Part shown: positions 1 through 64,000 of the stretch, piece after piece
Position numbering within the stretch: the first letter of the stretch is position 1
How the letters are laid out: every line of letters starts with the position of its first letter
Assembly (NCBI GenBank): GCA_005223035.1
Contig: NJBK01000007.1
Coordinates: 24,276 to 88,275, forward strand
Reading direction: 5' to 3'
DNA: 64,000 nucleotides
Source: Chloroflexi bacterium B3_Chlor
GTDB taxonomy: Bacteria > Chloroflexota > Anaerolineae > UBA7937 > B3-Chlor
Made by a program: the position numbers and the translations under genes
Notes under the pieces: generated by a model
The model's input: the letters and a program-made list of their open reading frames with translations, nothing else
Told to the model about the DNA's origin: nothing
Databases searched by the model: none

Positions 1-1519
1 AGGCCAGGGTGTCGGTCAAGCCTCGCAGCGTCTCGTCTTCGCTTGAGGGTGGACCGCCCCACTCGTCTGTGTGGAGTTTGAGATACTTGTGTTCAAGATG
101 GTTTCGGATCTCCCACAGTTCCTTGGCATCCGGCTCCAATGATTCGCTGAAGTCCGTCTCTGCTTCGTACAAATCTTTGCTGAGCCAGTAGAGACCCCTC
201 AGCGGCCAGTTTCGAGAGCCTTGGAACTCGGGCCTGAGGCCCTTGTTTCTGGGCTGCGACACGTACCACAGGGTCCTGAACTTCACACTTCTCTCCGGAA
301 TCGACAGCGCCAAGTAGTGATTCAGGAAATATGCGATCTTGTCAAGAAGGGAATACAGCATTCTGAAGGCTGCCTTGGTCTTCTCAGCTGCGAGGCAGTA
401 GGTAGGGTAGTCAAGGGTGTTGAAAAGGAGAACCTCCCGATCGGAGAAGTGCGGGCGGACAGCGTTGATACCGTCGTAGAGTAGGTACCTGGCCGACGCG
501 AACTCCTGCTTCATCTGGTTGAAGAACCCTGCGTAATAAGGACCCTCGTCGATCCCCACCACAATGCTGGGCTGGACAAGCACGTCTCGGGCTGCTATTG
601 GCCAGGGTCCCAGATCATTGAGGGGGTTCAAGAACAGACTATTGCTTAGGCACCACAGACGATACTCGATCTCATTCTCCGAGTCACCTAGAACGAATCC
701 ATCCATATCCGCGCTGTCAGCCCGGAGCTCGGCTGGCGACATCTTGGACTCGATCCCCGCCCGACAGGCATCGAAGGGCCCTCTTGCATGCTCGGGGATG
801 GGTGATGAAAGGGCCGCCGTAAGATCGGGGTGGGCGTGTCTTAGCAGGGCCAGTGCGTGACCTTGATCATACAGGAGGAGTGCGTATCGTACGAGCCCCA
901 TTCCTCTATTCCCACGAGCCATGGACAATGAGGGCAGTATACGAAGTGCTCTATCCCAGTATTCGATAGCTTCGACAAACCGGCCCACATGGTCCATGAC
1001 ATTGCCCAGATTGGTGAGGATCTGCCCAATGCGTTCATCTGGCAACTCAGACAGGCCGTCTGTCCGCAGGGCTTTGCGGAGGTGAATCATCTCCTTTTCG
1101 AGCTCCTCTTGCTCCCACTCCCAAGCGCCATTGGTGAGAGCTTTCGAGAGCCTGCCTATGTTCGACCATGCATTCGCCAAGAAGTAGTGGGATGTCGCCA
1201 GCTGCGCTGGTGTCAGCGACCGGTTCTGCAAGTCCTCTGACAGTTGGAGAGCGCGCCTGAGCCCCTCGACCCTCCCCAAGTCCATTGAGAGATCCACCAG
1301 TTGCCCGATATGGACTAGGGCCTCCTCGACCGGCAACTCGGTCAAGTCCTCGACGGACACAAGCGACTCATAGAGAGCTTCGTTTTGCACCACGATCCGG
1401 TCCACTCCGCGAGATTGCGAAACGGGACGTGTTCCAAAGAGGGCAAGCCTCGCCCAGCGCGTCGGGAGCGATAGATGCTCAGTGTCAACAAGACGAATGC
1501 CGGGCCACGTGCCCGGCAT
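1..1519 (-). CDS. HEPN-domain protein (LA2681-like HEPN with helical/TPR-like N-terminal region); 3' end cut by the window edge
   Basis: Absent from the ORF track because the frame has no stop inside the window. My minus-strand translation is open from ATG 1519-1517 (MPGTWPGIRLVDTEHL...) to base 2, about 505 codons. The C-terminal part reads ...SKDLYEAETDFSESLEPDAKELWEIRNHLEHKYLKLH... and carries an R-x4-H HEPN signature (RNHLEH, + strand 89-106). The start lies 5 nt after the moaB stop. Confidence 0.6.
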   Translation of the reverse strand, partial: MPGTWPGIRLVDTEHLSLPTRWARLALFGTRPVSQSRGVDRIVVQNEALYESLVSVEDLTELPVEEALVHIGQLVDLSMDLGRVEGLRRALQLSEDLQNRSLTPAQLATSHYFLANAWSNIGRLSKALTNGAWEWEQEELEKEMIHLRKALRTDGLSELPDERIGQILTNLGNVMDHVGRFVEAIEYWDRALRILPSLSMARGNRGMGLVRYALLLYDQGHALALLRHAHPDLTAALSSPIPEHARGPFDACRAGIESKMSPAELRADSADMDGFVLGDSENEIEYRLWCLSNSLFLNPLNDLGPWPIAARDVLVQPSIVVGIDEGPYYAGFFNQMKQEFASARYLLYDGINAVRPHFSDREVLLFNTLDYPTYCLAAEKTKAAFRMLYSLLDKIAYFLNHYLALSIPERSVKFRTLWYVSQPRNKGLRPEFQGSRNWPLRGLYWLSKDLYEAETDFSESLEPDAKELWEIRNHLEHKYLKLHTDEWGGPPSSEDETLRGLTDTLA

Positions 1520-1523
1520 CGCA

Positions 1524-2030
1524 TCATTTCTCGTATTCGTGGTGCTGGTCGGCTCGGGGCTCAGCCCTCAGAAGTTCGATGGCGTGGGGCAGGGCGGGGA
1601 GGATCGCGTTCAAAGTCTCCTCCACCGCCTTCTGGCTCCCCGGCAGGTTCACGATCAGCGTCTGGCCGCGGATCCCGGCCACCGCCCGGGACAGCATGCC
1701 ATGGGGAGTCACCTTGGTGCTCTCGGCGCGCATCGCCTCTACCAGCCCCGGGGCCTCCCGATCTATCACCGCTTTGGTGGCCTCAGGGGTCACATCGCGA
1801 GGGGCGAAGCCCGTTCCGCCGGTGGTGAGGATCAGATCCAGGTCCAGGTCGTCGATCCACTCGATGAGGGCCGCCTGAATCTGCTCGCTTTCGTCTGGTA
1901 CGATCTCGTACTTCTTGACCTTGGCGTCCAGTCTCTCGGTGACCATATCTATGATTGTGGGGCCGCTCAGGTCCTTGCGCTCGCCCCGGGACCCCAAATC
2001 GCTGACCGTCAGCACGCCGACGCTAAGCAT
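1524..2030 (-). CDS. moaB: MoaB/MogA-family molybdenum cofactor biosynthesis protein
   Basis: LTVSD...[19 protein letters not shown]...PGSQKAV is typical of the MoaB/Mog fold. The true ATG at 2030-2028 overlaps the lon TAA stop (TAATG). The track start at 2036 is a GTG. Confidence 0.8.
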
Positions 2031-4480
2031 TAGCACTCATCCTTCACGAAGCCATCGCCCAGGGCTGCCTCCAGAACCTCGTCCATGGTATCCACCAGGA
2101 CGAAATCCAAGCCGTTGCGCACCTCTTCGGGCAATTCATCGAGGTGCTTCTCGTTATGCCTGGGCAGGATGACGGTTTTCAGACCGACTCTGGCTGCGGC
2201 TAGGATCTTCTGCTTCACCCCGCCGATGGGCAGGACGCGTCCCCGCAGGGTGATCTCACCCGTCATGCCGACGTCGCACTTCACGGGCGTATCAGTCAGC
2301 AGGGACACCAACGCCGTGGCGATACTCACGCCGGCGGAAGGGCCGTCTTTGGGGATGGCCCCGGCGGGGAAATGGATATGCAGGTCGGTCTCGTCGAAGA
2401 AACCTTCGTCGATGTTCAGTTCCTTGGCCCGGGAGCGCACGTAGCTCAGGGCGGCTTGAGCCGATTCCTTCATCACGTCGCCCAGTTTCCCGGTCAGGGT
2501 TAGCCCTTTGCTGCCCTGCATCTTGGTGGCCTCGATGAAGGTGATGTCTCCCCCGGTGGAGGTCACCACAAGGCCGGTGGCCACCCCAGGCACCTCGGTG
2601 CGCTCCGCCGCCTCGTTGTAGAACTTGGGCTTGCCCAGGAAATCGGACACGTTCTCCTTGGTGACCACTACCGTACCTTCTTCGCCGGCAGCGATCCTGG
2701 TAGCCACCTTGCGACAGACCGAGCCTATCTCCCGCTCCAGGTTGCGCAGCCCTGCCTCCCGGGTGTACTCCCCGATGATCAGGCGCAGTGCATCCTCCTT
2801 GAACTCTACTTCGCCCTCTTTCAGACTGTTTTCCTCTATCTGCCGGGGAATCAGATACCGTTGTGCTATCTTCACCTTCTCCTCCTCGGTGTACCCATCC
2901 AGCTCGATGGTCTCCATCCGGTCCAGTAGAGGAGGCGGTATAGTGTACAGCACGTTGCCCGTGGTGATGAACATCACTGGCGAGAGGTCCCAATCCACGT
3001 CCAGGTAGTGGTCGCGGAAGGAGAAGTTCTGCTCGGGGTCAAGTACCTCCAGCAATGCTGAGGAGGGATCCCCGCGGAAATCGGAGCCGATTTTGTCCAC
3101 CTCGTCCAGCATGAAGACAGGGTTCTTCGACCCCGCGCGCTTGATGGACTGGATGATGCGGCCAGGCAGCGCGCCCACGTACGTGCGGCGGTGCCCTCTG
3201 ATCTCCGCCTCATCCCGCATGCCACCCAGCGACATGCGGATGAACTCCCTCCCGAGAGCCCGGGCTATTGATCTGCCCAGTGAGGTCTTACCTGTACCGG
3301 GGGGACCTACGAAGTTCAGGATGGCGCCCTTGGATTCCTTGGCTCCCTCGCCTTCTTCTCGTTCCAGGCGCAGCTTGCGCACTGCCAGGTACTCCAGGAT
3401 GCGTTCTTTTATCTCCTCTAGGTCGTAGTGATCCTCGTCGAGTATCTCACGAGCTCGATTGATATCCAGGTTGTCTTCGGTGCTCACCTGCCAGGGGAGC
3501 TCAATGAGCCAACCCAGATAGGTTCTGATCACCGAGTATTCGGCGGCTGCCTGAGGCATGCTGGAAAGCCGGTCCAACTCCCGCAGGGCTTCCTTCTTCG
3601 CCTCTTCGGACATGCCTGCTGTCTCGATCTTCTCCCTTAGTTCGTTGACTTCCTTGCCCTGTTCATCCTCTTCGCCCAGCTCCTTTTGGATGGCCTTGAG
3701 CTGCTGCCGCAGGAAATACTCCCTTTGCGTTTTCTCCATATCGGACTGGGCTTCATCCCTGATCTTCTGACCAAGCTCCAGAACCTCCAATTCTCTGCTC
3801 AGGATTGCGTTCAGCCTGTGCAGTTTGTCCTTCACAGAGTCAATCTCCAGTAGCTGCTGGGCCGCCTCCGTGTCCATGCGCACAGCGTTGGCTACCAGAT
3901 ATAGCAGTTGGCGAGGAGCCTCGGTATTCAATACTGCCATCATTAGCTCATTGGGCAGGTAGGAAACCAGGGAGACCATACGCTGGAAGAGGTCCATCGT
4001 GTTTCGTGACAGAGCTTCCACTTCCAGACTCTCCTGCTCTCCGTCGTCGGGGATTACCTCTATCCTGGCTTCCAAATACGGCTCCGTCTGAATGAACTCC
4101 GTGGGCTTGATGCGCTCTATACCCTGGACGATGACTGCCACGCTGCCGGTCGGTGACTTGATGGCACGGTGGACCACTGCCGCCGTGCCCACCGAATACA
4201 GGTCTTCCGGAGAGGCTCGATCCGCATCCACGTTCTTCACAGTCACCAGGCCGACCATCCGGTCTCCCAGAACCACGTCATCGATCAGTTTGATGGATTC
4301 GGGTCGTTCTATGTTCAGAGGCAAGAACGTCAAAGGATAGACGACTGTCTGGCGCAAGGGCAAGATGGGAAGCTCGGCCGGGATTGCCGATTTGCCCTTT
4401 TCGCCTTCCTGCTCGACTTCCGTCCGTTCCTCGTTGGTCTGTAATATCATACTGAGTAAGCCTTTCCCTTCGATACTCAT
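2030..4480 (-). CDS. lon: ATP-dependent Lon protease
   Basis: 816 aa. It has a Lon N-terminal domain, Walker [10 protein letters not shown], and a protease domain with PKDGPSAGV (catalytic Ser). Its start overlaps the hsp20 stop (ATGA). Confidence 0.95.
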
Positions 4481-4926
4481 TCCGCACTCTCCTCGATAAT
4501 GACTATGGGCACTTTGTGCCTGCCTCTGGCCTTGGGCAGGATTATCACCAAGAACCCATCCTCGTAGCTCGCCTCGATATCCTTCTCCTTTACGGCCCAG
4601 GGCAGAAAGACGTCGGTCCTGAACCCTCCGTATTTGATCTCCATCTGCTGATAAGTGAGCTTGTTTGCAGGATCACGACGAGTTCCCATGACGGTCAGGA
4701 CGCGGTTGGCGAAGGATATCTCTATGTCTCTCTTCTCCACGCCTGCTATCTCCACCCTAACGACGGCGGAGGTATCGGTCTCGTAAACGTCGGTGGGTGG
4801 ACGCCAGCCCTTATGCCGCAGGATATCGTTCCACTGTTCCCGAGGTACAAACTGCCTGATCATACGGTGCATCTCGGAATACATTCTTTGCAGTTCGTCG
4901 GCTACCCACTTCTCTGATTCTCGCAT
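4477..4926 (-). CDS. Hsp20/alpha-crystallin family small heat-shock protein
   Basis: 149 aa with an alpha-crystallin domain pattern (PPTDVYETD...VRVEIAGV...FLPWAV...[12 protein letters not shown]). It is the first gene of an hsp20-lon-moaB-HEPN string. Confidence 0.85.
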
Positions 4927-4984
4927 CTCACTACCCTTTCAGCTTTGCAGAGATGTTGTCGCTATTCTTACTATACTAATTCTA

Positions 4985-5010
4985 CTCAATTTGAGCGCAT
5001 CTCTCAAATT
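4985..5010. promoter_or_regulatory. Inverted-repeat operator candidate (CTCAA-T-TTGAG, then AATTTGAG-N7-CTCAAATT) upstream of hsp20-lon
   Basis: Perfect 8-bp arms at 4988-4995 and 5003-5010 with a 7-nt spacer. An extra CTCAA half-site sits at 4985-4989. The repeat lies 60-85 nt upstream of the hsp20 start on the minus strand and overlaps a plausible -35/-10 (TTTGAG..TAGAAT). Confidence 0.45.
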
Positions 5011-5034
5011 CGCCGGGAACGGACTTTCAGCCAA

Positions 5035-5063
5035 TTGTAATATCCGTCGAGGTGTGGTATAAT
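5035..5063 (+). promoter_or_regulatory. Sigma70-type promoter (TTGTAA-N17-TATAAT, extended TG)
   Basis: TTGTAA 5035-5040, 17-nt spacer, tgg-TATAAT 5058-5063. It points at the 5113 leader ORF and the TPR gene. Confidence 0.5.
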
Positions 5064-5324
5064 AGTATTGCAAGCATAGGCGTCACGCTTGAGTCCTCAT
5101 CGGGGAGGTGCCATGAAAAGGGTGGGCTTTTCTTTGTTCGGAGCTTGGGTGCCAGGGTCTCCTGCCGTCAACACAGCGGCGGACTTGATGTCCGCCCAGG
5201 CGAGTTCCCCTAATTCCTCTGCAAGTCCTTCCGTTCCTACCTGCGCCCATGCAAATGCACTGAATTCCCTCTTCCAGGCCAGCGTTGGATGCCGCAACCG
5301 CTCAGGAAAACGGGGGAGAGCGAA

Positions 5325-6488
5325 ATGCTGACTCAATTGGTACTAGTGGTGGGTAGTCTCATGGCGGTAGTTGCAGGAGTAGCAGTCTTCTATGTGATCA
5401 AGGCGCTGCGAGGTCCCAAAGAGCCGGTACCGGAGGACATAAGGGAGATCTGGGAGTTGACCAAGGCCATCGAGGAGGACCCTCAGGACGCGGAGGCGTA
5501 CTACCGCCGGGGGCTGATTTACAGCGAGCGAAGGGCCTACGAGCAGGCTATCAGAGACTATACGAGGGCTTTGGAACTGAGGCCGGATTTCGCGCTGGTT
5601 CACATCGACCGGGGTATCGCCTATGGCGAAACGGGGCGTCTGCGGAAGGAGATAGAAGATCACAGCAAAGCCATCGAACTGGACCCTGAGGATCCTCTGC
5701 CCTACACCAATCGCGGCGTGGCTCACCGGAACCTGGGCCAGTACGACCAAGCGATCCGAGATCATAACATGGCCATCGAGTTGGATGATGAGTACGTCCT
5801 GGCCTATGTCAACAGAGGGGTGGCTTACAATGAGAAGGGCGACTATGAAAGGGCCTTGGCCGATTACAACAAGGCTATCGAGTTGTCAGCCGATTATGCC
5901 CTCGCCTACGTCAACCGGGGCAAGAATTACATAGACCTGGGCGATTATCAGCGGGCCACTGCTGATTGCGATAAGGCTGTCGAGCTGGACCCCGACGATC
6001 CTCTGCCCTATACCAACCGCGGCGTGGCCCATGACATGTTGGGGCAATACGAGAGGGCTGTTCAGGATCACAGGCGGGCCCTGGAAGTGGACGGCAGTTT
6101 GGCTTTGGCCCACACCAACCTGGGCGTGGCATATGCCAACCTGGGTCGGTATGAAGACGCGGTTGAAGAGCACACCAAAGCCGTTGAGTTGGAGGCTGGG
6201 TATGCGAGAGCTCATCTGAATCGGGGAGCGGCGTATATGGAGCTTGGGCTCCTCAAGGAGGCGTTGGAGGACTGCCGCAAGGCGACCAAGCTGGATCCGA
6301 CCGACGCGACCGCGCACTACAACCTGGCGTGCGCCTACTCCTTGTTGAGGAAAGCTCGACAGGCCAGCGAGTCTCTGCAAAGGGCGATAGTTTTGCAGCC
6401 GGGCTTCCGCCAGGATGCCAGAGTCGATGAGGACTTTGACAGCATCCGAAGCGACGAGAGATTCACCAGGCTGGTCATGGGTCTGTAG
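5325..6488 (+). CDS. Membrane-anchored tetratricopeptide-repeat (TPR) protein
   Basis: N-terminal TM helix (LTQLVLVVGSLMAVVAGVAVFYVI) followed by about 10 consecutive 34-aa TPR units (A..Y..AIEL.P......NRG.AY...G.Y..A). I prefer the start at ATG 5325 (RBS GGGGAGAG) over the track start 5289. Confidence 0.85.
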   Translation: MLTQLVLVVGSLMAVVAGVAVFYVIKALRGPKEPVPEDIREIWELTKAIEEDPQDAEAYYRRGLIYSERRAYEQAIRDYTRALELRPDFALVHIDRGIAYGETGRLRKEIEDHSKAIELDPEDPLPYTNRGVAHRNLGQYDQAIRDHNMAIELDDEYVLAYVNRGVAYNEKGDYERALADYNKAIELSADYALAYVNRGKNYIDLGDYQRATADCDKAVELDPDDPLPYTNRGVAHDMLGQYERAVQDHRRALEVDGSLALAHTNLGVAYANLGRYEDAVEEHTKAVELEAGYARAHLNRGAAYMELGLLKEALEDCRKATKLDPTDATAHYNLACAYSLLRKARQASESLQRAIVLQPGFRQDARVDEDFDSIRSDERFTRLVMGL

Positions 6489-6586
6489 CAGGGCGTTTCA
6501 AGTGTGCCACATGGCTTGCGCTCTAACGCGAGGAGCGGGCCCCAGGGCCCGCTCCTCTTGAATTAGCACTCTGTGTTGAGTATGTC

Positions 6587-7039
6587 TTACTTCTTCTGCC
6601 CCTTGATCTTGATGACCTCGGGTTTGGCCTCTGGCACCTTGGGGATAGTCAGGGTGAGGATGCCGTCATCGAAGGTCGCTTCCGCCTTGTCTGGGTCGAC
6701 GCCTTCCGGCAAAACGACTGAGCGAGAGAAGGAGCCGTGGCGGCGCTCGCGACGGATGTAGTTCTCCTCGGTTACCTCCTCCTCTTCGTTGGTCTCCCCC
6801 GAGATGCTCAGTGTATTGCCGCTGATGGTGATGTCAATGTCGTCCGGCTTCACCCCTGGGACAGCGCTCTTGACCACCACGCTGTCCTCGGTCTGGTACA
6901 TATCCACCGGGAGAGTGCCCTCGGCGGGAGCCAACCACTCCCTGCGGCCCGGACCAACGAAGCTCTCCTGGAAGAGCCGATCCATCGCCTCTCGCAAGGT
7001 CATGAAGTCACGGAACGGTTCCCAACGTACGATGCTCAT
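6587..7039 (-). CDS. Hsp20/alpha-crystallin family small heat-shock protein
   Basis: MSIVRWEPFRDF...LPVDMYQTEDSVVVKSAVPGVKPDDIDITISGNTLSISGE...ATFDDGILTLTIPK. ATG at 7039 with RBS GGAG 9 nt upstream. The track start 7048 is a GTG inside the RBS. Confidence 0.9.
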   Translation of the reverse strand: MSIVRWEPFRDFMTLREAMDRLFQESFVGPGRREWLAPAEGTLPVDMYQTEDSVVVKSAVPGVKPDDIDITISGNTLSISGETNEEEEVTEENYIRRERRHGSFSRSVVLPEGVDPDKAEATFDDGILTLTIPKVPEAKPEVIKIKGQKK

Positions 7040-7093
7040 GGTAGACACTCCTTTCCATCTGGATTTCTGAACCCCTGGGATTCTTTCTTCTGT

Positions 7094-7122
7094 ATCATAA
7101 CATATCTTAGAACCTTTGTCAA
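7094..7122 (-). promoter_or_regulatory. Sigma70-type promoter for hsp20 (TTGACA-N17-TATGAT)
   Basis: On the minus strand TTGACA is + 7122-7117, followed by a 17-nt spacer and TATGAT at + 7099-7094. Confidence 0.6.
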
Positions 7123-7163
7123 GTCTCTATACAATAACGGACTCAAGTAATATCACTATAAAC

Positions 7164-7192
7164 TTGACAGAAGTGTCAGTAAATGGTATAAT
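7164..7192 (+). promoter_or_regulatory. Consensus sigma70 promoter for cbpA-hspR-clpB (TTGACA-N17-TATAAT) with an embedded inverted repeat
   Basis: TTGACA 7164-7169 and TATAAT 7187-7192. The palindrome TGACA-gaag-TGTCA (7165-7178) overlaps the -35 and the spacer. Confidence 0.65.
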
Positions 7193-7238
7193 AGAAGCAG
7201 GCGAATAGCGCATCTGACGGGATATGGGGTAGGGGAGC

Positions 7239-8180
7239 ATGGAGTACAAGGATTACTACAAGATACTGGGAGTGGACAGGAACGCCAGTGAAAAGGAGGT
7301 AAGGAAGGCCTACCGCAAGCTGGCCCGGAAGTGCCATCCTGACGTCAATCCTGGTGACGAAGGGGCGGAGGAACGGTTCAAGGAGATCAATGAGGCCCAT
7401 GAGGTGCTCAGCGACTCCGAGAAGCGAAAGAAGTACGATCAATTGGGCGCCAGGTGGCGTCGATGGCAGCGGGCGGGTGGTGAGACAAGTGGGTTCGATT
7501 GGACCCAGTGGTACGCGCAGCCTGGTGGGGCCCGTGTGCACGTGGAATACGCTGATCTGAGTGACCTCTTCGGCGGGGGTGGCGGCTTCTCCGACTTCTT
7601 CAGCGCCATTTTCGGCGGGATGGGCCAACGTGGCGGCGCAACTTGGGGAGCACGAGGGCAGCCCCGGGAGGTTCACGGTCAGGACTATGAACAGGAGGTG
7701 GAGGTCACCCTTGAGGAAGCCTTTTCTGGTACCACCAGGGTCCTTCAGAAGGATGGACGCCGGCTGGAAGTCAAGATCCCTGCGGGCGTTGACTCTGGCT
7801 CCAAGGTCCGCATGAGAGGCGAAGGAGGAGAGAGATTCGGCGGCGCGGTCAAAGGGGACCTGTATCTGAAGGTCAAGGTTCTGCGCCACAGAACTTTCGA
7901 GCGCAAGGGGAATGACCTGTCTTCCGAGGTTCCTGTTGATCTCTATACTGCCATCCTGGGAGGTGAGGTGAGAGTGCCCACCCTCAAAGGGGGCGCTATG
8001 CTCAAGATCCCGCCGGAGACGCAAAGCGGTAAGACCTTTCGCTTGAGAAACCAGGGCATGCCCCACCTGAAGGACCCTCAGAAGAGGGGGGATCTCTATG
8101 CCAAGGTGAGGCTGAAAGTGCCCCAGAACCTAACAGAGGACGAGAAGAAGCTGTTTGGGCAACTGGCAAGCATGCGCTAG
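7239..8180 (+). CDS. cbpA: J-domain co-chaperone, CbpA/class II DnaJ type (no zinc finger)
   Basis: J domain DYYKILGV...HPD. A G/F-rich linker and two C-terminal beta-domains follow. There are no CxxCxGxG repeats. Confidence 0.85.
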
Positions 8181-8232
8181 GCCAGTCTTTTGATCTTGGA
8201 TGCCTTCGTAGGCAGCCAAGGAGGTGAGATGA

Positions 8233-8577
8233 ATGGAGAATGGAGATCCGTTGTACGATGAACCTTGCTATGTGATCAGTGTGGCCGCCAAGATAGTGGA
8301 CTTGCATCCACAGACGCTGCGCTATTACGAGCGCGTGGGCGTGATAATGCCCCACCGTTCCGAGGGCAACCGGCGCCTGTACTCTCCCAGAGATGTGGAG
8401 CGATTGCGGGCCATAATCCGCTTGGTGGATGACTTGGGAGTCAATCTGGCGGGGGTAGAGGTGATATTCAATATGAGGCGCAGAATGGAGGAGATGCAGA
8501 AGGAGATGGACCGGGTGCGCGCTGAGTTTGAAGAGGAGACAGCGCGCCTGCGTGCCCTTCTGGAGGATATGTCCTAG
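8233..8577 (+). CDS. hspR: MerR-family heat-shock regulator (HspR/CbpM-like)
   Basis: MerR HTH: [45 protein letters not shown]. It sits between cbpA and clpB, as in HspR regulons. Confidence 0.75.
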
Positions 8578-8609
8578 AAAGAATCCGTACCGGAGGAGAT
8601 TTGTAGATA

Positions 8610-11219
8610 ATGGATTTGAACAGATTCACTGAAAAGGCCCAAGGAGCGGTTGTTGCCGCTCAGGAGTTGGCCAGAACTCATAATCACAGTCAGATAGATC
8701 CTGAACACCTGCTCTTGGCTCTGCTCAACCAGGAGGGTGGTATTGCTCCCCAGATCATGCGCAAGCTCGAGGTTGATCCGGGCTTGGTGAGGCAAAGGCT
8801 GGAGGAGGAACTGGGCAGGATGCCTCAAGTTCACGGGGCCGCTGCCCAGGTATACATCTCCCCCCGTGTGCAGCAGGTTTTTGGTGTCGCCACCGAAGAA
8901 GCAGGGCGTCTGCGAGATGAGTACATCTCGACGGAGCATCTGCTCATCGGGATCGCCGATGATCGCGCCAAGGGTGCTGCTTTCGAGATACTGAAGGATC
9001 TGGGTGTCACCCGGGAGAGCATCTACAAGGTGTTGACCAGCATCCGAGGTTCACAGCGGGTTACGGACGCCAATCCCGAGGGGAAATATCAGGCGCTGGA
9101 GAAGTACAGCCGTGACCTGACTCAGCTCGCGCGGCAGGGGAAACTGGACCCGGTCATAGGCCGCGACGACGAGATTCGCCGTGTGATCCAGGTTCTCTCT
9201 CGCCGCACCAAGAACAACCCGGTGCTCATCGGCGACCCTGGTGTCGGCAAGACAGCCATCGCGGAGGGGCTGGCTCAACGCGTTGTGCGGGGCGACGTTC
9301 CCGAAGGGCTCAAGGAGAAGCGGGTAGTGGCGCTCGATCTGGGGGCGCTGATCGCGGGGGCGAAGTTCCGCGGCGAGTTCGAGGAGCGGCTGAAGGCGGT
9401 GCTCAATGAGATAACTGAGTCTGAGGGGCAGATAATACTCTTCATAGATGAGCTGCACACCGTGGTGGGTGCGGGAGCGGCTCAGGGGGCCATGGACGCC
9501 AGTAATATGCTCAAGCCGATGCTGGCGCGCGGCGAGCTGCACGCTATCGGCGCGACCACGATCGATGAGTATCGCCAATACATAGAGAAGGACGCGGCTC
9601 TCGAGCGGCGCTTTCAGCCCATCCTGATCGATGAGCCAACGGTGGAGGAGACAATCTCCATCTTGCGAGGTCTGAAGGAAAGGTACGAGGTGCACCATGG
9701 GGTGCGCATTCAGGATTCGGCGGTTATCGCCGCTGCTACCTTGTCAGACAGGTACATAAGCGACCGTTTCTTGCCTGACAAGGCTATTGATCTTATAGAT
9801 GAGGCTGCTTCGAGGCTGCGCATGGAGATAGACAGCAAGCCGGCAGAACTGGACGAGATAGATCGAAAGATCATGCAGCTTGAGATCGAGCGGGAGGCCC
9901 TCAAGAAGGAGAAAGATGAGGCCTCCAAGGAAAGGTTGGATCGTCTGGAGAAGGAACTGGCCGAGCTCCAAGAGGAAAGCAATCGCATGAAAGCTCACTG
10001 GCAACTGGAGCGGGACGCGATCCAGGCTATTCGCCAGCAGAAGGAGAGAATAGAGCAAACCAAACTCGAGATGGAGCGGGCGGAGCGGCGCGCCGACCTG
10101 GAACAGGCAGCCCGTTTGCGATATGGCCAGTTGGCCGAGCTCGAAGCGCAGTTGAAGGAGAGTGAGACACGTTTGCGCGAACTCCAGGCAGATCAGCGCA
10201 TGTTGAAAGAGGAAGTAGATGCCGAAGACATTGCCGAGGTCGTGTCCAAGTGGACGAGCATTCCCGTCTCCAAACTGATGGAAGGCGAGGTGGAGAAGTT
10301 GCTGAAGATGGAGGAGCGGCTGCACCTGCGCGTCATCGGGCAGGATGAGGCGATCCAGGCCGTGGCGAACGCCGTACGCCGGGCGCGGGCTGGCTTGCAG
10401 GACCCGAACCGACCAATCGGCAGCTTCATCTTCCTGGGGCCCACCGGGGTGGGCAAGACGGAGCTGGGCAAGGCGTTGGCCGAGTTCCTCTTCGATGATG
10501 AGGAGAACATGGTCCGCCTGGACATGTCCGAATATCAGGAGCGCCACACTGTCGCCCGCCTCATCGGCGCACCTCCTGGCTATGTTGGCTATGAAGAAGG
10601 AGGTCAGCTAACCGAGGCAGTGCGGAGGAAGCCCTATTCGGTCATGCTCTTCGACGAGATGGAGAAGGCGCATCCAGAGGTGTTCAACGTCCTGTTACAG
10701 ATATTGGACGACGGACGGTTGACCGACGGTCAAGGCCGGGTCGTCAACTTCAAGAACACGGTGGTGATCATGACCTCCAACATTGGCAGCCAGTGGATAC
10801 GTGATCTGGCTGGTCGAGACGAGGAGCAGATGCGCAGCCGTGTCCTGGAAGCTCTGAACCAGCATTTCCGACCCGAGTTCCTCAACCGGGTTGACGAGAT
10901 CATCATCTTCCACTCGCTGTCGGTGGACGACTTGGTGCAGATAGTGGACATCCAGTTGGGCCACCTAGAGAAGCGCCTGGCAGATCACAAGATAACTTTG
11001 CATGTGACTGACGATGCCAAGCGGTATCTGGCAGAGGAGGGGTACGACCCCGTCTATGGCGCTCGGCCGCTGAAGAGGGTGATTCAGCGAGAGCTTCAAG
11101 ACCCCCTGGCCAAAGAGATTCTGGAGGGGAAGTTCAGCGACGGAGACGCGGTCAGGGTTGGCCTGCAGGACGGCCGGCTGCGCTTTGAGAAGGAAGCTGT
11201 GCTTGAGCACGTGGCATAG
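8610..11219 (+). CDS. clpB: ClpB disaggregase (two AAA+ modules, long coiled-coil M domain)
   Basis: 869 aa. It has a Clp_N repeat, two Walker A motifs (GDPGVGKTA; GPTGVGKTE) and a long coiled-coil between NBD1 and NBD2. There is no ClpP-docking loop. Confidence 0.95.
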
Positions 11220-11234
11220 AACCGACAACTTGAG

Positions 11235-11966
11235 ATGATACCGCTGGACAAGCAGGAGAGGTATAGAGACATCTACCGCAGCCTGCGGCCGGGGTATGAA
11301 GACAGTGTGGCCCTGTATGCGAGGCTGGTGGGGCGATATGTTACCCCGCAGACCACGGTGCTGGATGCCGGTTGCGGAAGAGGAGGGGTTATCGAACTCT
11401 ATTGGGAGAAGGTGAAGCAGGCGGTGGGGTTGGATGCCGATCTGCCATCTCTGATGGAACACCGCTGCCTGGAGGGATTGGTGAGAGGTGATCTGGAACG
11501 CCTACCCTTCCCATCCGTTTGCTTCGACCTCATCCTGTGCAGCTGGCTGATGGAGCATCTCACCACACCTGGCGTGGTATTCGAGGAACTGGCGCGCGTG
11601 TTGAGGCCCGGCGGTCATCTCGTGCTGCTGGCGCCCAACGTCTGGAACTACGTGACCTTAGGACAACGGCTGGCGCCTCGACGATTTCACAAATGGTTGA
11701 CACGCAGGATATACGGGCGTGACGAGAAGGACACGTTCCCTCTGGCATACCGGGCGAATACGCGACGCGCCCTCGACTCGAAGCTCAGGCGTGTGGGTTT
11801 GGTGAACGAGGAGTTTCATTTTGTGGGAGATCCCTCGTACGTAGCGGGGAACGATCTACTCTTCAGACTGGCTGTGTGGTGGGAGAGGATCACCGACTGG
11901 GGTCCCTTGCGCCACACGAAGGTGCATCTCGTGGCCTCGTATGTCAAGGTGCTGAGACAAGTCTAG
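11235..11966 (+). CDS. Class I SAM-dependent methyltransferase
   Basis: Motif I VLDAGCGRGG, then the acidic loop and LRPGGHLVL. The substrate cannot be inferred. Confidence 0.7.
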   Translation: MIPLDKQERYRDIYRSLRPGYEDSVALYARLVGRYVTPQTTVLDAGCGRGGVIELYWEKVKQAVGLDADLPSLMEHRCLEGLVRGDLERLPFPSVCFDLILCSWLMEHLTTPGVVFEELARVLRPGGHLVLLAPNVWNYVTLGQRLAPRRFHKWLTRRIYGRDEKDTFPLAYRANTRRALDSKLRRVGLVNEEFHFVGDPSYVAGNDLLFRLAVWWERITDWGPLRHTKVHLVASYVKVLRQV

Positions 11967-12105
11967 GGTGAGGTTGCCTCCATGGGGCCTTACTTTGTTG
12001 AGTCTTCCCTGTGAACGCCATTTTTCTGGTATAATATATGTGCAAGCTGTTGCGAGAAATCGCTCCCCCGAGAGAGTCAATCTAGGGGAGAAGGAGTGAG
12101 TGACC

Positions 12106-14568
12106 ATGATGCGGTTTGACCGTTTTACCGAGCGGGCTCAGGACGCCATCGCCCGCTCTCAGGAGATACTTCAACGGTACGGACATAGCCAGCTGGATAC
12201 GGAGCATCTGCTCCTAGCTATGGTGGAGCAGCCTCAAGGGGTCATCTCCGAGATACTGACCAAGCTGGGGGTAGACGTAGAGGCGCTTGCGGGCCGTCTC
12301 GACGAGTTGCTGCAGTCCACTCGTTCCAGCTACGCACCGAGTGGCACTGGGACAACGCCCACTCAGCTCTTCGTCACGCCTCGGCTGAATCGGCTCATCT
12401 ACGTGGCGGGCGAGGAGGCAAGGCGGCTCGGCGATGAGTATGTCTCCACAGAGCACATCTTCTTGGCTGTACTGGGTGTTGGAGGTGGAGCAGCCTCCAT
12501 ACTGGGGGACATGGGTGTGGACAGAGACAAGGCCCAGGCGGCCATCGAAGAGATACGCGACGGGCAGAAAGTGACCGACCCCCGGGCCGAAACGCGGTAT
12601 CGCGTGCTGGAGAAGTACGGGCGCGACCTCACCCAATTGGCCGAGGAAGGCGGGCTGGACCCGGTCATAGGCCGCGCGGAGGAGATCATGCGCTTGATGC
12701 GCATTCTCGTGCGACGGACCAAGAACAATCCGGTGCTAATCGGCGACGCGGGGGTCGGCAAGACGGCCATTGTGGAGGGTCTGGCCCAGAGGATCGTGTC
12801 GGACGACGTTCCAGAGAATCTCATCGGCAAGCGGATTGTCGAGCTAGACTTGGGGAGCATGGTGGCTGGTTCCCGCTTCCGGGGCGAGTTCGAGGAACGG
12901 CTGAAGGCGTCTATGGACGAGATCCAACGGTCCAAGGGCGAGATCATCCTTTTCATAGACGAATTGCAGAACGTGGTGGGAGCTGGTGCCGCCCAGGGGG
13001 CGATTGATGCCTCCAGCATGATGAAACCGGCCCTGGCTCGGGGTGAACTGCAGACCATTGGGACCGCAACGCTCGACCAGTATCGTAACCACATCGAGCG
13101 GGACACGGCCCTGGAGCGACGTTTTGCCCCAGTGTACGTGAAGGAGCCCACGGTGGAAGAGACCATTGAGATGCTGCGGATGCTGTGTGAGCGATACGAA
13201 GAACACCACGGCGTGCGGATAACCGATGAAGCGCTGGAGGCTGCGGCCAGGTTGTCCCACCGCTACGTGAAAGAGAGGCACCTCCCAGACAAGGCTGTTG
13301 ATCTGATAGACGAGGCGGCTGCCAAGCTGCGCATAGATATGTATGGTTTGCCGCCGGACTTGAAGGACAAGAAGATCAGCTTGAGACGGTTGCAGGGCCA
13401 GGAGGAAGAAGCTGGGCAGACACGCGACTGGGAACGCGCGGCCAGCCTCAGGAGCAAGCGGCTGGCGTTTGAGCGAGAGTATGAAGAGGAGGTGACCGCC
13501 TGGCGGAGCGAGCAGGGGCTGGATGACGTGGTGGACGAAGAGGATGTGGCTCAGGTGATTGCCAGCTGGACGGGAATCCCGGTGAGCCGGATGCTGGAAA
13601 CAGAGGCCAAGAAGCTCTTGGAGATGGAGGAGCGTATCCATCAACGCATAGTGGGCCAAGCTGAGGCGGTTGCTGCGGTGTCCGACGCGATACGGCGGGC
13701 GCGATCCGGACTGAAGGACCCCCATCGCCCGATAGGTTCCTTTATCTTCCTTGGCTCGACGGGGGTGGGCAAGACTGAACTGAGCAAAGCACTGGCGGAG
13801 TTTCTCTTCGATGACGAGGACGCCATGGTGCGGGTTGATATGAGCGAGTATCAGGAGCGTCACACGGTCTCGCGATTGGTTGGTGCGCCCCCGGGTTACA
13901 TCGGTTACGGCGAGGGGGGGCAGTTGACCGAGGCGGTGCGGCGCCGCCCGTACCAGGTCGTTCTCTTCGATGAGATAGAGAAGGCCCACCAGGATGTGTG
14001 GAACGCCTTGCTTCAGATCCTCGAGGAAGGGCGGATGACGGATGCTCAGGGTCGAACGGTGGACTTTCAGAATACTGTGGTAATCATGACCTCCAACGTG
14101 GGCACCAGCTTCACCCAGCGGGATGGCCCCCTGGGCTTTCGCGCCGGCGACCGAGAGGACGAACGGGTAATCGCGGACGAGAGAATACGAGAGGAGCTGA
14201 AGAGGACCTTCCGGCCAGAGTTCTTGAACAGGGTGGACGACATCATCATCTTCCACGATCTGGCTCTGGATCACATCAGGGAAATCGTCGATCTGCAGAT
14301 GCGTGACATCCAAGACCGACTATCGGAGCATGGGATCACTATCGAGTTGACGGAGGCTGCCAGGGACTGGTTAGCCGATGAGGGATACGATCCCAAGTTC
14401 GGAGCCCGTCCTTTGCGGCGCACGCTGCAACGCCAGGTGGAGACGCCCCTATCCAGGAAGCTCCTGCAAGGCGAGCTAGAATCGGGCGACACCGTCCTGG
14501 TGGACGCTGACCCCGAGAAGGGCATAGAGTTCGAGACGAAGGGCAAGAAGCGCAAGACGAAGAAGTGA
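12106..14568 (+). CDS. clpC: ClpC-type AAA+ ATPase (Clp_N, UVR-like insert, ClpP-docking loop)
   Basis: It has two Walker A motifs (GDAGVGKTA; GSTGVGKTE), a short UVR-like linker ([14 protein letters not shown]) and a PLGF loop ([10 protein letters not shown]). ATG at 12106 with RBS AAGGAG; the track start 12100 is a GTG. Confidence 0.85.
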
Positions 14569-14930
14569 GCTGGGCGGTTGCAGCCGTCAACTGCCTCTGC
14601 GTGAAGAACAACGAAGAGGAGTCATTGCCGACTCCTCTTCTGCGTTGGACAGACGGCAATCATGTCATCGTGGGACAGGTTGCCAACCCGTCCTACGGTC
14701 CCAGGATCAGCAGCGCCCCGAACTCAACATGTACATGGGACCATCTTGCTGTTGAGACCCGGGGCCGCACAGCAGAAGGTCCCCGTGTGCCACGAAAAGC
14801 GACATGCGTTGCTCGCGTTCAGCACAGTTCAGAGCTATGATTGTATCGTGGTCCCGGGTGATATGGGAAGCCGCACCCCTCAGCACAGGAGCAGCATTGC
14901 ATGCGTGTGCTCTTCATGTTGAAGCGGTGA
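14395..14930 (+). repeat. Junction copy A: clpC 3' end, hairpin, 27-nt palindrome, decayed promoter and a 9-codon radical-SAM 5' remnant
   Basis: Aligned by eye to 15780-16340. Matching blocks are the ClpC tail, the hairpin, ggacaggttgccaacc(c/t)gtcctacggt, ttcagag(c/a)tatgattgt and catgcgtgtgct(c/g)ttcatgttgaagc. The remnant ORF MRVLFMLKR* lies at 14901-14930. Confidence 0.7.
14613..14640 (+). terminator. Stem-loop after clpC (11-bp perfect stem, 6-nt loop, no U-tract)
   Basis: gaagaggagtc-attgcc-gactcctcttc. A paralogous hairpin occupies the equivalent position of the duplicated junction at 16022-16049. Confidence 0.55.
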
Positions 14931-15029
14931 CCAGGAACGGTTGATGAACAATGATGCGAACCATCTGGGATTTGGCGGGATAGCCAAGCTCCCGAATATC
15001 CTGCAAGAGACATCTGAGAGGAGGAGATC

Positions 15030-15746
15030 ATGGCCGAGCAAGCCAATCTCGAGCACCCTCAGCGCATTGAGCCAGAGATGGTCTTGATCCGTGCCGGCGA
15101 GTTTCTGATGGGTGCAGACACGGGGACGGACGACAGCCCGATTCACGAAGTGTACATAGACGTCTTCCATATAGACAAATTCGAGGTAACCAACGCCCAG
15201 TATCTCGACTTCTGTGGCGATACGGGCTGGAGGCTGCCGGAGTTCTGGGGTATGGAGGTATTCCACAGCACGTTGGACTTTCCGAACCATCCCGTTGTCG
15301 GGGTTAGCTGGAGCGATGCTAAGGCCTACGGAGAATGGGCCGGCAAGAGGCTTCCCACAGAGGCGGAGTGGGAGTATGCTGCCAGGGGCGCCCTCATCGG
15401 CATGATCTATCCCCACGGCGACACCATCGATCCATCCTTGGCGAACTACCGCTGGTCAGGGATAGGGGGAACCGTTCCTGTTGGAAGTTACCCACCAAAT
15501 GGATTTGGTCTCCATGACATGGCGGGAAATGTCGTCGAGTGGGTCGCGGACTGTTACAGTGCGGACTACTACAAGATCAGCCCGCTGAGAAATCCGGAAG
15601 GGCCCGAGAAGGGCAAGCTTCGCGTGATTCGGGGTGGGGGGTGGCACTCCGGGCCATCCTGCAACCGGGCTCACTTCCGAAACGCCTTGCCAGCCAATTG
15701 GAAGGATTTCGCCGTCGGCTTTCGCTGTGCCAGGGATCATCGTTAG
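15030..15746 (+). CDS. Formylglycine-generating enzyme (SUMF1/FGE) family protein
   Basis: 238 aa with the FGE-sulfatase domain pattern (MVLI.AGEFLMG...V.V..F.IDKFEVTN.QY..F...P.FW...HPVVGVSW.DA.AY..WAGKRLPTE.EWEYAARG...GN..EW..D...R..RGG.W). RBS GAGGAGGAG. Confidence 0.85.
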   Translation: MAEQANLEHPQRIEPEMVLIRAGEFLMGADTGTDDSPIHEVYIDVFHIDKFEVTNAQYLDFCGDTGWRLPEFWGMEVFHSTLDFPNHPVVGVSWSDAKAYGEWAGKRLPTEAEWEYAARGALIGMIYPHGDTIDPSLANYRWSGIGGTVPVGSYPPNGFGLHDMAGNVVEWVADCYSADYYKISPLRNPEGPEKGKLRVIRGGGWHSGPSCNRAHFRNALPANWKDFAVGFRCARDHR

Positions 15747-15779
15747 CAGACCGCGGCGGGGCAGGGCACGCGAGTAGGC

Positions 15780-15967
15780 ATGCGGCGCCGTCCATACCAG
15801 CTGGCGCTCCTCGATCATGGGGAGCTTGAGGCAGGCGAGGGGTTGAGCTACCGAGGAAGCTCCTGCGCCGCCAACTGCAGGCAGGCTAGATGGTGGTCGT
15901 GGATGCTGACCCGGAGGGGGCCATCAGGTTTGACAAGAAGGGGAAGAAACGCAGGGCGAAGAGGTGA
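15780..15967 (+). pseudogene. Degenerate remnant of a Clp ATPase 3' end
   Basis: Frames with stops and shifts still read ..LALLDHGELEAGEGL.. and ..VVVDADPEGAIRFDKKGKKRRAKR*. The intact ClpC reads ..[37 protein letters not shown]. Confidence 0.65.
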
Positions 15968-16221
15968 GCTGAGTTTCTTCCGTGACTATCCTTTGCCATT
16001 GAGGCAACTGCGAGGAGGAGTGGAGAACCACTCCTCTTCTTCAGTACGGACCCATGCGTAGGACAGGTTGCCAACCTGTCCTACGGTTGTCATGTTCTTG
16101 GCCGTGGAGACCGGGGTCACCACTGCATGAGGCTCGCCATCCATCTGACATTGGCAGGCAAGAGGGCCATCGTGGCAACGACGATTCCCTCCGTTTGCCG
16201 GAGGCGAACTAGATACATAGC

Positions 16222-16250
16222 TTGACTCCTGCACGATTCAGAGATATGAT
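16222..16250 (+). promoter_or_regulatory. Sigma70-type promoter for the radical SAM gene (TTGACT-N17-TATGAT)
   Basis: TTGACT 16222-16227 and TATGAT 16245-16250. In copy A the -10 is conserved but the -35 has decayed (TCGCGT). Confidence 0.55.
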
Positions 16251-16309
16251 TGTTTCATAGCTCGGGTTTCCTTCGGGAGTTGGGAGCCCCCCGGTGGGAG
16301 AAGTCTTCC

Positions 16310-17728
16310 ATGCGTGTGCTGTTCATGTTGAAGCAGGTGGACTACGAACCTCAAGGCATACTGCACCTATCAAGCGTCCTGAAGGAGGCTGGACACGAGG
16401 TCAGGCTTTGCATCATTAGCCAAGAGGACCCCATCGCGGCAACTGGAGAGTTCAATCCGGGCATAGTGGGCTACAGCGTCACCACTGGGTCCCATAAGTA
16501 CTACCTTGAGTTGAACAGGCACATCAAGGAAAGATTCGACGTCTTCTCTGTCTTCGGCGGCCCGCATCCTACCTTCTTTCCGGAGATGATCGAGGAGGAA
16601 GGGGTGGACGGCATCTGTATCGGCGAGGGGGAAGGGGCCATGCTGGACCTCGCCGAGGCGCTGGAGAATGGGGCGCTGGAACCCAATATTCGCAACTGGT
16701 GGTTCGAGGTAAACGGCGAGGTGGTGCGAAACCCGGTGCGACCCTACGTCGAGGATCTCGACAGCTTGCCTTTCCCTGACCGGGGACTGGTCTACGAGCA
16801 GCATCGGCCGACGCGAAACAGCAAGATCAAGCACTTCTTCAGCGGCAGAGGTTGTCCCTACGACTGCACCTACTGCTTCAACCATGCGCTATTCGAGATC
16901 TACAAGGGGCAAGGGCGGCGCGTCCGCAAGCGGAGTGTGGACGTCGTCTTGGCGGAGATCACCGATGTGCGGGAGAGATACCCCCTGACCTTTGTGGTTT
17001 TCCTGGACGACACCTTCACCATTCGCGGGGACTGGATGGCTGAGTTCGCCGAGAAGTACCCCAGTCGCGTTGGCCTGCCTTTCTTCTGCAACGTGCGGGC
17101 CAACCTGGTGACAGAGGAGCTCGTGGAGCAGTTACGACATGCTGGTTGCGTGAGCGTGGGGATGGGCATCGAGGCGGCAAACGACCGCATCCGTAACGAG
17201 ATTCTGCGGCGCAACATGAGCCAGGAGCAGATAGTGAAGGCCTGCGAGATGCTGACGCGAGCAGGCATCAGTGTAATGAGCACCAACATGGTGGGCCTGC
17301 CGACCGGCGGCCTCGAGGATGACCTGGAGACCCTGAGACTGAATATCAAATGTCGGCCTGCTTTCGCCAACGCCTTTATCTTCCAGCCTTATCCGCGCAC
17401 TCAGCTGGGGGAGTTGGCGCGCCGCGAGGGGCTGGTGGAAGGCACCTTGGATGATATCTCCGTCTCGGCCTGGGACAGTTCTGTGCTCCGCTTTCCCCCG
17501 GATGAGAAGCGGCAGATAGAAAACCTGCAGAAGCTGTTCGCCATCACAGTGGAATGGCCGTGGCTCTTGCCCCTCGTGCGTCGGCTGCTAGTACTGCCCA
17601 AGAACAGGATCTTCTGGCTGGTACACAAACTCTGGAAAGGATATACCATTGCCAGGAGGACTCACCCCGTACGTCTTTCCTTCAGAGAGTATCTGGAGGC
17701 GACAAGGCACTTCATGAAACTCGAATAG
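16310..17728 (+). CDS. B12-binding-domain radical SAM protein (class B rSAM), substrate unknown
   Basis: N-terminal B12-binding fold (MRVLFMLKQVDYEPQGILHLSSVLKEAGHEV) and a CxxxCxxC cluster motif (GRGCPYDCTYC). I prefer ATG 16310 (RBS GGGAG) over the track start 16250. Confidence 0.8.
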   Translation: MRVLFMLKQVDYEPQGILHLSSVLKEAGHEVRLCIISQEDPIAATGEFNPGIVGYSVTTGSHKYYLELNRHIKERFDVFSVFGGPHPTFFPEMIEEEGVDGICIGEGEGAMLDLAEALENGALEPNIRNWWFEVNGEVVRNPVRPYVEDLDSLPFPDRGLVYEQHRPTRNSKIKHFFSGRGCPYDCTYCFNHALFEIYKGQGRRVRKRSVDVVLAEITDVRERYPLTFVVFLDDTFTIRGDWMAEFAEKYPSRVGLPFFCNVRANLVTEELVEQLRHAGCVSVGMGIEAANDRIRNEILRRNMSQEQIVKACEMLTRAGISVMSTNMVGLPTGGLEDDLETLRLNIKCRPAFANAFIFQPYPRTQLGELARREGLVEGTLDDISVSAWDSSVLRFPPDEKRQIENLQKLFAITVEWPWLLPLVRRLLVLPKNRIFWLVHKLWKGYTIARRTHPVRLSFREYLEATRHFMKLE

Positions 17729-17808
17729 TGCCCATTTTGGCTGACCTGTCGGGTGACGCGAGGCACCGCGATTGACTCACTGTCCAGGAGTGGGGGTCGG
17801 GATTCGCG

Positions 17809-18051
17809 GTGCAGGCAGAGGGGAAAAGGACTGGGGCTGACGTGGCGACTTACAAAGTGGGAGACAAAGTTTCGCCGTTTCAGGTCAACAGGCACAAGCT
17901 ACGGGGCGAGATTGTGGAAATGCGGCGCTGGGGCCGAGGCTACAGTTGCCACGTACGCTGGGATCCAGAACTGTGGCGCTTGAATGGGAAAAAACATCCT
18001 CAAGAGGGCTGGTATCCCCAAACCAAGCTGTGGCCTGCAAAGCCAGAATAG
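17809..18051 (+). CDS. Hypothetical small protein (possible SH3-like barrel)
   Basis: 80-aa ORF. An internal GTG start (VATYKVGDKVSPFQ...) is also possible. No family recognised. Confidence 0.25.
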   Translation: MQAEGKRTGADVATYKVGDKVSPFQVNRHKLRGEIVEMRRWGRGYSCHVRWDPELWRLNGKKHPQEGWYPQTKLWPAKPE

Positions 18052-18131
18052 CTGTGCGTTGTGGGGGCAGGTCTCACGCGTTAGGGGGATAGGCAGCTAG
18101 AGTGCATGATCTACTTGATGGGAGGTAGTGT

Positions 18132-19217
18132 GTGATGGTAGAGAACAGAACGGACGTCGCCGTATTCATAGATTTCGAGAACATATACATTTCGGTGCAC
18201 AACAGACATGATGCGGATCCCAACTTCGAGTATGTAATGGATAAGTGTGCCGAGTATGGTCGCATCACCATCGCCCGGGCGTACGCCGATTGGTATCGGT
18301 ATCCAAGAGTGACCAGCGCCCTCTATGCGCACGGTATCGAGCCGATGTACGTCCCCACCTATTACTATGAGCGTGACAAACCCCATAGCGCGAGTGCCAT
18401 CAAGAACAGTGTGGACATCCATCTCTGTATCGATGCCATCAAGACCCTGTACGGCTATCCCAGCATAGGCAGCTATGTACTGGTTACCGGCGACAGGGAC
18501 TTCATCCCCGCGGTGAATACGATCCGTCAGTATGGTAAATGGGTGGTGGTCATCGGGGTAGGGGGAGCGGCATCTTCCCATCTGGCGCAAAGTGCCGACG
18601 AGTTCGTCCTTTACGAGCACCTGATGGATAAGGAGGTCAAGGAGGTCAAAGAGGCGCCTGGGGACATCTACGAAGCCCTCGTGGAGGCTATTGACCTGGC
18701 CCGGCAGAGGGACAACATATCCACCATGGCTACCCTGAAACTCCTGATGATGGAAACTCTGGGCGGTTTCGACGAGAAGGATTACCGGGACTCGGAAGGG
18801 AAGCCCTTTGGCAAGTTCAAGGATTTCGTGAGAGAAGCCGAGCGGCGAGACTTGGTGCAGATCTTCACCAGCGGGACGGTCCACGAGGTGTTCTTGCAGG
18901 ATGAGGACCCGTACGCGCTAAGTCACTTCGTGTCAGAGGTGGTTTCCGAGGAGGAGGAGCCTGCAGGTGGGATCGGGCCCCGAGAGTGGAGGATCTTTCG
19001 GGAAATGATGCGGCAATTCGACGAGCCGGTTCGCTTCGTGCAGATCTACAACGCCCTGCGTGGGTTGCGGAACACAGAGGTGATCGACCTCTCCAACGCT
19101 GAGATAAGGGAGTTGATAAAGTCGGGCATACGGGAGGGGTTGTTGATCCGCACCACCAGAGGCGCCCATGGATTCTATCAGCTGGATCGCGGTCACCCGT
19201 TGCCGTCAGGTGGATAG
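18132..19217 (+). CDS. NYN-domain (LabA-like) protein with C-terminal LOTUS/OST-HTH-like and winged-helix-like modules
   Basis: NYN signature VAVFIDFENI...ARAYADW...VLVTGDRDFIPAVNTIRQYGKWVVVIG. The C-terminal half has helical modules of about 70 aa (..ATLKLLMMETLGGFDEKDY..KFKDFV..). Confidence 0.75.
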   Translation: MMVENRTDVAVFIDFENIYISVHNRHDADPNFEYVMDKCAEYGRITIARAYADWYRYPRVTSALYAHGIEPMYVPTYYYERDKPHSASAIKNSVDIHLCIDAIKTLYGYPSIGSYVLVTGDRDFIPAVNTIRQYGKWVVVIGVGGAASSHLAQSADEFVLYEHLMDKEVKEVKEAPGDIYEALVEAIDLARQRDNISTMATLKLLMMETLGGFDEKDYRDSEGKPFGKFKDFVREAERRDLVQIFTSGTVHEVFLQDEDPYALSHFVSEVVSEEEEPAGGIGPREWRIFREMMRQFDEPVRFVQIYNALRGLRNTEVIDLSNAEIRELIKSGIREGLLIRTTRGAHGFYQLDRGHPLPSGG

Positions 19218-19481
19218 TGTGGGTTGCGGAGGCTCGCTGGACACTTGATGACATTGCTTGGCGGTGCACTGCTTTGGCACATGGGAGCGCAGTAGAGTGC
19301 CAGTAGAACCTGCCCTCGGTTGCGATCCGCTTGCTCTGTTTGGTGGTTCGCGTCTGCCCGCAGCGCCTGTTGGGTCGGATTCTAGGCGTGGGGGTGAGCG
19401 TGCGAGTGCACGCTGTTTGGCTCACACGCCCGCGCGCTTGGTGAAGTAACCAACAGGCGCGAATCAGTAGGGAGGGGGAGA

Positions 19482-21491
19482 GTGGCTATAAGGGACGTGG
19501 GCATGCCCGCACTGCTTGTGGAACAGATGCAAGAAGCTGCGGAGGCTGTTTGCAGGCGGTTTGGCTACGACGACGTCCTCATTGCGTTAAAGGGCGACGA
19601 TGCAGCCGAACCGGTGTGTGTTGTGGCGGCGGTTTCGGACCGGAGGCAATCTTTCCGCCAGACGGGCGAAAAACGGAGGCATAGCGACGCTGAGGGCCAA
19701 CTGTTAGAGTGGATCGGCTCTGGCGGCGAGGCGGTGTTGGTCGGCGACATCTCTGAAGAGCCCGACCATGTGCCCATCTTCCCCGACGCCAGGTCCGAAC
19801 TGGTGGTTCCCATCGCGCGCGCCGGAGATTGCCTGGGGACGCTCGCCATAGGTTCCGTTGAGCCTGCTGCCTTTGACGAAACCACTGTCGTGGCTGTGCA
19901 GACTTTGGCCGATCACCTGGCGGTGTCCATCGAGAACGCTCGGGAGTGTGAACGCGCGAGGGCGGACTGCGAATACTTCCGCACGATGGTCAATGGATTG
20001 CAGGATCAGGTGATGGTGATAGATGTCAACGACCGCATCATTGATGTCAACGTTGCCTTTCTGCGACAGATGAAATCGACCCGAGACGAGGTGATCGGGC
20101 GACCCTGCTATGAGGTGGTGTACGGCCGCGCCGAGCGGTGCGACGACACCGAGGCCCCCTGCCCCCTGCAAGAGGCTTGGGAGAGCGGGCGAGCGAGCGC
20201 GACTTTCCACACCCATTACGATCAGGAGGGAAAAGGGACCCACTTCAGGGTCTCCGCCTTGCCCCTACGCGACCAAGAGGGTAAGGTAGTGAGGGTCATC
20301 GGAGCGTGCCTCGACGTGACCGCCGAGCACAGGCTGGAGGAGAAGCTGGGTACGATCTACGCACTGGGACGGGAACTTGTGCTCTCCCGGGAAGCGAGGG
20401 AGATCGCTGGGGCCGTGGTTAGGGCCGCGGAACAGCTTCTTGAGTTCCGTGTCTGCCACCTGTGGGTGATAGACGAGGAAAGGAGGGTGCTGGTTTGCTG
20501 GGCCTGCACGCCCGCGGGGGAGATGGCGGACATCTCGGAACTGTCGCTGGACAGCGAAAGGGGCATATGCGTGATCGTCGCCAGGAGTGGAGAGGCCGTG
20601 TACCTCCCCGACTCCAGCCAGGATCCGCGCTACGTGAGCGGTCGATCGGCCACCCGTTCGGAGTTGTGCGTGGCGCTTAAGGTGGGGGACCGGGTCATTG
20701 GTGTCTTGTGCGCCGAGAGCGAAGAGGTGGACGCTTTTGGCGAGGACGACCGGCAAGTGTTCTCCGCCCTGGCGGACCAGGCTGCGCTCGCCATCGAGAA
20801 CGCCCGCCTCTTCGAGTCTGTCATGCAGCAGCGCGAACAACTGCGGGCGCTGGCTTTGCAACTGGCAGAGGCCGAGGAGGCCGAAAGACAGTGGCTTGCC
20901 CGAGAATTGCACGATCAGGTCGGGCAGAATCTGGCTGCCCTCGGCATCAACCTGAACATTATACGGTCGCAGTTACAGGACGAAGTCGTGGGCGTGGTCC
21001 GTGCCCAAGTGGACGACTCCCTGGTATTGCTGGAGCAGACGACGGAACGGATCCGCGATTTGATGATCGATCTGCGACCACCTGTGCTTGACGACTACGG
21101 CTTACTGGCCGCTCTGCGCTGGTACGGCGAGCAGTGGGCCTCGCGTGCGGACGTCGTCGTCAGCGTGGAGGGTAGGGAGCCTGAGCCCAGGCTGGCGCCG
21201 GCGGCCGAGGCCGCCCTGTTCCGCATAGCACAGGAGGCCTTGACCAATGTGGCCAAACATGCGCGAGCAGCAACCGTGGGGCTCACGGTAGAGGTGGATG
21301 GCACGACTGTGCGCCTGATAGTTGCCGATGATGGTGTCGGATTCGACCCCACTCGGCTGGGCAAGGCCGATGTGCGCCGCGGCTTGGGCCTGCTCACTAT
21401 GACTGAGCGCGCGGAGGCGGTGGGCGGCCAGTGCCACGTCGAATCGCGCCCGGGGTCCGGTACGCGAGTTGTGGTGGCGGTGGCGCGATGA
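19482..21491 (+). CDS. Cytoplasmic sensor histidine kinase, GAF-PAS-GAF-HisKA_3-HATPase
   Basis: No TM helix. There are two GAF-like regions flanking a PAS region (..MVIDVNDRIIDVNVAFL..EVIGRPCYEV). H-box LARELHDQVGQNL is NarX/DegS type. N and G boxes are present (EALTNVAKHA; DDGVGF). GTG start with RBS GGAGGGGGAG. Confidence 0.85.
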   Translation: MAIRDVGMPALLVEQMQEAAEAVCRRFGYDDVLIALKGDDAAEPVCVVAAVSDRRQSFRQTGEKRRHSDAEGQLLEWIGSGGEAVLVGDISEEPDHVPIFPDARSELVVPIARAGDCLGTLAIGSVEPAAFDETTVVAVQTLADHLAVSIENARECERARADCEYFRTMVNGLQDQVMVIDVNDRIIDVNVAFLRQMKSTRDEVIGRPCYEVVYGRAERCDDTEAPCPLQEAWESGRASATFHTHYDQEGKGTHFRVSALPLRDQEGKVVRVIGACLDVTAEHRLEEKLGTIYALGRELVLSREAREIAGAVVRAAEQLLEFRVCHLWVIDEERRVLVCWACTPAGEMADISELSLDSERGICVIVARSGEAVYLPDSSQDPRYVSGRSATRSELCVALKVGDRVIGVLCAESEEVDAFGEDDRQVFSALADQAALAIENARLFESVMQQREQLRALALQLAEAEEAERQWLARELHDQVGQNLAALGINLNIIRSQLQDEVVGVVRAQVDDSLVLLEQTTERIRDLMIDLRPPVLDDYGLLAALRWYGEQWASRADVVVSVEGREPEPRLAPAAEAALFRIAQEALTNVAKHARAATVGLTVEVDGTTVRLIVADDGVGFDPTRLGKADVRRGLGLLTMTERAEAVGGQCHVESRPGSGTRVVVAVAR

Positions 21492-22141
21492 GCATTGCTG
21501 TGTTCCTGGCCGATGACCACGCTGTGGTCCGTGACGGTCTGCGGTTCCTTTTGGAAGCGCAGGGGGATATAGACGTGGTAGGAGATGCTTCGGACGGCCG
21601 GGAGACGGTCCGACGCGTCGGCGAACTGTGTCCCGATGTGGTCATCATGGATGTGGTAATGCCCGAATTGAACGGCATCGAGGCCACGAAGCAGATCACC
21701 GAGGTGTGTCCCTCAGCGCGCGTCATCATACTGTCCATGCATTCCACGTCGGAGCACATCTTTCGAGCTTTTCGCGGTGGCGCATGGGGTTATCTGCTGA
21801 AAGAGTCGGCCGGCAGCGAGGTAGTGCGCGCCGTGCACGCCGTTCAGGGCGGACGCAGGTACCTGAGCGACAAGATCGCCGATACGGTGCTTGACGACTA
21901 CATGCGGTGGGGCGAGGCCGCCGAAACAAAGAGCCCTCTGGATCGCCTCAGCCCTCGCGAGCGAGAAATCCTGCAACTGGTGGTGGAGGGACACTCGAGC
22001 GCGAGAATCGCCTACATCCTTTCTGTGTCTCCGAAGACCGTGGACACCTACCGCAGCCGCCTCATGCAGAAGCTGGGCATCAACGACGTCCCTGGTCTGG
22101 TCAAGTTTGCCATCCAGCACGGATTGACCCCCTTGAAATAG
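21488..22141 (+). CDS. NarL/LuxR-family response regulator
   Basis: MSIAVFLADDHAVVRDGL...VVIMDVVMPELNG is a REC domain. The C-terminal LuxR HTH reads LSPREREILQLVVEGHSSARIAYILSVSPKTVDTYRSRLMQKLG. The ATG overlaps the kinase stop (ATGA). Confidence 0.9.
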   Translation: MSIAVFLADDHAVVRDGLRFLLEAQGDIDVVGDASDGRETVRRVGELCPDVVIMDVVMPELNGIEATKQITEVCPSARVIILSMHSTSEHIFRAFRGGAWGYLLKESAGSEVVRAVHAVQGGRRYLSDKIADTVLDDYMRWGEAAETKSPLDRLSPREREILQLVVEGHSSARIAYILSVSPKTVDTYRSRLMQKLGINDVPGLVKFAIQHGLTPLK

Positions 22142-22475
22142 CGCCGTCTGAGGACAACAGGCCGCCTTGCCGTCCTGTCTCCGTTTGACACAGAGCAGGG
22201 GCCAGAGGTGGCACCCGCGCCCCAGTGAATCTCCACTTTGTCCATCTTTCCCCACCTGGATTGTCAAGCTTTCCCGACAGACAAGGCCCGCAGTATCTGG
22301 TAAGCTGATGGAAAGAACTCGTGTCGCGGGCCCGAGCACTTCAACGGGACCGGGTGTGCGACGGCGGGCTCCATTCCTTGCTTTACCAGCGCTTATGACC
22401 GAGGACGACCCACTTCGCCCGTTGGACACAAATACCAAGGGTTCGCTCGGACACAGTATGGGCTGATCCTGGACA

Positions 22476-23150
22476 ATGAACGTGACCTGGAGACCTGCAA
22501 TGGACCCGACGTTGGTGTCGCTTGTCTCGGTCGTCGCAGCCCTCTTCCTGGAGGAGCCCCCTCTCGTCCTGGCAGAAGGGATGGTTCGTGGCCAGTTGGA
22601 CCTGCCGGTGCCACCGAGTGCCGATGGGAAACTCACCGAGGCGCTGGACGCGTTGAGATCATTTGCCCGGGCCCGACTTGGGGGCGACGCGGGACAACTC
22701 CACAGACAGCTCCGTCAGGAGTTCGCGGGTCTGTTCGTCGGCCCTCAGCCTCGGACCGTTCATCCCTACGAATCGTTTTATCGGGACAGTCTGACCGTCG
22801 GCGCCGAGACGTTCCAGGGGTTGTTGATGGGAGAGTCGGTAGACAAAGTTCGCGCGTTTTGGGCCGAGGCTGGTGTCCATTGCATCAACCCTTACAACTA
22901 CCCACCCGATCACATTGGCCTCGAACTGGCTTTTGTGGCCTACATGGGCCGCGGGTATCTGGACACAGGGGAAGAACGATACCTGGAGCTCACCCGGCGC
23001 TTTCTGGAAGAACATCTACTGACCTGGGTGCCCGAGTTCTGCGCTGAACTGTACGCGGTCGACACAGCACGCTTCTACAAGCCCGTTGCCCAACTTGCAG
23101 AGGGGCTTCTGGCAATCCTTGCGGAGCGGTTGGATGTAGGAATTGGATGA
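22476..23150 (+). CDS. TorD/DmsD-family redox-enzyme maturation chaperone
   Basis: ..EFAGLFVGP....HPYESFY......PPDHIGLELAFVAYM.. is characteristic of the TorD family. It lies immediately upstream of the Tat-dependent molybdoenzyme. Confidence 0.75.
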   Translation: MNVTWRPAMDPTLVSLVSVVAALFLEEPPLVLAEGMVRGQLDLPVPPSADGKLTEALDALRSFARARLGGDAGQLHRQLRQEFAGLFVGPQPRTVHPYESFYRDSLTVGAETFQGLLMGESVDKVRAFWAEAGVHCINPYNYPPDHIGLELAFVAYMGRGYLDTGEERYLELTRRFLEEHLLTWVPEFCAELYAVDTARFYKPVAQLAEGLLAILAERLDVGIG

Positions 23151-23202
23151 CAGAGAGTGTTCCTTTGCGCCGAAATCTAGACCTAGGAGGAGGCTGAGTG
23201 AG

Positions 23203-26076
23203 ATGGACCCAAAGAAAGGTGGAAAGCCCGGGCAATTGTCCGCCGCCGGGAGTGGCAGGGCAATCAGCAGACGGGAGTTCATAAAGGGGGCGGGCGGGAC
23301 GACCGCTGGATTGGGACTGATCAACGCCTTTGGATCGCCAAAAAGCGTGTTTGCCGCTGAGCCGGTTACCCCGTACGACGAGGGGGAGATCAAGTACGGT
23401 TACTGCCGCGGGACCATCGGCTGCATGGCCTATTGTGGGAGACAGGCTCACGTGAAAGATGGCCGTGTCGTCGACATTACGGGATGGCCTGAACATTTCA
23501 TCAGCCGGGGCCACCTTTGCGCGAAAGGCGTGGCCGAGGTGGCGACCACTTACAGTCCCCACCGTATCCTCTACCCTATGAAGAGGGTAGGCGATGGCTT
23601 TGAGCGGATCAGCTGGGATGAGGCTATTGAAGAAATCACCGCCGTACTCAGGGAGGTCCGCAGCGAGTGGGACGGCAAACCCCTCCACCAGATGACGGCT
23701 GAGGAGCAGCGCAGAGTCGCCCGTACCGCGACGCCGAGAAACTCCTCCGGCGAACAGGAGTGGCTGGGCTATATGCGAATGGGGGAGTTATTCAACTCCG
23801 CCCCCCACTATTCGGGGTGCATCGGATGCTTCGGCAACTGGTGGCGTTCTGCCCTTGCCACGACGGGCTTCACATACCCCATCAACCCCATGCCGGACCT
23901 CGTCAACACCAAGATGGCCGTCAACTTCGGGGCCAACTACGCCGAAACGGCGCCGGTGATGATGCAGTGGTTTGAGGAGGCCAAGGCCAACGGGATGAAG
24001 ATGGTCTATTTCGATCCCCGATGCAGCAAGATGGCGTCCCGCGCGGATGAGTACGTTCCCATCCGGCCGGGGACCGACGGGGCCGTGGCTTTGGGTATCC
24101 TGAACGTCTTGGTGGAAAACGGCTGGACCTACCCTTATATGGAATACTACGTCGACAAAGGAGAGTGGGACAAGTATGTCAAGGAGGTCGTGTCGGCGTA
24201 CACACCTGAGAGGGTGGAGGAGATCTCCTGGGTGCCAGCGGAGAAGGTCAGGGATATCGCCCGGCAGATAAACGAGGCTGGCCGGAAGGTCTCCTTCGCG
24301 TGGGGCAGCCGTATCAGCACCAGCACCAACGGCTTCAACACTGGGCGCATCATGATGACATTGGTCCTGGCGACAGGGGCGTTCGGCACCCCGGGCGGCG
24401 GCATTCATCAACCCAAGCCAGCAGGGGTCCCGTCGATGTATATCCCATTCGCCGCTGCCGCACCAATGAGGTTCCCCAATAAGGGATACCCCGATGACCC
24501 CTTCAGTTGGGGCAAGGGCTGGGTTCCGGAAACTGACTGGCCTTCGATCAAGGAAGACATCAAGGTGGGCTACTTCCTCGGGGCTAACGGGATAGCAAGG
24601 GCGGCCGGGGATCAGCGGGGACTGATGAAGGCCCTCGGCGAGAGCGGAAAGCTCATCTTCGCCACGGTCGAATGGAACGAGATGTGCGAGTACGCAAACT
24701 ATATTCTTCCTCTGGCCACAGACCTGGAGACGGCTGGATCCACGTGGCTATGCGGCAGCAACCGTAACATGGCCTGGAAGGACGCGGCCATAGATCCGCT
24801 GGGCGAATCCAGGTCTGACATGTGGATCACCAACGAGGTAATGGCCCGGGTTCTGGGTGAGGAGACCTTCTACAGGGCCTGTCCGGACTGCGAGAGGGAA
24901 GCCAAGGAGATGCTGGGCGCAGGCGCCTCGCTGGATGAGGTCTTTGACAAGTTGATGAAGCCCTGGGCCGACGAGATTAAGAAGAGGTGGGATGAAGAGA
25001 GAGTCAAACCTTGGGAAGGAGGGATGCCTACCGGGAAAGACCTCTATACCATCATGAACGAGGTGGCGATGGAAAGCATCCAGGCCACAGGGCACGTTGA
25101 GGATCACCGGTTCGTGGTTCGCAACATAGAGCTCATCTTCAGAGAGGATCTGAAAGAGTGGGGCGACGAGGTGGGCCTGGACCTGGATAACCACGGCCTG
25201 GCCTGGCCGTACAATGTCTTCGTACAGGGACCTGAGGCGGTCAACCAGTACCTGTGGAAGCTGCACATGCAGGCCTGGCCCGTGATGCCTGGATCCCTGC
25301 CGGCGATGGATCCTGACAAGTGGCATCTTTTCTCTGGTCTGCGTCTTGATATCCTCAAGAACCTGCCGGGAGGCGTGCACTGGCCTTGCCCGGTGGGTCT
25401 GATGGAGCAAGACCCTGAGTATCGGGGCGAGACCGTGTTCTTCCAGAGGTCGATCGCCAACTGGATGACCGCTGAGGAGATGGGAATGCCGGAGATCCCG
25501 CTCATCTGGACACCCGGCATGCGCTGGAGCGACGAGGAGAAGAACTTTGTACCCTGGCAGATGGGCAAGGCGGTCATCGACCTCAGAGGAGAGACCTGGC
25601 ACGGAGCAGGCCTCCCTGAATGGGAGGAACCCATATACTACGAGCAAGAGCTCTCAAACAAAGGTCAGGACCTGGATCTGGGTGAGGAGTATCCGTTCAT
25701 AATCATCACGGGCAAACTGCCGCAGTTCGTTCTGAGCATGACCAAGGGGGTGAACGAGGTCCTGGTCGATGTGGGAGAGGAGCCTCGGGTATGGATCAAT
25801 GCCCAGTCGGCAGGCGCTCTTGGCATCGCCGACGGGGACCGGGTAAAGATCGAAACCCCTCGCTCTCCCCAATTTGGCCCCCTCACCATGAAGGCCAAGG
25901 CGACCGAGTTGATCCATCCGCGCGTCATTTTCTGCCCGCACGGCGCTGGCTCAGTCGCCATCCGGGACTCACTGAAAAACGAGGGCGGCATCAATTTCCT
26001 GGCCAACACCAGCGAGGACCATCTGACGCGAATGGTCGGGTATTCTCACTCCATAGGCAAGGTAACCAAGGCGTGA
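23203..26076 (+). CDS. Molybdopterin (Mo/W-bisPGD) oxidoreductase catalytic subunit, Tat-exported, PsrA/TtrA-like, substrate unknown
   Basis: Twin-arginine signal SRREFIKGAGGTTAGLGLINAF. The N-terminal Fe-S motif is YCRGTIGCMAYCG...GHLCAKG. Molybdopterin-binding segments (FGANYAETAP; VYFDPRCS; PIRPGTDGA) and a C-terminal beta-barrel domain are present. ATG 23203 with RBS AGGAGG. Confidence 0.85.
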   Translation: MDPKKGGKPGQLSAAGSGRAISRREFIKGAGGTTAGLGLINAFGSPKSVFAAEPVTPYDEGEIKYGYCRGTIGCMAYCGRQAHVKDGRVVDITGWPEHFISRGHLCAKGVAEVATTYSPHRILYPMKRVGDGFERISWDEAIEEITAVLREVRSEWDGKPLHQMTAEEQRRVARTATPRNSSGEQEWLGYMRMGELFNSAPHYSGCIGCFGNWWRSALATTGFTYPINPMPDLVNTKMAVNFGANYAETAPVMMQWFEEAKANGMKMVYFDPRCSKMASRADEYVPIRPGTDGAVALGILNVLVENGWTYPYMEYYVDKGEWDKYVKEVVSAYTPERVEEISWVPAEKVRDIARQINEAGRKVSFAWGSRISTSTNGFNTGRIMMTLVLATGAFGTPGGGIHQPKPAGVPSMYIPFAAAAPMRFPNKGYPDDPFSWGKGWVPETDWPSIKEDIKVGYFLGANGIARAAGDQRGLMKALGESGKLIFATVEWNEMCEYANYILPLATDLETAGSTWLCGSNRNMAWKDAAIDPLGESRSDMWITNEVMARVLGEETFYRACPDCEREAKEMLGAGASLDEVFDKLMKPWADEIKKRWDEERVKPWEGGMPTGKDLYTIMNEVAMESIQATGHVEDHRFVVRNIELIFREDLKEWGDEVGLDLDNHGLAWPYNVFVQGPEAVNQYLWKLHMQAWPVMPGSLPAMDPDKWHLFSGLRLDILKNLPGGVHWPCPVGLMEQDPEYRGETVFFQRSIANWMTAEEMGMPEIPLIWTPGMRWSDEEKNFVPWQMGKAVIDLRGETWHGAGLPEWEEPIYYEQELSNKGQDLDLGEEYPFIIITGKLPQFVLSMTKGVNEVLVDVGEEPRVWINAQSAGALGIADGDRVKIETPRSPQFGPLTMKAKATELIHPRVIFCPHGAGSVAIRDSLKNEGGINFLANTSEDHLTRMVGYSHSIGKVTKA

Positions 26077-26089
26077 AGGAGGCTGATCC

Positions 26090-26842
26090 ATGGCGAAATA
26101 CGGGATGCTGACGGACGTCGGGAAATGCATCGGCTGCCATGCATGTACGACGGCATGCAAGGTCAAGAACGATACGCCCGAGGGAGTCTTCTGGACCAGG
26201 GTGTCGACATATGAACAGGGAACGTTTCCGGACGCGAGGCCATATACAGCGCCGTTGAGCAGATGCATGCATTGTGAATATCCCGCCTGTGTATCTGCCT
26301 GCCCGGTCGGCGCTCTCGGCAAGGCCGAGGAAGGAGCGGTCACCTACGACGCCAGTAGGTGCGTCGGGTGCCGTTATTGCATGGCTGCCTGCCCCTTCCA
26401 CACTCCCCAGCTGGATTGGGACTCTGTACTGTCTTCCATTCAGAAGTGCCAGCTATGTGCCGACCGCCTGGCTGCGGATCTCGAACCGGCATGCGCTTCT
26501 GTGTGTCCGACAGGAGCGTTGCAGTTTGGGGAGCGAGCCTCTCTGCTGGCAGAAGCCAGAGAACGTATCCAGGCCAGCGACGGGCAGTACGTGAATCATA
26601 TTTACGGCCAGAATGAGGTGGGAGGTACTTCTGTGCTGTATATCTCGCCCGTGGAGTTCGAGAGTCTGGGACTCTCGCCGCTGGGCAGTGAACCACTCAC
26701 GGAGCTGAGCGAGAAGGTAGCCGTAATAGGTACGCCGACGATCGCTGGGGTTGCAGCTGCGGTTCTGGGCGGCCTGTACTTGTTCACAAAACGCAGAGAG
26801 CGAGGCAAGGCGGCATCCACTGCTGCTGAAGATAGCAAGTAG
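26090..26842 (+). CDS. Four-cluster [4Fe-4S] electron-transfer subunit (PsrB/FdnH-like) with a C-terminal TM anchor
   Basis: Four Cys groups: CIGCHACTTAC, CMHCEYPACVSACP, CVGCRYCMAACP, CQLC...CASVCP. A C-terminal helix follows (VAVIGTPTIAGVAAAVLGGLYLF). Confidence 0.9.
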   Translation: MAKYGMLTDVGKCIGCHACTTACKVKNDTPEGVFWTRVSTYEQGTFPDARPYTAPLSRCMHCEYPACVSACPVGALGKAEEGAVTYDASRCVGCRYCMAACPFHTPQLDWDSVLSSIQKCQLCADRLAADLEPACASVCPTGALQFGERASLLAEARERIQASDGQYVNHIYGQNEVGGTSVLYISPVEFESLGLSPLGSEPLTELSEKVAVIGTPTIAGVAAAVLGGLYLFTKRRERGKAASTAAEDSK

Positions 26843-26856
26843 GAGGTAAGAGTACG

Positions 26857-27999
26857 GTGATAGCAAGAACACAGAGAAGGACAGCCCCGACCGTCTTCTG
26901 GGTCGTGGCAGGCGTCGTTGGTGCGCTTGGTCTGGGGGTGAGCATCTGGCGTCTTGCGCAAGGACTGGGCGCCACGACTAACCTTAGTGATGCCTATCCG
27001 TGGGGGCTGTGGATAGTCTTCGACATCTTCTTGATCCCCTTTTCTGCCGGGGCTTTCACCATGGCAGCGATCGCCAACATCATGAACAAGGACGAGTACC
27101 ACGCCATTGCTCGCCCGGTGATTCTTGCCGGGTTTCTGGGATACGCAGGTGTGGTGGCCATCCTACTGCTGGACTTGGCGCGCTGGCATCAGTTCTACAA
27201 GATCCTCTGGCCTGGCTTCTGGAACCTTCAGTCCTTCATGCTCGAGGTAACGCTCTGTATCACGCTCTACACCATAGTCCTTTTACTGGAGTTGAGTCCT
27301 CTGCTCTGGGAGAGGTTCCGCATGGCGAGCGTGCAGCGCGGCTTCCGGTTGGCAGGGGCGTGGATCGCTGGTGCGGGCATCGTCCTCTCCTGCCTGCACC
27401 AGGCTTCCCTTGGCTCCCTGTTTCTCCTGATGCGCGAGTCTCTTCAGGGGCTGTGGTGGTCGCCGATGCTCCCCTTGTTCTTCCTGCTGTCGGCGGTGTT
27501 CAGCGGCCTGGCAATGATCATATTCGTCACCGTGATCACTGGCAGGGCGTATGGCTATCCTGGAAGCGTCCGCCTGCTGCCAGGGCTGGCTCAAGCAGCG
27601 GCCGTGCTCCTGGCCCTGTACGGCGTGCTCAGGTTGGGCGATTTGGTCATACGCAACCAGGTGGGACTGATGTTTGGGGCAGGCTCGCTGAGTCTCCTTT
27701 TCTGGGGGGAGATCATCATCGGGCTGGTGATACCGCTAGTGCTTTTTGCCCTCAAGAGTACGCGAGAGCGAGGTGCGGGTCTGCTGTGGGGAGCCATATG
27801 TGTCATAGTGGGCTTGGCTCTCAACCGTGCCAGCGTTGGCCTCTTCGCCTTGGAGCGGCCTGCTGGGGCTCAATACTTCCCCTCCTTGATAGAATTCATG
27901 GTGGTGATTGGGGTTCTGGCTATCGCGGCCATTGCGTACGCGGTTGTCACCCAGTACCTGCCGGTCTTTAGCGACAAGGCTGCCAGCACAACGGGGTAG
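26857..27999 (+). CDS. NrfD/PsrC-family integral membrane quinol-interacting subunit
   Basis: 380 aa and polytopic, with NrfD-type motifs (YPWGLWIVFDIF; ..NR..VG......YFPS..E). GTG start with RBS AGGAGG. Confidence 0.85.
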   Translation: MIARTQRRTAPTVFWVVAGVVGALGLGVSIWRLAQGLGATTNLSDAYPWGLWIVFDIFLIPFSAGAFTMAAIANIMNKDEYHAIARPVILAGFLGYAGVVAILLLDLARWHQFYKILWPGFWNLQSFMLEVTLCITLYTIVLLLELSPLLWERFRMASVQRGFRLAGAWIAGAGIVLSCLHQASLGSLFLLMRESLQGLWWSPMLPLFFLLSAVFSGLAMIIFVTVITGRAYGYPGSVRLLPGLAQAAAVLLALYGVLRLGDLVIRNQVGLMFGAGSLSLLFWGEIIIGLVIPLVLFALKSTRERGAGLLWGAICVIVGLALNRASVGLFALERPAGAQYFPSLIEFMVVIGVLAIAAIAYAVVTQYLPVFSDKAASTTG

Positions 28000-28017
28000 T
28001 CGTTCCGTGGCGCGTGG

Positions 28018-28230
28018 TTGATGGTGCAGTACATTCGTGTCGGTCGCATGGTGAATCGTCACGACGTGAGCGTTGTCGGGCAGATGGTGACCACCGGGAG
28101 CTACTTCCCGCACTGCATGGAGTTCACGGTGACCATTGGCCTGGTGGCCACGGGGCTTCTGTCCTACACCCTGATCACCCGCTACTTCCCCGTCTTCGCG
28201 GAGACCATCCCTGTGCAGGGCAGCGACTGA
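28018..28230 (+). CDS. Orphan NrfD C-terminal fragment (about 55 aa homologous to the last helices of the upstream NrfD)
   Basis: RVGRMVNRHDVSVVGQMVTTGSYFPHCMEFTVTIGLVATGLLSYTLITRYFPVF aligns with nrfD IVGLALNRASVGLFALERPAGAQYFPSLIEFMVVIGVLAIAAIAYAVVTQYLPVF. It is in the same reading frame as nrfD, separated by one TAG and 6 codons. No clear RBS. Confidence 0.4.
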   Translation: MMVQYIRVGRMVNRHDVSVVGQMVTTGSYFPHCMEFTVTIGLVATGLLSYTLITRYFPVFAETIPVQGSD

Positions 28231-28774
28231 TCCGTGCCAATCGATGGGGAAGTCTTGAGCCAACTTGAGCAGCGTGATCTGGGAAAGACAGTTATCTGAA
28301 AGGGTCATTGCAGGTCAGGTAGCCACTGAGTCGTTACCGTGACCTTATTCACAGCGTCATCTCACTCATAGTGCCGAATCGGTTGACGCCGGCGCTCAGC
28401 CATCGCACCTGCTCGATCCCGTTTCCACGACAATCCTGGCTGCTTGACCTATCACAAGTGGTAGAAGCACGCTTGAGCGTCCGGTGCTGGCTTTCCTCAA
28501 CACGAGGCTTCGCAATCGTCTGCCGGCTGGATTTGGCAGCCTCTGCCGATCTCCCTTCAATGCGCAATTCCGACCTGGTGCAGGCCCTGTGCCTTATGGA
28601 ACCCCGTAGCCCGGAAAGCATCTCGGCCAGCTTCACCGCCACAATCGCCTTGGCGGCCCTCCCCCGCTGGTCGCCCTCGGCCTTGCCATGGGCATCGTTA
28701 TCGCAGTGCGCCATATCCCCAGCATGAAGTGATGCCATGGCAGGCCAAGGAGCTCGACGAACAGAACCGGAGAT

Positions 28775-29542
28775 CTACACGGTCGACTCAGAGTCAGACG
28801 ACTCCAGGTCCCCCAGTTCGTATAGAATCGCAGCCGCTGCCACCAGTCCTGCAGTCTCCGCTCGCAGGATACGAGGACCGAGAGTGATGGGGATTGCTCC
28901 GTAACGTTGGGCCTGCGTGAGTTCCTGCCGCGTGAAACCGCCCTCAGGCCCGATGAAGAGGTTGATGGAGAAGGGAGGCCGCTCCGCTGCCCTGAGGATG
29001 GAGCGAAGGCTTTGCTCCCGTTCTTCCTCCCAAGGGATCAGGGTCAATCCGCCGCGTGCGGCGTCTTCGCAGGCCGTGGGGAACAACACGGCCGGGCGCA
29101 GCGTGGGCAAGCGACCACGACGCGATTGCTCCGCCGCTTCCATCAGTATGCGGCACCATCGTTCTGTCTTGGTCTTGCTTATGTCCTCCAGGCTACCGAT
29201 GACGCAGCGCTCGGAGATCATGGGTACGAAGCCGACGATGCCCAACTGCGTGCCTTTCTGGAGTACCCACTCGAACTTGTTCAGCTTGAGCACGGCCTGA
29301 TAGAGACTGATCTTGGTACGGGGTTCGGCGGTCGCGAGGAACTTGTGCACGATCCGCCCTTCTATCCGTTGACTGGAGACGTTGGCTATCTCCACCTGGT
29401 GTTCCCAACCGGAGTTGTCTAGCAAGATAATGTGGTCCCGGGATTTGACGCGAAGGACATTTCTCAAGCGGTGCACAAGGGTGCCCGTGATGGTGACTTG
29501 CTCTTTCTCCAGCCAAGAGGCGGGCACGAAGAAACGATGCAT
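28775..29542 (-). CDS. rsmE: 16S rRNA (uracil1498-N3)-methyltransferase
   Basis: MHRFFVP....V.I.G...HRL.NVLRVK..D.I.L.D..G and the C-terminal SPOUT motif GPEGGF...E......G......LG.RILRAETA. I prefer the start at ATG 29542. Confidence 0.85.
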   Translation of the reverse strand: MHRFFVPASWLEKEQVTITGTLVHRLRNVLRVKSRDHIILLDNSGWEHQVEIANVSSQRIEGRIVHKFLATAEPRTKISLYQAVLKLNKFEWVLQKGTQLGIVGFVPMISERCVIGSLEDISKTKTERWCRILMEAAEQSRRGRLPTLRPAVLFPTACEDAARGGLTLIPWEEEREQSLRSILRAAERPPFSINLFIGPEGGFTRQELTQAQRYGAIPITLGPRILRAETAGLVAAAAILYELGDLESSDSESTV

Positions 29543-29550
29543 GATCAGAC

Positions 29551-30504
29551 TTACTCTCCCCTCACTTGGGATCGGATGGCTGGTCTGGACTTGGTCCCAC
29601 ATAACGTCACCCAGTCCTCCTCCTGCTGCCGGGCTGAGATCGCCATCCCAGCTCTGTCGAACGCGGCCCTTACGCTGAGCTCGGCAGACTCGATGATCCC
29701 TCCGGCGATGAGCCAGCCGCCCGGTTTGAGGTAAGACGTCAGGCCCTGTTGGATCATGTCGGCGACCACTTCGGCGAGGATGTTCATCGTGATACCATCC
29801 AGCGAAGGGACTGAGATCTCCCTGAGATCCATCAACGAACCATTTCTTACTTCTACCACATTCGCCAAGTCGTTGAGCGAAACGTTTCTACGGGCTACCT
29901 GGACAGCCGTGGGGTCGTTGTCCAGGGCGAGGACGCTCTCCGCACCCAGCCGGGCAGCAGCGATAGCCAGGATCCCGGAGCCAGTCCCCATGTCGAGCAC
30001 TGAGTCCCCGTGCGTAACACATTGCTCAAGATAAACGAGACACATGCGTGTCGTGGAGTGCAGGCCTGTGCCGAAGGCCATCCCTGGCTCCAGGTCGATC
30101 ACGACGTCATCTCTGGCGGGTGAGAAGTCTTGCTCGGTGAGCTTAATCACAAGCCGTCTTCCAATACGCTGAGGCTGAAAGTGCGATTTCCAGGCGTAGG
30201 CCCAGTCTTGCTCTTCTAGCTCTCTGAACTGGGGAGGTGTCAGATGGTACCGCTTGGCGAGGTCAGAGAGTTCGCTTTCGAGCGCACGACGTTGCGCATC
30301 ACAGGCGTTTGCCACGGGCAGGTAAGTCTTGACTCTGATGGGAGAAGAGGCACCGTTGGGCGCTTGGTGCTCATCGAGGAGAATCTGTTCCTGGACGGCG
30401 CCGCCTTGGCCATGGAGATCAAAGAGTGCGCAGACTGCCTCGGCCGTTTCTCTATCATCAACCCGAACGCTTATCTCCAGCCAGTTCAATCTTGAGGCCC
30501 TCAC
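29551..30504 (-). CDS. prmA: Ribosomal protein L11 methyltransferase
   Basis: ..WLEISV......E.V...F.......V and FGTG.H.TT..CL..L, VLD.GTGSGILAIAAA.LGA. GTG start. Confidence 0.9.
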   Translation of the reverse strand: MRASRLNWLEISVRVDDRETAEAVCALFDLHGQGGAVQEQILLDEHQAPNGASSPIRVKTYLPVANACDAQRRALESELSDLAKRYHLTPPQFRELEEQDWAYAWKSHFQPQRIGRRLVIKLTEQDFSPARDDVVIDLEPGMAFGTGLHSTTRMCLVYLEQCVTHGDSVLDMGTGSGILAIAAARLGAESVLALDNDPTAVQVARRNVSLNDLANVVEVRNGSLMDLREISVPSLDGITMNILAEVVADMIQQGLTSYLKPGGWLIAGGIIESAELSVRAAFDRAGMAISARQQEEDWVTLCGTKSRPAIRSQVRGE

Positions 30505-30695
30505 AGGTTGGCTCGCGCGGGCGCAGGTTTGTCTCCTCGTTAGCCCGATCTCCTCGAAGACACAGCTTGGGACTCAGCGGCATACCGCGCCGTTCAGCGG
30601 TCATTCGAAGCTACCTTGCGAAAAGAGGAAGGCTCGTCCTTGAAATCGCTGGACGCGATGACGGAATCATGGGGCTGGACACAAGATGATCTCTC

Positions 30696-31808
30696 CTACC
30701 TCAAGACATCCTTGAGGCGGTCAAAGAACCCCTTCTCGCCCTGGGGGATGACCTCCTTACCCAAGGTCTTGCCCAGTTCCTCGAATAGCTGGCGCTGCTC
30801 GGGCGTGAGTTTCTTTGGCGTTACGACGTACACTGTGACCAGTTGGTCTCCTCGCCCTTCACCTCTCAAGTAGGGTATACCCTTCTTGCGCAGGCGGAAG
30901 GTTTCGCCGGTTTGGGTGCCCGCAGGTATGACCAGCTCGTCTGTACCGTCCAGAGTGGGAACCTCTATCTCATCTCCCAGAGAGGCCTGAGCCACGTTGA
31001 TGGGCAGTTCCAGGAAGACATCGCCGTTGTGCCTCTTGAAGTAAGGGTGTTTCCGCACGGAAATGACCACGTACAGGTTGCCAGGCATGCCTCCCCTCAG
31101 GCCGGCCTGACCCTCGTCGGACAAACGGATCTGAGTGCCGCCGTCCACTCCGGGAGGCACCTCGATGGAGAGCCGCTTGGAGACCCGCACCTGCTTCTGG
31201 CCACGGCATTCGCTGCAGGGAGTACTTACCACCTCCCCTTCTCCGCCGCACCGCCCACAAGTGCTCACATTGACGAATGACCCGAAGACTGACTGCCGGA
31301 CGCGACGCACCTCTCCTGTTCCATTGCATTGAGGACAGCGAATCGGCTCAGTGCCCGGGTCGGCACCAGTGCCACGACAGACTGGACAGGTGTCTAACTT
31401 AGTAACCTCTATCTCTTTGTCACTACCGAAGGCTGCTTCCTCAAAGGTGAGGGTCAGGTCATACCTAAGGTCGGCACCTTTTTGGGGGGCTCGTCTGGCA
31501 GCGGTGCGCATCCCGCCGAATCCAAACAGGTCGTCGAAGATGTCGCCAAAGCCGAACCCTCCGAAGTCGGTGGTGAAGCCTCCTCCGGCGCCGACGTGGC
31601 CCCAACGATCGTATTCTGCCCGCTTTCTGCGGTCGCCTAGTGCCTCGTATGCCTCGTTGATCTCTTTGAATCGTTCTTCGGCGTCGGGAGACTTGTTGAG
31701 GTCAGGATGATACTCACGGGCCAACCGGTGGTAGGCCCGCTTGATCTCGGCGTCGCTGCTTGAGCGGCTGGCGCCGAGGACGGCGTAGTAGTCTCTCTTT
31801 CCTGTCAT
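30696..31808 (-). CDS. dnaJ: Chaperone DnaJ (class I, with zinc-finger domain)
   Basis: J domain with HPD, a G/F region and four CxxCxGxG motifs (CPVCRGTG, CPQCNGTG, CGRCGGEG, CSECRGQK). Confidence 0.95.
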   Translation of the reverse strand: MTGKRDYYAVLGASRSSSDAEIKRAYHRLAREYHPDLNKSPDAEERFKEINEAYEALGDRRKRAEYDRWGHVGAGGGFTTDFGGFGFGDIFDDLFGFGGMRTAARRAPQKGADLRYDLTLTFEEAAFGSDKEIEVTKLDTCPVCRGTGADPGTEPIRCPQCNGTGEVRRVRQSVFGSFVNVSTCGRCGGEGEVVSTPCSECRGQKQVRVSKRLSIEVPPGVDGGTQIRLSDEGQAGLRGGMPGNLYVVISVRKHPYFKRHNGDVFLELPINVAQASLGDEIEVPTLDGTDELVIPAGTQTGETFRLRKKGIPYLRGEGRGDQLVTVYVVTPKKLTPEQRQLFEELGKTLGKEVIPQGEKGFFDRLKDVLR

Positions 31809-31921
31809 GAACGATGAACCTGCTGGCTATCTGGCTCAGACAGCACAGTCTATTTGATAGCGACGAAAAAGGCAAGACAAGGGGCAGGGCAGCAAGCGCC
31901 CTACCCCCTCAAACTGTCGCG

Positions 31922-33823
31922 TTAGACCTCCCGGAACTCACCCTCGACAGTGCCCTCGTCCTCCTGCTCCGAGGGTCCAGCCTCCTCACCCGGGGGAGGA
32001 GGCGCGGCACCAGGCTGCTCATACATGGCGGCCCCTATCCTTTGCATCGACTCTGTCAATTCTTGCGTCTTGCGTCGGATCAAGTCCACGTCCTGACCTT
32101 TGAGTGCCTCGCGGACCGCGGCAGCCTTGGCTTCCACCTCGCTGCGCACATCGGCAGGTACCTTGTCGCCCAAGTCACGTAGTGTCTTGTCTGCCGAGTA
32201 GGCAGCCTGATCGGCGTGGTTGCGAGCTTCGATCTCCTCTTGCCGCCTGCGGTCCTCGGCCTCGTGCGTCTTGGCCTCGTCCATCATGCGCTTGATCTCT
32301 TCCTCGGTCAAGCCGCTGGAGGCGGTAATCGTGATGTGCTGCTCGCGTCCAGTGGCCTTGTCCTGGGCAGAGACCTCCAGGATGCCGTTGGAGTCCAGGT
32401 CAAAAGACACCTCTATCTGCGGAAGCCCCCTTGGGGCTGGCGGTATTCCGTCCAAGATGAACCGCCCCAGGGTCTTGTTGTCAGCCGCCATGGGCCGCTC
32501 TCCCTGCATGACGTGCACTTCCACACTAGTCTGTCCATCGGCGGCGGTGGAGAAGATCTGCGAACTGTGGTACGGAATGGTGGTGTTGCGAGGCACCAAC
32601 GGGGTTCCCACCCCACCCAGGGTCTCGATGCCCAACGTCAGAGGAGTGACATCGAGGAGTAGCACGTCCTTGACCTCACCGCCCAGCACCCCGGCCTGTA
32701 TGGCAGCGCCGAGCGCCACCACCTCATCGGGGTTGACGCCTTTGTGCGGGTCTGTGCCGAAGAACTTCTTGATCGCCTCCTGCACGGCAGGCATTCGCGT
32801 CTGGCCGCCAACGAGGATAACCTCGTCAATATCGGCCGTCGTCAGCTTGGCGTCCTCCAAAGCTTGTCGACAGGGAGGAATCGTCTGCTCGATAAGATCG
32901 CCCACCAATTGCTCCACCTTGGCCCTCGTGAGGGTCATCGTCAGATGCTTTGGACCGCTGGCGTCGGCGGTGATGAACGGCAGGTTGATCTCCGCCTGCA
33001 TCACCGTGGACAGCTCTACCTTGGCCTTCTCGGCAGCCTCCTTCAGGCGCTGGAGGGCCATGCGATCTTCGCGCAGGTTGATACCTTGCTCCTTCTTGAA
33101 CTCCTCGGCCACCCAGTCAATGAGGCGCTGGTCGAAGTCATCGCCGCCCAGGTGGGTGTCGCCGTTGGTGGACAGCACCTCGAACACTGGGGGATCTCCC
33201 GCCTCTATCTCCAGAATGGAGATGTCAAAGGTACCTCCGCCCAGGTCATAGACGGCGATCTTCTCATCCTTCCCCTTGGCCAGACCATAGGCCAGAGAGG
33301 AAGCCGTGGGCTCATTGATGATGCGCAGCACCTCCAGCCCCGCTATCCGACCAGCGTCCTTTGTGGCCTGGCGCTGCGAATCGTTGAAGTACGCGGGCAC
33401 GGTTATTACCGCCTGAGTGACGGTTTCCCCTAGATAGGCCTCCGCGTCCGCCTTGAGTTTCTGCAGAATGAAGGCCGATATCTCAGGAGGAGAGTACTCC
33501 TTGCCGCCCATGACCACCTTCGCGTCTCCATTAGGGGCCTCGGTGATCTTGTACGGGAGCAGTTCGATGTCACGCTGCACCGTGGAATCACTGTACTTGC
33601 GCCCCATGAGACGCTTGATGGAGAATATCGTGTTATCGGGGTTGGTGATGGACTGTCGCTTGGCCACCGTACCCACCATCCGCTCTCCTGTCTTGGAAAC
33701 CGCCACCACCGAAGGAGTCAATCGGCCACCCTCCGAGCTGGGGATGATCGTCGGCTCTCCTGCCTCAATGACTGCCACTCCAGAGTTAGTGGTTCCTAGG
33801 TCAATTCCAATAATCTTACCCAT
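31922..33823 (-). CDS. dnaK: Chaperone DnaK (Hsp70)
   Basis: [14 protein letters not shown]...DLGGGTFD...[11 protein letters not shown]. 633 aa. Confidence 0.97.
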
Positions 33824-33846
33824 GTTCTCAATTGTCCCCCTTTTGA

Positions 33847-34425
33847 TTACTCAGTCTGTTCCTTACTTTCATCAGTAGGTCTGGCTGCCACCCTTACCAT
33901 TGAGGGACGCAGCACTGTGTCATGCAGTGTGTATCCTTTCTGCAACTCGCTAATAATCTCGTCCTCTTCGTATTCCGTGGTCTCCTCACGGACCGCGGCA
34001 TGATGTAGTTCTGGGGCGAACTTCTTTCCCACTGTTTCGATCTCAGCTAGTCCTTCCTGCTCCAGTGTCATGCGCAGCCTGCGCTCTAACAGGAAAATGC
34101 CTTCGACCCACGTTAGGCCCTGCAAGTCGTCCGGCACGGTCTGCAAAGCCCGTTCGCAATCATCAAGGACGGGCAGCAGCTTGGCGATCAGTGCCGCATT
34201 GGCGAGGGTCACGAAATCCTCTCGCTCCCGCTCAATGCGCTTCTTGTAATTGGCAAACTCCGCCTGGGAGCGCTGCAACTGCTCTAGATATTCGGCAGCT
34301 TCAGCACTCGCCTTCGCCAATTCGTCTAGTTCCTCCTCGAGTTTCTCCTCGACACCTTTCTGTTCCACTTTCTCTTCCAATTGCTTTGTTACCTCCCCAG
34401 CGCTGTGTGGTCGACGGCTAGCCAC
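33847..34425 (-). CDS. grpE: Nucleotide exchange factor GrpE
   Basis: Coiled-coil N-terminus, then ..FANYKKR.ERE.......A....LLPVLD..ERAL and a C-terminal beta domain. The GTG start overlaps the hrcA stop. Confidence 0.9.
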
Positions 34426-35450
34426 TAAGTGTACCGGCCTTCCACAAGTCCGCTCATCAGGTGGGCCATGTAGCCTACCATCGGCACATTCTTGCTATAG
34501 GGCATACGGATTGGCCCCATGACCCCCAACACGCCGGTGGTCTGCCAGGCTGCCCCGTAGCGGGCGAGAACGAGGCTGAAATCGCTCATCTGCGGCCAGC
34601 GGTCCTCGCCTCCGATGATTACCTGAACTCCGGTGTGAGACAGGCCTACCTCAGCCAAGACGGATTCAAGATGGCCTGGTTCCTCGAGAACGCCCAGCAC
34701 CTTTTTCACCCTCTCTGTCTTGGCGAACTCCGGCTGTCTCAAGATGTGGGCGAAACCGTACCGATGCAACTCAAGGTCATGCCGCAGGTCGGCATCGTCC
34801 ATCAGCTCTGCCACGTGTTCGCCCACGGCTTCCTGGGCAGGCTTCAACTGTGAGGACTTGGTTCGAACCTCCTCACTGCTCAGATCCAGTAGGAGAGAGT
34901 TCAGTTCATCGGTTAGACGCTGTAGCGCCCTTGGAATGCGGCTGGCCTCCAGGCTTACGATTCGCCGCCTCATCGTTCCTTCCTGCAGCACTAGCGACAG
35001 AAGCACGTTCCCTTCGCTCACACGAACCAGTTCCAGGCGCTTGAAGCGCGAACGATGGGTTCTGGGTGCTGTGACCAGAGACGCCGTGCCTGCCTTGCTG
35101 GTCAGGATGGCCCCTGTCAGCCTTATCCATTGCTCTATATCCCTGTCCACCTGATGGAACTGATGCTCGATCATGCGTCGCTCGCTCAATGGCAAACCTG
35201 CTTCCTGCATCAGGTGCTCTACAAAGTACCGGTATCCCATCGCCGTCGGAATGCGACCCGCGGAGGTATGGGGATGGGTAAGATAGCCCAGTCCTTCCAG
35301 ATAGGCCATCTCTCCACGGACAGTGGCCGAGCTGACTCCGAGATCACTCCCCTCCACGGTCCTCTTCGAGCTGACTGGGGTGGCCGCATCTACGTATTCC
35401 CGAACTATGAAGTCCAGGATCGCCTCCTGTCTTTCGGTTAATCGCTCCAT
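34425..35450 (-). CDS. hrcA: Heat-inducible transcription repressor HrcA
   Basis: LTERQEAILDFIVREYVDAATPVSS..........VSSATVR.EMA.LE..GYL..PHTSAGR.PT. It is the first gene of a hrcA-grpE-dnaK-dnaJ-prmA-rsmE string. Confidence 0.92.
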   Translation of the reverse strand: MERLTERQEAILDFIVREYVDAATPVSSKRTVEGSDLGVSSATVRGEMAYLEGLGYLTHPHTSAGRIPTAMGYRYFVEHLMQEAGLPLSERRMIEHQFHQVDRDIEQWIRLTGAILTSKAGTASLVTAPRTHRSRFKRLELVRVSEGNVLLSLVLQEGTMRRRIVSLEASRIPRALQRLTDELNSLLLDLSSEEVRTKSSQLKPAQEAVGEHVAELMDDADLRHDLELHRYGFAHILRQPEFAKTERVKKVLGVLEEPGHLESVLAEVGLSHTGVQVIIGGEDRWPQMSDFSLVLARYGAAWQTTGVLGVMGPIRMPYSKNVPMVGYMAHLMSGLVEGRYT

Positions 35451-35493
35451 TCGTGCAGCTCCCGGAAGGGCTCAATCGTCCCCATGCACGGAA

Positions 35494-35520
35494 TTAGCAC
35501 TCTAACATGGAGAGTGCTAA
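35494..35520. promoter_or_regulatory. CIRCE operator (TTAGCACTC-N9-GAGTGCTAA), perfect consensus
   Basis: ttagcactc taacatgga gagtgctaa. It lies 44 nt upstream of the hrcA start and immediately downstream of the -10. Confidence 0.95.
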
Positions 35521-35530
35521 TTCTACCATA

Positions 35531-35559
35531 ATGATACCAGAAAATCGGTATTCTGTCAA
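35531..35559 (-). promoter_or_regulatory. Sigma70-type promoter of the dnaK operon (TTGACA-N17-TATCAT)
   Basis: On the minus strand TTGACA is + 35559-35554, followed by a 17-nt spacer and TATCAT at + 35536-35531. CIRCE follows 10 nt later. Confidence 0.7.
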
Positions 35560-35755
35560 ATACTGGTAAGGGGAGTGGTCAGCGCACGTGCAGGGAAGCA
35601 GGAGGCGGAGCTACCATTGTGGAGCCAGTCACGGAGTTTCCGTGTCTTCACAGGCACCGTGGGTGCGCAGTGACCACCGACACCAGGGAAGGTCTTGGAG
35701 CCCGTCTGGGTTTGGAGGATACTGATCCACAGGGGCAGCGTTGGCGCGCGGGCTG

Positions 35756-36502
35756 CTATCGCGCGGGGGAGTACACCCCCGTGAGTTCTGCCTGGGCCAA
35801 GATACGTCCTTCCATGGCTTCCAAGACCTGGGCCATGGTTGCCTCCGCCGGGAGGTCGAGGACTGTATCAAGGGCGTAGAGGGCGAAAATGTAGCCATGT
35901 GGGTTGCCCGGGCAGGGACCGTCATAGCCCATTCGGTTGATGAGCGCCCCACCTGGGAAGGTCTCCCCTTCTCCGACGAAGAGCGCGAAGTCGTTCGTTC
36001 CCTGAAGGGTGCCATCAGGTAAGCTGCCTTCTGCCGGCACGCCCTCGGGCAAGCCCTCACTGGTCGAAGGGATGTTGTAGACGACCCAGTGCACGAAGCC
36101 CGGCGGTTCAGAATCGGGATCGTCCAGGAGCAGAGCCATGCTTTGTGTCCCTTCAGGTACTCCTGACCACTCGAGCGGAGGTGACAGGTTTGCCCCATCG
36201 CAAGTGTATTGTAAGGGGATCTCTCCACCAGGCTCGAAGGCGCCACTGGAAATCTCCATCGGAGGCGCCGGCGTAGGCGATGCCGCCTCCTCTGCGGGCG
36301 TGACTCGGGTTGCCGTGGGTGGCACAGCTGTCGGCGTAGGCGATGCCGCTTCCTCCGCAGGCGTTACTGGGGTCGTCGAGGGCGGCACGGTTGTCGGTGT
36401 TGGTCCTTCGGGGGCTGCAGTGGGAGATGCGCCTGGGCCGCAGCCTGCTACAGCCAGGGTGACGAGAGCCACCGCAATAGGGAGCAAGACGGATCTTCTC
36501 AT
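35756..36502 (-). CDS. YbhB/YbcL (PEBP/Raf-kinase-inhibitor-like) family lipoprotein
   Basis: Lipobox MRRSVLLPIAVALVTLAVAGC, a Pro/Thr-rich linker, and a PEBP core (..IPLQYTCDG.N.SPPLEW.GVP....S.AL...DPD......FVHWV.YNIP....GYDGPCP....H.Y.F.LYALD). ATG 36502 with RBS GAGGAG. Confidence 0.85.
   Translation of the reverse strand: MRRSVLLPIAVALVTLAVAGCGPGASPTAAPEGPTPTTVPPSTTPVTPAEEAASPTPTAVPPTATRVTPAEEAASPTPAPPMEISSGAFEPGGEIPLQYTCDGANLSPPLEWSGVPEGTQSMALLLDDPDSEPPGFVHWVVYNIPSTSEGLPEGVPAEGSLPDGTLQGTNDFALFVGEGETFPGGALINRMGYDGPCPGNPHGYIFALYALDTVLDLPAEATMAQVLEAMEGRILAQAELTGVYSPAR
36270..36373. repeat. Tandem 63-bp duplication inside the PEBP linker (VTPAEEAASPTP x2)
   Basis: The 41-nt cores at 36270-36310 and 36333-36373 differ at 4 positions. 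Confidence 0.8.
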
Positions 36503-36657
36503 TTCTTGCTCCTCTAAGTACAATATGGTTTTGCCTCACGTGTCCGTAACCTTCACAGTCATGTGGGACGCAGTCTGGTCGGGAATGCCATCCTCAAGAG
36601 GCTCCGGTCCCTCTGACAGCCTCTCAAGCAGTTTGCATGACCAGGTCTTACCACGAC

Positions 36658-38157
36658 TCATGGCGCATAGCGCAACGGGTGGCGCGCGGCTTCCTTCTCA
36701 TGCAGCAGTTCATCCACAGAGGGTCGCCCTTCGATGGCCTTGCGGATGGCCGCCCGCATGGCTTTGTAGTTGTTGATGGCTATACGACGTCGGTTGGCCG
36801 CGGAGGGGTGCACGAAAGCATTGGCGATCATCACCAGGTCGTCCAAAGCCTCCTCAGGCAGGAAACCGTCAGCCAGGCTGGCATCGATAGCCATCACCAT
36901 CCCCTCGACTGCGTTCTCATAGATGTGGCGTGCCTGTTTCTTGGTGCGCACTGTGACCGTCGGCACCAGCAAGGTACGCGGCCGTTCGTAGATTATCTTC
37001 AACTGCGTCAGATCCTTACCCGATGGGTCTTCGGGCTTCGGCCTGGTTAGCGCCTCCTGGAGGGCCTTGCCAACGGGCCCATCCTCGACCCCTATGAGCA
37101 GGTCCACGTGGGCGACCTCGAAATCGGGGGGCCCGGCGTACCCCTCTCCCACCAGCATGGTGAAATCCTTCACTGTCGGAGGCGTCTGGCGTGTAGCAGG
37201 CACCTTGGTCTGCACCTTCCTGCCTTCGGAAAGGTCATACTCAACGCTCCGCGACGGGATCTTCCCCAGTTCCTCCAACTGCAGGCGCAGTTCCTCGTAG
37301 TCCTGTCGCCGGAAGGCGCCCCCGGGCATGATGGGGTGACGGGAGTTTCCCACCTGGATGCCCATCATGCCGAGCCCTTCCTTGGTAGCCTGAGTGGAAC
37401 CGCAGCGCACCACGATGCGCACCAACCGCTGGATTTGTCGCTGGCGCTCCTGAGCTTCCTCGATCTTGCCCCCCTTGACGTAGGTGTAGATCTCCTGCCA
37501 GATGTCGGGTATCAGGTTGGCGGTCGCCAGAATTGCGCCATCCGCCCCAGCGGCCAGGGCGGCCATCACTATTTCGTCGTGGCCGCAGATGATAGCGATC
37601 TGTCCCTTGACCTTCTCGAAGAGAGCCATCAGGAAGGGCACATCCCCACTGGAGTCCTTGATGCCCACCACGTTGTCCAGATAGGCCATCCCCTCGGCGG
37701 TCCACCATCTGTAGTGCGTACCTGCAGTTTGGGGGATGTTGTACAAGATGATGGGCAGGCCTACCTTGGACACCGCCTCATAGTGCTCGTACACCTCGTT
37801 GAAGGTGGGCTTGAGGTAGAAGGGCGCCACCACCAGGGCAGCGGCAGCCTTGGCGTCTCGAGCGTACTCCGTGAGGGCCACGGTATCCCTGGTGTTTGAG
37901 CAGCCCGTCCCCGCGATGACCGGTACGCGGCCCGCCACCTCGTCGATGGTGATGTCGATGACGCGCCGTTTCTCTGCCTCCGACAGATACACGAACTCGC
38001 CAGTGGTGCCTACAGGCACCACGGCGTTGATATGGGGCAATACGTGCCGGATCAGGCGCCGCATCGCCTCTTGGTCAATCTCCTCTTCGGCGGTGAACGG
38101 CGTGACGAGTGCGGGGATGATCCCCTTCAGCCAATCCGGTTTGTTGGCCATCTTCAT
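36658..38157 (-). CDS. Fusion protein 1: DapA/NAL-family class I aldolase (N-terminal) :: formaldehyde-activating-enzyme (Fae)-like domain (C-terminal)
   Basis: N-terminal motifs: LVTPF, GTTGEF, APFYLKP, LYNIPQT, VVGIKDSSGD (Schiff-base Lys). Residues ~333-495 align by eye with Fae (LVGEGYAG...FEVAHVDLLIG...DDLVMIANAFVHPSA...NNYKAMRAAI...RHPL). RBS AGGAGG favours the second ATG at 38151. Confidence 0.8.
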   Translation of the reverse strand: MKMANKPDWLKGIIPALVTPFTAEEEIDQEAMRRLIRHVLPHINAVVPVGTTGEFVYLSEAEKRRVIDITIDEVAGRVPVIAGTGCSNTRDTVALTEYARDAKAAAALVVAPFYLKPTFNEVYEHYEAVSKVGLPIILYNIPQTAGTHYRWWTAEGMAYLDNVVGIKDSSGDVPFLMALFEKVKGQIAIICGHDEIVMAALAAGADGAILATANLIPDIWQEIYTYVKGGKIEEAQERQRQIQRLVRIVVRCGSTQATKEGLGMMGIQVGNSRHPIMPGGAFRRQDYEELRLQLEELGKIPSRSVEYDLSEGRKVQTKVPATRQTPPTVKDFTMLVGEGYAGPPDFEVAHVDLLIGVEDGPVGKALQEALTRPKPEDPSGKDLTQLKIIYERPRTLLVPTVTVRTKKQARHIYENAVEGMVMAIDASLADGFLPEEALDDLVMIANAFVHPSAANRRRIAINNYKAMRAAIRKAIEGRPSVDELLHEKEAARHPLRYAP

Positions 38158-38222
38158 CGCCTCCTGGAAGGTACGAGGGGTCGGTCAGACGGTCGCCTGT
38201 GACACCTCACCTGCTCTTCGCA

Positions 38223-38423
38223 CTATTGACGGCTGTGGGTGGCAATGAACCGCTCGAGGGACCGGTCATAGGTCCTTTCTACATCTGGCGGGAAAAGGCA
38301 TGCCGGGAGTTCGCGATGGCCCCAGTGATACTCGATGCACTCACAGCAGATGCCCTTGCGGCTGCACGACTCGTAGGTGCACGCGCACGCCGCCTTGTTT
38401 TCTTCCACCTTACATTCTCTCAT
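38223..38423 (-). CDS. Cys-rich 66-aa protein (8 Cys, 3 His); resembles an uncharacterised DUF-type small cytoplasmic protein
   Basis: [60 protein letters not shown]. It is tightly packed between the two fusion genes, with gaps of 30 and 65 nt. Confidence 0.65.
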
Positions 38424-38453
38424 GCTACCTCCTAGAAATGGTTGTCTCCAACC

Positions 38454-39878
38454 CTAAGCTTCAAATGCCATCCTGATCGCGCTGTCCATGGCCGCTCGTA
38501 CCTTGGCGTACAATTGGTGTCGATCCAGGGCCCTGGGGTGGATGGTGGCCTTGGCGATCATGAGCTTATCGTCCAAGGTATCTGGGGGGATGATCTTCTC
38601 CTCGATGTTGTCGAGAATCGCTTTGGCTACTGCCGCCTGGGTAGGACCATATACCATGCTGGCCTGACGGAGATTCACCAGTTCGACCGTCGGCACGATG
38701 AGCGTCGAGGGCTTGACCGTCAGGTTGGGCTCAGCGATGGTGGTCAGCGCTTCGTAGCCATGGCTGGGGTGGGTGAGTTGTCTGGCGTAGGCCTCACCTA
38801 CGGGGCCGCCCTTGGGTCCGACAATCAGATCAATGCCTACCGTCTCTGGATCTTCTCCTTCAGTGGCGCTTCCCAAGAGAATGCCGTTGGACTCGATCAT
38901 CTCGACGGTAATACCGATGTCGGTGAATCTGTGTGCCAGGGGTCCCTCAGGCATGGCCCAGCTCATCTCCTGGGGCTGTATCTTGCCCAGCTTCTCCAAC
39001 TCAAGCTGGATCTCTGCTCTGGTCTCGTGGATCATGGCGCCGCCGACCGGCTTGAGAGGACGCCGTGGGCGACCCACCTTGACCCCCATCATGTTCAGGG
39101 CTGCCTTGACAGCGACTCCACCTCCATGGCGAACGAAGATACGGGCCAGCTTTTGCACCTTCAGTTGGAGCTTGCGGGCGGCCTTGAGATCACCTTGCTG
39201 TACCTTGCGAAATAGGTCCTGCCATATCTCGGGGAAGACCTGAGCACTAGCTAGGATCATGCCGCGACAGCCGCCCGCCAAGGTCGGCAATACCACCTCG
39301 TCATGGCCCACCAGCACATCAAGGCGGCCTTGGGTCATTTCCAACACCTCCATGGTGTAAGGCAGATCGCCGGATGAGTCCTTGAGTCCTACGATGTTCT
39401 CGATCTCGCTCAGGTCTTCCAGGACTTGGCGCGATATGTAGGCATCCACGGTCTGAGGGATGTTGTAGAGGATGATAGGCAGGTCCACCGCCCTGGCTAC
39501 CTCGTAGAAGTGTTGGTAGATGCCTTTGTCAGACGGATGAAGGAAGTACGGCGCAACCACCAGACAAGCGGCGGCCCCGGCTTGCTCAGCGTGACGGGCC
39601 AGTTGGATCGCCTCACGGGTAGAGGCTGCGCCGGTGCCGGCAATGACCGGCATCTCATCGCTCACCTCATCTATGCAGACCTCCAGCACCTGCCGGCGTT
39701 CGGCGTGGGACATATTGACGAACTCGCCAGTGGTGCCGCAAGGAACGACGCCGTCCACGTGGGGCCGAACGAAGCGCAACAAGTTCCGGAGCGCCTCTTC
39801 GTCTATTCTGTCATCCCTGGTGAACGGAGTAACCAGCGCAGGGTTGACGCCGCCTGGGCGATATCTCTCGTGTGTCAT
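38454..39878 (-). CDS. Fusion protein 2: DapA/NAL-family class I aldolase :: Fae-like domain (paralogue of 36658-38157)
   Basis: LVTPF, GTTGEF, APYFLHP, LYNIPQT, IVGLKDSSGD. C-terminal domain: ETVGIDLIVGPKGGPVG...HGYEALTTIAEPNLTVKPSTLIVPTV...DDKLMIAKATIHP. I prefer the start at ATG 39878 (RBS GAGGTG, 6-nt spacer) over the track start 39923. Confidence 0.8.
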   Translation of the reverse strand: MTHERYRPGGVNPALVTPFTRDDRIDEEALRNLLRFVRPHVDGVVPCGTTGEFVNMSHAERRQVLEVCIDEVSDEMPVIAGTGAASTREAIQLARHAEQAGAAACLVVAPYFLHPSDKGIYQHFYEVARAVDLPIILYNIPQTVDAYISRQVLEDLSEIENIVGLKDSSGDLPYTMEVLEMTQGRLDVLVGHDEVVLPTLAGGCRGMILASAQVFPEIWQDLFRKVQQGDLKAARKLQLKVQKLARIFVRHGGGVAVKAALNMMGVKVGRPRRPLKPVGGAMIHETRAEIQLELEKLGKIQPQEMSWAMPEGPLAHRFTDIGITVEMIESNGILLGSATEGEDPETVGIDLIVGPKGGPVGEAYARQLTHPSHGYEALTTIAEPNLTVKPSTLIVPTVELVNLRQASMVYGPTQAAVAKAILDNIEEKIIPPDTLDDKLMIAKATIHPRALDRHQLYAKVRAAMDSAIRMAFEA

Positions 39879-40223
39879 CTTCAGCACCTCTGACGGTATG
39901 GAGTCGATTTTGTGCGCGCACATTGATGCCCAAGAGCCGCTTGACCCTGGGCGATCTCTCGTTGATTCGAGCCGACCGTTCTGGAGGGTCTAACCGTGCG
40001 GACGCGACATGTGCTGAGGCGCGAGGAGTCACTCTTCCGTGTGCGGGAGATGCGACGCAAGAACGCGCCTCTTGTGAGGGCCACCCCGAAGCTGGGTTCT
40101 GAATAGCCCTCGATGCACTGTTCTCCAGACGGTGGGCCAGGCAATGCCTCAGCCAGGGTATGGAAGGATGGCAGGTCAAAAGCAGACGCAGCGCAGGCGA
40201 TGATCGCCGGGCCATCACCGATC

Positions 40224-41471
40224 CTACCTACGAGAGCTCTGAGCGAACTTGACCGGGATGCCTCTCTTCATATATTCCACGGCGTGTTTGGTGCATTGGA
40301 GGGTCTTGTAGTAGATGACATCTCCGATCTTGAGCGCATTTGCCGTCCTCTGCTTATCCGAGAGAAAGTAGGCTTCCATCGTATCCAATTCCCTGCCCTG
40401 GCCATCGCTCTCGTACTTGAAGGTCAGGTCACGCCCGCTTTCCAGGACCTTGATTGAGTCGTCGTACCAGTTGAAGTCAGGCCGTCCCAGATCGGGGTTG
40501 ATCAGGATGTGCGCGGCCAGGTCCACGCCTTTGATGCCGCTCTCCTGAAGTTCCCGGCTGCATTTGATGAAATTCTCCGCTGATACCCCGTTGCCAATGT
40601 TGATCTCCCGGATGGGACTCGTCATGTCATCCCTGAGGTATTCGTTCATGATGTTCAGGAGCATCCTGAACTGCATCAGGTTCTGGGTGGCGAGCATCAT
40701 CGAAATCTTGATGTAGAGATTGGGGATATCCCGCCCATAATAGCAGATGGCGATTACGGTGCTCCAACTTGGATTGAGGAAGAAGTTCGCACCGGTGGTC
40801 TTGGCGGCACGGGTTATGCCGTCGAGATAGACCAGATGATTGTCGTTTGCTACCTCGATCCCCCCGAAGTTCCCGAAGAAGGTCCCCTGATTCTTCAGGA
40901 CGAGTTGGACTAAACCGTCGCCTGCAGGCTCGGTTTCAAGCTCCACCCCGGTCACTCTCTCTATGTCTGCAAACCTCTTTTCGGGCAAGGGGGTCCCGAT
41001 CAAGTTGGTCGTACAAAACCAGGCGACCCTCATAATGCTCTCAGCCATGGCGAGGGTAGCCATCAGATTGCCGTTGTATACGTAGTCCTCAGTGAGAGCC
41101 ACCACGGAGATCATCTCGGCGGGCACAAAGACTGGCACTTCGCTGGAAGCGCTCTCAGCGATCCTTTGCATGCAGCGGTGAGTAACCCTTGCGCCCTGAA
41201 ATCCTGAGACTTGAGAGGTCGCTATTCCCATCTCCTTCTCATAGGCGATGTTGTTTGCCTCCTCGAAATCCTCCACCTTGGCGAATCTCTTGACCAGCTC
41301 CTCGGCCTCGTCGATCATCGCGCCATACTCAGTTTCCGCGAGGATCTTCTTCCTGGTCTCGAAATCCCTCACGTTCTCGATGGTCTCAGCTATTCGTTGG
41401 GCTCCCCCGTGGGATTCCTTCAAGGAGTCCATGGCCTTCATGTCGCTGGCTAACAGTAGTTTGAATCTCAT
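40224..41471 (-). CDS. Conserved-looking hypothetical protein, 415 aa, no family recognised
   Basis: The long ORF has protein-like composition (MRFKLLLASDMKAMDSLKE...FFLNPSWSTVIAICYYGRDIPNLYIKISMMLATQNLMQFRMLLNIMNEYL...). ATG 41471 with RBS GGGAGAAGG. The track start 41810 would overlap the divergent gene and its promoter. Confidence 0.6.
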   Translation of the reverse strand: MRFKLLLASDMKAMDSLKESHGGAQRIAETIENVRDFETRKKILAETEYGAMIDEAEELVKRFAKVEDFEEANNIAYEKEMGIATSQVSGFQGARVTHRCMQRIAESASSEVPVFVPAEMISVVALTEDYVYNGNLMATLAMAESIMRVAWFCTTNLIGTPLPEKRFADIERVTGVELETEPAGDGLVQLVLKNQGTFFGNFGGIEVANDNHLVYLDGITRAAKTTGANFFLNPSWSTVIAICYYGRDIPNLYIKISMMLATQNLMQFRMLLNIMNEYLRDDMTSPIREINIGNGVSAENFIKCSRELQESGIKGVDLAAHILINPDLGRPDFNWYDDSIKVLESGRDLTFKYESDGQGRELDTMEAYFLSDKQRTANALKIGDVIYYKTLQCTKHAVEYMKRGIPVKFAQSSRR

Positions 41472-41697
41472 GATGGTACCTTCTCCCGGGTGAAATCCTA
41501 CAAGTTCGGACCGGTAAGCGTTGAGGAACCGCCGATCGTGACGATCAGCTACCAAGTGCGTTACCATGTGCTTGGCACCGCCCCTCCACGCACCTTGGAA
41601 CGCGCAAGGCTTATGATACCATCTTTCCCTTACGGAGTCAAAATCAGACCGAGAAGGGCTAGCTTTTTCGTCTAGCCTATAGTATGATAGCAAAGCT

Positions 41698-42732
41698 ATG
41701 TGGAAGAGAGGCAGATTCTGGTTGGGGATCGTGATCAGCATCCTTTTTCTTCTGTACGCTCTCAAAGGCCAGAGGCTACCAGAAGTCTGGCAGGGGCTGC
41801 GAGGTGCCAACTACTGGTGGTTCATTCCCGGCGTTGTGGTCTATTTTGGTGCCGTCTGGTTGCGCACATATCGCTGGCACTACCTGTTGCGACCAATCAA
41901 GCATCTCCCCGTGCGCTCCTTGTTTCCAGTAGTAACCATCGGGTACATGGGCAACAACATCTTTCCCTTCAGAGCCGGGGAGGTAATCCGCGCCTACGTG
42001 CTGAAGAGGAAAGAGGGTGTTAGTGCGAGCGCGAGCTTGGCTACAATACTGGTGGAACGCATCTTTGACGGCATAACGATGCTGGTTTTCGTTTTTGCCG
42101 TTCTCCCCCTGGTCCCGACCAACGAGTTTCTGGGCCAACTCCTAGCGTTTATGAGCTTTTTGTTCTTCGGAGCCTTGTTCGCTTTCCTGCTCATTGCCTC
42201 CTCCTCACGGAGGACAGAACGAGTGTACCAGTGGCTTGTGACCCACTTGGTGCCTCATCGCTTACGAGACCAGGTAGCAGGTCTCTTGGAGAGGTTCGTG
42301 GAGGGGCTGCAAGTTCTCAGGAGTGGCCGAGACATGCTTTTCGTCATGGGGATCTCGGTCCTTCTATGGCTAGTGGAGGCGTGGAAGTACTGGTTTGTGA
42401 TGCAGGGCTTCGCTTTCGACCAGCCTTTCTACGTTCTGGTCTTCACTTGTGCCATAGTCAATCTGGCCACCGCGATTCCTTCCACACCAGGGTACCTGGG
42501 TACGTTCGAGGTGTCAGGCATAGAAAGCCTGGTCTTATTTGGTGTGGCCAGGCACAGCGCGACCAGCTTCATGTTGGCGCTGCATGCCGCCTTGTGGTTC
42601 CCCATCACTGCTCTCGGTGCGTACTTTGCCTGGCGGGAAAGCATCAGTTGGGGGGAGATGGAAGGACTTCGAGTCTCGGAGAGGGAATCGGCAGCGACTG
42701 TAGCAGCTCTGCATAAGGACATGTCACGGTGA
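41698..42732 (+). CDS. UPF0104/LPG-synthase-TM (flippase-like) family membrane protein
   Basis: Polytopic, with the motif ..RWHYLLRP.......LF.VV.IGYMGNNI.PFRAGE..RAY.L..... Confidence 0.75.
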   Translation: MWKRGRFWLGIVISILFLLYALKGQRLPEVWQGLRGANYWWFIPGVVVYFGAVWLRTYRWHYLLRPIKHLPVRSLFPVVTIGYMGNNIFPFRAGEVIRAYVLKRKEGVSASASLATILVERIFDGITMLVFVFAVLPLVPTNEFLGQLLAFMSFLFFGALFAFLLIASSSRRTERVYQWLVTHLVPHRLRDQVAGLLERFVEGLQVLRSGRDMLFVMGISVLLWLVEAWKYWFVMQGFAFDQPFYVLVFTCAIVNLATAIPSTPGYLGTFEVSGIESLVLFGVARHSATSFMLALHAALWFPITALGAYFAWRESISWGEMEGLRVSERESAATVAALHKDMSR

Positions 42733-44066
42733 GTATCGGCGTAATCGGGGGGGGCGTGACGGGCTTGACAGCGGGCTACGAGCTGGCCAAGGAAGGCCAT
42801 CAGGTAGTTCTCTTTGAGGGTCAACCCTATCTCGGAGGCCAGGCCAGCACTTTCGAGATCGAAGGGGCGCGGCTGGAAAGATACTATCATCACATCTTCA
42901 CCGGCGATGAAGACATGATGAGGTTGATCGGTGAACTGGGGTTGACGGAGAGGATGCAGTGGTTGGCCTCCAAGGTGGGTTTCTTCTATGAGGGCAAGAT
43001 ATACGACTTTGTCACTCCTTTTGATCTCCTTCGTTTCAAACCCCTGAGTTTCCTCCAGCGTATCAGGGCTGGCCTGGTGACTCTATATCTCCAGAGGTTC
43101 GGGGATTGGCGAACGCTCGAGGGTTTCACCGCCCAAGAATGGATGCGCAGATACGCGGGACAGCAGGCCCACGAGGTGATCTTTGCTCCCTTACTACGGG
43201 CCAAGTTCGGCGAGTACGCAGATCAAGTCACGATGGCATGGTTGTGGAGCAAGTTCAAGGACCGTGTAGGATCCCGAAGCAGGACCATGGCACGAGAACT
43301 ATTGGGCTACATGGAGGGAAGCTTCCAACCCTTCATAGACGCCCTCGCAGACGGCATTAGAGCCCAAGGAGGAGAGGTGTTGACGGACGCGCCGGTGGAG
43401 CGGGTCATCGTCGAGGGAGGGAGGGTCAAAGGTATCCAGGCAGGAGACATCTGGCTCTTGGACAAGGTCATCGCCACCGTTCCTTCCTTTGTCTTCTTGG
43501 ACATCGTGCCCGACTTGCCCGCCGGTTATGCCGACCAGCTGCGAGAGGTACGATATCAAACTTCTCTGTGCCTGGTGCTCAAGATGACTCGCTCTCTATC
43601 CCGCATCTACTGGCTGAATATCAGCGATCCCACCTTCCCTTTTGTGGGTGCCATTGAGCACACCAATCTGATCCCGCCGGAGCAATACAATGGCAAACAC
43701 ATCCTCTACCTGTCCGATTATGTATCGAAGTCCGACCCTCTGCACTCGGCCTCGGCTGAGGAGTTGATGATGCATTATCTTTCCTCCCTCAGAGAGATCA
43801 ACCCTGACTTCGACGTGGATTGGGTGGAGGATTCGTGGCTGTATCGCGAGGATGCTGCCCAACCCATCATCACTCGCGGCTACTCGCGCCGTATTCCTTC
43901 TTACGAGACGCCCGTGGAGAACCTGTATCTGGCCAATACTACTCAGATATACCCTCAAGATCGAGGCATGAACTACAGTGTGAGACTGGGGAGGGTCGTG
44001 GGTGAGTTGGTGAATGAGTCAGGGTCTTTCAGCTGGCCTGTTGGTACGAGGAGAGTTCAAGGCTGA
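42729..44066 (+). CDS. FAD/NAD(P)-binding oxidoreductase (amine oxidase / phytoene-desaturase-like fold)
   Basis: N-terminal Rossmann motif IGVIGGGVTGLTAGYELAKEGHQVVLFEG...LGG. The GTG start overlaps the upstream stop (GTGA). Confidence 0.75.
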   Translation: MSIGVIGGGVTGLTAGYELAKEGHQVVLFEGQPYLGGQASTFEIEGARLERYYHHIFTGDEDMMRLIGELGLTERMQWLASKVGFFYEGKIYDFVTPFDLLRFKPLSFLQRIRAGLVTLYLQRFGDWRTLEGFTAQEWMRRYAGQQAHEVIFAPLLRAKFGEYADQVTMAWLWSKFKDRVGSRSRTMARELLGYMEGSFQPFIDALADGIRAQGGEVLTDAPVERVIVEGGRVKGIQAGDIWLLDKVIATVPSFVFLDIVPDLPAGYADQLREVRYQTSLCLVLKMTRSLSRIYWLNISDPTFPFVGAIEHTNLIPPEQYNGKHILYLSDYVSKSDPLHSASAEELMMHYLSSLREINPDFDVDWVEDSWLYREDAAQPIITRGYSRRIPSYETPVENLYLANTTQIYPQDRGMNYSVRLGRVVGELVNESGSFSWPVGTRRVQG

Positions 44067-44117
44067 GCAGAGCTGCCGTGTTGTAGACCACCGAATTAGT
44101 TAGGGAGAGGTGCATTC

Positions 44118-45503
44118 ATGAGCAAGATCTGTGTGATAGGCGGAGGTGGCTATGTTGGGCTTACCACCGGGGCCTGCTTCGCCGATCTGGGCAATGAAGT
44201 AGTTTGTGTGGACATAGATGAGCAAAAGATCGCGGGTTTGAGACAGGGCAAGTTGCCCATCTATGAGCCGGGACTGCAAGAGATGGTGGAGCGCAATGCC
44301 AAAGTCGAGCGATTGCGGTTCACCACTTCGTACCCTGAAGGGTTGGAGGACGCCGAATTCGCGTTCATCGCCGTGGACACCCCTTCGGGCAGCGAGGGTG
44401 AGGCTGATCTGAAATATGTGCGGATGGCCGCTCAAACCATCGCCGGGGAGATGACCGACTCCCTCATCATTGTGAACAAGAGCACCGTGCCCATAGGCAC
44501 TGGCGATTGGGTAGCCGAGATAGTGGAGGAGCATATTGCTCCGGGTCTCGAATTCGCGGTAGTCTCCAATCCGGAGTTTCTACGCGAAGGATCGGGGATC
44601 AGTGACTTCTTGAATCCTGACCGTATCGTGCTGGGCTCGACTGATCGGCAGGCGGCGGAGAAGGTAGCCCAGTTGTATCTTTCCCTGCGCGCGCCCATTC
44701 TCGTGACCGATTTGCGTACTGCAGAGATGATCAAATATGCATCTAACGCCTACCTGGCCAACCGAATCTCCTTCATCAACGAGATATCCTCCATCTGCGA
44801 GAAACTGGGCGCCGACATCAAGGAGGTGGCGGCAGGGATGGGATATGACAAGCGCATAGGCCATTCCTACTTGGATGCCGGAGTGGGTTGGGGAGGTTCC
44901 TGTTTCCCCAAAGATGTCAAAGCCCTCGCCCACATGGCGGCTATCCAGGGCTGTCACCCCCAGCTCTTGAGGGCGGTAATAGAGATCAATCGAGATCAAA
45001 GACGACGGGTTGTCCAGAGCTTACGCGAGATATTGGTTTCCTTGCATGGGAAGACCGTAGGCATCTTAGGGTTGGCATTCAAGCCCAATACCGACGACAT
45101 GCGCGAAGCTCCCGCCGTGGAGATCATCCACCTACTACAGAACGAGGGAACGTTCATCAAAGCCTTTGATCCGGTTGCCATGGGCAAAGCCACAGAGATG
45201 TTGCCCGACGTGACCTACTGCGAAGATGCTTACGAGGTGGCGGAAGGCAGCGATGCTCTGGTCATCGTCACCGATTGGAATGAATTCAAGCATTTGGACA
45301 TGGCTCGCATCAAGGTGTCCATGGCTGAACCCGTCCTGGTGGATGGTCGCAACATCTACGAGCCGCGGAGAATGCAGGAGTTGGGCTTCATCTATCGCGG
45401 CATCGGCCGACGTTTGGAGGCGTCGGACGTGATTGAGACCGATGGCCTGTCAGTTGGCGGACAGCCGAAAGAAGCTCGTGGTTCGGGCAACGGCGCACCC
45501 TAG
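44118..45503 (+). CDS. ugd: UDP-glucose 6-dehydrogenase
   Basis: [35 protein letters not shown] and the catalytic region [10 protein letters not shown]. Confidence 0.9.
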
Positions 45504-45530
45504 CTTCTTGGAGGAGGCGTTAAGGGAGAT

Positions 45531-45893
45531 ATGTTGAGTGTGGGTGTAGACTTGATTGAGACGCGACGCATCGCTCGTGCGTTGGAGCGCTGGGGCGACC
45601 GCTTTCTGCTATACGTCTATACTCCTGCGGAGGTCGAGTATTGCAGAAACCACGTACCAGAACTGGCTGCTCGCTTTGCCGCTAAGGAGGCCGTGTCCAA
45701 AGCCTTGGGGACGGGATTGCGTGGTGTGAAGTGGCGGGACATGGAGGTGTTGTCAGACATGCGGGGCAAACCACTGGTTCGGCTCCACGGCCGGGCCAGG
45801 AAGCGGGCTGAGCAACTGGGGCTGGATGAGTTCGCCATCAGTCTTTCTCACTCCCGCAGATACGCTATCGCCTTCGTAGTAGCTAGCGATTGA
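45531..45893 (+). CDS. acpS: Holo-[acyl-carrier-protein] synthase
   Basis: GVDLIE..RI......GDRF...V.T..E......FAAKEAVSKALGTG......E....G.P. Confidence 0.9.
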   Translation: MLSVGVDLIETRRIARALERWGDRFLLYVYTPAEVEYCRNHVPELAARFAAKEAVSKALGTGLRGVKWRDMEVLSDMRGKPLVRLHGRARKRAEQLGLDEFAISLSHSRRYAIAFVVASD

Positions 45894-45947
45894 TCCGCTG
45901 TTTCAAGGACGAAGGCGAGGTTGGAGAACTGGATGTAGGAGGTATGG

Positions 45948-46130
45948 ATGCTGCAACCGCTTGGGTTTCTTATTGTCGGCGCAGTGGTCGGGGTGCTCCT
46001 GCTGGTGTGGGTGATAGGTGTCATAAGGAAAGTGGGTGGTTGCTTGATCCATCTTGCACTGGTGGCCGCCGGGCTCATCCTGTTCCTGTATCTGGGCTGG
46101 CTCCTATTGCAGAGACTGCTCCTCGCTTGA
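45948..46130 (+). CDS. Small hydrophobic protein (two predicted TM helices)
   Basis: 60 aa, MLQPLGFLIVGAVVGVLLLVWVIGVIRKVGGCLIHLALVAAGLILFLYLGWLLL. Good RBS (AGGAGG, 7-nt spacer). Confidence 0.45.
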   Translation: MLQPLGFLIVGAVVGVLLLVWVIGVIRKVGGCLIHLALVAAGLILFLYLGWLLLQRLLLA

Positions 46131-46321
46131 TGCCAGCTTTCTCGGCGGCTGGGCTGCGGCGGAATGACGACACTACATAGGGTGATGCGGGGAGACGAGG
46201 TAGTCTCCCTTTTCCTTGCTACTAGAGCCTTCAGCCGTGGTGCCTGTCGCAATCCCCATCCCGAGTTCGTGGTGGCGGGTGGCGTAGACCCGTTGAAGGA
46301 TTCGCAGGCTACAGGAAGGTG

Positions 46322-47296
46322 TCACTCGTGACCTGTCTGTGCAGACACCCGGACTAGGTAGCTGAGGTCTGAGCCAGCCTGGCCACGGTAGTCTTCGACC
46401 CCGACGTAGTAGGTCTCACTAGAAGGTGCCGTCCAGACTACACGCGACGCGTAGATTTCGTCTCCAGCATCATCATCGTACTCCAGCTCCACGCCATCTA
46501 CATCGTACAGGTAAAGCACCGTGTCACACTCACCTTGCAGATTACCTGTTTCAATTATGTACTCTGCCCCTTCCTGAGCGATGAACGACACGTAGTCCAC
46601 GTCCGTTGTGGTGTGGAATGTGTGAGTCTGGTAGGCGCCATCTGTGTCTATCGGGCTGGCTTGAGGGATGCTATCGTCGGGCTCGTAACTGTCTGCATCT
46701 TCCCCTACATCTGTGGTCATCACGAGGATCCCGTAGGTAGCGTCGACCCCGGAGGAGTCTTCGCCCAGATCTCTGGTCATCACATAGTAAATTCCGCTGC
46801 GGGGTGCGATCCAGACGAGGCGCGAGGCAAGCGATTGCTCAGCTCCATCGTCGTCATGGGCTAACTCGTTCCCGTTGGCGTCGTACAGGTAGATGATCGT
46901 ATCAATGCTGCTGCCCAGGTTTGATGTCTCGATAATGTAGGCGGTTCCCCCTTGCGCCACAAAGGAGACGTAGTCGTGATCCCCCTGTATGTGGAGGTTG
47001 TGTGGCCGGATGGTGCGGTCGATGGTTATCGGCTGTGCTTCGGCGATGGTGTTGTCGGGCTCATACGCGTCCGCTCCGAGCACGGGGCTGGGCGGCATCG
47101 GGGTGGGGGTCAACGTGCCGGGGACAGGACTCGGGGTGTGGCTTGGTGTAGGGATAGGCGTTGCCACGGGGAGTAGGGGGAGGATCCCGCCAACCAGTGT
47201 GACCGTCACCATCCCCACGACTACGCAGCCAACTACGACCGCAGCTGCAATACCGATGATCAGGGGTATCCCGATCTTGCGCTTTTTCCTGGCCAT
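46322..47296 (-). CDS. Membrane-anchored protein with two PPC (pre-peptidase C-terminal)-like domains
   Basis: N-terminal KKRK plus a TM helix, a Pro/Thr linker, then two ~110-aa repeats (YEPD(N/D).I..A.PI......H......D.DYVSF.AQ.G..YIIET.NL....DT..YLYD..G.EL..DDD). Confidence 0.75.
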   Translation of the reverse strand: MARKKRKIGIPLIIGIAAAVVVGCVVVGMVTVTLVGGILPLLPVATPIPTPSHTPSPVPGTLTPTPMPPSPVLGADAYEPDNTIAEAQPITIDRTIRPHNLHIQGDHDYVSFVAQGGTAYIIETSNLGSSIDTIIYLYDANGNELAHDDDGAEQSLASRLVWIAPRSGIYYVMTRDLGEDSSGVDATYGILVMTTDVGEDADSYEPDDSIPQASPIDTDGAYQTHTFHTTTDVDYVSFIAQEGAEYIIETGNLQGECDTVLYLYDVDGVELEYDDDAGDEIYASRVVWTAPSSETYYVGVEDYRGQAGSDLSYLVRVSAQTGHE

Positions 47297-47305
47297 GGCG
47301 GGGAG

Positions 47306-47371
47306 TCACTTCCCACACTCGCCGCAGAGGGCATCACTGCCCACCTCAGCATCACAATAAGTGCATTTCAT
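47306..47371 (-). CDS. 21-codon zinc-ribbon mini-ORF (CxxC-x9-CxxC)
   Basis: Below the track cutoff. MKCTYCDAEVGSDALCGECGK*, with RBS AGGAGG and a 6-nt spacer. Its TGA stop is in frame with the PPC-protein ATG 12 nt downstream (three intervening codons). Confidence 0.45.
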   Translation of the reverse strand: MKCTYCDAEVGSDALCGECGK

Positions 47372-47419
47372 TCGTTACCTCCTGCGGCACGGCACTCGCT
47401 TTCTCCAAGGCCAGAGGCT

Positions 47420-47899
47420 CTATGATTCCTCTTCCTCGGTTTCCAGCAGTGTTTGATAATCCAGGCCACAAGTCCTGCAGAAGTTGACGCCAGCCCTCAT
47501 TTGGGAATTGCAGCGCGGGCAAGCTATGATCAGCCGAGCGCCACACTTGGCGCAGAGCTTGGCGTCGCTCTGGTTCTGAAAGCCGCACCAGTGACAGCGA
47601 CCATCCGGAGACGAGAGACCTTCATAGCTAGCACCGCACTGGTCGCAGAAGCGCATACGCCGCTCCAATTTGGCCCCGCACCGAGGGCAGTACTTCGCCA
47701 GAGCAGCTCCGCACTCGCTGCAGGAAGCAGCCTCTGGCTTGTTGCGGAACCCACACTGGGGGCACGGGAGGAGGGAATCGGCCGATCTGCTAGCCACGGC
47801 AAACCTGGGACCGCAGGCGGTGCAGACAAGCTGGCCGCTCTCCGCTGTTTCCAGTCGACGGGCACCACACTTTGGGCACCTAGAAGGCTCCACCATCAT
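47420..47899 (-). CDS. Multi-zinc-ribbon protein (about 5 CxxC..CxxC ribbons, DZR-like)
   Basis: CPKCG..CTACG; CPQCG..CSECG; CPRCG..CDQCG; CHWCG..CAKCG; CPRCN..CRTCG. Confidence 0.7.
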   Translation of the reverse strand: MMVEPSRCPKCGARRLETAESGQLVCTACGPRFAVASRSADSLLPCPQCGFRNKPEAASCSECGAALAKYCPRCGAKLERRMRFCDQCGASYEGLSSPDGRCHWCGFQNQSDAKLCAKCGARLIIACPRCNSQMRAGVNFCRTCGLDYQTLLETEEEES

Positions 47900-47957
47900 C
47901 TTCTCTCAGCGGGTGGATTCTAACATACGGTAGGTCTCTCGGCAACGAGGCCACGGC

Positions 47958-48530
47958 CTATATCTGCGCCAGGATATAGACAATAAGAAGAATACTGAGG
48001 ATTATCAGAGCGACCATGATGTTAGAACTGAGGGTGGCAACGTAGGGTGGTTCATTGCCCTGTTCCCCTTCCCTCCCATGCTTGCAGACAAGCTTTTCGG
48101 TCACGAAGCGAGAGTAGGCGAAGCGGCAGTACGGACAGAACTTGAGGGTCGCTCTGGTCATGGTGCCGCACTGTGGACATCTGACGAGTAGGCGGGCCCC
48201 GCACTCCCCGCAAAACTCGGCGTGTTGTTCGGCTTGGGAGCCGCACCGCTGGCAGCGTCCTTGTGAGATGGCAACTGCCTTGGACTCAGTACTGCATCCC
48301 TCGCACAGGTATGCGCTAGTAGGGATCTTGACGCCGCATTGAGGACAATACCTGACCAGGGCGGCTCCACAGTGACCGCAGAACTGGCTGCCCTCCCGAT
48401 TCAGGGAACGACACTGGGGGCATGTCGGCGGGGAGTCAACACCCGCGGTGCTATCGCCACGGGAGTCGTGCACGAAATTCTCACAGTCGAAACTGCCGCC
48501 GTTGGGGGATCTCGAAGCTGGCGAAGACAT
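47958..48530 (-). CDS. Multi-zinc-ribbon protein with a C-terminal TM anchor
   Basis: CPQCR..CGHCG; CPQCG..CEGC; CQRCG..CGECG; CPQCG..CPYC. A C-terminal helix follows (IMVALIILSILLIVYILAQI). RBS GAGGGGAA. Confidence 0.7.
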   Translation of the reverse strand: MSSPASRSPNGGSFDCENFVHDSRGDSTAGVDSPPTCPQCRSLNREGSQFCGHCGAALVRYCPQCGVKIPTSAYLCEGCSTESKAVAISQGRCQRCGSQAEQHAEFCGECGARLLVRCPQCGTMTRATLKFCPYCRFAYSRFVTEKLVCKHGREGEQGNEPPYVATLSSNIMVALIILSILLIVYILAQI

Positions 48531-48544
48531 CGGTTCCCCTCAGC

Positions 48545-49468
48545 CTATTGGATGCTGATGGAAGAGTGAGTCGCCGTCAGCATCAGATCAAGCCTGGTTT
48601 CTGCCTCATCATACCCTTGTGAGAGGTATTCGTCTCCGCTGATCCTGTCAAAACGGGACGAATCTACGGTTAGCTCCGTGTCATCGAGCTCCAGCCGTAC
48701 CCTGGCGGCTGCATTGGCGGGCACGATCACTGTCAACTCGGTCTCGTCGAGATTCAGACTGGCATCGAGCTTGTCGCTGGCAGGCATCTCCACCTTGCCA
48801 GTGCAGTCATCCAGTTCAACTGCAAAGGTCTTCAGAGCTAGGTCACTCAGGTTCAGATCCAGGCGGCAATCGCTCCCATCGAACTCCAGCTGCAGGGCGA
48901 TGCGCGGGGTGAGCTCCACGGTCCAGTCGTTTCTCATGCCGCCCAGGAAGAAGAAGGGGAAGAAGGCTTCGTATCGGTCGGCAAGAGTCAGGTTGCCCAG
49001 ACCGGAGGATTCCGTGAACTCTTGCTGGATGAAGATGTTCCTGTTGTGGATGAAGTGGCCTTTCATCAACAGATGCGGTTTCTCGTCCAACCGTTCCAGA
49101 TGCAAGGTGCCATTATCCAGTTCCATCAGGATGTGCGCCTGGGTCAAGGCTCCAAGGTCTTGGCTCAAGTCGTCGGTGATCATCTCTTTGGTCGGAAAGG
49201 TCGGTGCCACAAGCAGAACGGCGCCCACAACCACAACGACCACCAGAATCAGCACCGGAAGAGCAAACCAGATAGGGAAACCTCTCAGGGCGATGTCTGC
49301 TCCCAACAGGATCAGGATCACGGGCCAGAATCGCCAGAGATTGTACCAAATGTCTCCCGGCAAGTAGCCAAGGTTGTGGAGCAACCATATGAACCCCACT
49401 ACGATGAGGATTAGGGCACCTGTCACTGATCCGCGGCGGACGGGTCTTGGGCTTTCGGTGTGTTGCAT
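48545..49468 (-). CDS. LiaF-like / DUF5668-type membrane protein with a C-terminal beta-rich (toast-rack-like) domain
   Basis: N-terminal TM region GALILIVVGFIWLLHNLGYLP..IW..WRFWPVILILLGADI. The C-terminal part has repetitive beta-strand segments (..L.LE.D..D..L.L...). Confidence 0.6.
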   Translation of the reverse strand: MQHTESPRPVRRGSVTGALILIVVGFIWLLHNLGYLPGDIWYNLWRFWPVILILLGADIALRGFPIWFALPVLILVVVVVVGAVLLVAPTFPTKEMITDDLSQDLGALTQAHILMELDNGTLHLERLDEKPHLLMKGHFIHNRNIFIQQEFTESSGLGNLTLADRYEAFFPFFFLGGMRNDWTVELTPRIALQLEFDGSDCRLDLNLSDLALKTFAVELDDCTGKVEMPASDKLDASLNLDETELTVIVPANAAARVRLELDDTELTVDSSRFDRISGDEYLSQGYDEAETRLDLMLTATHSSISIQ

Positions 49469-49578
49469 GGCCGCCTCTCTGGCTCACGAGGGTCGTAGAA
49501 TCTCTGCCCTTGACTAGTGCGTTCATTATACGTAACAAACTCCTTGCCGTCAAGATACTGCGTGTCAGCGGTGTTAGT

Positions 49579-49607
49579 TTGACAAGAAGAGACGTTGATG
49601 GTAAAAT
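49579..49607 (+). promoter_or_regulatory. Sigma70-type promoter for tRNA-Glu (TTGACA-N17-TAAAAT)
   Basis: TTGACA 49579-49584 and TAAAAT 49602-49607. The tRNA starts 12 nt downstream of the -10. Confidence 0.65.
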
Positions 49608-49618
49608 CATGCCAGTGT

Positions 49619-49691
49619 GGCGCATTCGTCTAGTGGCCTAGGATACCGCCCTCTCAAGGCGGAGACAGGGGTTCGACTCCCCTATGCGCTA
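49619..49691 (+). tRNA. tRNA-Glu (anticodon CUC)
   Basis: Manual cloverleaf. The acceptor stem ggcgcat/atgcgct has G1-U72. The anticodon stem is ccgcc/ggcgg with loop cuCUCaa. The T arm is agggg-ttcgact-cccct. Discriminator A. CCA is not encoded (next bases are cct). Confidence 0.9.
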
Positions 49692-49859
49692 CCTCCACCT
49701 GTTCCACATGAGCGACAGCGAGTTTCCCCTTTGCCCACCACCGCTATCTGTCGCCTCTCATCCGTGTGCGGCAGCGCCCGGTAGACAATTGTGGCCCATC
49801 TTTCATTCAGAAGATCACCGCAGGGTGTAAACCATGCTCCCGACGAGTTCGACGCTAGT

Positions 49860-49889
49860 TTGACAATTAAGGCATCAAAGGCTTATAAT
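49860..49889 (+). promoter_or_regulatory. Sigma70-type promoter for rpmH-rnpA (TTGACA-N18-TATAAT)
   Basis: TTGACA 49860-49865 and TATAAT 49884-49889. Confidence 0.65.
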
Positions 49890-49924
49890 AGAGATTCAAG
49901 TATCCATCATTCGAGAGGCTCGTC

Positions 49925-50062
49925 ATGCCCAAGCGTACATACCAGCCCAAGAAAAGGAAGCGTAAGAGAAGTCACGGATTCCGGGCCCGAATGCGTACTT
50001 CTGGTGGTCGGAGAGTGCTCAAGGCGCGCCGCCAGAAGGGACGCAAGAGACTGTCCGTCTGA
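49925..50062 (+). CDS. rpmH: 50S ribosomal protein L34
   Basis: Below the track cutoff. [45 protein letters not shown]. Confidence 0.95.
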
Positions 50063-50101
50063 TTCTTTGAACGTTGACCTTGTGCACGCGGTGTCCGGAC
50101 C

Positions 50102-50440
50102 ATGGAGAGGAGATACCGGCTGACGGACAATGAGCAGTTCCAGCGGGTCAAGAAGGAAGGTCGTTCCTGGTCCCACGTTTTGCTGGTGCTTTGCGCCCTT
50201 CCCAACGAGCTGGATTACAGCCGTTTCGGTTTCTCAGTAAGCAAGCGGGTTGGCAAGGCTGCAGTTCGTAACCGAGCCAAGCGACTCCTCCGAGAGTCCG
50301 CCAGGGCTCGACAGGCCGCGATCGCGCCAGGTCAGGATCTGGTTTTCATTGCCCGTAGTCCTATCGCGGATGCCGGCTACCGCGAGGTGGATCAGGCCGT
50401 CGAGGAGGCACTGCTGCAGGCCGGTCTGCTATGTGCCTGA
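50102..50440 (+). CDS. rnpA: Ribonuclease P protein component
   Basis: ..RL....FQRV...G.........FGFSVSKRVGKAVVRNR.KRLLRE. motif. It follows rpmH. Confidence 0.9.
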   Translation: MERRYRLTDNEQFQRVKKEGRSWSHVLLVLCALPNELDYSRFGFSVSKRVGKAAVRNRAKRLLRESARARQAAIAPGQDLVFIARSPIADAGYREVDQAVEEALLQAGLLCA

Positions 50441-50491
50441 ACACAATGCTGGGGCAGCGGCCACGGACGCTTGGGGCCTTGACATCTAGGG

Positions 50492-50701
50492 ATGAAATCG
50501 TTTCTCTTGATTACGATCCGACTATATCAGAAGTTCATGTCCCCGGCTTTTTCCGCTTCCTGCCGTTTCGTGCCCTCGTGCTCCAAGTACACTTATGGGG
50601 CCATCGAGAAGTACGGCGCCATACGGGGAGGATGGCTGGGCATCAAGCGGATAGTGCGTTGCCATCCCCTGCATCCCGGCGGATATGATCCGGTACCCTA
50701 A
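50492..50701 (+). CDS. yidD: Membrane protein insertion efficiency factor YidD
   Basis: ..YQ...SP.....CRF.PSCS.Y...AI.KYG...[19 protein letters not shown]. Confidence 0.92.
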
Positions 50702-50729
50702 GTCCAGTTGTGGTGGAGGAGACTTGTCC

Positions 50730-51869
50730 TTGAAAGAGACAATTACGACAAAGATAAGGCTTGTTGCTTTGTGGACCTTGTTGCCATTGCTCCTGGTCCT
50801 CCTCGCAGGATGTGGCGGGCGTGCAGCCATGGGCTGGTCTGCGCCTGTGTTGGAGGAGGGAGTTCTGTACGCTGGCTCTAAAGGGGGCAAGCTGTATGCG
50901 CTGGACACTAGCACTCGGCAACAGCTGTGGCAGTTCCCCTCGGAGGGACAGCTGGCGGGTATCTATTCCACGCCCGTCATAAGTGGGGGCGTCCTATTCT
51001 TCGGCTCATATGAGATCGAAACGACAGGCTTTCTGATATTTCAGAATCAGGATATCCAAGGCAGAGCCTATGCCCTGGATGTGAGTAACGGTCAGGAGAA
51101 ATGGCATTTCCCTGTAGGCAGCGTTGAAGAGGCGGAGCCCTTCCTGGGCGCCCCTGCCATAGGCCAGGGTCTGGCGTACTTTACTTCCTCCGACCATAAG
51201 GTGTACGCTCTGGACATGGAGACTGGGGTCAGGAGGTGGGACTTCGAGACTGGTGAGGAGATCTGGGGCGGCCCGGCCTGGCACGATGGAACCGTCTACG
51301 TTGGTTCTGCGGACAAGAACTTTTATGCTCTGGATGGGGCCACAGGTGAGAGAAGGTGGACCTTTGCTGCTGGCGGAGCTATTTACTGCACCCCTCATGT
51401 GTATGAAGATACGGTGTACTTTGGATCTCTAGACAACAATGTGTATGCTCTGAACGCCCAGAATGGGCAGGAGAAGTGGAGGTTTTCGACCGGGAACTGG
51501 ATTTGGGGCAGACCGGTGCTGCATGAGGACGTGCTCTACGTGCCTTCCCTCGACAATTCATTATACGCTTTGGACGCCAGCAACGGTGCGTTGAAGTGGC
51601 AGTTCGAGGCGGAAGACATGATCACTGCTTCCCCGGTGATAACTGAGGGGGTTGTCTATTTGACGGCAAACAACGCAGGTGCATATGCTCTAGAGGCCGA
51701 GACGGGCACTCGGGTCTGGCACTACCCCCAGGAGGGAAGCTTGAAGGTGTTGGCCTCCCCTGCAGTGGCGAGTGACCTGGTCTACGTGAATGCGGATGAC
51801 GGTAAACTGTACGCGCTTGATGCTGCGACGGGGGAGCTGAGATGGGAGCTAGCGCCAGACCAGCAATAA
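50730..51869 (+). CDS. PQQ-like beta-propeller repeat lipoprotein (BamB-like fold)
   Basis: Lipobox LLLVLLAGC. Repeated units follow (..G.LYALD..TG...W.F........P....G.VY.GS.D...YALD). I prefer the TTG start at 50730 (RBS GGAGGAG, 8-nt spacer). The track start 50685 overlaps yidD. Confidence 0.8.
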   Translation: MKETITTKIRLVALWTLLPLLLVLLAGCGGRAAMGWSAPVLEEGVLYAGSKGGKLYALDTSTRQQLWQFPSEGQLAGIYSTPVISGGVLFFGSYEIETTGFLIFQNQDIQGRAYALDVSNGQEKWHFPVGSVEEAEPFLGAPAIGQGLAYFTSSDHKVYALDMETGVRRWDFETGEEIWGGPAWHDGTVYVGSADKNFYALDGATGERRWTFAAGGAIYCTPHVYEDTVYFGSLDNNVYALNAQNGQEKWRFSTGNWIWGRPVLHEDVLYVPSLDNSLYALDASNGALKWQFEAEDMITASPVITEGVVYLTANNAGAYALEAETGTRVWHYPQEGSLKVLASPAVASDLVYVNADDGKLYALDAATGELRWELAPDQQ

Positions 51870-51886
51870 TGACAGGAGGGTGTTGA

Positions 51887-52702
51887 ATGCCCGGAATAGG
51901 CGAACTATGGAATCTGTTGATTATGGAGCCCATGCTGAATGTGCTGGTGCTGCTCTATAGTCTGCTCTTCAACAATTTTGTACTGGCTATCATCGGCCTG
52001 ACCATTGTGGTGCGCCTTGTGACCTTTCCCCTCACCCAGAAGCAGATAAGGTCCATGAAGTCGATGCAGGAACTGCAGCCCGAGATTCAGAAGCTGCAGA
52101 AGAAACATGCAAAGGATCGGGAGAAGCTGTCGGCGGCGACCATGGAGCTCTACAAGAAGCATGGCGTCAATCCCATGATGGGCTGTCTGCCTATGTTGAT
52201 CCAGATGCCTATCTGGATAGGGCTCTACCAGTCCATCTATCAAGCCCTGGGAAGCACACCGGAGCAGTTCATAGGGCTATCTCAGCGGCTGTACCATTCC
52301 ATCCCTTTCATGTACGGCATAGCGACCCGTTCCATACCACTGAAAAGCCAGTTCTTGTGGTTGGATCTGGGGCGTCCTGATCCCTTCTACGTCTTGCCTG
52401 TGTTCGTGGTGGCGATCTTCTGGCTGCAGCAGAAACTGACTGCTCAGCCCGCTGTGGACCCCTCGCAGGCCCAGATGAATAGATCCATGCAGACCATGAT
52501 GCCCATCATGTTCGGCTTCATCACTTTGCAGGTCGCCTCGGGATTGGCGGTATACTGGGTTGCCTCAGGGGTACTACAGATCGTGCAGACGGGCTTCACG
52601 ACCGGCTGGGGAGATGTAACTAAAGTCCTGCCGAAGGGGATACCAGGGCTTCCCAGGCGAGAGGAAACTAGGAAAGATGGAAGGAAAAAGAAGAAGCGTT
52701 GA
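51887..52702 (+). CDS. yidC: YidC/Oxa1-family membrane protein insertase (short, monoderm type)
   Basis: ..LTIVVRL...PLT.KQ..SM..MQ.LQPE...LQKK...D..KL....M.LYK..GVNP..GCLP.LIQMPI... Confidence 0.9.
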   Translation: MPGIGELWNLLIMEPMLNVLVLLYSLLFNNFVLAIIGLTIVVRLVTFPLTQKQIRSMKSMQELQPEIQKLQKKHAKDREKLSAATMELYKKHGVNPMMGCLPMLIQMPIWIGLYQSIYQALGSTPEQFIGLSQRLYHSIPFMYGIATRSIPLKSQFLWLDLGRPDPFYVLPVFVVAIFWLQQKLTAQPAVDPSQAQMNRSMQTMMPIMFGFITLQVASGLAVYWVASGVLQIVQTGFTTGWGDVTKVLPKGIPGLPRREETRKDGRKKKKR

Positions 52703-53381
52703 AGCCTCTGGAGGAAGTGTCGATGAGGCCGTTGAGAAGGCCCTGGAGGAGCTCGGTGTCGACAAGGATCAGGTAGAGACCGAGGTTCTAGCCGAAGGTA
52801 GCCGCGGTCTGTTGGGGCTAGGGCGTGAGAAGGCCAAGGTGCGGGTCACTCTGTTGGAACCTGGCGAGCCACGCGAGGAGTTGGAAGAGTTCGAGGAGCC
52901 TGCCCCTGCTAGGGCAGACGTGGCGGAAGTCGCCCTTGAGGTGCTGCGCAATCTTCTGCATCATATGGGAGTCCAGGCCGAGGTGGTTGTGCGAGAGCCT
53001 GCCGGGGATGAATCACTTCCCATAGTCTTGGACGTCGAAGGGGACAACCTGGGTATCCTCATCGGACGGCAGGGGGAGACCCTGCGCGACCTGCAATACA
53101 TCTCCCGTCTGATCGTTAGTCGCAAGCTCCAACGCTGGGTGAATGTCGTCGTTGATGTGGGAGGATACAAGAGACGGCGAGAGAGGATACTCACGGAGTT
53201 AGCCGAGAGAATGGCCAAGAGGGTGATGGACGAAGGAAGGGCCGTCACCTTGGAGCCGATGCCGGCCCATGAGCGGCGCATTGTGCACATGGCCTTACGC
53301 GACTACGAATCAGTAAGGACGGAGAGCACGGGCGAGGGTGGCCGGCGCAAGGTAGTCATCCTGCCTAAGGAAGAGTCCTAG
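52677..53381 (+). CDS. jag: Jag/KhpB RNA-binding protein (Jag_N, KH, R3H)
   Basis: ..SVDEAVEKALEELGV....V...VL.EGS.GLLGLG and the C-terminal R3H L.PM.A.ERRIVH.AL. Confidence 0.85.
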   Translation: MEGKRRSVEASGGSVDEAVEKALEELGVDKDQVETEVLAEGSRGLLGLGREKAKVRVTLLEPGEPREELEEFEEPAPARADVAEVALEVLRNLLHHMGVQAEVVVREPAGDESLPIVLDVEGDNLGILIGRQGETLRDLQYISRLIVSRKLQRWVNVVVDVGGYKRRRERILTELAERMAKRVMDEGRAVTLEPMPAHERRIVHMALRDYESVRTESTGEGGRRKVVILPKEES

Positions 53382-53431
53382 TTCCCCGCGCGGTCGCCAA
53401 TCCATGGGAGGTACGGCCAGGACCCAGGCCA

Positions 53432-53731
53432 ATGAAGATCAGCCGCTCCGAGGTAGAACACATCGCCGACCTAGCGAGGTTGGAGCTAAGCGAGGGGGAG
53501 ATCAAGCAACTTGAGACTGACCTCTCGCAGATTCTAGAGTATGTCGAGCAACTGAACGAACTGGATACCACCGATGTCCTCCCCACTGCCCACGTAGTCG
53601 TCAAAGGCGATGTGCTGCGCGAAGACGAATCCAGGCCGTCTTTGCCCAGCGAGGATATCTTGTCCAACGCCCCTCGAACTCAGGATGGTTTCTTCCGTGT
53701 CCACGCCATCTTCCGTAAGGGGGGGCGGTGA
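53432..53731 (+). CDS. gatC: Asp/Glu-tRNA(Asn/Gln) amidotransferase subunit C
   Basis: I...EV.HIA.LARL.L...E........L..IL.YVE.L.ELDT..V.PT.H. Confidence 0.9.
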
Positions 53732-55191
53732 CCCTCCATCGGTTGACGATTCACGAAGCCCATGATCTACTTCGTCGCCGCGAGATTTCTTCCGTAGGAC
53801 TTACAGAATCCGTGTTGGCGAAGATGGAGGAGTGCGACCCTGAGGTCAGGGCCTTCATCACAGCCACGCCACAGATAGCCCTGGAGCAGGCCAGGCGGGC
53901 CGATAAGCTTATCGCGGCCGGCGACATCGGGCCTCTTACAGGTATCCCCGTGGCTATCAAGGACAACATCTGTACCAAGGGCGTGCTGACCACCTGTGGG
54001 TCTAGAATACTTGAGGATTTCGTTCCCCCATACGAAGCCACAGTGGTGGAGAGGCTCCGCAAGGAGGGGGTGGTACAGGTAGGCAAGGCCAACATGGACG
54101 AGTTTGCCATGGGTTCCTCTACCGAGTATTCGGCCTTCTTCCCCTCCCATAACCCGTGGGATACCTCCCGCGTTCCCGGTGGCTCGAGCGGTGGCTCAGC
54201 CGCCGCGGTGCTCGCCAACGAAGCGCTATTCGCACTCGGCTCTGACACCGGGGGGTCAGTGCGTCAGCCGGCTGGACTATGTGGCGTGGTAGGAATGAAA
54301 CCCACGTACGGGCGCGTGTCCAGGTATGGCTTGATAGCCTTCGCTTCATCGCTGGATCAGATCGGTCCAATCACCAAAGATGTGACCGATTGCGCCCTGG
54401 TGATGAACGCCATAGCTTTCCACGATCCCCTGGACTCGACCTCGGCCGATGAGCCCACGCCCGACTACACGTCCTATCTGGAGGAGAATCTTGCGGGCGT
54501 GGTGGTGGGCGTACCCATCGAGTACTTCGCAGCTGGGCTGGACCAGGGGGTTGAGGAGCGAGTGAGGGACGCAATCCAGAAGCTGGCCGACCTGGGGGCG
54601 GAGGTTCGGGAAGTCTCCCTTCCGCACGAGCGGTATGTGGTCGCTACTTATTTCCTCACCTCCTGGGCGGAGGCCAGCGCCAACTTGGCACGGTACGATG
54701 GCCTGAAATACGGGCTTTTCGCTCCGGATGCGCGCAACATCCGCGAGGCTCAGAGCAAGGCCAGGGGACGAGGCTTCGGCAGGGAGGTGAAGCGGCGCAT
54801 CATGCTTGGCACCTATGCCTTGAGTTCAGGATACTACGACGCCTATTACCTCAAGGCCCAGAAGGTGCGCACTCTTATCAAGGAGGACTTGGACCGCGCT
54901 TTCGATGCTGGGGTGGATGTGGTGGTCGGCCCTACTTCGCCCATCGTGGCCTTCGGCATCGGGGAGAAGGTAGATGATCCTCTAGAGATGTATCTAGCCG
55001 ACCTATACACAATCCCGGCCAACTTGGCTGGGTTGCCCTGCATCTCCATTCCTTGTGGATTCCATGAGGGGTTGCCTGTGGGGTTGCAGATAATGGGGCG
55101 GCCCTTTGCCGAGAGCATGGTTCTGAGGGTGGCGTACGCCTATGAGCAAGGCACCGATTTCCATCTCCAGCGGCCGCCCATAAGTCTCTGA
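53728..55191 (+). CDS. gatA: Asp/Glu-tRNA(Asn/Gln) amidotransferase subunit A
   Basis: Amidase signature [11 protein letters not shown] and [12 protein letters not shown]. The GTG start overlaps the gatC stop. Confidence 0.95.
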
Positions 55192-55215
55192 GTATCTTCC
55201 GCACTCAATGTGGAC

Positions 55216-56208
55216 TCATCGCCGTAGCTCCGTCACGAATATATTGAGTGCCAGGTGGTCTTCCATCTTCCCTGTCTTGACCGCCGCATCTAGCTCCAGC
55301 AAGCGATGATAGATCGCCTCCAATTGACCGACTGAGAAATTGGACGCCTGCCTAGTCATCTTCTCCACCACGAAAGGATGCAGGCCCAAGAGCGACCTTA
55401 TGTCCGCGGCCGATGTGCCCTTCGCCAGCAGATCCTTGATCTGGAGCAGTATTCTGAACTGCCTGGCAATCATGTGGAGAAGGTAGAGGGGGTGTTGTCC
55501 GTCCTCCAGCAGCTTGTGCAGCAGGTTCATCGCCTGCCGGATGTCCCTCTTTCCCAATGCGTCCACCATGTGAAAGATGTTGGCCTCTTGCACGTATGTG
55601 ACTAGGAGTTCCACCTCCCGTTCTGTAATCGGCTTCTCATCACCAACATAGGTCAATAGTTTGCCAATCTCCTGATCCAGTAGGCGGAGATCCTTGCCCA
55701 CGAAAGTGGCGAGCAGGTTGACAGCCCCTGCCTCTATCCGCCCACCTTTCTCCTGTACCCGGTCCGCGATCCAACGATCGAGGGACCTGCCCTTTGGAGG
55801 GGTGAACTTCCGAACGTAGCCGTGCTGGCTATTCGAGGCAAATCTGTGGAGGGGGTTGCGTTCCTTAATCGCTTCTCGCTCAACGAATACCAGCCGGGTG
55901 CTCGCAGGTAATTGGTTCAAGTACTCTTCGAGGCGCTGAAGGAACGCGTTGTCTCGCTCCGACTCTATCCTGGTGCGACCACGCTGAGGCTTGAAGCGTA
56001 CCGCTAGGTCGTTGACGATTACCAGTCGCTTCTCGGCCAGAAAGGGCGCGGTATCGCAGGCGAAGATCAACTCATCCAGGGTGGCCTTCCGCCCGTCGAG
56101 GACAGTGGTGTTTAGATCCACCGTAGTCGGGTCGCCCAACTTAGCTTTCATTTTCGCGAGTTCCAGGGAGCGCGAATACCCATCCTCGCCGTGGAATAGA
56201 TAGAACAT
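55216..56208 (-). CDS. holA: DNA polymerase III subunit delta
   Basis: MFYLFHGED.......L...........L..LDG......EL.....T.PF..E.RLV.V. 330 aa. Confidence 0.85.
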   Translation of the reverse strand: MFYLFHGEDGYSRSLELAKMKAKLGDPTTVDLNTTVLDGRKATLDELIFACDTAPFLAEKRLVIVNDLAVRFKPQRGRTRIESERDNAFLQRLEEYLNQLPASTRLVFVEREAIKERNPLHRFASNSQHGYVRKFTPPKGRSLDRWIADRVQEKGGRIEAGAVNLLATFVGKDLRLLDQEIGKLLTYVGDEKPITEREVELLVTYVQEANIFHMVDALGKRDIRQAMNLLHKLLEDGQHPLYLLHMIARQFRILLQIKDLLAKGTSAADIRSLLGLHPFVVEKMTRQASNFSVGQLEAIYHRLLELDAAVKTGKMEDHLALNIFVTELRR

Positions 56209-56229
56209 GAAGAGCCTTTCCTCGAAGCC

Positions 56230-56730
56230 TTAGCTGGAGCTCTCTAGTTCAACTTTGTGTATGGTGAATCTTCCGACCACTTGTTGGGTGACCTCATTTA
56301 TCCTCAAACCCGCTACATCAGGTGAGGTGGTAACATGCTGTTGAATCAGGAGGCCGAGCGGTTGCGCGACAATCACGGCCAGGGTGGCCGCGAGGATGAA
56401 ACGGGGGAATTTGGCCAGGCGGGACCTCGACCCACCGATAGCCAGGAAAGTTGCCAACCCTGCCAGAAAACCCGATACCACCAGATTAGTACCGCAGCGG
56501 GGATGAATCGCCAACTCGGTCTCGCCAGCCTGGAGACGTGCCAAACCCTCAGCTGCTGTGTCGGCCAGTGCCTTGGTATTCACCCTTCCATAGACATAGA
56601 AGCCGTCCAGAGCGGTGCGGGCCACGGCGTTCAGGTACGGCTGTCTCCGGGCCAGGATGTGCATTGTCGCGTGCTCGAGTGCGTGGTTTCGCCTCAGAGC
56701 AGCTACGAAGGGCATGTCTAGTAGCCCCAT
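56230..56730 (-). CDS. Conserved hypothetical membrane-associated protein with an HxxEH motif
   Basis: LRRNHALEHATMHIL....IHPRCGTN.. plus two hydrophobic segments. ATG 56730 with RBS GGAG. It sits upstream of holA in the same orientation. Confidence 0.55.
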   Translation of the reverse strand: MGLLDMPFVAALRRNHALEHATMHILARRQPYLNAVARTALDGFYVYGRVNTKALADTAAEGLARLQAGETELAIHPRCGTNLVVSGFLAGLATFLAIGGSRSRLAKFPRFILAATLAVIVAQPLGLLIQQHVTTSPDVAGLRINEVTQQVVGRFTIHKVELESSS

Positions 56731-57206
56731 CACAACTCCTTTCGCCGGGCTGTGGCTTCTTCGTAAACTGATTCTATCACATCTCGTGGGTCATTGGAAG
56801 TCCTTGGTATTGCTTCCTCATTGAACAGATGCTGCGCCTATGGTACACTGAGACTAGGTGTAGGGGCTTGGTTGGCTGGATGCGGGGACCTGTCCGCAGT
56901 CGGGCCGGTGCACAATCGACTGCAATAGGCTCAACTGTTCTTCGAGACGAGTCCCGCGGCCTTGACAGGAGCAGCGCTGGCGAGCACCGGAGGTTTGACC
57001 ACTGTCTTCACGCTGCTTGACACTGTGCGGGTGGACGTAGTGACCGCCATGGCCGCTTCTCTGATAGTCCAGCTCAGCGAATAGCCAGGGCACTGTGGCA
57101 GCACCCACCTAGTCAGGAGTTGACGAGGAGTCAAGAGGGTCCATTCACAGGTTTCGAAGGCGCAGGTGGATGGCACTCGCCTCGTTGGGGACAGCATGCG
57201 CTTCGC

Positions 57207-59879
57207 CTAGCGGCTGGCCTCGATCAGATTCTCCAAGTCGCGCCGGATCGCTTCCAACTCGGCGCCGTATCCTGCCCAATCCCCGTCTTGCAGATACTCC
57301 TGTGCTCGTCCGTAATGCTCCAGGGCGGAGAGAGCCAGCTCGTGGACGCCTGCTGCTGCTTCTCCAACGGGCTCCTCTACGGTGACGACCGGGGCGCCAC
57401 CGATGCCGGCCAGCGCCTCCTCGAGGGTATCGGCCATGAGCACACGCTCTCCAGAGGCGACAATCACTCTCTTGAGTTCCGGCATTCGTCCAGTCTCTGC
57501 CTGGAGGTAGAGGGGCTCGACGTAGAGCAGGGAGTTGCCGATGGGGATGACGAGCAGATTGCCCCGGATGACCTGTGATCCCCGCTGGTGCCACAAGGAC
57601 AGTTGGCCGGATATCGTGGGTTCCTGATCTATGCGGGCCTCAATCTGCAAGGGGCCGTAGATTAGCTCCTGCTTGGGGAACTTATACAAGAGCAGTTTGC
57701 CGTAGTGTTGCCCATCGGACCGGGCGGCCATCCACCCCACCATGTTCTGCTTGTTGGTTGGGGTGAAGGGCTGTATCAGTATGAACTCCTCCTCTTCCTC
57801 TCCAGGCAGTTTCATGGTGACATAGTAGGGCTCCAGCATTTGATCGCTGCCGGCGTACATCTCGTGGGCCACCGCCCATTGGTCCTCCTTGTTGTAGAAC
57901 ACGGTGGGGTCTTGCATGTGGTAGGTGTTGTTCATCTGCGCCTGGATGATGAACAACCCCTCTGGATAGCGGACGTGAGCTCTCAGCCCATCCGGCATCT
58001 CCTCCCAGGGAGTGAAAAGGTCGGGGAAGATGGCCGCATAGGTTTGGATCAACGGGTCCTCGTCATCGACCACATAGAAGATCATGTCGCCATTGTGGGC
58101 ATCAATTGCCACCTTGACAGAGTTACGGATGTAGTTGAAACGATCCTGGTAGGGCTGCGAATAGGGGTACGTGTGAGTCGCGGTGTAGGCATCCTGCAGC
58201 CAGATGAGCCGCCCATCAACGATCACAAGATAAGGATCGGCGTCGAAGAGCAAGAAAGGAGCCACCTGGCGCACTCGCTGGTGGATGTTGCGATAGAGCA
58301 TCACGCGGCTCTCCGGCGTGAGATACTCGCTGAGCACGACTGACACATCTCCGAACCGGTAGGCGAAAGCTGCTCTCTTGAGGGGCGAATCGAGCAGCAC
58401 CCCTCCGGTCCCCTGGTAGGTAGTCGTTATGTTCTGGTCCCCGCTGGGATAGTCGAACTCCTCGATGGTGCTGTTCACGAAGACGTAGCCGTCGGTCTTC
58501 TCGCCGTAGTATAACTCCGGACGGGTGATCTCCAGTCCAGGCGCGGTACTGGGAGGGAGGTCCCTGACCAGCAACTCTGGCAATCCCTCGGGAGTCACCT
58601 CGTTGACAGGGCTCATCGCCAGGCCGTAGCCGTGTGTGAACTGGAGATGCTCGTTGACCCAGGTTCTGGACAGCAGTTGGTCTGTGGCCATCTCCCGCGC
58701 CGAGAGGGTGACCTGGCGGTAGGTGCCGTCGAGATAGTAGCGGTCCACGTCAACGTCCACGAACTCGTAGTACAGCCTTATCTCCTGGATTTGAGCATAG
58801 GTGTCGCGCAAGGGTCGGTAGTCCCAGAGCCTGATGTTTCTTATCGTCGGTTCGGCCTCCGCCAATGCCTCCGCGGTCAGGTCTGCGACGGATCCGAAGT
58901 CCAACTCTTGTATCTTGTCGAGTCCGTAAGCGCGCCGTGTGAGATCTATGTTGTACTCGATGTAGGGGCGTTCCTTGATCAGCTCATTGGGTTGAACATC
59001 GAATTGCTGCATCAAAACGGGATAGACCCCACCCAGACCCACAGCAACTACCAGCCACAGCCCGCCCCCGATGGCCAGGATCCAGGGCCTCTTGGCGGCC
59101 ACGCCTCCCAGGAGCAGCAACACGCAGAGAATCACCGTCCAGAACGAGAGGTTGTAAGCGAGGAGGCGCGCGTGGACGTCGGTGTAGCTGGCCCCAAAGG
59201 TCAGGCCTTCCTGCGAGTAGAGCAGTTCGAAGGCGCTCAACTTGTAGCCCCAGGCCAGCACCAACAGGAACAGGGCTCCCAGCGCTGCCAGGTGGAAGGC
59301 GGCTCTGCCAGTGAGCCACAGCTTGAACTGCCTCCAGGTCGCCAGTTGCACCACTAGGTACACTGCTGCGGTGGCTATCAAAGTGAAGAGGAGCACCTCT
59401 GTCAACCAGCCACGCAGAAACCGATAGACCGGGAGGGTGAAGACGTAGAAGGCGACATCCTGAGAGAAGATGGGGTCTAGCACACCGAAGGACCGCTGGT
59501 TGAGATAGCGGAGCATGGTATCCCACTGACCGATGGCTCCCAGTCCGTTCAACACACTCAAGACCAGCGCCGCCACCACCAGCACGAGGTTGAGCGTCCT
59601 TGAGGTTACGTAGTATCGCTGTTCGGGAAGAAAGAAGCCTCCCCAGCCGGAGAGCCTCCTGGCGATGAACAGGTTGGCCGTGAAGAAGGCCAGGAAGATC
59701 AGGCTGAAAGCGAAGAAGACGCCTACTTTGGCCTTTATGGCCGTCCAGAATACCGAGCTCAACCCCAGGCTCTGAAACCAGAGCAGGTCGGTGTAGAATC
59801 CTGAGAGGAGCATGAACAGGACAAAGAGCAGCAAGAACACGCCTATCAGGATCAGCAGTACCCTTCTCACGCTTGCCAT
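57207..59879 (-). CDS. UPF0182-family large membrane protein
   Basis: An N-terminal multi-TM region (..FYTDLLWFQSLG..) is followed by a large soluble domain. ATG 59879 with RBS AGGAGG (8-nt spacer). The track start 59888 is a GTG. Confidence 0.8.
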   Translation of the reverse strand: MASVRRVLLILIGVFLLLFVLFMLLSGFYTDLLWFQSLGLSSVFWTAIKAKVGVFFAFSLIFLAFFTANLFIARRLSGWGGFFLPEQRYYVTSRTLNLVLVVAALVLSVLNGLGAIGQWDTMLRYLNQRSFGVLDPIFSQDVAFYVFTLPVYRFLRGWLTEVLLFTLIATAAVYLVVQLATWRQFKLWLTGRAAFHLAALGALFLLVLAWGYKLSAFELLYSQEGLTFGASYTDVHARLLAYNLSFWTVILCVLLLLGGVAAKRPWILAIGGGLWLVVAVGLGGVYPVLMQQFDVQPNELIKERPYIEYNIDLTRRAYGLDKIQELDFGSVADLTAEALAEAEPTIRNIRLWDYRPLRDTYAQIQEIRLYYEFVDVDVDRYYLDGTYRQVTLSAREMATDQLLSRTWVNEHLQFTHGYGLAMSPVNEVTPEGLPELLVRDLPPSTAPGLEITRPELYYGEKTDGYVFVNSTIEEFDYPSGDQNITTTYQGTGGVLLDSPLKRAAFAYRFGDVSVVLSEYLTPESRVMLYRNIHQRVRQVAPFLLFDADPYLVIVDGRLIWLQDAYTATHTYPYSQPYQDRFNYIRNSVKVAIDAHNGDMIFYVVDDEDPLIQTYAAIFPDLFTPWEEMPDGLRAHVRYPEGLFIIQAQMNNTYHMQDPTVFYNKEDQWAVAHEMYAGSDQMLEPYYVTMKLPGEEEEEFILIQPFTPTNKQNMVGWMAARSDGQHYGKLLLYKFPKQELIYGPLQIEARIDQEPTISGQLSLWHQRGSQVIRGNLLVIPIGNSLLYVEPLYLQAETGRMPELKRVIVASGERVLMADTLEEALAGIGGAPVVTVEEPVGEAAAGVHELALSALEHYGRAQEYLQDGDWAGYGAELEAIRRDLENLIEASR

Positions 59880-60060
59880 AGTTGGCACCTCCTATTCGCT
59901 GCTCTTATTCTAGCGCCTTGGCGCAGCACCCGCAAGCTACTCATATGCCAAGCCTCCCGCGGGTCTCGGAAACCCACGGGAGGCTCTCTACATCGAAGAT
60001 GTGGTGGCGATTGTCTTTCTCCCGCTCAAGATGCGCGGTCTGTGGGTGTTGGAAAGAGAT

Positions 60061-60375
60061 CTAGAACAGATCGTCGTCCAGTCGGGATTGGCCTTTGGGT
60101 CTCGTCCAGATGGTCTTGTAGCGGTCGCAGTCCTGTTCGAAGCACATCTGGCAGGCCTCAGAATCGGGATCGACAACCACTGGCTCCAGGTGGACCTCCA
60201 GGCCGATCTGTTCGTACATCGCCAGCGCCTCGCTCAAGCGGGGCTCCTCCGTGTTGAACTGCCTGGTCCAGCCCCGGGCCAGCAACTCCTCTTCCCCCGT
60301 CATCTGCTTCTCCGCCAACTGCCGCCTCCAGACCGCTGGTCGTGCCGTGTCTGGACAGGGATCTTCGGCGTTCAT
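60061..60375 (-). CDS. Hypothetical 104-aa protein ending in ..LDDDLF
   Basis: Protein-like composition. It starts 3 nt after the GNAT stop. The C-terminal tail resembles that of the 839-aa oxidoreductase. Confidence 0.5.
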   Translation of the reverse strand: MNAEDPCPDTARPAVWRRQLAEKQMTGEEELLARGWTRQFNTEEPRLSEALAMYEQIGLEVHLEPVVVDPDSEACQMCFEQDCDRYKTIWTRPKGQSRLDDDLF

Positions 60376-60378
60376 CTT

Positions 60379-60843
60379 CTAATCCAATTCCAACTTCAGA
60401 TTCAGGGTGTTTGCGGCCACGAAGCCCATGCTGGCGAAGAACCCCAGGAGGTCGGTATCTGTCCAATTGACCAGGGTGTGAACCTTGTTCACACCAGCCT
60501 TCTTGACAGTGGTCTTGAACTCCTCCATCAGATACCCTGCTATGCCTTGCCTCTGATAGTCAGGGTCCACGCCGATGGTGTCAATGGACGCAATGGTCTC
60601 AGGGATGCCGAACTCGCCGAGGTAGACGCTCCCCACGATGAAGCCCGCAACTTGGTTTCCTACTTCCGCAACCAGGGAAGTCACCAGACGGTCAATCTCC
60701 TCATCCAGGACTTCTGCGATTTTTCGCTCGTAGTATTCGGGGCGCCTTTTGCCGAAGACCTTGTGGTCGATCTCGGTCACGGGCTCGAGATCCGAGTCCC
60801 TCATGACTCTGATCTCTACGTCTTCAGCCGCAAGCTTAGCCAT
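60379..60843 (-). CDS. GNAT-family N-acetyltransferase
   Basis: The acetyl-CoA motif A region reads ..IGVDPDYQRQGIAGYLMEEF. Confidence 0.85.
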   Translation of the reverse strand: MAKLAAEDVEIRVMRDSDLEPVTEIDHKVFGKRRPEYYERKIAEVLDEEIDRLVTSLVAEVGNQVAGFIVGSVYLGEFGIPETIASIDTIGVDPDYQRQGIAGYLMEEFKTTVKKAGVNKVHTLVNWTDTDLLGFFASMGFVAANTLNLKLELD

Positions 60844-60936
60844 CTTCTTCCTCCTTGTCTTGAACCAGCTTACCGGGGCCTCCGCTCGTCATATTATACT
60901 CGCCGTTCTGCGGCACGACAACTCAGCGAGACTTTG

Positions 60937-63456
60937 TCAGAAGAGGTCATCCAGTTCGTCCATGCCCCCGCCAGGCAGTTCACCGTATTGATGGAGGTAC
61001 TGTTGCAGCAACTCGCTTTCCCGCTTGGTGTACATTTCATCCTCTTCGAAGATGAAGAGGCAGGCTTCTTCGTTGGCTTCCAGTTCTTCTTCCAACGCCT
61101 CCCTCACGTTCATGACGCCTTTGATGGCGAGCACGTTCTTTTCCGCGTCGAGGAGTTGGTAAACGCCAGCCAGTTCCGGTAGCGTTTCCACAATCTCGCT
61201 GGAGAACTGGAGCCACTTCTCGGGAGGCAGGACGGGACCCTCGATATGAAGGCGATAGTCGCACCTCAGGCAGCGGCTGGCCTCTTGCTGGGCCATCTCC
61301 TCATCGTAGCCCAGGTAAACCTCAGCGAAGCTTGCGTGACGCTCGTCGAGAGTTAGCGAAGGCATCGGAACGCGCGCCCGTTCGGCGAAGCTCTCCTCGC
61401 GCCCCATGAACGGGTCAAACTCCTCCGGCGGGACGAGGGCTTGTTCGATGTCTCCCTCCCCACCAAGGTGCTTATCTACTGAGATGGCGGTCCGCCTACC
61501 CATCTGGATGGCTTCGATCACGGAGGAAGGGCCGCTCACGACTTCACCGCCTGCAAAGACACCTTCTACGTTGGTCTCCAGCGTGTTCTCGTCGGCCTTG
61601 ATGGTTCCGCCGTTTGCCTCAATGCCGCTACCCTCCAGTAAAGAGAGGTCCGGCGCCTGCCCCACAGCCAGGATCACCATGTCGGTGTCTATGGATGTGG
61701 TCTCTGATTCGTCGAACGTGGGGTTGAAGCGGCCCTGCTCATCGAAGACGCGAGTGCAACAGACCAGATCCACTGCCTTCACCTTCCCGTTGTCGCCTAC
61801 GATCCTCTGAGGGCCCCAGGACGGATTGAGGCTCACCCCTTCCTCCAGTGCCTCCTCAATCTCCCACTCCATGGCAGGCATCTCCTCACGGCACTCCAAC
61901 GAGGCGGCTTGAACCTCCTGCGCGCCCAGGCGCAGGGCAGTGAGAGCTACGTCCATGGCTACGCCCCCCCCGCCAATGACCAGTACCTTGTCCTCGACCT
62001 TCACATCCTCGCCTCGCCTAACCTGCCTGAGGAAATCCATGCCCCACAGGACCCCTTCCAGATCCGCGCCCTCCACTGGTATCCTCCCGGCAAGCTGAGT
62101 ACCCACGGCCAGGAAGATGGCATCGTACTCCTCCTGAAGGTCTTCCAGGGAAGGATCTTTGCCGATGGCGGTGTCTGTCTTCAACTCAGCGCCCAAGGAT
62201 CGGAGATCATCGATTTCCTTTTCAAGCACCTCCCTAGGTAGGCGATGTGCCGGGACACCCCAGCGCAACATGCCCCCAGGCTGGGACTCCGCCTCGAACA
62301 CGACAACCGTATGGCCCAGCACAGTGAGGTAGTAGGCTGCCGTCAGACCTGCTGGACCTGAGCCAACAATGGCTACTCGCTTTCCCGTAGGCGGGGCAAG
62401 CTGTAGGTTCTCTTTCCAGAGATCTGTGTCTTCGTCGGCAGCGAACCGTTTCAGACTGCATATCGCCATGGGCTCATTCACCTCTCCACGGCGGCAGACC
62501 TCCTCGCAGGCGCGAAAGCAGATGCGACCCAACACCGCGGGGAAGGGGACCTTCTCTCGGATGACCGCCTCCGCCTCAGCGTACTTGCCGTCGGCGATCA
62601 GTCGGATGTATCTAGGTACATCCACGTTGGCGGGACAGGCTGCGACACAGGGTACCAGAACCTCCTCCTTGTTCGCAGCCGTGACCTCCGCTTTGTCGGT
62701 CAACGCCCCCGTGGGGCACACCTCCACACAGGCGGTGCAGAACTTGCAGGCGGACTCCAGGAGAGTGGGTCCATCTGCACTTCCAATGACTAGTTCCCCA
62801 TCGCGATGGACGAAGCCCATGGCCTCGATACCACGCAGTTCCTGGCAGGCTCGAACACAGCGGGTGCAGCCTATACAAAGATTGTAGTCTCTGACAAACA
62901 GGGGTTCCTGATCCAGAACGGGTATCCCTTGAGGCACGTACTTGGGCAGTCCCTCTGGGAGGCCAACGTAGTCGACTAGCCTCTCCAGTTCGCAGTTGCC
63001 GAGCTGGGGGCAGCATCGTTCCTCTTCGGGAACGTTGGCAGAGCATTGAGTGCGGCTGCAACCCTCCTTTTGGGCACAGGTCAGGCAGGCGTGGGGATGA
63101 TGCTCAAGGTAGGGGAAGAGATTTTTGCGGCGCTGCTTTTCGGTCTCAGGACTGTCGGTGCGCACCGCCATCCCGTCTTCTGCCAACGTGTTGCAGGAGG
63201 TCTTGAATTCATCCATCCCCTGCACCTCCACTATACACAGCCTGCATCCTTCATACTCTTGCCGGTTCTCCGAGAGTATCTTGTCATCCCCTCGATAGAT
63301 GAACTCGTTGGGCTCCAAACCCTTGGATGTGGGGAGGCTGGGATGCGAACACAACGTGGGTATATAGACGTCCACACTTCTGGCAGCATCGAGGATGCTG
63401 GTGCCCTCAGGCACTACGACTTGGATGTCGTTGATAGTAAGCGTTATCTCGCCCAT
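60937..63456 (-). CDS. Multidomain Fe-S flavoprotein: 2Fe-2S ferredoxin/NuoG-like N-terminus, 2x[4Fe-4S], GltD-like FAD/NAD(P)H oxidoreductase, and an extra C-terminal domain
   Basis: MGEITLTINDIQV.VPEGTSILDAA....V.IPTLC; HHPHACLTCAQKEGC; CIGCTRCVRAC...CKFCTACVEVCPTGAL; CPANVDVPRYIRLI..GKY.EA...I....PFP...GRIC...CE..C.R; RVAIVGSGPAGLTAAYYL. RBS AGGAGG. Confidence 0.8.
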   Translation of the reverse strand: MGEITLTINDIQVVVPEGTSILDAARSVDVYIPTLCSHPSLPTSKGLEPNEFIYRGDDKILSENRQEYEGCRLCIVEVQGMDEFKTSCNTLAEDGMAVRTDSPETEKQRRKNLFPYLEHHPHACLTCAQKEGCSRTQCSANVPEEERCCPQLGNCELERLVDYVGLPEGLPKYVPQGIPVLDQEPLFVRDYNLCIGCTRCVRACQELRGIEAMGFVHRDGELVIGSADGPTLLESACKFCTACVEVCPTGALTDKAEVTAANKEEVLVPCVAACPANVDVPRYIRLIADGKYAEAEAVIREKVPFPAVLGRICFRACEEVCRRGEVNEPMAICSLKRFAADEDTDLWKENLQLAPPTGKRVAIVGSGPAGLTAAYYLTVLGHTVVVFEAESQPGGMLRWGVPAHRLPREVLEKEIDDLRSLGAELKTDTAIGKDPSLEDLQEEYDAIFLAVGTQLAGRIPVEGADLEGVLWGMDFLRQVRRGEDVKVEDKVLVIGGGGVAMDVALTALRLGAQEVQAASLECREEMPAMEWEIEEALEEGVSLNPSWGPQRIVGDNGKVKAVDLVCCTRVFDEQGRFNPTFDESETTSIDTDMVILAVGQAPDLSLLEGSGIEANGGTIKADENTLETNVEGVFAGGEVVSGPSSVIEAIQMGRRTAISVDKHLGGEGDIEQALVPPEEFDPFMGREESFAERARVPMPSLTLDERHASFAEVYLGYDEEMAQQEASRCLRCDYRLHIEGPVLPPEKWLQFSSEIVETLPELAGVYQLLDAEKNVLAIKGVMNVREALEEELEANEEACLFIFEEDEMYTKRESELLQQYLHQYGELPGGGMDELDDLF

Positions 63457-63617
63457 CTGAGACCTCCTACTGCGGTCGCCTATTCCACAAAAGAAAAACG
63501 GCCCAACGGCTCTCTCTCAAGGGAGATTCGGCTCATTGGGCAGCAAACAACGCATATTCTCCTTGGAGGAGGAAAGCTCTTCAGTTCGCGTGGAGTGACG
63601 ACTGCGACAACTCTCAC

Positions 63618-63905
63618 CTACCAGGAGTGGCTAATGGCGTCCTCCAGGCAGGCCGCCATACACGGTAGAGGCGGTCTGTCGCTCACGGGCTTGCACGGGC
63701 CACAGGTATACTTGATCTTCTTCCGTTCGGCCTCCGTAACAACAACAACCTGGTCGTCGGAGAGGGGATCTAGTGGATTCTCCACCACTTCAAATACCCC
63801 GTAGAGGCAAGCCTCCACACAGTCACCACAGCCGGTGCACTTCTCCGTGTCCACGCTGATGAAGTATTCTCCCGAACCATCCTTGTAGCCGTAGTTGGCA
63901 ATCAT
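63618..63905 (-). CDS. Small ferredoxin-like [4Fe-4S] protein
   Basis: MIANYGYKDGSGEYFISVDTEKCTGCGDCVEACLYGVF... with further Cys (CGPC...PCMAAC). ATG 63905 with RBS GGAGGT. The track start 63980 lacks an RBS. Confidence 0.65.
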   Translation of the reverse strand: MIANYGYKDGSGEYFISVDTEKCTGCGDCVEACLYGVFEVVENPLDPLSDDQVVVVTEAERKKIKYTCGPCKPVSDRPPLPCMAACLEDAISHSW

Positions 63906-64000
63906 GCATGCACCTCCCGAGGAGTGAGAGCAATACGTGGTCAGTCTGCAGTTCCGTCCAGGCGTCAGACTGGCAAACAAACGGCGATCCTGGGCTGGCC

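Follow-up and report, generated by a model that had tools for sequence, protein, structure and literature searches.

A conserved pair of aldolase::Fae-like fusion proteins in Anaerolineae that divide the Fae hallmarks between them

Two neighbouring genes in the window (the whole stretch of 64,000 nucleotides analysed here) encode paralogous fusion proteins, AF1 and AF2, in which a class I aldolase of the DHDPS fold is followed by a domain related to formaldehyde-activating enzyme (Fae). The pair recurs across Anaerolineae, and the hallmark residues of Fae are divided strictly between its two members. We tentatively propose, as a possible rather than a probable reading, that AF2 and AF1 together make up a hydroxymethyl aldolase for 2-oxo acids, heteromeric and comparable to Fae-Hps or PanB. 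In agreement with the original prediction, which knew of no characterised aldolase::Fae fusion, no paper describing one was found in the literature, nor any on the enzyme proposed here.

Results

According to the ORF list, positions 36658-41471 of the window hold four co-directional ORFs on the minus strand, encoding AF1, a mini-protein, AF2 and a 415-aa protein. The features are:

36658..38157, minus strand: AF1, DHDPS-fold class I aldolase plus Fae-like domain, 499 aa
36661..37152, minus strand: AF1 Fae-like domain, aa 336-499
37153..37269, minus strand: AF1 inter-domain segment, aa 297-335
37270..38130, minus strand: AF1 aldolase domain, aa 10-296
38223..38423, minus strand: 66-aa Cys-rich DUF6485 mini-protein with its own AGGAGG ribosome-binding site
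38454..39878, minus strand: AF2, 474 aa, ATG preceded by a GAGGTG ribosome-binding site
38457..38873, minus strand: AF2 Fae-like domain, aa 336-474
39879..40223, minus strand: spacer between the 415-aa gene and AF2, about 300 nt
40224..41471, minus strand: 415-aa protein, TIM barrel, no Pfam or NCBIfam match
41613..41641, minus strand: sigma-70-like promoter match, TTGACT-17-TATCAT with TG upstream (consensus match only)

Counted from its second methionine (Met3), AF1 is 497 aa long, which agrees with its homologues. For AF2, an in-frame ATG upstream, at 39923, would give a protein of 489 aa. The promoter match precedes the 415-aa gene by about 140 nt. The spacer has no match in Rfam and shows no conservation in close relatives.

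AF1 and AF2 are 41% identical to each other and share the same architecture. That both are fusions of a DHDPS fold with a Fae fold, as predicted, is borne out far beyond chance by the Pfam domain search: AF1 matches PF00701 (DHDPS) with E = 4e-70 (aa 10-279) and PF08714 (Fae) with 3e-33 (aa 336-495, model positions 1-158 of 159), and AF2 matches them with 3e-75 and 1e-38, its Fae match covering model positions 2-139 of 159, so that this domain is C-terminally truncated. The PF08714 scores are 115.6 (AF1) and 133 bits (AF2) versus a cut-off of 27, and those for TIGR03126 (NCBIfam one_C_fae) are 134.3 and 131.8 bits versus 118.05. A homologue search found the fusion to be real and recurrent. It is common to all 120 homologues among the matches listed, which rules out the assembly or frameshift artefact that had been named as one refuting case, and it is carried by 52 species-level genomes, mostly Anaerolineae. 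In 39 of the 52 loci, AF2 and AF1 are adjacent or nearly so, at AF1 identities as low as 56%. Of the other 13 loci, nine stop no more than about 1.6 kb upstream of AF1. Three others (L012, L022 and L029), with at least 3 kb of upstream sequence, carry AF1 without an adjacent AF2, which counts against a heteromer. The four genes had been presented as one module; the AF2-AF1 pair is indeed general, but the mini-protein and the 415-aa gene are not fixed partners of it.

The aldolase signature was said to be intact, and the motifs GTTGEF, AP(F/Y)(Y/F)L.P, LYNIPQ and G(I/L)KDSSGD are found in AF1 and AF2 alike. The Schiff-base lysine of G(I/L)KDSSG, the two threonines of GTTGE and the tyrosine of YNIP are invariant across the orthologues of both, so that the barrel features corresponding to Lys161, Thr44/Thr45 and Tyr133 of DapA are all present. 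In the AlphaFold monomer model of AF1 (pLDDT 85.8, pTM 0.84), the N-terminal domain superposes on DHDPS structures with a TMt of 0.92 and an rmsd of about 2 Å. The segment of some 35 aa that had been described as a linker is variable in sequence (42% mean identity among orthologues), and it is modelled as a β-hairpin and not as a loose tether. A structured connector of this kind, together with a pTM of 0.84 for the two-domain chain, suggests that the model's domain arrangement is fixed.

The original prediction credited both proteins with a full-length Fae domain. However, its list of Fae motifs is a composite of the two, and neither protein carries the full set: VAH(I/V)DL and NNY.A are found in AF1 alone, as is the terminal HP(F/L), and HG(Y/F) and EPNLTV(K/R)P in AF2 alone. 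In AF1, the equivalent of His22 (in VAHVDL) is kept together with Asp24, Phe119, NNY and, as the C-terminal arm, ...RHP(L/F)RYAP; His47-Gly-Phe, Gln88 and the PNL loop of five residues are missing. AF2 keeps His47, EPNLTV(K/R)P, Gly85-Pro86 and Gln88. The locus thus encodes not two full Fae enzymes but two domains that hold complementary halves of the Fae hallmarks. This division is maintained among orthologues. His22 and the arm HP(F/L)RYAP are each present in 41 of 41 AF1 orthologues, all 41 have the PNL loop deleted, and Gln88 is replaced by Ala, Val or Thr. Conversely, His47, PNL and Gln88 are each present in 27 of 27 AF2 orthologues, His22 is replaced by Gln, Gly or Ala in all 27, and the C-terminal arm is deleted in 26. 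No AF1 or AF2 orthologue combines His22 with all of the pterin-site elements in one polypeptide.

In Fae of M. extorquens, the pterin is reportedly bound between neighbouring subunits, His22 is said to be the proposed acid catalyst, and binding reportedly rearranges Gln88 and the C-terminal arm. The strict reciprocal split seen in 41 AF1 and 27 AF2 orthologues suggests a heteromer with a composite site. Mean identity is 64-68% for the Fae-like domains versus 72-76% for the aldolase domains, about 40% of the Fae-like columns are at least 95% identical, and no segment is more conserved than the C-terminal arm of AF1 (80%). Judged from these alignments, both Fae-like domains are under strong purifying selection, and a level of conservation so close to that of the aldolase domains argues for a working site and not for a vestige.

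The 415-aa protein had been called an orphan. It has no sequence match in PDB, Pfam or NCBIfam, and its best Foldseek matches are generic barrels (TMq at most 0.35); with 1194 homologues at E<=1e-3, however, it is uncharacterised and not an orphan. It is modelled (pLDDT 91) as a (β/α)8 TIM barrel that carries a helical bundle at its N-terminus. It also has a mobile loop rich in Gly (aa 196-206), and Lys255 (IKIS), His321 and Lys352/Glu354 are invariant. In other lineages, a deep-branching and very distant relative, C4, lies directly upstream of AF2 (hhalign probability 85%, E = 6e-6, 327 colinear columns), with FKIS as the counterpart of the IKIS strand. AF2 is thus directly preceded by a TIM-barrel partner that comes in two highly divergent forms. 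In some lineages an unrelated 316-aa protein (C10) takes the place of the 415-aa gene. Elsewhere, in other phyla, the barrel family neighbours aminotransferases together with hom, thrC, thrB-like and dapA genes, or ilvE and panB. The hom/thr and panB neighbours are enzymes of homoserine and ketopantoate, two natural 4-hydroxy-2-oxo-acid branches.

The mini-protein belongs to DUF6485 (PF20095, 7e-9, 36.6 bits versus a gathering score of 24), and all of its 877 homologues carry PF20095. Its gene stands beside the AF pair in the closer lineages only, and DUF6485 proteins are widespread in unrelated contexts elsewhere. It is a widespread accessory protein.

No gene of H4MPT, methanofuran or folate C1 metabolism was found among the recurrent neighbours of the 52 loci or among the scanned ORFs of the window, which comprise all but about 20 small ones; within that scope, the earlier statement that the window has no H4MPT-pathway gene holds. 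This negative result weighs against the proposed pterin-dependent chemistry. Genes for Fsa/transaldolase, a xylose-isomerase-like TIM protein and NUDIX proteins recur near the AF loci, many of which sit among housekeeping genes.

Discussion

The databases annotate these proteins as DapA, and the AF pair could be the 4-hydroxy-tetrahydrodipicolinate synthase of this lineage, with the Fae-like domain being regulatory or structural. TIGR00674 (dapA) scores best of all models for AF1 and AF2 alike, and the latter exceeds its cut-off of 206.15 (229.7 bits). Among solved structures, DapA enzymes are the nearest; five loci have an LL-diaminopimelate aminotransferase gene close to the pair (in L032 directly downstream), and the housekeeping surroundings of many loci would also fit. 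We nevertheless regard this as improbable. AF1 falls under the same cut-off (203.1 bits), and Arg138 of E. coli DapA, which binds the carboxylate of aspartate semialdehyde, is missing as had been claimed: its position is held by Cys or Thr in the 41 AF1 and by Val or Thr in the 27 AF2 orthologues, with Arg in none of the 68. Moreover, GHDE, invariant in both paralogues, stands where DapA has GDD, and neither the existence of two conserved paralogues nor the conserved Fae catalytic histidine would be explained. The GHDE motif is similar to GYDE of sialic-acid lyase (N-acetylneuraminate lyase), a motif in contact with sugar hydroxyls, and this likeness is a hint that the aldehyde may be hydroxylated and larger than formaldehyde. 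The pair may be an aldolase for 2-keto-3-deoxy sugar acids, or some other pyruvate lyase with a hydroxylated aldehyde as substrate, with the Fae-like domains serving for oligomerisation, scaffolding or aldehyde handling without pterin chemistry. The lack of C1 genes among the scanned ORFs and recurrent neighbours and the recurrence of the Fsa/transaldolase, xylose-isomerase-like and NUDIX genes are consistent with this, as is a sugar-acid-dehydratase-like gene of the enolase superfamily that follows the pair in L040 and L049 (best match galactonate dehydratase, 174 bits, below cut-off), a classic pairing of dehydratase and DHDPS-family aldolase. Yet this neighbour is present in two of 52 loci only, and the nanA models (TIGR00683, 158 and 146 bits versus 382; NF003164, 177 and 174 bits versus 281) and the KDG-aldolase and KdgD models all score AF1 and AF2 far below their cut-offs. 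A mere scaffold would also not be expected to keep His22 strictly in AF1, and Gln88 and PNL strictly in AF2, under such high constraint. On balance we consider this explanation rather unlikely.

The genomic company of the barrel family raises another possibility, namely that the AF pair is a non-homologous replacement of PanB, converting 2-oxoisovalerate to ketopantoate via methylene-pterin, while the TIM barrel is the next enzyme of the pantoate pathway, for example ketopantoate reductase. The barrel gene is immediately followed by panB in L060, L090 and L143 and lies between ilvE and panB in L058, L059, L087 and L143. In Anaerolineae the AF pair takes the position held by panB in those loci, and the PanB reaction is formally a Fae half-reaction plus an aldol addition. 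On the other hand, panB contexts are a minority (about 7 of 89 barrel loci, against 42 with a class I aminotransferase). DHDPS-family enzymes use pyruvate, with its unbranched C3, and a tertiary enamine from 2-oxoisovalerate would be unusual, so that we think this very improbable. Finally, since each Fae-like domain alone lacks hallmark residues, one paralogue might be a dead pseudo-enzyme, with aldolase function being all that matters and the Fae-like domains being decaying remnants of an ancient fusion. This is highly unlikely: the losses are reciprocal and do not fall on a single copy, both domains show strong conservation over about 40 species-level lineages, and every catalytic residue checked is kept in both aldolase domains.

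For the heteromeric hydroxymethyl aldolase we infer the heteromer, its composite site, the C1 carrier, which 2-oxo acid is used and which way the reaction runs. The enzyme would work as follows. AF2 and AF1 would be subunits of one bifunctional enzyme, and the Schiff-base barrel of each would activate pyruvate or a close 2-oxo acid. The Fae-like domains, whose AF1-retained and AF2-retained residues presumably lie on opposite faces, would associate to form a single complete Fae-type site at the AF1/AF2 interface, with AF1 contributing His22 and the C-terminal arm and AF2 the PNL loop, His47 and Gln88. Formaldehyde and a reduced pterin would be bound there. The net reaction would interconvert a 2-oxo acid plus methylene-pterin (or free HCHO) with a 4-hydroxy-2-oxo acid plus pterin, in the likeliest case pyruvate with 4-hydroxy-2-oxobutanoate. 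Pyruvate and formaldehyde, or 4-hydroxy-2-oxobutanoate, are candidate substrates of the pair and our best single hypothesis, to which the homoserine/threonine and panB neighbours of the barrel family in other phyla lend indirect support. The upstream TIM-barrel protein may act in the same pathway, either supplying its 2-oxo acid or processing it further.

A more specific proposal, which we consider unlikely, is that Anaerolineae possess a natural formaldehyde- or methylene-pterin-dependent pyruvate hydroxymethylase, heteromeric and with a composite Fae-type site, that makes 4-hydroxy-2-oxobutanoate and, with the TIM-barrel family and aminotransferases, forms an aspartate-independent route linking C1 units and pyruvate with homoserine and threonine. 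If true, the engineered "homoserine cycle" would have a counterpart in nature.

Comparison with known systems

The proposed enzyme would be a class I counterpart to the archaeal Fae-Hps fusion and, in its reaction, to PanB. Fae-Hps (NF009833), of methanogenic and other archaea, is a 5,6,7,8-tetrahydromethanopterin hydro-lyase / 3-hexulose-6-phosphate synthase and likewise joins a Fae-family domain to a C-C lyase able to release or consume formaldehyde. The match of the AF proteins to it is limited to the Fae part (model positions 2-161 of 392; 93 and 113 bits versus a cut-off of 274). Its Fae domain is N-terminal and its partner the OMPDC-fold Hps, whereas in the AF proteins the Fae-like domain is C-terminal and is joined to a pyruvate-type class I aldolase of the DHDPS fold. 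The AF system also differs from Fae-Hps in comprising two fusions, paralogues that have lost Fae features reciprocally, and in occurring in bacteria, where no H4MPT genes were seen in the neighbourhood.

Stand-alone Fae of Methylorubrum extorquens (PDB 1Y5Y/1Y60) shares fold and sequence family with the AF domains (1y5y, E = 4e-20 and 5e-22), but it is not fused to an aldolase and holds the full motif set, of which AF1 shares His22 and the arm, and AF2 His47, the PNL loop and Gln88. Fae is a homopentamer. Five identical sites of that kind are unlikely for the AF proteins, and since an alternating heteromer cannot be a pentamer, their quaternary structure would have to differ.

With DapA and the DHDPS/NAL family (PF00701), the AF proteins share the TIM barrel, the Schiff-base lysine, the threonines of GTTGE and the tyrosine of YN(I/V)P; they differ from DapA in lacking Arg138, in having GHDE for GDD, and in the structured hairpin and 160-aa extra domain after the barrel. 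PanB (3-methyl-2-oxobutanoate hydroxymethyltransferase) resembles the proposed AF chemistry, transferring a formaldehyde-level C1 unit from methylene-pterin to C3 of a 2-oxo acid, and both have the 415-aa TIM-barrel family as a genomic partner. PanB is metal-dependent and single-domain and has no sequence relationship to the AF proteins, so that the likeness would be one of function only.

Gene content and domain assignments

The cluster consists of four genes, in which AF1 and AF2 are two paralogous aldolase-Fae fusion proteins (41% identical over the full length):

36658-38157, minus strand: AF1, ORF of 499 aa
38223-38423, minus strand: Cys-rich mini-protein of 66 aa, with its own AGGAGG ribosome-binding site
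38454-39878, minus strand: AF2, 474 aa counted from the ATG after GAGGTG
40224-41471, minus strand: ORF of a 415-aa protein, referred to below as the barrel

The aldolase and Fae domains originally predicted in both large proteins are confirmed. The Pfam DHDPS model matches AF1 at 4e-70 and AF2 at 3e-75, the Fae model matches them at 3e-33 and 1e-38, and both exceed the cut-off of the NCBIfam Fae equivalog-domain model. The mini-protein belongs to Pfam family DUF6485; neither Pfam nor NCBIfam has a match for the 415-aa protein. The 415-aa gene is preceded by a promoter-like site. Between the cluster genes, no terminator-like hairpin was found on the minus strand. A riboswitch or other conserved RNA is not supported: positions 35400-42000, including the 300-nt spacer, contain no Rfam match at E<=1, and the spacer shows no conservation among seven close loci. 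The Rfam yield of eight related loci is limited to tRNAs and one skipping-rope RNA.

Distribution of the fusion genes

All of the 120 best AF1 homologs (JGI, NCBI, ENA and Logan assemblies) contain PF00701 and PF08714 together, and the only names they carry are 'DapA' or 'formaldehyde-activating enzyme'. A scan of one genome per species detected 52 AF loci, the majority in Anaerolineae or Chloroflexota metagenome-assembled genomes (MAGs) and a few in bins labelled Myxococcales, Aerophobetes, Thermodesulfobacteriota or Proteobacteria. The original prediction had named separate genes for the two domains in related genomes as a sign of an assembly or frameshift artifact. Such an artifact is rejected on the fused architecture of the 120 best homolog clusters, from independent sources, and of the 52 genomes. 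The closest locus, L001 (93% identity), has PEBP and hrcA genes downstream, as does the window.

By tblastn, AF2 lies 5′ of AF1 in 39 of the 52 loci, at AF1 identities as low as 56%. In 9 of the remaining 13 the contig stops at most ~1.6 kb upstream of AF1; L012, L022 and L029 have no adjacent AF2 although at least 3 kb of upstream sequence is present. The mini-protein is found between AF2 and AF1 only where AF1 identity is at least ~65%, and the 415-aa gene was detected by tblastn only in the closest AF lineages. The general part of the module is the AF2-AF1 pair alone, and the four-gene neighborhood raised in the original prediction is not conserved.

The other neighbors of AF loci are mainly housekeeping genes (MetRS, SerRS, CTP synthase, MurJ, HflX, DapL), with sporadic Fsa upstream and NUDIX downstream. 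In two non-Chloroflexi MAGs (L040:1893-4567 and L049:8891-11631), AF1 is followed by an enolase-superfamily (MR_MLE) dehydratase-like gene and an MttB-family (non-Pyl trimethylamine-type) methyltransferase; L049 also has an additional DHDPS-like gene resembling neither DapA nor AF. In three loci (L023:5482-6366, L024 and L025:3537-4403), a xylose-isomerase-like TIM protein is encoded between AF2 and AF1. It scores 136.5 bits against the NCBIfam model of CbiR, a cobamide-remodelling phosphodiesterase (cut-off 105). Between this CbiR-like gene and AF1 lies a skipping-rope RNA (RF02924, L023:7005-7110, minus strand, 43.8 bits, above the gathering score).

Aldolase domains

The catalytic aldolase signature is intact, as originally read: the Schiff-base Lys, both Thr of GTTGE and the Tyr of LYNIP are kept in both paralogs. 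The predicted replacement of the DHDPS-specific Arg also holds across orthologs, the position of E. coli DapA Arg138 never being Arg in 41 AF1 and 27 AF2 proteins. A heterodimer cannot be argued from complementarity of Tyr106 and Tyr107 across the DHDPS tight dimer: both paralogs carry Phe107 at several loci, and the two positions, being variable and non-complementary between paralogs, are uninformative on this point.

The AlphaFold model of AF1 (pLDDT 85.8, pTM 0.84) comprises a DHDPS barrel, a β-hairpin connector (aa 302-320), a Fae-like α/β domain and a low-confidence C-terminal arm. With this model Foldseek matched the DHDPS barrel alone, to DapA or NAL structures (TMt 0.92), and returned no solved structure with both aldolase and Fae-like domains.

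Reciprocal split of Fae features

The same 41 AF1 and 27 AF2 orthologs were aligned to M. extorquens Fae. The Fae motifs originally listed are present; the list had, however, merged two different halves, one from AF1 and one from AF2.

Fae features in AF1 and AF2 orthologs (M. extorquens Fae numbering)
His22: AF1, kept in 41/41; AF2, Gln, Gly or Ala in 27/27
Asp24: AF1, kept; AF2, kept
His47: AF1, Pro in 37/41; AF2, kept in 27/27
PNLxx loop: AF1, deleted in 41/41; AF2, EPNLTV(K/R)P in 27/27
Gly85-Pro86: AF1, lost; AF2, kept
Gln88: AF1, Ala, Val or Thr; AF2, kept in 27/27
Phe119: AF1, kept; AF2, Thr or Ala
NNY: AF1, kept; AF2, lost
C-terminal arm ...HP(F/L)RYAP: AF1, kept in 41/41; AF2, deleted in 26/27

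The alignment shows the Fae features partitioned between AF1 and AF2, and neither chain has the complete set. Fae reportedly binds methylene-H4MPT between adjacent subunits. Its proposed acid catalyst is reportedly His22, and binding is reported to rearrange Gln88 together with the C-terminal arm. The constraint on both Fae-like domains nearly equals that on the aldolase domains: mean identity among orthologs is 68% and 64% for the former and 72% and 76% for the latter, and identity reaches at least 95% in ~40% of columns. Conservation peaks in the AF1 C-terminal arm (80%), and the connector is variable (42%).

The 415-aa barrel family

The 415-aa protein, originally called an orphan, has 1194 homologs, all of them unnamed. 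Identity is 65-70% even in MAGs of Cloacimonetes, Phycisphaerae and Armatimonadetes, and an exhaustive phmmer search gave only about four full-length representatives at 50% identity, indicating a compact family with few divergent members. AlphaFold confidently predicts a (β/α)8 barrel (pLDDT 91, pTM 0.92), preceded by a helical bundle at the N-terminus and carrying a mobile Gly-rich loop. Foldseek retrieved only generic TIM barrels (TMq <=0.35), among them the pyruvate carboxylase CT domain, class I and II aldolases, enolase-superfamily members and type I dehydroquinase.

In more distant AF lineages, a 422-aa protein (C4) is encoded directly upstream of AF2. Profile-profile comparison aligned C4 with the barrel over 327 colinear columns (probability 85%, E 6e-6), with FGG, LN, (I/F)KIS, RDDxT, HI and KxE as common motifs, showing C4 to be a remote homolog of the barrel. 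Neither has sequence relatives in PDB. A three-tRNA cluster lies immediately upstream of the C4 gene in these lineages (L033:4359-4635; L034:4874-5155). In seven other loci (L017, L019, L021, L023-L025 and L027; for example, L023:1981-2931) the slot held elsewhere by the TIM barrel is occupied by a 316-aa protein, C10, 83-97% identical between lineages. C10 has no match in Pfam, NCBIfam or PDB, and neither these nor hhalign supports its homology to the barrel; its FKVS motif recalls IKIS of the barrel.

Barrel contexts outside Anaerolineae were counted over 89 loci. A LysN/KAT-II-like class I aminotransferase (best PDB matches PH0207 and LysN) immediately follows the barrel in 42 of them. Beyond it are found homoserine dehydrogenase (24 loci), SDR (12), aldehyde dehydrogenase (10), threonine synthase (10), aldehyde:ferredoxin oxidoreductase (9) and a proposed ApgM-type homoserine kinase (6). 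An AsnC/Lrp regulator lies upstream of the barrel in 12 loci. Among loci L053-L146 the barrel heads operons with the LysN-like aminotransferase, hom, thrC, thrB-like, and ALDH or AOR genes. It lies between ilvE and panB in L058, L059, L087 and L143, and panB directly follows it in L060, L090 (then asnA) and L143. Locus L056 has thrB and a canonical dapA; the latter cannot be taken for an unfused AF gene, since its product carries the GRT Arg and scores above the cut-off for dapA.

These neighbors link the barrel to the interconversion of 2-oxo acids and amino acids, in both the aspartate-homoserine and the valine-pantoate branch. The branch-specific 2-oxo acids are 4-hydroxy-2-oxobutanoate and its 3,3-dimethyl analog ketopantoate, both hydroxymethylated. 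The contexts lend circumstantial support to the AF pair having a hydroxymethyl-aldol role; they would also fit a barrel simply supplying oxaloacetate or another 2-oxo acid. The family is a separate lead, being a conserved enzyme family without functional annotation that merits its own characterization.

Mini-protein and wider neighborhood

DUF6485 proteins (64-70 aa, Cys-rich) from Anaerolineae, Dehalococcoidia and Thermoplasmata archaea share 70-80% identity. A dedicated partnership with the fusion proteins was rejected, as their neighbors elsewhere (L147-L150) are unrelated: NUDIX, dCMP deaminase, and radical SAM with ROK and Rnf. The mini-protein, probably metal-binding, is treated as accessory and not as a defining part of the module.

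As originally noted for H4MPT genes, none occur among the ~45 window ORFs scanned; the same holds for folate, pantothenate and threonine genes. The AF cluster is directly followed on its own strand by hrcA-grpE-dnaK-dnaJ-prmA-rsmE, with dnaK and grpE assigned from position and translation. Proteostasis genes are unusually concentrated at 2030-14568 and 28775-35450, including Lon, a DnaJ-like protein and two ClpB paralogs (8610-11219 and 12100-14568).

The window also contains anaerobic redox genes. Those at 23143-27999 resemble a Psr/Nrf-like complex, with a molybdopterin oxidoreductase catalytic subunit of 977 aa, an ORF of 250 aa and a membrane subunit of NrfD type. At 60937-63456 (minus strand), an 839-aa fusion protein has an Fe-S N-terminus, NuoG/HydA-like, followed by an NfnB/GltD-like flavoprotein. 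In PDB it comes closest to subunits of Nfn-type complexes and of electron-bifurcating formate dehydrogenase. Other genes encode a B12-binding radical SAM protein (16250-17728), a UPF0182 membrane protein (57207-59888, 975 bits) and a 307-aa protein without a PDB sequence match (21713-22636).

Discussion

The best-supported reading, which we hold tentatively, is that AF1 and AF2 form a heteromeric bifunctional enzyme for C1 exchange. Each AF1/AF2 interface, whose geometry we infer, would hold one composite Fae-type site, coupled to two class I pyruvate-type aldolase barrels; C3 of a 2-oxo acid and a reduced pterin would exchange a formaldehyde-level C1 unit. Strict reciprocal partition is expected if one competent site forms at this interface. 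A decaying domain would not show it, and a pseudo-enzyme remnant, to which the incomplete feature set of each chain might point, is very improbable.

It is rather unlikely that the pair is a pyruvate lyase, for sugar acids or otherwise, whose Fae-like module does without pterin. The invariant GHDE of AF1 and AF2, where DapA has GDD, resembles GYDE of sialic-acid lyase; the scores of both proteins against the NCBIfam nanA, KDG-aldolase and KdgD models are far under the cut-offs. We give a low probability to a divergent DapA: AF2 (229.7) is above the NCBIfam dapA cut-off of 206.15 and AF1 (203.1) narrowly below it, and the diagnostic Arg is replaced throughout. Replacement of PanB appears slightly less probable again.

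A literature search found no published description of an aldolase-Fae fusion, in line with the original prediction, and no relevant work on DUF6485 or PF08714. In public databases AF proteins bear only automatic, mutually inconsistent names, and the labels 'DapA' and 'Fae' are probably both wrong. This affects how the metabolism of Anaerolineae abundant in sediment and sludge is reconstructed, and with it counts of 'fae' as a methylotrophy or methane-cycle marker. Cooperation of the two halves would make the AF pair the first class I pyruvate aldolase with a coupled C1-carrier site, and a bacterial, probably H4MPT-independent use of the Fae fold. The pair would then also offer formaldehyde-to-C4 assimilation a natural template; synthetic-methylotrophy efforts now assemble this route from promiscuous aldolases. 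One active site divided reciprocally between fused paralogs would be a clean example of a heteromer evolving from a homo-oligomer.

Fae fused to a C-C lyase is a known theme, to which a split-site paralog pair and a new TIM-barrel partner family are added here. The chemistry proposed for the AF pair is like that of Fae-Hps and PanB, but the pair belongs to neither family. It differs from DapA in lacking Arg138, and from Fae in that the features of a single Fae chain are divided over two.
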